The notes under the pieces: generated by a model
Told to the model about the DNA's origin: nothing
The model's input: the letters and a program-made list of their open reading frames with translations, nothing else
The model's database searches: none
Shown: positions 1 through 35,437 of the stretch, piece by piece
How positions within the stretch are numbered: position 1 is the first letter of the stretch
How the letters are laid out: each line of letters starts with the position of its first letter
Translations under genes and position numbers: made by a program
DNA from: an uncultured delta proteobacterium
GTDB lineage: Bacteria; Desulfobacterota; RBG-13-43-22
Direction: 5' to 3'
Length of the DNA stretch: 35,437 nucleotides
NCBI GenBank assembly: GCA_963843145.1
Contig: CAWJJC010000029.1
Coordinates: 1-35,437, forward strand

Positions 1-123
1 CTCCTGGACGGCGGGGCCAACGTCAATAACATGTATAGCGTCGATCCGAAGACGGCCTATGATCCGCTCATAACGGCCATGGCCAGTCAAACGCTGGTCC
101 AGGTGAGAAGAGTCGCGCCCTAG
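1..123 (+). CDS. 3' end of a molybdopterin oxidoreductase catalytic subunit (partial, runs off the window)
   Basis: Frame +1 is open from base 1: LLDGGANVNNMYSVDPKTAYDPLITAMASQTLVQVRRVAP*. The GxNxN...DP...V pattern resembles the end of a molybdopterin dinucleotide-binding domain, and it sits directly upstream of a DmsB-type Fe-S subunit. Confidence 0.6.
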   Translation, partial: LLDGGANVNNMYSVDPKTAYDPLITAMASQTLVQVRRVAP

Positions 124-143
124 TGGAGGAAGGAGAAGGGTAC

Positions 144-704
144 ATGCCTGAAGAATGCGCTATTCTATTCAGCGAAGTGCAATGTATTCAATGTCACGGA
201 TGTGAGACGGCCTGTAAAAGCTGGAGAGGGGTTGAACTGGGCGTAAAGTGGCGAAGGGTCGATAACCTCTGGGTGGGACGTTATCCCCACGTGAAAAGTG
301 CTTCCCTTTCCCTGGCCTGCCTGCACTGTGTTGATGCCGCCTGCGTGACGGCCTGCCCAGCCGACGCGATCAAGAAGCGGCCTGAGGACGGTGTTGTCCT
401 GGTGGACCGGGAGGCATGCACCGGCTGTCAAAGCTGCCTCGAGGCGTGCCCCTTCCAGGTGCCCCAGTTCGGGAAAGACGGGACCATGCAGAAATGCGAC
501 CTGTGTACGAATGAACCGGTCCTGGCAGGCGGAGTCCCCCCTTGCGTTTCGACCTGTCCCACAAAAGCCCTCCGGTACGGCAGGATCACTCCATTGGAAA
601 AGATCGTCGCGGTGCAATCGCTCAGGGTACGTTGGCCGGGCGACAGCGCCCTAGGAAAAAGGATGGCTGATTCCGTCCCCGGCCTGGTGGTTCCCGTCCC
701 TTAG
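144..704 (+). CDS. 4Fe-4S dicluster electron-transfer subunit (DmsB/NrfC/PhsB family)
   Basis: Cys motifs CIQCHGCETAC, CLHCVDAACVTACP, CTGCQSCLEACP and KCDLC...PPCVSTCP; ATG at 144 follows a purine-rich RBS (GGAGGAAGGAGAAGGG). Confidence 0.9.
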   Translation: MPEECAILFSEVQCIQCHGCETACKSWRGVELGVKWRRVDNLWVGRYPHVKSASLSLACLHCVDAACVTACPADAIKKRPEDGVVLVDREACTGCQSCLEACPFQVPQFGKDGTMQKCDLCTNEPVLAGGVPPCVSTCPTKALRYGRITPLEKIVAVQSLRVRWPGDSALGKRMADSVPGLVVPVP

Positions 705-729
705 ACATAACGAGAGAAAGGCGACCTGG

Positions 730-1584
730 ATGAAAGAAAATCAACCCAGTATTACCGCACAACGCGTGGCGCTGCGAAGGGCGTCTCATCAATTAATAGA
801 TGATCCCAGAGTTTTCGAGGACCCTGTCGCGCTGCGCATCATCGGCAGAGATAGTGCTGCGGCTTTGCAGGCTGATCCGAGTCAATTTGAGGGCACCCCA
901 CTGTCGTCTTACCTGCGCGCTTTCATGGCCGCCCGCAGCCGCTTAGCCGAGGACGAATTGGCCTATGGTGTTCAACACGGCGTGCGCCAATATGTCATTT
1001 TAGGCGCCGGGTTGGATACCTTCGCCTACCGAAACCCGTATCCTCAAGGAGTATTGCGGGTGTTTGAAGTCGATCATCCTGCAACGCAGACCTGGAAAAA
1101 GGAGCGCCTTGAGGAGATCGGAATTACCCTTCCCAGTGACCTTACCTTCGCACCCATCGACTTCGAAGCACAAACGCTGGCCGAGGGGCTACACTGCGCG
1201 GGGTATGATCCGGACCAGGGGACCTTCTTTTCGTGGCTCGGCGTGACGCCTTACCTGACCACCGAAGCCGTGATGGCGACCTTGCGTTTCATCGCCTCGG
1301 CGCCGGCGGAAAGCGGGGTCGTCTTCGACTACGCGATCTCACCGTCTTTGTTGTCCCCGGCCCAGCGTTTGGTCTTCGAGGCACTTGCGCAGCGGGTAGC
1401 ATCGGCCGGAGAGCCGTGGCAGGCCTTCTTCGACCCCGGATTGCTGACCGGGGATCTACGCGCCCTGGGTTTCGGAACGGTAGAGGACCAAGGGCCGGAA
1501 GAGATCAATGCCCAATACTTTAAGGACCGCCTGGACGGGCTACGAGTCGGGACCCTATCCCACCTGATTAAGGCTTGGGTCTGA
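730..1584 (+). CDS. class I SAM-dependent methyltransferase (LCM/YktD-like)
   Basis: Motifs QYVILGAGLDTFAYR, VFEVDHPATQ, PIDF and WLGVTPYL. Confidence 0.9.
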   Translation: MKENQPSITAQRVALRRASHQLIDDPRVFEDPVALRIIGRDSAAALQADPSQFEGTPLSSYLRAFMAARSRLAEDELAYGVQHGVRQYVILGAGLDTFAYRNPYPQGVLRVFEVDHPATQTWKKERLEEIGITLPSDLTFAPIDFEAQTLAEGLHCAGYDPDQGTFFSWLGVTPYLTTEAVMATLRFIASAPAESGVVFDYAISPSLLSPAQRLVFEALAQRVASAGEPWQAFFDPGLLTGDLRALGFGTVEDQGPEEINAQYFKDRLDGLRVGTLSHLIKAWV

Positions 1585-2124
1585 ATGCCGACTCAAGCGG
1601 ACGCCATCAGGCCTTTGACTTTCCCCTGCCCTGGGAAATAAGAACCCCTTTTTTAACACCCGCCTTAGAAAAATGAGGGCCTGGTTATGGATGCCGGGAA
1701 CCTGGCCTTCCCGGGGACCGGCTACGTTCAGTATTTTGATTTCGTTCAATCCGATCCAATCCCGAATGGTTTTCGGGTCACCGCCCTGGGCCAGGTCTAC
1801 CAAAAGGAAGGGCTTTGCCTGCTTTCGGGCCAGCCTGACGGTCAGGGCCGTTCCTCCGCTGGGTGGTCCCCAAGTCAGTATAAGAGTCCCATCCGACTCA
1901 CGGACGTTTTTAGCGGTCCGGGCCGGGTATCCGGGCGACGGCATCTCCCTTAAGGGGTACCACTCCGGAATCGCCCCGTCTTCGGCTCGCCGGCCTTTGG
2001 GAATCCAACCCCCGCAGGGGATCTCCAGTTCCAGGGCCAGGTCCAGGGCGGCCCGGTCCACTCCGGTTTGACCGCCGGAGATAATTCGAAAGACCGGTTT
2101 GATTTTTGAACTTTTTTTTGTCAC
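1555..2124 (-). CDS. putative molybdenum carrier protein (YpsA-related SLOG family)
   Basis: Motifs IISGGQTGVDRAALD, GGWIPKGRRAEDG, NVRESDGTLI and ILNVAGPRE. Confidence 0.85.
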   Translation of the reverse strand: MTKKSSKIKPVFRIISGGQTGVDRAALDLALELEIPCGGWIPKGRRAEDGAIPEWYPLREMPSPGYPARTAKNVRESDGTLILTWGPPSGGTALTVRLARKQAKPFLLVDLAQGGDPKTIRDWIGLNEIKILNVAGPREGQVPGIHNQALIFLRRVLKKGFLFPRAGESQRPDGVRLSRHSDPSLNQVG

Positions 2125-2223
2125 GACGGTTAAGTGTCGAATCCTGGTGGCAGAGGAAGGGTCGTCCCACCCCTACGGTCGGTCGGCCAAAGGCGGGAGG
2201 CGTGCCGATCCGGCAGGTTGTTG

Positions 2224-2520
2224 CTAGGCGCTCAAATATCCCTTGAGCACATACGCGAGGCAGACTAGCAGATTGAACACCCCGGTGGCCCAAAACATGG
2301 CGTCGAACGTTCTCACCTTTTTCGCGGCTTCTTCGTAGTCCCGCACCAGATCATAAAGGCGTCTCACCTTGCCGGTTTTCCAGATTTTGATCCTCGAATA
2401 AACCGTCACCCCTCCTATCGCCCCAGAGGAAACCGCTAAGGCAAGGGGAATGGAGTGACTGGTCAAGACCGAAAAAATGGTCGCCGCCACTAAACCGATA
2501 TTGAGCCCCATTAAAAGCAA
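2224..2520 (-). CDS. small hypothetical membrane protein
   Basis: 98-aa ORF with three hydrophobic segments; no recognised family; start uncertain. Confidence 0.4.
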   Translation of the reverse strand: MLLMGLNIGLVAATIFSVLTSHSIPLALAVSSGAIGGVTVYSRIKIWKTGKVRRLYDLVRDYEEAAKKVRTFDAMFWATGVFNLLVCLAYVLKGYLSA

Positions 2521-2711
2521 AAGTAAGCTCCTCTTTGAATTTTACCCCTTCCTGTCCGGTTTACACAACCATAATAAAGAAAATTCAGGTTATGCAAATA
2601 TCCCTTCAGCAAACTCAAACAAGATCTCCAGGATTTATACTAACCAATAGATCGGTCTTTAGTATAATCGGCAAAAGGGTTATTTCGGGATAACAAGATT
2701 CATGGAATTGA

Positions 2712-2737
2712 ATACTATAGTCTGTAGATTTCTAGCC
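2712..2737 (+). promoter_or_regulatory. C-box operator for the R-M controller protein
   Basis: ATACTATAGTC-TGTA-GATTTCTAGCC resembles the two-operator GACTnATAGTC-TGTA-GACTnATAGTC pattern of C.PvuII/C.BamHI-type systems; it ends 22 nt before the C-gene ATG. Confidence 0.7.
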
Positions 2738-2759
2738 CTCTATCAATCATTATTCCACC

Positions 2760-3050
2760 ATGCATAGCTTCAATGAAAAAGATGCTAATGACAAAATGTT
2801 GGACACTGCTTTCGGTTTAGTCTTGCGTCGTCTTCGCCAGAAAGCTGGGCTATCACAGGAAGGGCTTGCTTTTGAAAGTGGATACCACCGCACCTACATC
2901 AGCCTTCTCGAACGCGGGAAGAAAAGCCCTTCTTTGCAAACAATATCCAGCTTGGCGAAAATATTAAAAATTGAGCTGTCAGATTTCATGAAAAAAGTCC
3001 AGGTCGAGGTCGACTCTCTATCTATGAACATAAAGAATGTTCTCGAATAG
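2760..3050 (+). CDS. R-M controller (C) protein, XRE-family HTH
   Basis: FGLVLRRLRQKAGLSQEGLAFESGYHRTYISLLERGKKSPSL is typical of C proteins; it lies 3 nt upstream of the endonuclease gene and follows a C-box. Confidence 0.85.
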   Translation: MHSFNEKDANDKMLDTAFGLVLRRLRQKAGLSQEGLAFESGYHRTYISLLERGKKSPSLQTISSLAKILKIELSDFMKKVQVEVDSLSMNIKNVLE

Positions 3051-3053
3051 GCC

Positions 3054-3662
3054 ATGAAAATCATTCATATTGAAAAGATTATCGACTTCGGAAGTTTTTC
3101 CCGGTCAACAGACTGGAAAAAAATAGAAGGGCATATCCTCCAATCCATCAAATCCATTGAATGGCCTCCAAATTCGGGCTCATTCACCCTCTTTGATGAA
3201 CCCGGGAAAAAACGTGGAAAAGGTAATGGTGTCAAACCAATTAAACTGGCATGCATGCAAAAATTGAAATCTTTCGGTTGGCAACTAGAAACACGGGTGG
3301 ATATTGCAACCTTGAAACGACCCGGTCCGATGGATGCCACCTATATTGTGGGCAATCGACTCTTCTGCCTTGAATGGGAGACAGGAAATATTTCGTCCAG
3401 CCACCGTTCGCTCAACAAAATGGCTTTGGGAATTCTTAAAGGATCACTGATCGGAGGTGCGTTAGTCGTCCCTACTCGTACAATGTATCGATATTTGACT
3501 GATCGTATCGGGAACCTCCAGGAACTTGAACCCTACTTTCCGCTATGGAAAGCCCTTTCTATCGCTCAGGGGCTCCTTGTCGTTATAGCCATAGAACATG
3601 ACGCAGTTAGCTCCACCGTCCCAAGGATCGAGAAGGGAACGGATGGACGGGCGTTGTCGTAA
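3054..3662 (+). CDS. type II restriction endonuclease, BamHI family
   Basis: NGVKPIK, D...LEWETGNISSSHRSLNK and YLTDRIGNLQELEPYF closely parallel BamHI motifs (NGVVPIK, EFETGNISSAHRSMNK, YLTDR..N.EELEPYF), including the D...ExE catalytic set. Confidence 0.9.
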   Translation: MKIIHIEKIIDFGSFSRSTDWKKIEGHILQSIKSIEWPPNSGSFTLFDEPGKKRGKGNGVKPIKLACMQKLKSFGWQLETRVDIATLKRPGPMDATYIVGNRLFCLEWETGNISSSHRSLNKMALGILKGSLIGGALVVPTRTMYRYLTDRIGNLQELEPYFPLWKALSIAQGLLVVIAIEHDAVSSTVPRIEKGTDGRALS

Positions 3663-3666
3663 GAAA

Positions 3667-5055
3667 CTATTTTTTCTGAAAAATAAGAATATATTCGCGC
3701 CGCATCGTATTTGTTATACCTGTGATGGGCCGACTCATCTTCTTGACTAATTTTAGTCCAAAACCAACTCCGATATCGATCAAAATTTCGTGTAATCCCA
3801 TGACCTCATCGGGTGAAACACCGAGCACCTTTCCAAGTTGATTGCTGTTTGTCCCCACGATAATAGTACAGAGACATTCCCGCCGCAAAACTCGCGCGCA
3901 TTCGGAAAGTATGCTTACCATGTCCTCTCGGTACCGTTGGTATTTCTCGGATAGGTTGCGGCCTCTCAAACCGACCATCCTTTCGCGAAGGGATTCGACT
4001 TCCACTCCCATGTAATTCAGATGAAATGAATCATTAGCCAGATAATCTATAGCGAAGCTGTAGGGTGGAGAAAATATTATTCCATCAATGCTTTCGCCGG
4101 GCAGCGGAAGCTCCCTAGCATCCCCCTCAAAAACTTCCGCTGGAGTTGGATCAATATTCAATTGGGATAAAACATTTTGAATTTTACCAGCAACGAATAA
4201 ATAACGCTCCAAAATGGCCTCAAATTGCCTTAAAGGATTTCTTTTGTTGCTCCTTTCCGAATAGCCTGCGCTGTCTAGATAGGCCAGCAGGAGGAAATTA
4301 TATGTTTTAGTAGTATCTTCACCCCAATCCGTTAATGGGGAATGATTTTTGTTGCCAGAATACTCCAACACCTCTTCCATGGCGACCAAGGCAGTCTTTT
4401 TTGTTTTTTCCTTGTTTATTTTGCTCGCAATCTTTGGTTGCCCGACCTTTTTCTGGAAATAAGCAAAAACCCTTTCACAGTTATTAAGGGCACCTTTAGC
4501 GCGTACCAAGGGCATTGTCAGTGTATCAAGTTTTGCCTGGGTCATAAATTGACAAAACGGGCTAGCGTCGAAACCCATAGATTTGATTTTCATCAAAGAT
4601 GCTTCAACCAATACAGTTCCTGAGCCCATCATAGGATCAAGTACAGTATCGCCAGGTTTAAGTCCCATTATGTTGATCAAACCCTTAATCATCTGGGGAT
4701 GGAATTTGCCCCGGTAAGGGAAAAGACCATGGGTGGCATAACCGGTGCGGAAAATATTATTTTCGAAAAAGGATTTTAAACGAGAGGAAGAACCGTTAGG
4801 CAATTTCAGTGTCTCGCCGGTACACATTAGAAAATGATGGGTGTATTCTCCCCCCGCAGCGGAAAAATATGCTCCATTATTAATGAGTTCCGTATCGGAT
4901 AGGAGTTTATTTTCGTAAAAGGCCAACTCCAATTCATAGAAATCATTTAGGTTCGGAATTAATCGCCGTCCTAGAGGAAACAATGCGTCCGAAAGGTCGA
5001 GACCCAGGCAATTGACCACCTTTCTTTTGTTCGTGATATTAACGTTATTCTCCAA
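3667..5055 (-). CDS. site-specific DNA methyltransferase, probably N4-cytosine, alpha-type motif order
   Basis: THGLFPYRGKFHPQ, SAM-binding motif VLDPMMGSGT ahead of catalytic SPPY, then ECARVLR. Confidence 0.85.
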   Translation of the reverse strand: MENNVNITNKRKVVNCLGLDLSDALFPLGRRLIPNLNDFYELELAFYENKLLSDTELINNGAYFSAAGGEYTHHFLMCTGETLKLPNGSSSRLKSFFENNIFRTGYATHGLFPYRGKFHPQMIKGLINIMGLKPGDTVLDPMMGSGTVLVEASLMKIKSMGFDASPFCQFMTQAKLDTLTMPLVRAKGALNNCERVFAYFQKKVGQPKIASKINKEKTKKTALVAMEEVLEYSGNKNHSPLTDWGEDTTKTYNFLLLAYLDSAGYSERSNKRNPLRQFEAILERYLFVAGKIQNVLSQLNIDPTPAEVFEGDARELPLPGESIDGIIFSPPYSFAIDYLANDSFHLNYMGVEVESLRERMVGLRGRNLSEKYQRYREDMVSILSECARVLRRECLCTIIVGTNSNQLGKVLGVSPDEVMGLHEILIDIGVGFGLKLVKKMSRPITGITNTMRREYILIFQKK

Positions 5056-5917
5056 TAAAATCTTCCGATTTGTGCGGCCGCAAATTTTCAGTTTGGAGGC
5101 GTTCGATGATCACTTCGCAACTTTCCAAATCCATTCCGATCCAATGGCGCTTAAGACGCTCACAAACATCATAGGTTGTCCCGCTACCTCCGAATGGATC
5201 TAGGACTAAATCATATTTATTGGTAGACATCTGAATCACCCGTTCAAGGACTTTAGTAGATAACTGGTTTAAGAGGCGTTTACGGCTCTTAAATTTCCAG
5301 TGCCTTACAGGGGTTATATCATTCCAAACGTCGGTCAAATTTACTCCATTTGGATTCATAGCCCCCCTGTGTCCACCATAATCCTTGATCTCTCCCCCAC
5401 AATGCCGGCACTTCTCAATAGGAGTCCGAATCTTAACAAAGGTTTTAGGTTTTCCTTTTGTGAAATAAAGTAAGCTATAATGAGAGGGATATAATCTTCC
5501 GGGTATTGGTAAGGTTAATTTTACGTTGATTGCTATCCAATGACGAAATGTTAAACCTGCTACAGTCAAGTAACTCCCCAACTGCATGTTCCATTTGGGT
5601 AAATTATAAACGAAAAATGCTCCTCCTGGCTTTAAAATTCTAACGCAGTGATCTAGCCATTCATTGCACCATTCCAGATAATCGCCATCCTTAAGGCTAT
5701 CATTAACACGGCTCCCATATTTTTTTGCCAGGTTAAACGGAGGATCTGCAAAAACGGTATCGATTACTTCGTCCTGAACATAGGGAAGTATTTGGAGGCA
5801 ATCGCCTTCATACAGCGCGCCGAATTTGCTCCCAAAGATCATCCGATCTTCGATTCCAGGCTTCATAACATTTGTGGTGGCCCAGTTCTCTGACTCACTT
5901 AATAATCGTACAGGCAT
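5045..5917 (-). CDS. M.BamHI-like amino-methyltransferase (beta class, probably m4C)
   Basis: GDCL...FADPPFN (motif IV) precedes VLDPFGGSGTT (motif I); LTDVWNDI; adjacent to a BamHI-like REase. Start uncertain. Confidence 0.9.
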   Translation of the reverse strand: MPVRLLSESENWATTNVMKPGIEDRMIFGSKFGALYEGDCLQILPYVQDEVIDTVFADPPFNLAKKYGSRVNDSLKDGDYLEWCNEWLDHCVRILKPGGAFFVYNLPKWNMQLGSYLTVAGLTFRHWIAINVKLTLPIPGRLYPSHYSLLYFTKGKPKTFVKIRTPIEKCRHCGGEIKDYGGHRGAMNPNGVNLTDVWNDITPVRHWKFKSRKRLLNQLSTKVLERVIQMSTNKYDLVLDPFGGSGTTYDVCERLKRHWIGMDLESCEVIIERLQTENLRPHKSEDFIGE

Positions 5918-5953
5918 AGTAAATTAATACCAATATTTGACCAAACATGGGGT

Positions 5954-8140
5954 TTAGCTGCACCTGGAAAATCCGCAGGAATGGCAGTTCAGACAGCCGT
6001 TTTCGTGGACCACCTGGCCGCCGCAATCCGGGCAGGAACCCATAAGCGATCCGCTTTCGGAGGTCTCGATCTGGGTGTAGTTGCCGATCACCCGGCCGAT
6101 GGCATCCGGGCAGGAGAGGACCTGGTGGCCGTTGACCCAGGCCGGAGAGGGGCAGCGAATCCCGGAAAGCTGCCGGATAACGGAACCCATGGAGATCCCG
6201 GAGCGCAGGGCCAGGGAAATCAATCGGCCGGTGGCCTCGATCTGGGACGAGGCGCAGCCCCCCGTTTTGCCCATCTGGGCGAAGACCTCGCAATACCCTT
6301 TTTCATCCTCGTTGATAGTTACATACAGTTTCCCGCAGCCGGTGTTGATCCGTTCCGTGACCCCGTTGGTCCGGTCCGGCCGGGGGCGGGGATTGATCTT
6401 CGGGCCTTCCGCCGGCTTGCTCAGATTCAGCACCTGGGTTTCCCGGCTCCCGTAGCGATAGATGGTGACCCCCTTACACCCCTCCCGGTAGGCCAGCAAA
6501 TAGGCGGTCTTGACTTCTTCCGGGGTGGCTTCCTCGGGAAAATTGATGGTCTTGGAGACGGCGTTGTCCGTGTGCCGCTGAAAGGCCGCCTGGATGCGTA
6601 TATGCCATTCCGGGTCGATATCGTGGGAGGTGACAAACAGGGTTTTCAACTCCTCCGGGATCCCTTCCAGGTGCTTGATGGAGCCTTCTTTGGCAATCTC
6701 CTCCATCAGTTCGGGCCGGTAAAAGCCCTTCTCCTTGGCCGCTTTTTTGAAGTAGGGATTAACCTCCACCATCCGGGTTCCGTCCAGCACTGTTCGATAG
6801 TAAGAGACGGCAAACAAGGGTTCAATGCCGCTGGAGGCCCCGGCAATGATGCTGATGGTCCCGGTGGGGGCCAGGGTGGTGGTGGTGGCGTTGCGCATGT
6901 AGGCCTTGGCCTTCCGCCCCGGATCATAGACGCTTCCCTTGAAATTGGGGAAATTTCCCCGCTCGCGGGCCAATTGGGTCGAAGATTTTCGGGCCTCGGT
7001 CTGAATGAATTCCATGATCTGCTCGGCCAGTTCCACGGCCCGCTCCGAGTTGTAGGGAACCCCCACCTGGATCAGCAGATCGGCAAAGCCCATCAAACCC
7101 AGGCCGATTTTGCGATTGCCCCGGGTCATTTTTTCGATCTCCGGCAGGGGGTATTTATTCACATCAATGACGTTATCCAGAAAATGGACCCCTTCCTGAA
7201 TAGTGCCGCGCAGCTTCTCGAAATTCACTTTGCCCTTTTTCACCATCCGGGCCAGGTTGAGGGACCCCAGGTTGCAGGACTCGTAGGGCAACAGGGGCTG
7301 TTCCCCGCAGGGATTGGTGGCCTCGATGGGTCCCAGATGCGGCGTCGGGTTATCCCGGTTGATCCGGTCGATAAACACCACTCCCGGTTCTCCGCTACGC
7401 CAGGCGGAATGGACGATCTTGTTAAAAATGGACAAGGCGGAAACGGAGCGGACGGCCTTACCGGTATGGGGATTGACCAGGTCATAGTTCTGATCCTTTT
7501 CCAGGGCCTCCATAAAGGCATCCGGGATGAGGACCGAGATATTGAAATTATTCAGGCGGTCGGTCTGCAGCTTGGCTTCAATAAACTTTTCAATATCCGG
7601 GTGGTCCACCCGGAGCAGTCCCATGTTGGCCCCCCGCCGGGTCCCCCCCTGCTTAATGGTCTCGGTGGCCACATCAAAAACGGTCATGAAAGAAATGGGG
7701 CCGCTGGAAATGCCGTGCGTGGATTTGACCGTATCCTTTTCCGGACGGATTCTGGAAAAGGAAAAGCCGGTCCCTCCGCCGCTTTTATGAATAATGGCCG
7801 TTTGTTTGATGGCCTCAAAAATGCTGTCAATCGAATCCTCCACCGGGAGAACAAAACAGGCGGAGAGCTGTCCCAGTTGGCGGCCGGCATTCATCAGGGT
7901 CGGAGAATTGGGCATAAACTCCAACTGGGTCATCATCCGAAAAAAAGTTTCCTCGCTCTTCTTAACCTGGGTCTTCTTCCCGTAGAGGGCGTCGGCCGAG
8001 GCCACCACCCGGGCCACCCGGCGAAACATGTCCTCCGGTTTCTCGATCACCTGCCCCTTGTCATTTTTCCGCAGGTAGCGTTTGTTTAAGACGATTTGGG
8101 CATTGGGTGACAGGACGATTTTAGAAACACGGGTGGCCAT
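5954..8140 (-). CDS. nrdJ: adenosylcobalamin-dependent (class II) ribonucleotide reductase with C-terminal TSCPD domain and Zn ribbon
   Basis: [57 protein letters not shown] and terminal CPDC...CHSCGFSRC; GAGGAG RBS before ATG 8140; no ATP cone seen. Confidence 0.95.
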
Positions 8141-8324
8141 AGAAAACTCCTCAATTCTATTTATTTCCAAAGATCAAAAGATAATGCCAACGGCTAAATT
8201 GAACCAAAATATTCGCCGGGGCCCCTGGGAGGGCTGTTGGTTGTAAGAATTTTTTTAAGAATGTCTTCCCCGGTCCGGTTGGCTGGGAAGGCGAGCATAC
8301 CGCTATCGCCGTACCGCAGTAGTT

Positions 8325-8371
8325 ATACCATATATAGACAATAGCGCAATAAGTTATACAATGGGTAGTAT
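8325..8371. promoter_or_regulatory. tandem NrdR boxes upstream of nrdJ
   Basis: ATACCATATATAGACA (8325-8340) and ATACAATGGGTAGTAT (8356-8371) fit acaCwAtATaTwGtgt (the second more weakly), 31 bp apart; they overlap a minus-strand TTGCGC-N16-TATAAC promoter candidate with an extended -10 TG. Confidence 0.75.
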
Positions 8372-8940
8372 TATAACGGGGAGAAAAGAAAGTTGCAACG
8401 AAATTTTTTCTCTAAAGCCAGGAATTGATTTTTCAGCGGGACTCCCCCCCCATACCCCACCGGGTCCCCCTTAGACCCGATGACCCGGTGGCAGGGAATA
8501 AGGATGGGTACGGGGTTGACATGGTTGGCCTGCCCTACGGCTCGGACGGCTTTAGGACGACCGACCTGTCTGGCAATCTCCCCGTAACTGCGGGTCTCCC
8601 CATAGGGGATCTGAGCCAGAGCCTGCCAGACCTCTGACTGGAAAGAGGTCCCCTGGAGGTCCAGGGGGATGGAAAATAGCGCCCGCCGGCCGGTTAAATA
8701 TTCTTCAAGCTGGATATAGAAATTATCAAATAACATATTGTTTTGGATTAAAATACTAGGATTGTATTTTTTGATAACGGTCTTGAAAAAATGTTCCACC
8801 GGGTGTGCCGGAAAGGAAATCCGGCATATCCCCCGATAAGTGGCCGCCACGTAAATCCGGCCGACCGAAGGAAACAACCGGGAGTCATAAGATACGGTGT
8901 CGGGGTCTTTCTCAGGCCTTCCAGTTTTCGATAATTTCAT
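8371..8940 (-). CDS. ogt: methylated-DNA--protein-cysteine S-methyltransferase
   Basis: GTSFQSEVWQAL..IPYGETRSYG, AVRAVGQA and active-site PCHRV. Confidence 0.92.
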   Translation of the reverse strand: MKLSKTGRPEKDPDTVSYDSRLFPSVGRIYVAATYRGICRISFPAHPVEHFFKTVIKKYNPSILIQNNMLFDNFYIQLEEYLTGRRALFSIPLDLQGTSFQSEVWQALAQIPYGETRSYGEIARQVGRPKAVRAVGQANHVNPVPILIPCHRVIGSKGDPVGYGGGVPLKNQFLALEKKFRCNFLFSPL

Positions 8941-8947
8941 ATCACCC

Positions 8948-9877
8948 TTATCCGTTTTCGAGGGTTTTGTATCTAATTCCCTGATACCACCCCTTTTTTT
9001 CTAACAAGGTCCGGATCAGCTCCAGGGTTTTTTTCTTTTCCAGCGCCCAGCTTGGCGCCACCAGTTCCCCGGGATTCGGATCCCCGGTCAGGCGCTGAAT
9101 AATCCAGTCCGGGGGGATGTGCTCCAAGAATTGGCAGGCCCAGTCCGCATATTGGCCCTGAGTCAGCGGCCGATAACGACCATCCCGGTACCAGGCCTCC
9201 AGCCCCGTGCCCTGGTTGATGTAGAGCGAATGAATTTTAAGGCCCTGAATATCCAGCCCGGATAAGCGGCGGGCCGTTTCCAGAACCTCTGGAAGCCCTT
9301 CCCCGGGCAGTCCCAGAATCACATGGACACAAAGATTCAGCCCCCTTTTCCGGGTTTCTAAAACGGCCTGTTCGAATTCTTCCCCCGTATGGCCCCGATT
9401 GATCCGTCGCAGCGTCTCCGGATGAAAGGATTGAAGACCGTATTCCATCCAGACCAAATGCGTCCTTTGATAGGACGACAGAAGATCCAGGACCTCCGAG
9501 TTAACACAGTCGGGGCGGGTCCCCACGGCCAGGCCCACCACTCCTTCCTGGTCCAAGGCCTCCCGATACAATTTTTCGAGGAGGTCCAGCGGGGCGTAGG
9601 TATTGGAAAAGGACTGAAAATAAGCGATGAACTTCTTGGCCCCATAGCGTTTTCCAAAAAAATCCTTCCCCTGACGAAGCTGGTCGGTTATGGAGGGCAG
9701 CCGGGCAGACGCTCCGGTCCCCGAGCCCCGGGCATCGCAGTAAAGGCATCCTCCGATCCCCTTGCTCCCGTCACGGTTCGGACAGGTTAGCCCGGCATCC
9801 AGAGGGATCTTCTGCACCCGGCAGCCGAACATTTTTTTCAAATAGGCGGAATACTCGTTATAAAGCGCGGGAGCCAA
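8948..9877 (-). CDS. radical SAM protein, TIGR01212/YhcC family
   Basis: DAGLTCPNRDG..G.GGCLYC, YFQSFSNTY, GTRPDC, EYGLQS, HVILGLPGE and QRLTGD. Confidence 0.92.
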   Translation of the reverse strand: MAPALYNEYSAYLKKMFGCRVQKIPLDAGLTCPNRDGSKGIGGCLYCDARGSGTGASARLPSITDQLRQGKDFFGKRYGAKKFIAYFQSFSNTYAPLDLLEKLYREALDQEGVVGLAVGTRPDCVNSEVLDLLSSYQRTHLVWMEYGLQSFHPETLRRINRGHTGEEFEQAVLETRKRGLNLCVHVILGLPGEGLPEVLETARRLSGLDIQGLKIHSLYINQGTGLEAWYRDGRYRPLTQGQYADWACQFLEHIPPDWIIQRLTGDPNPGELVAPSWALEKKKTLELIRTLLEKKGWYQGIRYKTLENG

Positions 9878-9918
9878 GGGCCTTACTCAATTCTCTTTCG
9901 GGTATTTTTCCATTGAAC

Positions 9919-9946
9919 CCTTTATCCTTTGCCCTTATGCCTTTGG
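9919..9946 (+). repeat. degenerate heptamer tandem repeat (CCTTnnn x4)
   Basis: CCTTTAT CCTTTGC CCTTATG CCTTTGG. Confidence 0.55.
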
Positions 9947-9985
9947 TCCAGTCCCTCCATGTTCTCATCCCTTCAGCGCGTTTTA

Positions 9986-10014
9986 TTGACTACCCGGTTA
10001 GACTTTGGTAAGTT
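9986..10014 (+). promoter_or_regulatory. putative sigma70 promoter for the dksA-like gene
   Basis: TTGACT-N17-TAAGTT with TG at the extended -10 position. Confidence 0.4.
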
Positions 10015-10068
10015 TGATATTAAATCTCTCTAGTGGTTCTTTTCAATAAAAATTTATGGAGGGCGACC

Positions 10069-10473
10069 ATGAATGAGCAAGACCTGTCCCGCTTGCGGAA
10101 CCAACTCTTATTGAAACGCAAGGAAATTTTCGATCAGGTACGCGGTTTGGAATCCGGACTGCAGGATTTACAGGAACCTCAAGTTGAAATGGAAGAACAA
10201 GCCCAGAAGGCCGAACGGGCCGATCTTTTTAATCAACTGGGTTCGCGGGAGCGGGGAGAAATCGAAGCCCTGGAATTGGCTCTAAGAAAAATGGAGGTTG
10301 GCAAGTACGGACTTTGCGAGGAATGCGGCCAATCCATCCCGCTCAAGCGGCTGCAGGCCATACCTTGGACCCGACTCTGCCGACCGGACGCCGAAGAATT
10401 TGAAAAAACCGGACAAAGTTTGACGGATGCCCGGGATGTGGATCTCTCTGATTTGCCCGGTTCAGAAAAGTGA
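10069..10473 (+). CDS. TraR/DksA family transcriptional regulator
   Basis: Coiled coil, then ALRKMEVGKYGLCEECGQSIPLKRLQAIPWTRLC; GGAGG RBS before ATG 10069. Confidence 0.88.
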   Translation: MNEQDLSRLRNQLLLKRKEIFDQVRGLESGLQDLQEPQVEMEEQAQKAERADLFNQLGSRERGEIEALELALRKMEVGKYGLCEECGQSIPLKRLQAIPWTRLCRPDAEEFEKTGQSLTDARDVDLSDLPGSEK

Positions 10474-10483
10474 AAATCAAATT

Positions 10484-11329
10484 ATGACCCTGACCAGTCC
10501 TTTTGGGAAAACCGGCCGGACCGTAACCCGGGTAGGGTTGGGCGGCGAGGGGGTCCTCCGGACCCACGGCCGGACTCCGCAGGCTCAGGCCGTGATTCAG
10601 GAGGCCTTGGACCAGGGGATCACCTATTTTGACTCGGCCCGGGCCTATGCCGGAAGCGAAAAGTACTATGGGACCGTCTGGCCAAGCCTCCCTCAGGTTC
10701 GGGAGAAAGTATTTCAAACCAGCAAATCAGCCAGCCGGGATAGAAAGGGGGCTTGGCAGGATTTACAGCAAACCCTGTCCAATCTGGGGACCTCCTACCT
10801 GGATCTCTGGCAGATCCACGATGTCCGGACCGAGGGGGATTTAAAACAAATTGAATCTCCGGGCGGGGCTTTGGAGGCTTTCCTGGAGGCCCGGGCTCAG
10901 GGGTTGATCCGCTTCATCGGCGTCACCGGCCACCACGATCCCTCCGTTCTGACCCGGGCCGTCAGCAACTGGCCGGTGGACGCGGTCCTCCTGCCGGTCA
11001 ATCCGGTGGAGGGGGTTCTGGGCGGCTTTCTGGATTCGACCCTGGCCGCCGCCAGGGAGAAAGGGCTGGCCGTAATCGGTATGAAAGTCCTGGGGGCCGG
11101 GTATTATCTCCAACCCGGTCTGGAGGTCAGCGCCGAGGAATTAATCCGTTATGCCCTCTCCCAGAATATCACCGTGGCCATCGTCGGTTGTTCCACTCCG
11201 GATGAGGTCCAGACCCTGGCTGCTGCCGGTCGGGATTTCGAGCCCCTTTCTCCGAGTGAACAGGAAAACTTGACTCAGCGCTTTGCCCCCTATGCCCGCC
11301 AATTGGCCTATTACCGCGGCGTGATTTAA
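10484..11329 (+). CDS. aldo/keto reductase
   Basis: FGKTGRTVTRVGLG, GITYFDSARAY, YLDLWQIH, IRFIGVTGH and IGMKVLG. Confidence 0.9.
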   Translation: MTLTSPFGKTGRTVTRVGLGGEGVLRTHGRTPQAQAVIQEALDQGITYFDSARAYAGSEKYYGTVWPSLPQVREKVFQTSKSASRDRKGAWQDLQQTLSNLGTSYLDLWQIHDVRTEGDLKQIESPGGALEAFLEARAQGLIRFIGVTGHHDPSVLTRAVSNWPVDAVLLPVNPVEGVLGGFLDSTLAAAREKGLAVIGMKVLGAGYYLQPGLEVSAEELIRYALSQNITVAIVGCSTPDEVQTLAAAGRDFEPLSPSEQENLTQRFAPYARQLAYYRGVI

Positions 11330-11360
11330 TGCGGAAGCAACCAGAGGAACATAACGCGGG

Positions 11361-11712
11361 ATGATTGGCCAACCAGTAGGCCCCCTTCGATTTATTCCAG
11401 GTGAAAACCGGGGGCGTTATCCCTATTGCAACCCGGTCTATATCGAAGAAGCCGGAATCCTGATCGATCCGGGCTCGGATCGAAAAGCCTTGATTAAGCT
11501 GCGGGATACCAGGCCCGTCCGCCAGATCTGGCTCAGCCACTGGCATGTGGATGGAGAAATCATCGATCTGGGTTCCTTGACCGTCGAAGTCCTCCCTACC
11601 CCGGGCCTTTTTCGAGTTCGGGGAAAGGGCCATTATGAAAAAGCATCTGGATTGGCTTGCAAAAAAAGAACGGATCGTTCAAGATGCAGACAGGTATTGC
11701 TTAATAAAATAG
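11361..11712 (+). pseudogene. MBL-fold metallo-hydrolase remnant with internal deletions
   Basis: GRYPYCN...ILIDPG...WLSHWH joins directly to DGEIIDLG...PTPG (HxHxDH and TPGH both cut short); another frame then gives AFFEFGERAIMKKHLDWL...* ending at 11712. Confidence 0.7.
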
Positions 11713-11722
11713 GAGGTCGGTT

Positions 11723-12214
11723 ATGGAAAAAAAAATGACCAATGTCGCCCGTTGGGTTCCCTGTTCGGTGGTGCTGCTGAGTGTTGCCGGCAAAAAGAAA
11801 AAAGATGCTATGACCGCTACCTGCATGTTCGTTTCCGAGGACCCGGCCTATTTTGTGGTCAGCGTGGCCAAGTCCTCCACCACCTATCAGTTGATCGAAG
11901 AATCAGCGGAATTTGTCCTGAATATCGCCTCCGCCGGCCAGGTCAAACTGGCCAAGGCCCTGGGTGCGACGCATGGCAGCCGGGTCGATAAATTCGCCAA
12001 GTTTAAAATCGGCCTGGAGAAATCAAGAGTCATCGCCTCGCCGGGCATCAAGGGTTCTTACGCCTTTCTCGAATGCCGGGTGGTCACCTCCTATCCGGTC
12101 GGGAAATATGTCATCTATTTGGCCGAGGCGGTCGATTACCGGGTGGATGAAAAAGCCGTTCCCCTGGCCTGGTTGTCCAACCGCTACTTCACGATTAAAG
12201 ACCCGGTGGGGTAA
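11723..12214 (+). CDS. flavin reductase family protein
   Basis: AMTAT...VSEDP...VSVAKSSTTYQLIEESAEFVLNI, DKF and FLECRV; AGGAGG RBS. Confidence 0.88.
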   Translation: MEKKMTNVARWVPCSVVLLSVAGKKKKDAMTATCMFVSEDPAYFVVSVAKSSTTYQLIEESAEFVLNIASAGQVKLAKALGATHGSRVDKFAKFKIGLEKSRVIASPGIKGSYAFLECRVVTSYPVGKYVIYLAEAVDYRVDEKAVPLAWLSNRYFTIKDPVG

Positions 12215-12311
12215 GGCGGAGCGCGAAGCGTTGGGTGCCGAGCGCAATCAAGGCACATACTAGTTCCTTGGGGGTTTAACGAAAATAGACTCTATGACCT
12301 GGAAAAAGGCC

Positions 12312-12357
12312 AATAATCAATAGTCAATTGATAATGAACAATTGATTATTGATTATT
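12312..12357. repeat. AT-rich inverted repeat with 7-bp periodicity
   Basis: AATAATCAATAGTCAATTG-N8-CAATTGATTATTGATTATT; the arms pair at 18 of 19 positions. Confidence 0.75.
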
Positions 12358-12466
12358 AATATCATGCGGTTAGAGAGTTGTCTCGGCCCTATTATTTTTA
12401 TGCCTTGGGGTGCCCCCCCCGAGCATGCGGGTTTAATACGAACATAGCACTGACCTTCCGCTTGTT

Positions 12467-13390
12467 GTGAAAGGCTTCCTTTTGATTTTCGATAAAACCG
12501 GCGAAGTGGCCCCGGGCTTTTACGTCATCGGGGCCAGTGAAGTCCCTTCCTATCTCCTGGACGGCGACCGGCCGGTTCTGTTCGATGCCGGCTTCAGCGT
12601 CTTGGGCCCTCTCTATGAACAGGCCATCCGGAAAATCCTGGGGGGGAGAAGCCCGAAAATCCTTTTCCTGACCCATGTCCACTTCGACCACTGCGGGGCC
12701 GCGGCTTATCTAAAAAAGGCCTTCCCCGGGTTGCTCATTGCCGCTTCCCAACGGGCGGCCGAGATTGTCCGGCGTCCTAACGCTCGGAAGCTGATGGCCG
12801 ACTTAAATGATTCGGCGGCGGACACGGTCAACCGCTGGAAACCGGAACTGCGCCTGGGCGGACCCTTTCAGCCCTTCGAGGTGGATCGGGTCCTGGTGGA
12901 TGGAGAGCGGATAGAACTGGGGCCGGGGCTTTCCGTCCAGGTGATGGCCACGCCAGGGCATACCTGGGATTTTCTGAGCTACTACATCCCGGAACGAAAG
13001 ATCTTGATTGCTTCCGAAGCGGTGGGCTGCGCCGATACCACGGGGTATGTGGTCACCGAATTTTTAGTGGACTATGAGGTCTATTTAAAATCCCTGACCC
13101 GGCTGGCGGCCCTCAAGGTGGACACCCTTTGCCAAGGCCACCGCCTGGTTTACACCGGGTCGGAGGTGGCGGATTATTTTAAACGGTCGCTCCGGACGGC
13201 TCCTCAATTCAAAAATCAAGTAGTTGATCTGCTGACCCGGGAGGACGGGGATATCCGGCGGGTAGTCGAATGGATCAAAGCCGATGAATATGACTCCCGG
13301 CCTGAACCCAAACAGCCGGAGCCGGCCTACCGAATCAACCTGGAGGCCCGGGTGCGCCACCTGGCCCAGAAATTAGCTACCAGGTCTTAA
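12467..13390 (+). CDS. MBL-fold metallo-hydrolase
   Basis: LFDAG, LTHVHFDHCG, TPGHT and CQGH. Confidence 0.9.
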   Translation: MKGFLLIFDKTGEVAPGFYVIGASEVPSYLLDGDRPVLFDAGFSVLGPLYEQAIRKILGGRSPKILFLTHVHFDHCGAAAYLKKAFPGLLIAASQRAAEIVRRPNARKLMADLNDSAADTVNRWKPELRLGGPFQPFEVDRVLVDGERIELGPGLSVQVMATPGHTWDFLSYYIPERKILIASEAVGCADTTGYVVTEFLVDYEVYLKSLTRLAALKVDTLCQGHRLVYTGSEVADYFKRSLRTAPQFKNQVVDLLTREDGDIRRVVEWIKADEYDSRPEPKQPEPAYRINLEARVRHLAQKLATRS

Positions 13391-13736
13391 TGATCTTCCG
13401 CCCTTCCCGCAGCTCTCCCCGGATCTTCTCCATATGCCGCAAGGAGGCGATTTCCCGCTCCAGGTCGGCCGGCTTGATCTGAAACCGTTCGGAAATCTGC
13501 CGAGGTTCAACGCCGCCGGTCTCCTGTAAGTATTCCACAATTTGTTTTTGCAAGGGACTGAGGACCGGTGCGGCCCCCCCGGCCTGGGCAAATGATTTGG
13601 CGCTGTGCACCGCCCAGGGATCGCAAGTCTTGGCCGGCGACAGGGCATCCATGTAGCAGTCTTCACAGAGGACCCGGCCGGCGTATTCCCTCTCCTCCCC
13701 TGATTCGATGGGGTCTTGACAACGTGCGCATTCCAT
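13377..13736 (-). CDS. hypothetical protein with N-terminal C4 zinc finger and C-terminal winged-HTH-like region
   Basis: CARC...LCEDCYMD, CDPWAV, then LSPLQKQIVEYLQETGG...LEREIASLRHMEKI. Confidence 0.7.
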   Translation of the reverse strand: MECARCQDPIESGEEREYAGRVLCEDCYMDALSPAKTCDPWAVHSAKSFAQAGGAAPVLSPLQKQIVEYLQETGGVEPRQISERFQIKPADLEREIASLRHMEKIRGELREGRKIIKTW

Positions 13737-13909
13737 AGCAACCTCTCCATTTTTTCTGAAGCGATTATATCATAAAGTAAGTCCGTTCGCCGGATAAATT
13801 CGTCTTCAAATTTTTACAGTTGTCCGGATAGGAGATAAGCATTATAATGATAGATTAAAAGCACAAAAAGATTTTTTGTACAAATTAAACATTACCAAAG
13901 GACGTTCCA

Positions 13910-14437
13910 ATGCAAGAATCGATTTTAAAAGGAAAAGTGATTTTGACAGTAGATGATGAACCGGACGTTTTAGAAATCTTAAAAGAAGATATTACGGAAG
14001 TCTGTGGGGGCTGCATCCTCCATCAGGCGAGCACCTATGAATCGGCCCTCGACCATCTGCGATCCTACACCTATGATCTGGTGGTCCTGGATATCATGGG
14101 GGTCCGGGGTTTCGATCTGCTTCAAGAGGCCGTGGTCAGGGGATTCCCAATCGCCATGCTTACGGCCCATGCCTTGTCTCCCGAAGCCATAAAGCGTTCC
14201 ATCGAAATGGGCGCCCGGGCCTATCTGCCCAAGGAAAAGCTCAGTGAAATTGTCCCCTTCCTGGAAGACGTCCTCCGCTACGAATCAGCCCCCGGTTGGA
14301 AACGCCTTTTTGAAAAGTTGGGGGGATTTTTCAACACCCGTTTCGGAGCCGGCTGGCAGAAAGCGGATGAATCTTTTTGGAAAGAGTTTCAGCAAAAGCT
14401 GGAATCCAATCAGCCGGTTATCCTGCCTAAACCCTAG
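13910..14437 (+). CDS. stand-alone response regulator (receiver domain)
   Basis: ILTVDDE, VVLDIMGVRG, MLTAH and GARAYLPK. Confidence 0.9.
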   Translation: MQESILKGKVILTVDDEPDVLEILKEDITEVCGGCILHQASTYESALDHLRSYTYDLVVLDIMGVRGFDLLQEAVVRGFPIAMLTAHALSPEAIKRSIEMGARAYLPKEKLSEIVPFLEDVLRYESAPGWKRLFEKLGGFFNTRFGAGWQKADESFWKEFQQKLESNQPVILPKP

Positions 14438-14458
14438 CCAACCCGGAAGGATCTGGCT

Positions 14459-15946
14459 GTGAAGGATGAATGGACCGGTTGTGACGCCCTAGAATTAGGA
14501 ACGCTGATCCGTAAAGGTGATATCAATCCCCTGGATCTTCTGGAGATCACCATCGAACGGATCGAGCGAGTCAACCCTCGGCTCAACGCCGTGATCCACA
14601 AACTCTACGACCAGGCCCGGTCCGAGGCGGAGCAGTGGTCGGCTAAAATCCAGGCCGGGAAAACAGGGATTGCCGTTTTCGCCGGCGTCCCTTTCCTGTT
14701 AAAGGACCTGATTGCCGAATACGCAGGCACGCCTTTCCAGGAAGGGTCACGCGCGGTCCGGGGATATATCTCCCGGCAGGATAGCGAACTGGTCGGACGC
14801 CTGCGGGCCGGGGGATTGGTCATCGTCGGCAAGACAAACACTCCCGAATTCGGCTGCCTGCCCACCACCGAGCCGTTATTGCATGGGCCGACCCATAACC
14901 CCTGGGATCCGGATTTAACCCCCGGCGGTTCCAGCGGCGGGGCGGCCGCGGCCGTGGCGGCAGGAATCGTGCCCTTGGCCCATGGGAATGATGCCGGCGG
15001 GTCCATCCGGATTCCGGCTTCCTGTTGCGGAGTTTTCGGTTTGAAGCCTACTCGGGGACGGAACCCGCTGGGGCCTAATTTTTTTGATCTGGGAAGCGGA
15101 TTGGTCCACGAACATGGGCTGACCCGCTCTGTGCGAGACTCGGCCGCCCTGCTGGACCTGACCTCCGGACCGGACCTGGGCGATGCCTACGCCTCCCCCA
15201 TTAGGGAGCGCCCTTTCCGGGAGGAGGTCGGTCGTGTGACCGGACCTTTCAAGATAGGCTTTCTGACCTCGGTCCCGGAGGGCTGGACCTCCCAGACCGA
15301 GTTACACTCGGATTGCCGTGAGGCCCTGCAGGATGCTGTTCGAATTTGCGAAGAACTGGGGCATATCGTCGAAGAAGTCCCCCCGGAAAAACTGGCCTGG
15401 TCGAATTTCGCAGCAGCCTATGGCGGCCTCTTTACCTGCCTGGTGGGCCACATAAAAAAGTACTGGGAGAAAACGCTGGCCAAGGAAATAACCCAGGACC
15501 AGCTCGAACCGCTTACCTGGATATTTTGTCGGGCCGGATTAAAACGCACCGGGAGCGATTATCTGGGGAATTTAGAAGAGCTTCAGCGTTTCACTCGAAA
15601 AGTGGCTCACTGGTATCACGACGGCGATTATGACCTGCTGCTCTCCCCTACCCTGCGGGTTCCCCCGGTCAAGCTCGGTTCTTTTCAATGGTCCGTTGAA
15701 GATCCCAACCGCTGGCTGGAAGCTACCGAGGCCCTGGTGGCCTTCACCCGGATCCAAAACGTAACCGGCCAGCCGGCCATGTCGGTACCCCTCTTCTGGA
15801 ATAAGGAGAATGTTCCCATCGGAGTCCACTTCGCCGGCCGCTTCGGGGATGAGGCGACCCTTTTTCAATTGGCCGGCCAGTTGGAGCAGGCCCGACCCTG
15901 GGCTCGGAGAACACCGGCAATCCATTGCAGCACAATAACGGCTTGA
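14459..15946 (+). CDS. amidase (amidase-signature family)
   Basis: [23 protein letters not shown] and [26 protein letters not shown]. Confidence 0.95.
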
Positions 15947-15949
15947 GGA

Positions 15950-16338
15950 AACCATAGAAAGGAGTTACCCGGCCTTCGTCGAATCAGCCAAGCAGTTCGC
16001 GATTTCCTCAAAAACCGACCCGACACGTATCCAACCCGTATTGGATGACAACCTGAAATGCCCACCCTCCGTGGCTTTCGGGGACTTTCAGGCCTGCGAC
16101 CGTTTTGATGTTCGAAAACGCCTTTCTGAAATCAGGGCCCAGGTCCTGGTAGTCACCGGTGAGGATGACCTGCTGACACCCCCTAAGTTTGGGCAATACC
16201 TGGCCGACAAAATCGAAGGAGCCCAGCGAGTTCACATCATGGATGCCGGTCATCTTCTGCCGGCGGAAAAACCGAACGAACTGAACAGGCCATCTTGGAT
16301 TTCTTAGAAGGAGGAAGGGATGAGTCAAGATATTTATG
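15950..16338 (+). pseudogene. alpha/beta hydrolase, C-terminal fragment only
   Basis: GDFQACDRFDVRKRLSEI..VLVVTGEDDLLTPP...DAGHLL..EKP carries the catalytic Asp/His region, but there is no N-terminal half or nucleophile elbow; frameshift near 16288. Confidence 0.7.
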
Positions 16339-16654
16339 AAAGGCTCAGTGTTTTCCTGGATGCCCTGCCGACGGGGTTTCCAGCGACTCCCACCGGGATC
16401 GAGCTGAAGGAAAGGAATGCGACCGGCCGATAGAGACCTGCCTGGGTTTCAGCCAATTTGCGCGTTTCTATATAAACAATAAATGGGGCAGGCAAATTAG
16501 CGTTGAGGAGGCCCTGGGCATTCTCGATCTGGCGGAGGAGACGGGTCTGGTACTTTCGCCCTCGAATACACAGGAATTATCCAATATCTGCTGTTGCTGT
16601 CCCTGTTGCTGCCCGATCCTGAAGACCGTCAAGATGGTCCCCAAGTCCAAGTAG
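16320..16654 (+). pseudogene. 4Fe-4S ferredoxin-type protein remnant (internal deletion, frameshift, early stop)
   Basis: MSQDIYERLSVFLDALPTGFPATPTGIELK is followed in another frame by ECDRPIETCLGF...GRQISVEEALGILDLAEETGLV...NICCCCPCCCPIL...*; not in the supplied ORF track; the usual C-terminal CxxCxxC domain is missing. Confidence 0.7.
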
Positions 16655-16664
16655 GATTTTGAAA

Positions 16665-17237
16665 ATGGATAGGCCAACACAAAAGAACGGATTCGACAAG
16701 TCCCGTGTAATTTCGGATTCCGAAAGGATTCGCCCGAGCGGGGGCTATCGCCAATTGCGTTCCTTCCAAGCCGCGACGCTAATCTACGACGCCACGGTGT
16801 CGTTTTGCGCCCGTTTTCTGGATAAACGCTCGCGCACGGTGGACCAGATGGTGCAGGCCGCTCGTAGCGGAAGGCAGAATATCGCTGAAGGCAGCCGCGC
16901 CTCGGCGACCTCGACCCAGACCGAACTGCGCCTGGTAAATGTCGCCCGGGCCAGCCTTGATGAACTCTTACTCGACTACGAAGATTTTCTGCGCCAGCGC
17001 GGTCTGGGCCAATGGGGGAAAGACGATCCGGAGGCGATAGCGGTCCGGGAGGTGGAGAAAAGGCATCGGACGAATCGGCCCAATCCGACCGATCGGCCCA
17101 AGAAAAACCTTCCCCTTTGCCCGCTTTGCGGCAAATCCCTGGTGGTGCGTACCGCCCGACAGGGTAAACAAGCCGGTTCCCAATTTCTAGGCTGTTCAGG
17201 TTACCCGAATTGCCGGGGAACCCTTCCCCTGGACTGA
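16665..17237 (+). CDS. four-helix-bundle (IVS/Avd-like) protein with C-terminal topoisomerase-type C4 zinc ribbon; probably internally deleted
   Basis: GGYRQLRSFQ, DQMVQAARSGRQNIAEGS, VARASLDELLLDYEDFLRQR, then CPLCG...FLGCSGYPNCRGT. Confidence 0.8.
   Translation: MDRPTQKNGFDKSRVISDSERIRPSGGYRQLRSFQAATLIYDATVSFCARFLDKRSRTVDQMVQAARSGRQNIAEGSRASATSTQTELRLVNVARASLDELLLDYEDFLRQRGLGQWGKDDPEAIAVREVEKRHRTNRPNPTDRPKKNLPLCPLCGKSLVVRTARQGKQAGSQFLGCSGYPNCRGTLPLD
17064..17099 (+). repeat. degenerate 9-bp tandem repeat inside the four-helix-bundle gene
   Basis: CATCGGACG AATCGGCCC AATCCGACC GATCGGCCC; related units occur at 17236-17262. Confidence 0.6.
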
Positions 17238-17263
17238 TTGGTCCACCCTAACCGATCCGTCTG

Positions 17264-18394
17264 ATGCCCTCCGCCCCTCCTCTACCGGCCCAGTTTATCG
17301 ACCGCCCCAACCGTTTTCTAATCCGCTGCCGCCTGGGGGCCAGGATCATCCAGGCTTTTCTACCCAACCCCGGACGACTCCAGGAGCTCCTGCTGCCGGG
17401 GGTCACCGTGTATATTGTCAAAGAACCGTCCTCCCCTACCCGAAAAAACGCCTTTACCGTGTTGGCGGTGGAACGGGAGGGGGTTCCGATCTTCCTCCAT
17501 ACCCATCGGACCAACGAAGTGGCCGGAAATTTGATCGATCAAGGAAAGGTCCCCGGCTGGGAAGGGGCCCGGGTGATCGGCCGGGAGATTCGCATCGATC
17601 ATTCCCGTTTTGACCTCCTGGTGGAACACCGGAAAAATGAATGGCTGGTCGAGGTGAAATCCTGCACCCTGTTCGGGGAGAGAACGGCCATGTTCCCGGA
17701 TGCGGTCACGGAGCGCGGGGCCCGGCATTTGCGGGAATTAGCCGAATTGAGCGACCAGGGACGGAAGACCGCGGTGCTGTTCATCGTCCACTGGCTGAAG
17801 GCGGAATTCTTTCTCCCCGATTATCACACGGATCTGTTTTTCGCCCAAACCTTTCTGGCCTGCCGGAATCGGGTGGAAATCATCCCGCTGGCAGTGGAGT
17901 GGAAACCGGACTTGTCTCTCGGCGATCGGGTAAAGCGATTGGAAATCCCCTGGGAGCTGATTCAAAGGGAGGCCCAGGACCGGGGAAGCTACCTGCTGAT
18001 TCTGAAGCTCAACCGCAAAAGGAATCTGGAATTCGGCCGCCGGCAAAATCGGCAGACTTTCCCGGCCGGTTACTACGTATATGTCGGCTCGGCCATGAAA
18101 AATCTGACCCAGAGATTGGAACGCCACCGCCGCATCCAGAAAAACAAATTTTGGCACATCGATTACCTGAGAGCGGCATCGGAATTCATCGCCGCCTTGC
18201 CGGTCCGTTCCTCGGAAGATTTGGAATGCCAAATGGGCGAACGGATGCGGGCCATCGCCGATTGGGACATCCCCGGCTTCGGCGCCTCGGACTGTGCCTG
18301 TCCGGGGCACTTGTTCGGGATGAAGCGCGATCCCTTGAGTTCCCCGGGTTTTATCGACTTATTGCAGTATTTCAGGATGGATCGATTATTTTAG
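17264..18394 (+). CDS. sfsA: SfsA-family nuclease fused to a DUF123/GIY-YIG (Uri) domain
   Basis: RPNRF, PNPGRLQELL, SRFDL, VEVKSCTL and FPDAVTERGARHLREL; the C-terminal part has GSYLL, GYYVYVGSA, WHIDYL and GFGASDCACPGHL. Confidence 0.88.
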   Translation: MPSAPPLPAQFIDRPNRFLIRCRLGARIIQAFLPNPGRLQELLLPGVTVYIVKEPSSPTRKNAFTVLAVEREGVPIFLHTHRTNEVAGNLIDQGKVPGWEGARVIGREIRIDHSRFDLLVEHRKNEWLVEVKSCTLFGERTAMFPDAVTERGARHLRELAELSDQGRKTAVLFIVHWLKAEFFLPDYHTDLFFAQTFLACRNRVEIIPLAVEWKPDLSLGDRVKRLEIPWELIQREAQDRGSYLLILKLNRKRNLEFGRRQNRQTFPAGYYVYVGSAMKNLTQRLERHRRIQKNKFWHIDYLRAASEFIAALPVRSSEDLECQMGERMRAIADWDIPGFGASDCACPGHLFGMKRDPLSSPGFIDLLQYFRMDRLF

Positions 18395-18447
18395 CCGCTC
18401 CTTCCGCCCATTCTTAATGGCCGGGATTCTTCTATTGACTTAGTCCT

Positions 18448-18499
18448 GGACTTAATAAAAAACCCACACCCAAGAGGGCCCGGTTTTTTTATTAAGCCC
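18448..18499. terminator. inverted repeat / possible bidirectional terminator between convergent sfsA and livF
   Basis: GGACTTAATAAAAAACC-N17-GGTTTTTTTATTAAGCCC, with A and T tracts on the two arms. Confidence 0.55.
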
Positions 18500-18999
18500 C
18501 GGGCATAACCGGATCACATCGTTGCTGGTCGGTCAGTTCGAGGCGGTAGAGTTATAGCACCGGTCACTAATGTCGCAAGATCAAAGGCAGATACAGCCTT
18601 CCCCCCAAGGGTCACACCGTACCAATAACCCAAACCGATTCCGTAATGGGTACTGCGGAGTTGCCGATGACCGTCTGTCCGACAATGAGTTTGACGGCGT
18701 AATGAATCGTGAAAGATTTTGCGAAGAAAAATGACAAGAGAGAGAGGAGACCGATCACCTTCTTAATTCAGTGAGGATTGATTTAGGTGTTTTTCAGAAA
18801 CCCGCCGGTTTCGCCTTACGGCACACCTTCCTCCCGGTTACCAAGCAGTAGGTGCAGGGGTGATTTTTTAAACCGGCTTCCTCTTCTGTTCCACCCGCAG
18901 CATTGCGGCGCCAGCCCGGTTCATCATGGGGGATAAGGGGGTTTGGGGGTCAAATGGTTATTTTCTATTTCCTATTCCTTTAATCCTAGGAATCGGCGT

Positions 19000-19707
19000 T
19001 CAGGCCTTCTGCCCCAGAAACGATTCCTTGATCTTCGGGTTTTCCAGCAACTCGGCGGTGGTTCCGCTGAGGACGATTTTGCCGGTTTCTAAAACGTAGG
19101 CATACTGGGAGACTTTCATGGCCTGTTTGACGTTCTGCTCCACCAGGAGGACTGTCGTTCCGTCCTGGTTGATGCGGCGGATGATCCGGAAGATCTCGTT
19201 CACCACCAGCGGGGCCAGCCCCAGGGAAGGCTCATCCAATAATAGCAGTTTGGGGCGGGAGAGGAGGGCCCGGGAGATGGCCAGCATTTGCTGCTCCCCG
19301 CCGGAAAGGGAGCCGCCGGGCTGCCCCTGCCGCTCTTCCAGCCAGGGGAAACGCTCCATTTCTTTTTTGATATCCTGGCGAACCTGGCCGTCGCGGCGCT
19401 GATAGGCCCCCATCTCCAGGTTTTCCAGGACGCTCATCCGGGCCAGGATGGCCCGTCCTTCCGGGACCAGGGCGATGCCCCGTTGCACCACCTTGAAAGG
19501 CGGAAGCCGGGCGATATTCTCGTCCAGAAATAGAATACTTCCTTCTTTCGGTTTGAGCAGGCCGGCGATGGTCTTGAGCAGGGTCGTTTTGCCGGCCCCG
19601 TTGACGCCCAGGATGGTCACAATGGAACCGGAGGGCACCTCCAGGTCCACCCCCTTTAAGGCCCGGATGTTTCCGTAATTGGTCTTCAGCCCTTCGACCC
19701 GCAGCAC
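19000..19707 (-). CDS. livF: branched-chain amino acid ABC transporter ATP-binding protein
   Basis: GVNGAGKTT, VPEGR, LSGGEQQML, LLLDEPSLGLAP and LVEQN. Confidence 0.92.
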   Translation of the reverse strand: MLRVEGLKTNYGNIRALKGVDLEVPSGSIVTILGVNGAGKTTLLKTIAGLLKPKEGSILFLDENIARLPPFKVVQRGIALVPEGRAILARMSVLENLEMGAYQRRDGQVRQDIKKEMERFPWLEERQGQPGGSLSGGEQQMLAISRALLSRPKLLLLDEPSLGLAPLVVNEIFRIIRRINQDGTTVLLVEQNVKQAMKVSQYAYVLETGKIVLSGTTAELLENPKIKESFLGQKA

Positions 19708-19709
19708 GC

Positions 19710-20477
19710 CTATTTTCTCCCTTCTTCCCGACCCAGGTAGGCTTCGATGACCTGGGGATTGTTCTGGATCTCCTGGGGGGCGCCCTCGGCGATCTTCTCG
19801 CCGAAATTAAGGACCACCAGGCGGTCGCAAACCTTCATGACCATAGACATGTCGTGCTCGATCAGCAGGATAGTGATGCCGAACCCCAAAATTTTTTTAA
19901 TCAACCGAGAGATCTCTTCGGTCTCGCTGTCATTCATCCCGGCCACCGGTTCATCCAGAAGAATCAACCGCGGATCCCCGGCCAGGGCCCGGGCGATTTC
20001 CACCCGCCGCTGGTACCCGTAGGGCAGGCTGGAGGCCGGGGAGCGATTGGTTCCCGATAAGCCCACCAGGTCGAGCAGTTCGTCGGTTTTTTCCCTGATC
20101 CGCAACTCTTCTTTTTTTTGAAAACCGGTCCGCAGGACACTGCTCCAAACCCCGGCCCGGCTGCGGGTGTGGCGGCCGACCATGACGTTCTCTTCCACGG
20201 TCATTTGATCGAAAAGACGGATATTTTGAAAGGTCCGGCTGATCCCGCGATTGGTAATCTCGTGGGTAGGGAGGCCGCTGATCTTTTCACCGTTGAAAAA
20301 GATCTCACCGCCCGTAGGGTGTAGAAAGGAGGTGACCACATTGAACAAGGTGGTCTTACCCGCGCCATTGGGACCGATCAGGCCCAGGATTTCCCCCTCC
20401 TCCAACCGGAAGTCCACATCCTTTAAGGCGGCCAGACCGCCGAAAATCATGCTGACCTTCCGGATCTCAAGCAGCAT
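19710..20477 (-). CDS. livG: branched-chain amino acid ABC transporter ATP-binding protein
   Basis: GPNGAGKTT, RTFQNIRLF, LPYGYQRRVEIARAL, IEHDM and VIEAYLG; alternative start at 20489. Confidence 0.92.
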   Translation of the reverse strand: MLLEIRKVSMIFGGLAALKDVDFRLEEGEILGLIGPNGAGKTTLFNVVTSFLHPTGGEIFFNGEKISGLPTHEITNRGISRTFQNIRLFDQMTVEENVMVGRHTRSRAGVWSSVLRTGFQKKEELRIREKTDELLDLVGLSGTNRSPASSLPYGYQRRVEIARALAGDPRLILLDEPVAGMNDSETEEISRLIKKILGFGITILLIEHDMSMVMKVCDRLVVLNFGEKIAEGAPQEIQNNPQVIEAYLGREEGRK

Positions 20478-21408
20478 CTTTCCCCTCATTCCGGCGGCCC
20501 CGAAGCCGATCGAGCAATGTCCGGTCGATCACGCCCTGAGGACGGAAAACCATCATGGCCACCAGTATAGCCCCGTAAATAAAATAACGGTACTCGCTTA
20601 AGCCTCGGAGCAGTTCCGGCATGACCGTCAGGAAGCCGGCTCCGAAAACCGGCCCCCATAACACCTCGCTGCCCCCGAAAACGGCAAAAACCAGTATTTC
20701 CACGGCCCGGTGATAGGTAAAGTCCGCCGGACTGATGTAGCCGGTCACATGGGCGAACAAGGCGCCGGCGAATCCGGCCAGGGCCGCACCCTGCACAAAG
20801 GTTAAAATTTTGTAATAGGTGGTCGGGATACCCATGGCCTCGGCGGCCTTTTCATCCATCCGGATGGCCTCAAAGGCCCGGCCCACCCGAGAGTTCAGGA
20901 GACGGCTAAAAAAAAGTAAGGTCAGCAGGGTAAGGAAAAGGAGAACCAGAAAAATGCTCAAGCTGATAAACTCGTTATTCTTCAGACCCCAGCTTTCCGG
21001 GGAAAACCCGACCGCTTGCAGGCGGGCCAGGATGGTGCGGCCCAGGTGGGGAATTCCGGCGATACCTACCGCCCCGCTGGTCAGGGACTCCCAGTTGATA
21101 AAAACGACGCGAACCACTTCTCCGAAACCCAGCGTGGCAATAGCCAGATAGACCCCGGTGAGACGCAGGGTGGGCAAGCCGATGAGCAGACCCATGAACG
21201 CGGCCAGCAGCCCTCCGGCCAAAAGGCCCAGAGGGATCGGCAGCCCCAGTTTGGCGGTCAGCAGAGCGCTGGTATAGGCGCCGATGCTCATGAATCCGGC
21301 GCTGCCCAGGGACAACTGCCCGGTGCAGAGGGTAATGTAGATACTCAAGGCCAACAGGATATTGATCAGGAGGAAGGAAGCGATTTGGAGATAATAAGGG
21401 TTGATCAT
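20467..21408 (-). CDS. livM: branched-chain amino acid ABC transporter permease
   Basis: GQLSLG, LRLTGVYLAIATLGFGE, SRVGRAFEAIR and FRPQG. Confidence 0.9.
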   Translation of the reverse strand: MINPYYLQIASFLLINILLALSIYITLCTGQLSLGSAGFMSIGAYTSALLTAKLGLPIPLGLLAGGLLAAFMGLLIGLPTLRLTGVYLAIATLGFGEVVRVVFINWESLTSGAVGIAGIPHLGRTILARLQAVGFSPESWGLKNNEFISLSIFLVLLFLTLLTLLFFSRLLNSRVGRAFEAIRMDEKAAEAMGIPTTYYKILTFVQGAALAGFAGALFAHVTGYISPADFTYHRAVEILVFAVFGGSEVLWGPVFGAGFLTVMPELLRGLSEYRYFIYGAILVAMMVFRPQGVIDRTLLDRLRGRRNEGKDAA

Positions 21409-21415
21409 TATTTCC

Positions 21416-22405
21416 TTAAAAAATCATTCCGAGAATATTTCTCGCACCGTCAAACAAAAGCATTGTCAAATTCGAAATCCGAAGCACGAAATTCGAGTTT
21501 AAGCCCAAAAATTTTTTGGCTAACGCTTTGGCTTCCGGCAGGGCCTGGCCGAAAAGGCCTTGGGGACGGATCAACAAAATCACAATGATGGCGATAAAGG
21601 CGATGGCGTCCCGGTAGCCGGAATCTCCGTAGGCCACCATGAAGGTTTCGGACAGGCCGAGGATCAATCCGCCGACCATGGCCCCGTTCACGCTGCCCAT
21701 GCCGCCCATGATGATGATGGCCAGCCCTTTAAGCCCCATGGGCAGGCCCATCTGGTTGTTGACGTAATTGAAGGCCATGCCCACCAGCACCCCGGCGATC
21801 CCGCCCATGGACGAGGCCACCACCACGGTGGAGGTAATGATCCGGCCGGTGTTGATGCCGAGCAGGCTGGCCGTCTCCAGGTTTTCCGCCGTGGCCCGCA
21901 GGGCCTTGCCGGTTTTGGCCTTGGAAAGCCAGGTGGAGAGGCCCACCATCAGAAGAATGGAGATGGCCAGGATGATGACCTGCACCAGGTAAATGGATAC
22001 CGGTCCGACGGTGAACTGGATATCTCCAAAAGAAGTGGGGAACCGTTTATTGCCGGCGCCGAAAAGATGATGGGCCAGGTTTTCCAGAAAAATGGACACG
22101 CCGATGGTGCTGATCAAAGAAGCCAGATGGGAAACCCCTCTTCGACCCCGGAGGGGGCGCAAGGCCAGTCGTTCCAGCAGAAAACCCAAAGCGGCGGTCA
22201 CCAGGATGGCTCCGCCCAGGGCCACCACGACCGGCGCCTCGAAACGGGAAATGAGCAGCATGCCGATGAAGGCCCCGAACATGAAGATCTCCCCGTGGGC
22301 CATGTTGATGATGTCCAGGACCCCGAAGACCAGGGTGTAACCCAAGGCCACAATGGCATAGATACTGCCCAGGGTGATGCCGTTTATTAATTGCTCGAAA
22401 AACAA
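21416..22405 (-). CDS. livH: branched-chain amino acid ABC transporter permease (with an atypical C-terminal tail)
   Basis: NGITLGSIYAIVALGYTLVFGVLDIINMAHGE, GKALRATAEN, GGMGS and LIRPQGLFG. Confidence 0.9.
   Translation of the reverse strand: MFFEQLINGITLGSIYAIVALGYTLVFGVLDIINMAHGEIFMFGAFIGMLLISRFEAPVVVALGGAILVTAALGFLLERLALRPLRGRRGVSHLASLISTIGVSIFLENLAHHLFGAGNKRFPTSFGDIQFTVGPVSIYLVQVIILAISILLMVGLSTWLSKAKTGKALRATAENLETASLLGINTGRIITSTVVVASSMGGIAGVLVGMAFNYVNNQMGLPMGLKGLAIIIMGGMGSVNGAMVGGLILGLSETFMVAYGDSGYRDAIAFIAIIVILLIRPQGLFGQALPEAKALAKKFLGLNSNFVLRISNLTMLLFDGARNILGMIF
21465..21499 (+). repeat. degenerate heptamer tandem repeat (nCGAAAT) within the livH tail
   Basis: GTCAAAT TCGAAAT CCGAAGC ACGAAAT TCGAGTT. 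Confidence 0.6.
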
Positions 22406-22431
22406 ATAGAATTCCTAAAAGATGTATGTCT

Positions 22432-22470
22432 CCCCCTCCCTTGACGGGAAGGGGCCGGGGGGTGGGTGAA
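22432..22470. repeat. REP-like GC-rich hairpin
   Basis: CCCCCTCCC-TTGAC-GGGAAGGGG followed by a G-rich tail. Confidence 0.45.
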
Positions 22471-22534
22471 ATTGGCACACCCCGATATCCCCCCATTAGT
22501 CAAAGTTATTATTCTTCTCCGGAAATTATTAATT

Positions 22535-22676
22535 GTTGAGTTCGCAAAAAGTCCAAAAACCCGTCATTGCGAGCGAAGCGAAGCAATCCCCACATTGGCA
22601 ACTTGCTGATTCTTGGGGATTGCTTCGTCGCTTCGCTCCTCGCAATGACAGCGGGCGGCTTTTTCGAGACCACCAT
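22535..22676. mobile_element. MITE/REP-like nested palindromic element, copy 1
   Basis: Outer ends TTCGCAAAAAGTC ... GGCTTTTTCGA; inner hairpin GTCATTGCGAGCGAAGCGAAGCAATCCCCA ... TGGGGATTGCTTCGTCGCTTCGCTCCTCGCAATGAC (22563-22649); a second copy lies at 23838. Confidence 0.75.
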
Positions 22677-23797
22677 TAATTGAATATTTGAAACTTGCCG
22701 TCCTTGACGATCAGGACATTGGGCTCCATGACCACGTCGCGTTCTTTGTCGAAGGAGAACTTGCCCAACACGCCGTTGTAATTGCGAATGGAGGCTAAGG
22801 CGTCGCGCAGCTTGTCGCGGTCAGCTTTCCCGGCCTTCTTCAGGGCCTCGCCCATGATATACATGGCATCATAGGCCTGGGCGGCGAACTGATCCGGCTT
22901 CTTCCCGTAGGCCTTTTCATACTTCTGAACGAAGGCTTTGACCTTCGGGTCGGCCTTATCCCCGAACCAGGGGGTGGCCACGATCAATCCGTTGGCGGCC
23001 TCTTTGGCGATTTCGATCACTTTGGGGGAGTTGAAGCCGTTGCCGCCCACAAAGGGCACGGTAATCCCCATTTTCCGGGCCTGAGACAATATGACCCCTC
23101 CCTCTTCATAGAGGGCCGAGCAAAAGATGGCATCGGGCTTGGTAGCTTTGATCTTGGTCAATTGGGCCTTGTAATCGGCCTGCCCTTTTTGAAATTCTTC
23201 GATAGTGGTGATCTTGAGACCCAGGTCGGTGGCCACCTTTTTCATGGTGTCAAAGCCCGATTTGGTGAAAACGTCATCGTTCCCGTAGAGCATGGCCACG
23301 CTTTTGATATGGTACTTGGCTACGGCCTTTTTCACCGAAGCCGGGATGGCCAGGGCCTCCGGCAGAGAATTGCGAAAAACATATTTCCCGATCTGGGTGA
23401 TGCCCACGGCGGTGGTGGAGGTACCCATAATCGGGACCCCGCTGGCATTGGCCTCCGGACCGACCACCTTCATTTCCGTGCTCAGCGTGGGGCCGAGGAT
23501 GGCCACCACCTGGTCGGAATTGATCAGTTTCTGGGCCGCCGCCAGGGCTTGTTCCTGTTTGCCCGAAGAATCTTCTATGATCAGGTCGATTTTTACGTCC
23601 CCCTTGGCGTTCAGTTCTCCCGCGGCCAGTTTGAACCCGTTGGTGATAGCCTCCCCGTATCCGGCCCCCGGGCCGGTGATAATGGAAATGACCCCGATCT
23701 TGGCCGCTATCGGCGCTGCCTGAGTGGCCGCAACCGCCAGAAAGAGGACGCTCGCCACGATACCCATTGCTAAAACCCATTGACTCCGCCTTTGCAT
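22676..23797 (-). CDS. livK: branched-chain amino acid ABC transporter substrate-binding protein (LivJ/LivK type)
   Basis: Signal peptide ending ATQA, KIGVISIITG, VVAILGPTLS, DYKAQLTKIK, AAQAYDA and GVLGKFSFD; GGAGG RBS. Confidence 0.88.
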   Translation of the reverse strand: MQRRSQWVLAMGIVASVLFLAVAATQAAPIAAKIGVISIITGPGAGYGEAITNGFKLAAGELNAKGDVKIDLIIEDSSGKQEQALAAAQKLINSDQVVAILGPTLSTEMKVVGPEANASGVPIMGTSTTAVGITQIGKYVFRNSLPEALAIPASVKKAVAKYHIKSVAMLYGNDDVFTKSGFDTMKKVATDLGLKITTIEEFQKGQADYKAQLTKIKATKPDAIFCSALYEEGGVILSQARKMGITVPFVGGNGFNSPKVIEIAKEAANGLIVATPWFGDKADPKVKAFVQKYEKAYGKKPDQFAAQAYDAMYIMGEALKKAGKADRDKLRDALASIRNYNGVLGKFSFDKERDVVMEPNVLIVKDGKFQIFN

Positions 23798-23837
23798 AAT
23801 TCCCTCCTTGTGATAATTTATTTGTAAATTTTTTTCA

Positions 23838-23993
23838 GATGCGTTCGCAAAAAGTCGAAAAAACCGTCATCGCACCCCCCGGACTCAGATCCGGGAGAAG
23901 CAATGTCCACCTTGGCAAGTAGCTGATTATGGGGGATTGCTTCGTCGCTTCCCTCCTCGCAATGACAGCCCCGGGAACTTTTACGGATTTATC
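23838..23993. mobile_element. MITE/REP-like nested palindromic element, copy 2
   Basis: GATGCGTTCGCAAAAAGTC...GTCAT...GAAGCAAT...GGGGATTGCTTCGTCGCTTCCCTCCTCGCAATGACAGC...ACTTTTACGGATTTATC; same orientation as copy 1. Confidence 0.75.
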
Positions 23994-24050
23994 ATTCAAG
24001 GTCCCCACAGAAACTTAAACTTAATAATATTACTTGATTAGCCTTTTCTG

Positions 24051-25291
24051 TCAAGGATTTTTCGTTCCCCATTCCACCGGAATTTCCATTTCCCGGCCAT
24101 CCCGGTGGATCCCGAATCGTTTCAACGGGGTTTTATCGGACAAGGCCCGGTGCAGGTCCTCCAGGGTCTGAATCGGGGTCTCGTTCACCTTCTTGATCAC
24201 ATCCCCTTGTTGAAATCCGGCCTTCTCCGCCCTCCCGCCGGCGGTCAATTCGCCGATGGCAATTCCCTCTCCCCCAGGCAGCGTCTGGATTGTAATTCCC
24301 AGGACCGGTCGATGGGGCTCCGGGGAGGCCGTCGTGATCCACAGGTAGTCCGCCGGCGCGGGTGTCAGCGAGCGAAGGGAATAGTCTGCCGGCAACGGGA
24401 TGACGGTTCGGTACGGTTGGGCCAGGCGTCTTTGGGCGTCACGGGGTACGCCCCTTCCCCCCAGATATGGCCTTTCCCGATCAAAACCACTATTCGAGTG
24501 GTCTCCGGCAACACCTTCAGCGCATCAACCAGGCTTTCGGCCATGGTCTCTTCCCAGGCCAACTGCGCTTCGTAAAAAGTCTCAAAATCCTTGATGCTCC
24601 CCTTTACATGCCTTTCATATTCCTCCAACACGAACTCCCGGTCTTCCGGCTGATCGCTTAAAATAGTCTCTGCCACCCGCCTTCGCTCTTCCGGACTAAG
24701 GCCGGAAAGACCTTGACGGGCAATTTTAGTGACCACCTCTCGGGGAGCGTTCAAACCGATCAGGGGCAGTCTCTTTTCCCGGGCGAACAGGACCATGGGC
24801 CGGTAGAGTCGGAAAGGATACCCCCAGATCTCCTCCCAGTCCACTTTCCGAAGAAAATCCTCTTCCGTTTCTTCCCCTCGGGAAAAACGGTCCAGAAGAG
24901 GCTGGACTTCTCGAGGAAACATCTCCAGGGCCACTGCCAAGGAAGGATGACGATCAAAGAGACCTTTTAAAATCCATTCCTGGATTTGATGATCTTCTGG
25001 ACGGGTATGGGTTTCCCCGATATAAACGACCCGGGCTTCATCCAATCGTTCCAGCAGGACTTCGGGGGAGATGACCTGCCCGGTCCGGGTTTCCAGGATG
25101 TCTCCCGGTTTCAGCCCATCAGGATACTCCTGCGCAGGGATCGGGGGAATGGTCTGTCGGATACCACAACCCGTCAGCAATAAAATAAAAATGACGCCCA
25201 GTTGAAGAAAAGAGATTCTTCGTCCCGCGCTATAGCGGGACTTAGAATGACCAATCCAAAATGACGGAATTTGAGCGAGAATAGCTAACAT
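24051..25291 (-). pseudogene. ChaN-family lipoprotein with C-terminal PDZ domain, split by one frameshift (possibly a sequencing error)
   Basis: Lipobox LTGC, VVYIGETH, LALEMF, AQLAWEETMA and GKGH; after a G6 run near 24460 the frame switches to GVPRDAQRR...ADYLW...LGITI...AEKAGFQQGDVIKKVN (PDZ). Confidence 0.75.
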
Positions 25292-25295
25292 GATC

Positions 25296-26255
25296 TCACA
25301 ACCACAGGAGTTTGAGAAGGATCAATAGAACGGCCACAAAGGCGATATAAGCAAAGCCCACCCTGATTTTGATCTGGTGAATCCTCCGGGCCAGGCCGAT
25401 GCCTATTTGACTTCCCAGCACCACGGTGACCAGGAGGACCAGCACCAGGAGAAGGTCCACGTTGCCCTTCATCGAGTGGGTGAAGGTGCCGTAGCCCATG
25501 GAAAACAGGTTTTCGAAAAAATCGGTGCCGATGGCCACCACCATCGGGCAACCGATGAGGTAGATAAAAGCGGGCAGACGGATAAAGGCCCCCCCCACCC
25601 CCAGCAGGCCCACCAGCAGTCCGGTGATCAGGCCCACCAGCATAATAATCCATAAGGAGATCGATTCGATACCCGAGACCGGCAGAGAGATCATGGGCGG
25701 AAGACGCAGATGCTGCAGTTTGGCCGTCAAGGCCGTGGGTTCGACGGGGAAAAAGCCGCCCTCCCCTTCGCTGCCGGAGGCCCCCCGGGATTCCCGATAA
25801 ACCACCAAACCAATCCAGAACAGCAGGGCCACATAGAAAATACTCAGGACCAGATCCAGATACTGTACGGACCGGCCCAAGACAAGAAAATGACCGGAAC
25901 GCTTCAACCACTCCATGATCTGGGCCCCGCCCTCCACCCCGGCCACGGTGCCGATCAGCATGAACCCACCCAATTTATAGTCCACGTTGTGGAGCCCTTT
26001 GAACTTCATCAGATTCAAGGCGGAGGTGCCCAGCATCTGCCCCAGGTCGCTGCCGACCGCCACGTTGAAGGGAAAACTGAAGAAGCTGTTTAAAAAGGGG
26101 GGCAGGAGAAATCGACCGGCAATCCCGAAGAATCCTACGAGAATCCCTACGAGAAAACCGACCAGAATCACTCCGGCGAGGGAATCGTGAAAACTTAAGT
26201 TTTGGACATGGGCCCAATAAACCGCGATGGGGAAAAAAGGAGGGCCGGAATTCAT
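25296..26255 (-). CDS. sulfite exporter TauE/SafE (TSUP) family membrane protein
   Basis: Duplicated repeats GFFGIAGRFLLPP...AVGSDL and GLLGVGGAFIRLP...AIGTD, plus GNVD; many TM segments. Confidence 0.88.
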   Translation of the reverse strand: MNSGPPFFPIAVYWAHVQNLSFHDSLAGVILVGFLVGILVGFFGIAGRFLLPPFLNSFFSFPFNVAVGSDLGQMLGTSALNLMKFKGLHNVDYKLGGFMLIGTVAGVEGGAQIMEWLKRSGHFLVLGRSVQYLDLVLSIFYVALLFWIGLVVYRESRGASGSEGEGGFFPVEPTALTAKLQHLRLPPMISLPVSGIESISLWIIMLVGLITGLLVGLLGVGGAFIRLPAFIYLIGCPMVVAIGTDFFENLFSMGYGTFTHSMKGNVDLLLVLVLLVTVVLGSQIGIGLARRIHQIKIRVGFAYIAFVAVLLILLKLLWL

Positions 26256-26261
26256 TGGAGT

Positions 26262-26882
26262 CTATCCCTCCTTTAACCGATCCGGGGTTTCTCCGTCGGT
26301 TTCTGCATATTGCTGATCGTCACGAAAACAGGAGGGATGCTTGAAATGTTCCCGGTGGTAATACTTCCAAAGCCGTCGAATGAGCCGCCGGGGTTCATGG
26401 TCGTAAAGCAACTTGGAACCGGTATTTTTCCGGACGATCCGAACCAGGTGCTTGATTTCTGTGGTAATGCCCCCGGTGCCCATCAGGATCCCGATCAGCT
26501 TGCCCTCATCGTAGGCAATAGAGAATTCCCCCAAGGTCCCGGACTTCCCCCCGACAATGACCACCATATCCGAACTACGGATGTTGACCACCTCTCGGCC
26601 CATGAGTCCGCTGCCGGTGAAGATCAGCACATCATGATGCTCCGTGGGAGAATGATATTTGTGCACGTGTTCCCAGAGGCTGAGTCCCGGGGAGATCCCG
26701 ATCACCAGCCCGCCCCGACTGGCCGCCCCTCTGGCCGCTTCCAAAGGGTAGCCGGGACAGGCCCCGGTAATGGTAATCGCATCCTGTTCGGCAATGGCCT
26801 TTCCCAGCTCAAAGGCTAGATGTTTCTCTCTTTCCGGTAAATCCGAACCGGCATGCCCCATAACGCCGATTTTTATCTTCAT
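26262..26882 (-). CDS. SLOG/LOG-like Rossmann-fold protein (TIGR00725-like)
   Basis: IGVMG, ITGACPG, GLVIGISP and RSSDMVVIVGGKSGTLGEFSIAY. Confidence 0.85.
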   Translation of the reverse strand: MKIKIGVMGHAGSDLPEREKHLAFELGKAIAEQDAITITGACPGYPLEAARGAASRGGLVIGISPGLSLWEHVHKYHSPTEHHDVLIFTGSGLMGREVVNIRSSDMVVIVGGKSGTLGEFSIAYDEGKLIGILMGTGGITTEIKHLVRIVRKNTGSKLLYDHEPRRLIRRLWKYYHREHFKHPSCFRDDQQYAETDGETPDRLKEG

Positions 26883-26971
26883 CAATCCCCCTGAAGATTC
26901 TCCGTAATGTCGCAGTACCCCCCATAGCCACCCACGAAGCATGAAAATACTTTAAAGGGGTCGAGTCGGCT

Positions 26972-27094
26972 CGTCATTCCGACAAGTCAGCCGGCGGCTG
27001 AGCGATCCGGAATCCAGGCCACGGTTAAGCCTCAAAAGACCTGGATGCCCCCGGCTTCTACCTGCCGGGGCAGGCTTATCGAGTCCGGATGACG
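26972..27094. repeat. palindromic intergenic element with nested hairpins
   Basis: CGTCATTCCGAC ... GTCCGGATGACG outer arms, ATCCAGG...CCTGGAT inner arms, and small hairpins TCAGCCGGCGGCTGA and CCTGCCGGGGCAGG. Confidence 0.6.
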
Positions 27095-27170
27095 GCAAAG
27101 ACAAATGCCAAGGTGGCGTTGATATTATTTTCATATTAATCTTTCATACTAACCTTTTGTCTGAATGATT

Positions 27171-28094
27171 TCAAGGTTGGGTTTTCTTTTTCAGACTAAT
27201 TCGGCGCTGTTTAATACTCAAACAAACAACAAATCCGATCATGAAAACCGTGGATACAGTGGCCGGCAGGGCCGTGCGCTCGCCGAGCAGAGTCAGGGCC
27301 AGGCCGGCGGCCAGGCCGGTATTCTTGTGAGTCCCCAGCAGCACCAGGCTCAGCCGTTTTCGGGGATCGATCTTGAGGATCCGCCCGACTCTCTCTATGG
27401 CCCAGCCCAGTAAAAAGATGGCGGCCAAGGACACCAGAAAAACGGATAGAATGCTCAGCGGGCGGTTTATCAGTACAGCCCGGTTTAGGCCAACAATAGT
27501 ATAGACGACCAGGAAGAAACCCCAGTTGGTGAGCGCCCCTTTGAAGGGTTCCAGCTTTTCCGAAAAGCCCGACCAGCGCAGCAACCGGGAAATCGCCAAT
27601 GGGACCAGGATCAGCTCGACCATGATCCAAACCAGTTTTTCGCGATCCGCGAATCCGATTCCGAGCAACCCGAAGATAATCAAGGGCATCAAGATCAGGG
27701 CGGCCAGATAGCAGCCAACGGTGGCTACCAGGGAAAATGGACCATCCCCTTTCAGCAGCACGGTAAAGGGGATCACTGCCACGGCCGGGGGTGCCGCTGC
27801 CACCATGACGAACCCGGCCCGAAGTGCCTCCTCTTTGATCAGCAGGGCGCTGAGACCCAGCACCACCCCGCCCTGTACCCCGTAATTCAAAAGCAACCCG
27901 GCCAGGGTCGGGATAACCAGCGAGCGCGGAGAGCGGAAGACACTTCCCGGGATGCCCATGACGGACAGGGTCATGATCACCGCCAGACCGGGAATCACCA
28001 GGTCTCGGGTCCATTGGGCCCCCTGGCCCAGAGACAGACCGAGGACGATGGAGAGGATCAGGAGGAAATCGCGGTTTTTTAGGAGATTAAACAT
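27171..28094 (-). CDS. bile acid:sodium symporter (SBF-like) family membrane protein
   Basis: About 9-10 TM segments, GFVMVAAAPPAVAVIPFTVLLKGD and KNTGLAAGLAL. Confidence 0.75.
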   Translation of the reverse strand: MFNLLKNRDFLLILSIVLGLSLGQGAQWTRDLVIPGLAVIMTLSVMGIPGSVFRSPRSLVIPTLAGLLLNYGVQGGVVLGLSALLIKEEALRAGFVMVAAAPPAVAVIPFTVLLKGDGPFSLVATVGCYLAALILMPLIIFGLLGIGFADREKLVWIMVELILVPLAISRLLRWSGFSEKLEPFKGALTNWGFFLVVYTIVGLNRAVLINRPLSILSVFLVSLAAIFLLGWAIERVGRILKIDPRKRLSLVLLGTHKNTGLAAGLALTLLGERTALPATVSTVFMIGFVVCLSIKQRRISLKKKTQP

Positions 28095-28165
28095 GATTGG
28101 AGGATAGGACCCGGTCAGGTAATTACATCCCGAATATTAGGTATCCGTGGTCTGGCGATCCATTT

Positions 28166-28420
28166 TCAGAATTCATCCTTTTCTTCATCTCCCGCAATCT
28201 GTTTTTCAAGTTCCTCCAAAGATGGAATATCCGGATGTTTCCCCCGGTATTCCCCGGGAATCCGTTTGGCCGCCTCACCGATAACTTCAAAATTTCGGAT
28301 TACGGCGTCTTGCGTCCTTTCATCGCGAAAAAAGGCTTCCTTCCCTTCAGCCGTAAATTCCATGATACGTTCAAGTCGTTCCAGAATCTGTGCCAGGTAA
28401 ACTCGGGGGTCTTTTTTCAT
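28166..28420 (-). pseudogene. HepT-like (DUF86/HEPN) toxin with an in-frame deletion of the active site
   Basis: DPRVYLAQIL, TQDAVIRNFEVIGEAAKRIP..HPDIP, then no W..xxxxRxxxxHxY segment; ATGA overlap with the upstream MNT gene. Confidence 0.8.
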
Positions 28421-28707
28421 AATGGTTTCGACTCCTTTAGAATCCTTCGACGCAAGAGCCAATAAATTCCATCCTCGGAAACGACATCCACCTTAACGCC
28501 CAGCAACTCCCTTAAGTCCAACACCAAGGCGCTCAGATCCAACGGACTCCGGTTCTCTTCCATCTTCACCAGGAAATCGATATCGCTTTCCGGACTGGAT
28601 TCACCCCGGGCCACTGAACCGAAAACCCTTACATTTTGGGCGCCGTGCTTGGCAGCCAAGGCTATCACATCATTACGTTTTTTCTGCAACAAGGCATCTA
28701 GTCTCAT
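28417..28707 (-). CDS. MNT (minimal nucleotidyltransferase) antitoxin
   Basis: VRVFGSVARGE...SDIDFLV and LLGVKVDVV. Confidence 0.9.
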   Translation of the reverse strand: MRLDALLQKKRNDVIALAAKHGAQNVRVFGSVARGESSPESDIDFLVKMEENRSPLDLSALVLDLRELLGVKVDVVSEDGIYWLLRRRILKESKPL

Positions 28708-28740
28708 ATTTATGCCCTCAAAAGAAAGATTTCAGTTCGA

Positions 28741-28772
28741 TGCCTGTCTGCCGTGCTCGGCATAGACAGGCA
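28741..28772. repeat. REP-like hairpin
   Basis: TGCCTGTCT-GCCG-TGCT-CGGC-AT-AGACAGGCA. Confidence 0.55.
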
Positions 28773-28859
28773 GGTCAGCCCGGCGGTGATCCGGTTGGTG
28801 ATTGTCAATATAGACATAAATCCTTTATTTTTCATGCGAGAAATTCGTAAAACTGGTAT

Positions 28860-29225
28860 TCAGTCATGGGATCTTCCCTTTCGGGACCTCCTGGCCCGGA
28901 ACCTGGAATCGTCCCCCAGATGGATGAAGATCCGGCCGCAAAGTTCTCCGCTTTCAATCACGGCCCATCCTCGACCGCTCGCGGAATCCAACTCCTCTTG
29001 TCCCTCCCAGGAAAATTCGATCCGCTCCCTCTTGTCGTCGGCGCCCAGACGACAATCCATCTCCCCCTGGACCAGGCCAAATTGAAAAAGTCCCGTACCA
29101 TTTTTATTAAACGTGAAATGTCCGGGAACCTCCATATTGACATACTCCTGGTCCCAGGCCTCCATCTCGATAATGGACCAGGTGCCGATAAAGGGCTTGA
29201 ATTCTTTGTTCATCGATTCAACCAT
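28860..29225 (-). CDS. hypothetical beta-rich protein
   Basis: 121 aa with globular-looking composition (GTWSIIEMEAWD, GTGLFQFG, FSWEG, GRGWA, GRIFIHLGDDS); no function recognised; start may be 29213. Confidence 0.7.
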   Translation of the reverse strand: MVESMNKEFKPFIGTWSIIEMEAWDQEYVNMEVPGHFTFNKNGTGLFQFGLVQGEMDCRLGADDKRERIEFSWEGQEELDSASGRGWAVIESGELCGRIFIHLGDDSRFRARRSRKGRSHD

Positions 29226-29812
29226 TCATAAAACTGGGAATTGATCTGCCGGTCGAGTTGCCGCACCGACCAGCCGCCGCGTAGGGCTTCAGTTTCGTAG
29301 AAACGCCTGGCATTTGCGTTCTTCACCGACAGGAGGCGGACATAGGCCGACCAGGGGAGAGGAAAACAGTCTGCTGTGAACCGCAGTACGACATCGGCTT
29401 GGGATGCTTGTGATTTTTTAGACGACGTCTGAAGAATTGCTTGATAATCCTTCGATTCGAGCAAAGACCGGGATTTTTCAGACGGCGTCTGAAAAATCCG
29501 GTTTGCCGGCCAAAGCAGATAAAACTTCTTCATCTGACTGAGATTAACTGCCCCAAAGCCTCGGCCGAACTTTGCCGTCAAATCTCCTGAAAGTCTCACA
29601 ATAAGCGCCAGCCCGTAATCCGCCCTGATGTTGCCAGCTTGCTCGGACTCGACAATGCGCCTTCCAATAATCCAATAGGCCGCTGTCATGATGCTGTTAA
29701 CCGAACGCGTCGCCGACCTCCTGGCCGTATCAATGACGTTGAGAATATCCTCGAGGATTGAATCGTATTGGCCGGCGGGGCCGCTGGTGCGTTTTGTCGG
29801 TTTAATGGTCAT
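29210..29812 (-). pseudogene. YhcG/DUF1016 protein, N-terminal domain only (C-terminal PD-(D/E)XK domain absent)
   Basis: VNSIMTAAYWIIGRRIVESEQAG..RADYG, FGRGFG..NL, LPWSAYVRLL, RRFYETEALRGGWSVRQLDRQINSQFYE, then an abrupt end. Confidence 0.8.
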
Positions 29813-29935
29813 AAATCCCTATCCCTGATAGGTGTAGCGCCACCCATCGAATGAACGCGAGAGGCAAATGCGGGACTTATCGATCAAACCATATCGAGGA
29901 CATCCTCGAAATGGTCCAGTCCTCAAATTCCTTTG

Positions 29936-31531
29936 TCACCCCAATTCCCTCTCAAGGCAGGCAAGCAGTTCGAGACAAGCCATAATGGCCGCCACAGCCA
30001 CACCAAGATGGATAGTCTGGCCGTCTGGATGCTGAGCGCGGTTCCGGAAATTATGGATCGCGTCGATTAGGACGTAAGTGTCTTTTGACACCGCCATTGC
30101 CTTGGTTTCGAAAAAACGTTGGCTTCCGGTAATTAATCCCAAGAGGCGAATCTGGTCTAGGGGTTCTGTTAGAACTTCCCAAGAATTGGTCTGCATCATT
30201 TGTTTGACAAGTCGATTTCCATCCCGAGGACTTGAAGACCAATAGGCAATAATATCTTGCGGCACACATCTCCCAGGCCCGAATTCGCGCTGCCAGATCA
30301 ATTTCAAGGCACAATCTCGGATGTTATTGAGGTTGTTCAGGCAGTCGTCGGGATAGTCCGGGATGTCACTTATCACCTGCTCGACCAGATGATGTAGCCG
30401 ATCATCAAAACGGGCAATATGGGCCAAACGCCGTTCCAGTAAGCTTCGGATGTTGAGGCGATAGGCGTCCCAAGAGCCAAACAGGTGACCCATACTGCCG
30501 GAATCCTCTTTAACGCCCCGAAGATAGAGATCCAGCAGGCGGCATGAAGGCGTGAGCTTATTGCCCACCTGCCGGGCGAAGCCCATCTCCACCAGACAAT
30601 TTCCCTCCTGCTTTCCTACTTCGGAACAATTTAAATCACCGTGTTCCAAAAGATGAGCATAAAGGTCTTTGGCCCCGGCAGGGCAATCCTGCCACATATC
30701 GCCAATTATTTCTTTCAAGGAGTCAAGCGCCTTATTCGCGCCCTTATTGACGTCCTCATTGTCAACCGACCCGCTCGGGATATCGGTAACGATCTGGTTC
30801 AAGACTCCCAGAAAAAACGGAGGGAGGCCCGCAGACCAATTGAACAGTTCGGTTTTAGCCCCCGCTTGGAAACGATGATCCGGCAGCAAACCGATAATTG
30901 TATCCCGATCCTGGTCATCGAATGGGCCGACCCTAACCGAGCTCATGTCGAAGATATTCCAGAAGGGGCTGCTGATGGCCTCTTGGCTACGGATCAATTG
31001 GCTTAAGGGCCTCCGGGACACTGTAATAATTTTATGTTTTCTCCCGTAAAAAAGCGCTCGCATCTGGTCCCAAAGGTGTCCTGTCAGCTTCCCTTGGCCC
31101 AGTGGTTTATCAAAGCCGTCCCACAACATGAGGATCGGCAACCCCTCTTCATCCAGCAAATCCATAACTTCCGAGAGATTACTGAAGGAGTGTTCCTTCA
31201 GATGCCGGCGATATTCAGAGGCTTTCGCCGGCACTCGGGCCAGGCTTTCTACTAGTTTGTCGCATAGTTCCGCGATAAAATCCTGGTCGGATTGGGGTGC
31301 GACACGGCCTAAATGCCAATGCAGCACAAACTGGTAAGGGGAAGGGCCAACGGTGACACGTTGAAAGAGGGCGTGGATAATAACGGTTTTGCCAATATAT
31401 CGAGGTCCGATCATGGATAAATTACTTGGCGTAGGTTTTGTCAGGTCTTTCCACATCCTCTCCATGATGCCGGCACGGCCAAGCATGGGTGGGACATCGG
31501 CTCCCAGGATTGGAAACCGCGAGTCAATCAT
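29936..31531 (-). CDS. STAND/AAA-like ATPase-fold protein with degenerate Walker B and putative C-terminal HEPN-like domain
   Basis: MLGR pre-P-loop motif, IGPRYIGKT, ILMLWDGFDK, SPFWNIF, AGLP and C-terminal FRNRAQH; 8-nt overlap with the upstream gene. Confidence 0.7.
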   Translation of the reverse strand: MIDSRFPILGADVPPMLGRAGIMERMWKDLTKPTPSNLSMIGPRYIGKTVIIHALFQRVTVGPSPYQFVLHWHLGRVAPQSDQDFIAELCDKLVESLARVPAKASEYRRHLKEHSFSNLSEVMDLLDEEGLPILMLWDGFDKPLGQGKLTGHLWDQMRALFYGRKHKIITVSRRPLSQLIRSQEAISSPFWNIFDMSSVRVGPFDDQDRDTIIGLLPDHRFQAGAKTELFNWSAGLPPFFLGVLNQIVTDIPSGSVDNEDVNKGANKALDSLKEIIGDMWQDCPAGAKDLYAHLLEHGDLNCSEVGKQEGNCLVEMGFARQVGNKLTPSCRLLDLYLRGVKEDSGSMGHLFGSWDAYRLNIRSLLERRLAHIARFDDRLHHLVEQVISDIPDYPDDCLNNLNNIRDCALKLIWQREFGPGRCVPQDIIAYWSSSPRDGNRLVKQMMQTNSWEVLTEPLDQIRLLGLITGSQRFFETKAMAVSKDTYVLIDAIHNFRNRAQHPDGQTIHLGVAVAAIMACLELLACLERELG

Positions 31532-34500
31532 GTTGGTCCTCCTTTGCCTTTCTTTTTATCGCAGAAAAATCGTGCTGTTTTTCAATCCAGGTTCCCATGA
31601 GAGGGATGGCCAAGACATAGTGCCCACCACCCATCCCGCCTATCAATTCGACCAGCTCGAGTTCCCGCAGGTAATCGAGGTCCTTGATCAAAGGTTCATC
31701 GGGAATATCGATCCCGTATTCCAAAAGTCGCTCTTGGATTACTTTAAGCCGAAGTGGATCCGGGCTTTCAGATTCTTTTTGGCAAAGGGCCAGGAGGAAT
31801 CGTCTTCGATCCGACCCGGCATAGTCCCAGAGGCTGGCAAAATGCTCATTATCCTGGACCAGGGCGTTCCCTGCTTGGTCCACCAAATCAAGCGTCACGG
31901 ATTGTTTTTTTAACTGCGCGGCCATGTCGAAAATACGATTACATAAGCATTGAAGGAGGTATGGCTGGCCGGAAGTAAGAAAGACCACCCTTTCAACGGC
32001 TTCCCTTGAATAGGTCAGACGGCCTTTGACGGGTTCGGTAACCAACCGGCGGGCATGCTCCGCGGGAAGAGACGTCACCCCGAATCGGGTACCCAATCCG
32101 TACAGAGCAGACCAATGGGCCTCGCGCAGCCTCTTCATTCGCCTCGAACCGGTTAAGATAGCGGAAAATCAGGGAAAGGTTTGAAGCAAAACCCGAATAT
32201 TTTCTGGTACTTGTGGCGATGTAACGCCACTTTCGATGCCTTCCTGGAGTTTGTCAAATTCATCCAACATTAGTAGAAGGCTGAGATGATGTTCCTCCAA
32301 CATTTCCAGGGCAACTTCCAGGTAGTCCCGAAAATCGGAAAAAGGCGATACCTCGCTGATCCCTTCACGGCAGGCTTGGCTATGCCGAGTTTCTTTCCAG
32401 GAGGCAGCGCGCTTCGATCTGGGAGAGGCGTCTTATCTCCCAACGATTGAAGCCCATTGGCGATACTCCTGGCCATCCCCCGAAAAACATCTACAGTTGG
32501 TACGCCCACCCCCTCCCGACTGCCTTCCATGCTTGGAGGCTGCAGTAAATACCCAGCCAACCTGGGATAGCTTCAACGCCTACCAGATGAAAAAGCACTG
32601 AGGATTTACCTGAACGGCGGTTCCCTTCCAACAGGACCACATTCCCACTTCGAGTAATTTGCCGCCGGATTTGCTCGAGTAACTCTTCGCGGCCAAAAAA
32701 GACGTCATTGCGCTAGGGGCTGACCGGGTCGCCGCAAACATAAGGACTTGCCCCTGCTTCCGTTTCGGTCTGGACTTTGTCGGATGGTTTGGTTACGAAA
32801 TCCAAGGCGATTTCACGAACTCCAGCCACGGGTCTTCCATCGATGGTTTTAGCTGCCCAGGAAATTTCCAGACTTAAACTACCAGATTTTTTTGGAGCAA
32901 TCCCTGAAAGTCCAACGATAGTTTTCGATTTTTCGACTAGATAAGGAGTCCCGCCAACACCCCAGTTAGGATTTGACGTAACACGAAGGTCGCGAAGCGG
33001 AAGGGGCCCCCGATTCTCCACAGTGAGATCAAGTTTAACCTTTTCTCCGGCAGGAAATACAGTGGTTTGGGGATCAATAATTAATCCACCCTTTCAATCA
33101 AGGCAGCACAGCCTCTATTAATCCAGGTGACCACCCGCGTTGTAAGATCTCTGGCTGCGCTCTCATTTGGAAGGTGCCCTTTAATCAGCGAAACGGAATC
33201 ATTCAAATTTCGGGCTGATTCCTGAAGTACGCTCAATAATCCGGGCCCCAAAGGAAAATTGCTGAGCCCTCGCAGACCAGCCAAGGCTTGGCTAAAGGCA
33301 AGAAACCAGGATGTAAGGATACTCTCCCCATGCCTTTGGTGCGCTACCATATTCCGGATCTCACGAACTTCTACGGCAAGACGATCAAGGAGTGTGAGGT
33401 CCAGAGGGTCATTTGCCGTTTCCATGTCAACAGTAAAATTATTGCTTGCTTTGTACGCCCACTCGTCTATAGGATCCCGTTCCCCCTTTGTTAAGAGCTG
33501 GGACAGGAAGACCACTGCATCAACCCCATTCTCACGAAATGTTGTTCCAACCTGTTGTTGAATTTGAAAGGGCGGGATCGGTACCGGCAAATCTTCAAGA
33601 GTTCTAATGGAAAGATGCCGAATGGTGTCCCCTCGCGCCCGGTCGTCCATCCAAGCCTTGACATCCTTACTATTTAGGTAGGCTAGTAAGAAATGGGGAT
33701 CAAGGCGATCTTGATTAGGACGTAACACGAATAAACCGGAGGCAGCGATGCCCCCTACTCCACCGTTGCGGACCACCCCAACCTTGCCAATAGTGCCGGA
33801 CTTGGATAGCAGAATATCTCCCGCTTTAAGTTTCCATCGAGAATCTGCCGAAGCCGCAGCATCCGGGGAAAGCCAGGATGACCCGCTATTGACCTGACCT
33901 CGCTGCACATCCTTGATGCGCACGAAAGGGATCAGCGGGGCATCCAGAAGGGATAACTGCTTGGACCGATCCGGCTCGCTAAATAGTCTTTGTTGCTCAG
34001 GCACCCCTACCCTGAATAGCGGAGAATCAAGAAGTTGCTCGCGGTTGAATGTTCTCCCAATAGATATGTAGCAGCATTCCTTGAGCGGATGGATTTCGAT
34101 ATTGGCGCCCAATTCACCAAGTAACCCTGCAAGGCTGCTCTGCTCACGTCGTTTGGGGGTAAAATCCCAATCCAACTCGACCAGGGTTTCCGGGTCGATA
34201 TCCCAACCGTGATTTCCAGGATTGGAGCTTTGGACTTGTTTAACAAGGTCTTCGATTTGTTCCTGGGGGATCTTTTCCGGCCGGCTGCCCTTCCCTTTCG
34301 AGAAAAAGGACTCGGCATCGATCATTCGGATGCTTTTAGTCGAACCTCCCCGCCGGAGCACGAGCACAGCGGCTTTAATTCCGGTATAAGGCAAAAAAAT
34401 TCCTGTCGGCAATGAGATAACTGCTTCAACCGTATGTTGTTCCAGCAGCAGGCGCCGCAAACGCTGCTCCGGACCGCCGCGGAACAAAAAACCTTGGGGC

Positions 34501-35437
34501 ACAACGATCACGGCACGGCCGTTTGGTTTTAAATGCGAGAGGGAATGCTGGATGAAAAGACCGGTGGCATCACTTGATAGCACGGGAAAGTGATCCAGTC
34601 CGGCAGGGTCGACTCGAATGCCCCAGGGCGGATTGGCGATGGCCACATCAAAGCCTTCTGTCTGAGGATGATTGGAAGACGGCCGTTCCAGGGCATTACC
34701 CAATTCGAGGTGGGGGTCATCGATCCCGGCCAGGGCAAGGCGGACCAGTCCGATCAGGTAGGCATTCGGATTGATTTCGATGCCGGAAATATCCAGCGGC
34801 GGTTGCCCATTGCGTTTAAGCCCTTCTGCCCCCTTTCGCAGGACGTGTTCACAGGCAGCCGTAAGTAAGCCTGCCAGTCCGAAGCAGGGATCGTATAGGC
34901 GTTCACCAGCGGAAGGGTCTGCCAGCGCCACCAAGAGCCGGGCCACCGCCTCGGGTGTTCTGAATTCGCCGAGGTGGGGACCTTTAGTCGCGTTTAATAC
35001 TCTATCGAATTGGTCAAGCAGTATCCGGCGGTCATGAGGGGTTTCGAAGGGTTGGTCCGCCAGCCATCGGGTCATGCCGAACAGGACTTGTGGGGAGAGT
35101 TTTCCCAAGATTTTTAATAGCCGGCGCCAAGCGATGCAGGTGGGTCGCCAGCGGGCTATGGCGGGAATTGTTCAGCCTTTCTAAATTGTGGGCAAGGCGT
35201 TCGGACAATATCCTTCTAAGCTCATCCGCCGGAAAGGATTGCCAGGTCCGCCAATGGAACGAAGAGTGCAAAACGGCGCGATATTCGGTCTCGTCGAAAG
35301 CCGCCATAGCCTCCTGTTCGGCCTCCTGGAAATCAGCCCAGCGGAGGTAGATCAGGGCGGCCATTGAAACCGCTAAATCTTGGTTTGGGTGACCTGAATT
35401 AGCCCATAGGCGGTCGAGAACTTCCCAGGTTTCGGAC
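31524..35437 (-). pseudogene. fused HsdM-like N6-adenine methyltransferase + TRD (HsdS-like) + STAND-like ATPase; disrupted; 5' end outside the window
   Basis: Joining frames gives ALIYLRW, GEFRTP, LYDPCFG, NPPW, GRAVIVVPQGFLF, a TRD (GDILLSKSGTIGK...LPVPIPPFQIQ), PYVCGDPV..FFGRE, GNRRSGKS, LLLMLDEFD and GQPYLLQ. Frameshifts near 35100, 33085, 32532 and 32375; in-frame stops at 32713-32715 and 32169-32171. Confidence 0.85.

Follow-up and report, generated by a model that had tools for sequence, protein, structure and literature searches.

A decayed methylase-ATPase fusion gene points to a conserved pair of STAND-type ATPases at the tail of type I restriction-modification operons

The joining of a restriction-type DNA methylase, a target recognition domain (TRD), and a STAND-type ATPase in one gene, immediately followed by the gene for a second P-loop protein, raises the questions of what such a pair does in the cell and whether the copy at hand is able to do it. 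We addressed these questions for a window of 35,437 nt that comprises an entire contig (C29) from an uncultured delta proteobacterium. A preliminary description had proposed that the pair is an undescribed defence system in which a methylation reader is wired to an NTPase switch. In this study, the anatomy of the genes, their linkage, promoter, paralogy, predicted binding, and decay were computed. We favor, at a probability of about 0.5, a reading in which a conserved two-ATPase module, present in the window as a recently inactivated copy, forms the tail of restriction-modification (R-M) operons and provides second-line defence after restriction. In its intact relatives, the pair probably acts as an extra anti-phage alarm.

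The five open reading frames (ORFs) that had been joined into one gene are all present at the coordinates claimed for them, and both a related protein and related DNA bear out the joining. An intact 1,323-aa protein from a related locus (L005) is collinear with the minus strand of the window, its residues 19-1323 aligning by tblastn with positions 35436-31527 in five pieces and three frames, and the closest intact relative (L036) is 89% identical at the DNA level across 5,495 nt. The fusion gene occupies 31524..35437 on the minus strand, with its stop codon at 31524-31526 and a length of ~1,320 codons, of which ~18 at the N terminus are lost where the contig stops at 35437. It encodes, in order, an HsdM-type methylase, a single HsdS-type TRD, a helical bundle, a beta-sandwich, and a STAND-type ATPase. 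On the minus strand, a piece of the HsdM N-terminal domain (35092..35437; PADLOC MTase_I, E 4.2e-08, profile positions 10-113), which includes LRWADFQEAE at 35317-35346, is followed by the N6-adenine methylase core (34095..35024; Pfam N6_Mtase, E 1.2e-46) with motif I, DPCFG, at 34878-34892 and motif IV, NPPW, at 34623-34634. The TRD (33540..33932, minus strand) is matched by Pfam Methylase_S (E 1.1e-09) and PADLOC Specificity_I (E 3.2e-21; residues 393-523) within the same 675-aa piece that carries the N6_Mtase match. AF2 modelling of the L036 orthologue gives helices (7-148) for the helical bundle linker (33087..33539, minus strand; mean pairwise identity, 0.35) and strands (152-248) for an Ig-like beta-sandwich (32770..33080, minus strand) that has no match in Pfam. 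The sequence REIRNMVAH within the linker (33339-33365) was considered as a second HEPN motif and dropped, as it is missing from many of 31 homologues. The remainder of the gene (31527..32748, minus strand) encodes a PaBy2304-like STAND/ORC-clade ATPase with its lid and winged helix, and its landmarks are SPYVCGDPVSP (32716-32748), FFGRE (32686-32700), the Walker A motif GNRRSGKS (32602-32625), the Walker B motif LLLMLDEFD (32253-32279), and GQPYLLQ (31950-31970). The motifs named previously (DPCFG, NPPW, FFGRE, GNRRSGKS, LLLMLDEFD, and GQP) were all located where they had been placed, as was the overlap of the fusion stop codon with the ATG of the 531-aa protein, which amounts to 8 nt (ATGATTGA).

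Alignment of the fusion gene to L036 DNA gave exactly six lesions, the number counted earlier, consisting of four single-base indels and two stop codons. One extra base at 35108 and the loss of a single base at 33084, at 32531, and at 32375 (all minus strand) shift the frame relative to L036. On the same strand, an in-frame TAG stands at 32710..32712, where L036 has AAG, and an in-frame TGA stands at 32166..32168, where L036 has ATA and most homologues encode Arg. The fusion copy in the window is a pseudogene and is non-functional, which disposes of the idea that the window itself houses a functional system. Its inactivation is recent, given dN/dS values against L036 of 0.135 (fusion) and 0.167 (partner).

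One could argue instead that the fusion is intact in the living cell and that the four frameshifts are errors in the assembly of a low-coverage strain-variant contig. Every one of the frameshifts is a single-base indel, and the contig is a strain variant, being a 94-99% identical duplicate of C28:463159-487801 within a metagenome-assembled genome with 6.9% contamination. Moreover, three of the indels are absent from related contigs in other sequencing runs: a contig of run X3 lacks the extra base at 35108 and has the base missing at 33084, and for the lesion at 32375, a contig of run X2 carries one additional base, at 32372. However, these indel-free contigs are 90-95% relatives rather than the strain of the window. 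Among the sequencing-run contigs as a whole, which are 90-99% relatives with patchy coverage of the locus from runs that contain at most 0.12 of the sampled words, no 99% contig spans any of the lesions. Two of the six lesions are nonsense substitutions rather than indels, and the few indels in the 22.8 kb common to C29 and C28, judged by their positions against the ORF list, read as intergenic or mutually compensating; the long ORFs of this stretch are open. Decay is also repeated elsewhere: the partner is reduced to 33 codons in another genome of the genus (G003), the fusion is reduced to its 3' end in two loci (L070 and L078), and two of the three plasmid copies match in 3 to 4 pieces. We consider an assembly artifact improbable. 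A context gene in the window (29210..29812, minus strand) encodes the N-terminal domain of YhcG/DUF1016 alone (Pfam DUF1016_N, E 2.3e-39); its counterpart in L036 has both DUF1016_N and YhcG_C, so that the nuclease half is gone in the window. As a decaying remnant on a strain-variant contig, the locus has its value as a pointer to a family and not as a working system.

The partner gene (29936..31531, minus strand) is intact and encodes 531 aa, in which residues 1-345 form another ATPase of the PaBy2304 type, again with a winged helix, and residues 345-531 form a helical tail. Its landmarks on the minus strand are Walker A (31385-31408), Walker B (31100-31132), SPFWNIFD (30947-30970), and FRNRAQH (30029-30049). 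The preliminary description took this ATPase to be degenerate, which does not agree with its canonical P-loop and conserved Walker A and B motifs; G42, G47, K48, and D138 are invariant in 45 sequences. It also assigned the tail to the HEPN family. FRNRAQH spans the end of helix 483-498 and the loop preceding helix 509-530, a position that fits the HEPN rule, and its histidine is present in 46 of 46 sequences, with the arginine in 25 and a glycine instead in 21. Searches of 35 tails against Pfam and a profile search of the PDB returned no significant family, the nearest result being one tail of the 35 that matched HEPN_Swt1 at E 0.098. The HEPN assignment is thus left without significant sequence support, and we regard a HEPN fold for the tail as plausible. 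Whole-model fold searches were uninformative for the tail, the helical bundle, and the beta-sandwich because the ATPase dominates the match lists. A relationship between the tail and the C-terminal half of the fusion was also considered and rejected (hhalign probability, 0.4%).

The ATPase of the fusion and that of the partner have the PaBy2304 fold and are paralogues. They possess the features of STAND NTPases, namely a P-loop domain with Walker A and B motifs, then a helical lid and a winged helix bearing GxP, in a fold near that of NB-ARC, NACHT, or ORC. Their fold matches include chains of Avs3 (8dgc), Avs5 (9jap), a plant NLR, CED-4, and Apaf-1, as well as BrxC chains (9zdx and 9zll), and PaBy2304 matches far better than BrxC; Pfam matches to nSTAND1, AAA_16, and NACHT all fall under the curated cut-offs. 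STAND NTPases undergo ligand-induced oligomerisation, which activates an effector domain. The fusion ATPase and the partner are predicted to bind each other as a heterodimer. The predicted complex reached an ipSAE of 0.79, against 0.00 for the best control, a level attained by 58 of 80 solved complexes and 2 of 110 mismatched pairs, although this value was obtained with author-built alignments and may partly mirror resemblance to solved AAA+ pairs. Three runs of the prediction have at least 86% of contacts in common, the pLDDT of the partner is at least 86, and invariant motifs from both proteins fall in the predicted interface.

Conservation across genomes indicates that the two genes belong together, as had been suggested. 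Among 65 related loci, 41 have an intact fusion immediately upstream of the partner, and in 14 more the fusion is open to the edge of the locus, so that conservation of the two genes as a translationally coupled pair agrees with 55 of the 60 informative loci. The methylase and ATPase are likewise fused rather than separate, with a length of at least 1,200 aa in 107 of the best 150 cluster representatives. Strong representatives of the family number 294. Walker A is retained in all 107 of these family representatives and Walker B in 106. The distribution of the pair is patchy: it occurs in 2 of 400 other genomes of the phylum, yet in many phyla overall, and a homologue of the partner is present in a cultured planctomycete. 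A search for the partner in 60 other genomes (E <= 0.001) returned, apart from the 33-codon remnant in G003, only a weak match of 54 residues in G027 (E 5.4e-4), and the ATPase half had no match in a phage collection. PADLOC, NCBIfam, and Pfam contain no model for the ATPase half or the partner, which agrees with the view that the system is undescribed. Full-text literature searches turned up no account of an HsdM-TRD-STAND fusion accompanied by a second ATPase, and supplementary tables of candidate systems may still list one; the gene pair is unnamed in the domain libraries and literature that we searched.

The setting of the pair in its intact relatives reveals its connection to restriction. 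The layout there is a sigma-54 activator gene, a sigma-54 promoter, hsdR, hsdM, hsdS, the fusion, and the partner, with the R-M genes and the pair on the same strand and their stop and start codons overlapping or close. In loci with enough sequence upstream of the pair, hsdS was present in 35 of 36, hsdM in 32 of 33, and hsdR in 19 of 21. The earlier statement that HsdR is missing therefore holds for the contig of the window alone and not for the system. An HsdR just upstream was part of what the preliminary description had named as refuting its reading, and in this respect the relatives go partly against it. Because hsdR, hsdM, and hsdS lie upstream, the pair is an appendage of a type I R-M operon and no nuclease-free stand-alone system; it is an accessory within such an operon, as is the guard PrrC at EcoprrI. 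The R-M genes are EcoAI-like, of type IB (NF046051, E 8.2e-60, though under the curated cut-off). The sequence TGGCAC-N5-TTGC[AT] is found 40-85 nt ahead of hsdR in 14 of 16 loci. Perfect matches to it number 14 in 765,874 nt (both strands), where ~0.7 would be expected by chance, and 12 of them stand ahead of hsdR; an activator gene lies upstream in 14 loci. Control by sigma-54 and an activator is unusual for an R-M operon and raises the question of how the cell survives the switching on of restriction. A plasmid of Acinetobacter ursingii has the compact arrangement hsdR-fusion-partner, with 8-nt overlaps and no separate hsdM or hsdS. The genome of the window has no close relative of the cassette hsdR, hsdM, or hsdS at the protein or DNA level. 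That genome does hold unrelated, partly broken type I genes.

Whether the methylase/TRD head is an enzyme or a sensor can be approached through its motifs. The window copy has the HsdM N-terminal domain and a gamma-class N6-adenine core with motifs I and IV, and the closest solved chain to the L036 orthologue is the type I HsdM 5ybb_A (E 1.4e-46, residues 5-383), with a further match to the HsdS 5ybb_D. The head is not, however, the separate HsdM polypeptide of ~500 aa that joins a two-TRD HsdS as M2S1 but part of a ~1,320-aa single-TRD fusion, and the NCBIfam hsdM model gives it a score of 65.8 against a cut-off of 242.75. The N/D of motif IV is present in 48 of 107 family representatives and missing in 59. 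Within the subfamily to which the window copy belongs, 30 of 31 sequences have intact motifs I and IV, the latter reading N/D-PP, and because of this its members, instead of being decoys, may be active methylases. The plasmid copy of A. ursingii, with no other methylase alongside, has HPPV as motif IV. By sequence comparison the TRD of the fusion is not hypervariable as that of HsdS would be: its pairwise identity of 0.54 equals that of the methylase core, whereas the neighbouring hsdS products are 22-60% identical to their L009 counterparts and those of hsdM 75-89%. Copying of this TRD from the HsdS of the same operon was considered and rejected, as the operon's own HsdS ranks 2 to 25 among all loci. 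With the motif IV residue so often missing and a TRD unlike that of the neighbouring HsdS, the role of methylation reader proposed earlier is a poor fit. The head appears sensor-like, since the Walker motifs are near-universal, the N/D of motif IV is often lost, and the TRD is no more variable than the core.

For the mechanism, we infer a ligand, an activation step, and an effector. The HsdM and half-HsdS head would act as a DNA clamp or as a decoy of the type I methylase core and would take hold of a constant ligand, which may be foreign DNA or an anti-restriction protein that mimics DNA. Engagement would lead to nucleotide-dependent assembly of the ATPase pair, which in turn would switch on an effector, either the tail of the partner or the HsdR of the operon. 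We tentatively put forward a specific form of this model, in which a two-component STAND sensor, often with a catalytically dead methylase/TRD clamp, is part of a sigma-54-inducible six-part cassette with type IB R-M in many phyla and fires either the HEPN-like tail or HsdR as a suicide nuclease. The glycine that often replaces the HEPN-type arginine in the tail speaks against the second-line defence reading, as does a genome (G092) that carries the ATPase pair without the methylase head. The hsdR-fusion-partner arrangement of A. ursingii, too, is explained by a direct partnership between HsdR and the fusion no less well than by a guard role.

Such a direct partnership is the core of the strongest competing explanation, in which the fusion is a working type I M.S subunit that dimerises through its half-S, docks HsdR, and supplies a second fixed specificity, the ATPases only regulating assembly or restriction alleviation. 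Adjacency to HsdR is the most constant feature of the family, the A. ursingii layout included, and the retained HsdM N-terminal domain, the resemblance to 5ybb_A and 5ybb_D, and the intact motifs of the close relatives all agree with it. An engineered EcoKI M-S fusion has also been reported (PMC3510504). The loss of the motif IV residue in over half of the representatives, HPPV on the plasmid among them, is difficult to reconcile with this role, the TRD is not hypervariable in contrast to R-M specificity domains, and the ATPase motifs are the most conserved part of the fusion; we judge it unlikely. A BREX-like exclusion, in which a TRD-bearing methylase, an ORC-clade ATPase, and a STAND-like second protein block phage replication without cleavage, is suggested by a layout resembling that of PglX, BrxC, and BrxB (PMC12839542). 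We give it little credence: PglZ, BrxL, and BrxA were not found among the scanned L009 and L036 genes, the NCBIfam PglX model has no match to the fusion, PaBy2304 is the far better fold match, and both ATPases keep their Walker motifs, in contrast to BrxB. A role outside immunity, as a regulatory or epigenetic module of the sigma-54 regulon such as a chromatin or transcription switch with a methylase-like DNA reader, would account for the sigma-54 and activator control of the operon and for G092, where the activator and two ATPases occur without any R-M gene. The patchy distribution over many phyla, the repeated loss of the pair, the constant linkage to R-M, and neighbours that include CBASS, OLD-TOPRIM, and helicase genes make such a role very improbable.

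If the second-line defence reading is correct, the pair would represent a new design of STAND receptor, in which a restriction methylase and specificity domain serve as the sensor of an NTPase that works with a paralogous ATPase partner. It would also represent a widespread unnamed layer of type I restriction whose members are now annotated as "N-6 DNA methylase," "type I restriction enzyme M protein," or "hypothetical protein."

Several known systems share parts of this logic. PrrC, which belongs to the type Ic R-M locus EcoprrI, combines an ABC-type ATPase and a HEPN-type RNase tail in one protein; the R-M complex keeps it inactive until a phage anti-restriction factor frees it to cut tRNA. 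The module described here is likewise an NTPase-carrying accessory of a type I R-M operon. PrrC, however, has neither a methylase/TRD head nor a second ATPase, the R-M genes here are of type IB, the tail here is only a putative HEPN, and the libraries searched gave no sequence relation between PrrC and the pair. The PrrC model, that of an accessory gene that would fire upon blocked restriction, is mentioned in the literature (10.1101/2023.04.06.535777; PMC3710099). Ronin of E. coli ECOR55 uses an HsdM/HsdS-like module as a sensor or decoy for anti-restriction proteins, with methylase catalysis reported to be dispensable (F287G in NPPF), and consists of separate hsdS and hsdM genes and a 61-aa membrane effector, RonA, with no hsdR or ATPase (10.1101/2023.04.06.535777). 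The frequent loss of the motif IV residue suggests that catalysis is dispensable here as well; unlike in Ronin, the head shares a polypeptide with a STAND ATPase, the partner is a second ATPase, and hsdR is in the operon.

The resemblance to MADS is restricted to generic methylase and TRD domains. PADLOC mad2 and mad5 and NCBIfam MAD2 and MAD5 match these parts of the fusion with scores far under the cut-offs (71.5 against 720 for MAD2 and 45.4 against 400 for MAD5), and the match of the partner to mad8 (21.9 bits) covers the P-loop only. In BREX, a TRD-bearing methylase works with an ORC-clade ATPase that is paired to a second STAND-like protein (PMC12839542), and these three elements are also found here. 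The system differs in that the ATPase is joined to its methylase, which is of the HsdM type, activity is predicted for both ATPases, and PglZ, BrxA, and BrxL are missing from the genes scanned. PaBy2304 (2qen) and SSO1545 (2fna) are stand-alone archaeal "ATPase_2" proteins without a methylase head or a helical tail, and we know of no function assigned to them. The logic of sensor, STAND NTPase, and effector is shared with Avs- and NLR-type proteins, which carry their sensor as a C-terminal repeat domain, whereas in the pair the sensor would be an N-terminal type I methylase/TRD module and the functions would be divided between two paralogous ATPases predicted to form a heterodimer. Collectively, we regard the module as a variant of restriction-linked back-up immunity.

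The fusion gene in the window, which joins an HsdM-type methylase, one HsdS-type TRD, a helical linker, a beta-sandwich, and a STAND-type ATPase, survives only as a pseudogene and lies within a variable island. The five minus-strand ORFs that the preliminary description had joined are all present and do form one gene: residues 19 to 1323 of an intact fusion (from locus L005) align collinearly with positions 35436 to 31527 in five pieces with four frame changes. Since the window spans the whole of contig C29, in a 32-contig MAG with 97.9% completeness and 6.9% contamination, the contig end cuts only about 18 codons from the fusion. Alignment to the closest intact relative (L036; 89% DNA identity across 5,495 nt) returned the same number of lesions as had been counted before, six, all on the minus strand: one extra base near 35108, one missing base each at 33084, 32531, and 32375, a TAG nonsense codon at 32710-32712, and a TGA nonsense codon at 32166-32168. 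Every motif reported earlier lies where it had been placed, and the fusion stop overlaps the partner ATG by 8 nt, as had been noted. The dN/dS values against L036, 0.135 (fusion) and 0.167 (partner), indicate that the fusion was constrained for most of its divergence from this relative and broke recently.

It is conceivable that the frameshifts are assembly errors, because each of the four is an indel of one base and because C29 represents a strain variant of another contig of the same MAG, C28: window positions 1-28096 duplicate C28:463159-487801 in reverse orientation at 94 to 99% identity. However, two of the six lesions are nonsense substitutions, and the 22.8 kb shared by the two contigs contains few indels and long open ORFs; when indel positions were compared with the ORF list, they read as intergenic or compensating. 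Decay is also seen elsewhere: in G003, a genome from the same genus, the partner is reduced to its last 33 codons beside a repeated element; in two loci (L070 and L078) the fusion is reduced to its 3' end; and, of three plasmid copies, two match in three to four pieces. Each sequencing run searched contains at most 0.12 of the sampled words; the related contigs from these runs come from relatives at 90 to 99% identity, and at three of the indel sites such contigs do not show the indel. In the window's own genome, HsdM, HsdS, and HsdR queries match split frames or internal stops at C20:126-131 kb, C20:441-446 kb, and C28:95.3-96.6 kb, and decay may be under way in several of this organism's restriction systems.

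The C29 and C28 haplotypes part exactly at the start of the island with the gene pair, and the co-assembled strains differ at this site, a variable hotspot. The C28 haplotype there (L082, G000:C28:449000-463300) encodes a ParA-like AAA_31 ATPase and a Schlafen AlbA_2/HATPase_c_4 protein (ORFs 11791-14015), followed by housekeeping genes. In the window, 28166-28707 holds overlapping ORFs for an MNT (NTP_transf_2) and HepT-like pair, of which the HepT-like ORF may be truncated given its length of just 98 aa and a match confined to profile positions 1-47 of 120. The gene that follows the partner is of the YhcG/DUF1016 type; it includes a PD-(D/E)XK nuclease domain in L036 (11572-12404) and only the N-terminal domain in the window (29210-29812), and this neighbor is not conserved across other loci. 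A low-GC (42 to 48%) insertion at 2520-5957, missing from the C28 haplotype, carries a BamHI-like restriction endonuclease (3054-3662; E 6.8e-59) and two N6_N4 methylases (3667-5055 and 5045-5917).

We compared 65 loci, representing 53 groups at 97% DNA identity. The proposed linkage of fusion and partner holds: an intact fusion lies immediately 5' of the partner in 41 loci (including L047, where it extends to the locus edge), and its frame is open to the edge in 14 more. Two loci hold truncated fusion remnants, five are uninformative, and three lack the fusion (L044, plus L043 and L074, which are equal). In L043 (7419-9731), a CBASS-type CD-NTase (E 2.7e-46 to 7ljo_A) and a sigma-54 promoter match (7436) precede the partner. 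The preliminary description had seen no HsdR, and this absence does not extend to relatives, as hsdR precedes the intact fusion in 19 of 21 loci with at least 4.5 kb of upstream sequence. Similarly, hsdM is found upstream in 32 of 33 loci (at least 3 kb) and an hsdS-like gene in 35 of 36 (at least 1.3 kb), the exceptions being inserted extra genes or a fused hsdM-S (L005). In one otherwise standard cassette (L089, G245:C19), hsdS and the fusion are separated by an inserted gene (7800-9460) for an OLD-family ATPase that carries a TOPRIM nuclease domain. The R subunit best matches the EcoAI/FtnUII model NF046051 in NCBIfam (E 8.2e-60), at 203 bits against a curated cutoff of 550. The window's own genome contains no copy of the cassette's hsdRMS. 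Genes 3' of the pair differ: 5 loci carry CBASS, 6 to 7 carry a large unknown protein together with a DEAD helicase, and other genes occur elsewhere.

The genes of L036 run in the order sigma-54 activator, hsdR (791 aa), hsdM (497 aa), hsdS (395 aa), fusion (1,314 aa), and partner (530 aa), with overlaps of 4 to 8 nt from hsdM through partner. Fourteen loci have an activator gene at their upstream edge; its central domain is NtrC-like (E 1.9e-70), and its first ~180 residues have no match among solved chains. A sigma-54 promoter, TGGCAC-N5-TTGC[AT], occurs 40 to 85 nt 5' of hsdR in 14 of 16 loci examined (11 perfect matches and 3 with one mismatch), at 910-925 in L036 and at equivalent places in L046-L073. 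A scan of both strands of all 65 loci (765,874 nt) gave just 14 perfect matches, 12 of them at that position before hsdR, versus ~0.7 expected by chance. This promoter and the NtrC-family activator make the type I restriction-modification operon apparently inducible, which is unusual for such an operon.

The head of the fusion (Pfam N6_Mtase and Methylase_S), whose closest solved chains are HsdM and HsdS of entry 5ybb, is a bona fide type I module. All 107 full-length representatives retain Walker A, and 106 retain Walker B. The first residue of motif IV is N or D in 48 (V, A, C, T, S, or H in the others), and in 30 of 31 members of the window's own subfamily. Mean pairwise identity is 0.72 in the P-loop region, 0.63 in the lid and winged helix, 0.35 in the linker, 0.37 in the beta-sandwich, and 0.54 in both methylase core and TRD, so that the TRD is no more variable than the enzyme core; neighboring true hsdS genes are 22 to 60% identical versus 75 to 89% for hsdM. 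A fusion TRD copied from its own HsdS was rejected, as that HsdS is no more alike than those of other loci. Taken together, optional catalysis and a conserved specificity domain suggest that a sensor fits the head better than a modification enzyme.

The fusion ATPase module and partner were predicted to bind with an ipSAE of 0.79 (runs 0.78, 0.80, and 0.79; best control 0.00), a score that supports binding without proving it because the prediction ran on alignments built for this analysis and AAA+ pairs are already among solved structures. Of 80 solved complexes, 58 attain this ipSAE mark, as do 2 of 110 mismatched pairs. The runs have at least 86% of their contacts in common, and partner pLDDT is at least 86. 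The predicted interface is family-invariant on both sides, comprising the SPYVCGDPV peptide, Walker A arginines, and GQP helix of the fusion and the LTKxTPSNLS and SPFWNIFD motifs of the partner. The partner tail (345-531) is helical, and its FRNRAQH motif, at the end of the penultimate helix and the start of the loop to the last, sits where the Rx4-6H of HEPN domains is placed in the account consulted (PMC3710099). This location fits the suggested HEPN identity, but the arginine is present in only 25 of 46 sequences (G in 21; H in all 46) and the sequence libraries searched gave no HEPN support, leaving the tail a HEPN-like candidate.

Partner relatives number 346 at E <= 1e-3 (90% clusters), and all 120 listed among them are 327 to 540 aa long. 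The ATPase half of L036 retrieved 5,399 cluster representatives at E <= 1e-3 and 294 at E <= 1e-30; of the best 150, 107 have at least 1,200 aa, 18 have 700 to 1,199, and 25 are shorter, many of these resembling fragments. The family is rare within the window's phylum (2 of 400 other genomes) and, by record titles and source names, present across many phyla. Neither the ATPase half nor the partner is named in Pfam (2025 copy), PADLOC 2.0, NCBIfam 20.0, or PDB sequences; in source records the fusion is labeled "N-6 DNA methylase," "type I restriction enzyme M protein," or "hypothetical protein." A full-text literature search of main articles found no description of the pair.

What stays constant in the family is the pair of ATPases, accompanied by hsdR in nearly every case. 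One locus (L090, G092:C72, 5000-10005, minus strand) has neither methylase head nor hsdR; it encodes a sigma-54 activator, a 546-aa ATPase resembling the partner, and a second, stand-alone ATPase of 597 aa that is related to the C terminus of the fusion, with a WYL/WCX regulator close by. A large Acinetobacter ursingii plasmid (L083, NZ_MH220285.1 190665-209945) has hsdR-fusion-partner with 8-nt overlaps and no separate hsdM or hsdS; a WYL regulator gene is close by. Its two sister records have no annotated gene there, and their copies are probably also broken. The plasmid layout, along with motifs that are intact in close relatives, would suit a fusion that serves as a working M.S subunit for HsdR. 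Yet motif IV is dead (HPPV) in this very plasmid copy, and we consider this main rival unlikely.

We instead favor, at a probability of about 0.5, a model in which a methylase-like sensor head and the ATPase pair unleash an effector behind restriction. A constant ligand would be engaged by the head, serving as a clamp or decoy that resembles a type I methylase; the ATPases, as a pair, would transduce this binding, and an effector (the partner tail, HsdR, or both) would then be released. The pair would thus represent restriction-linked backup immunity built from STAND parts, for which PrrC and Ronin, as presented in one preprint (10.1101/2023.04.06.535777), are precedents.
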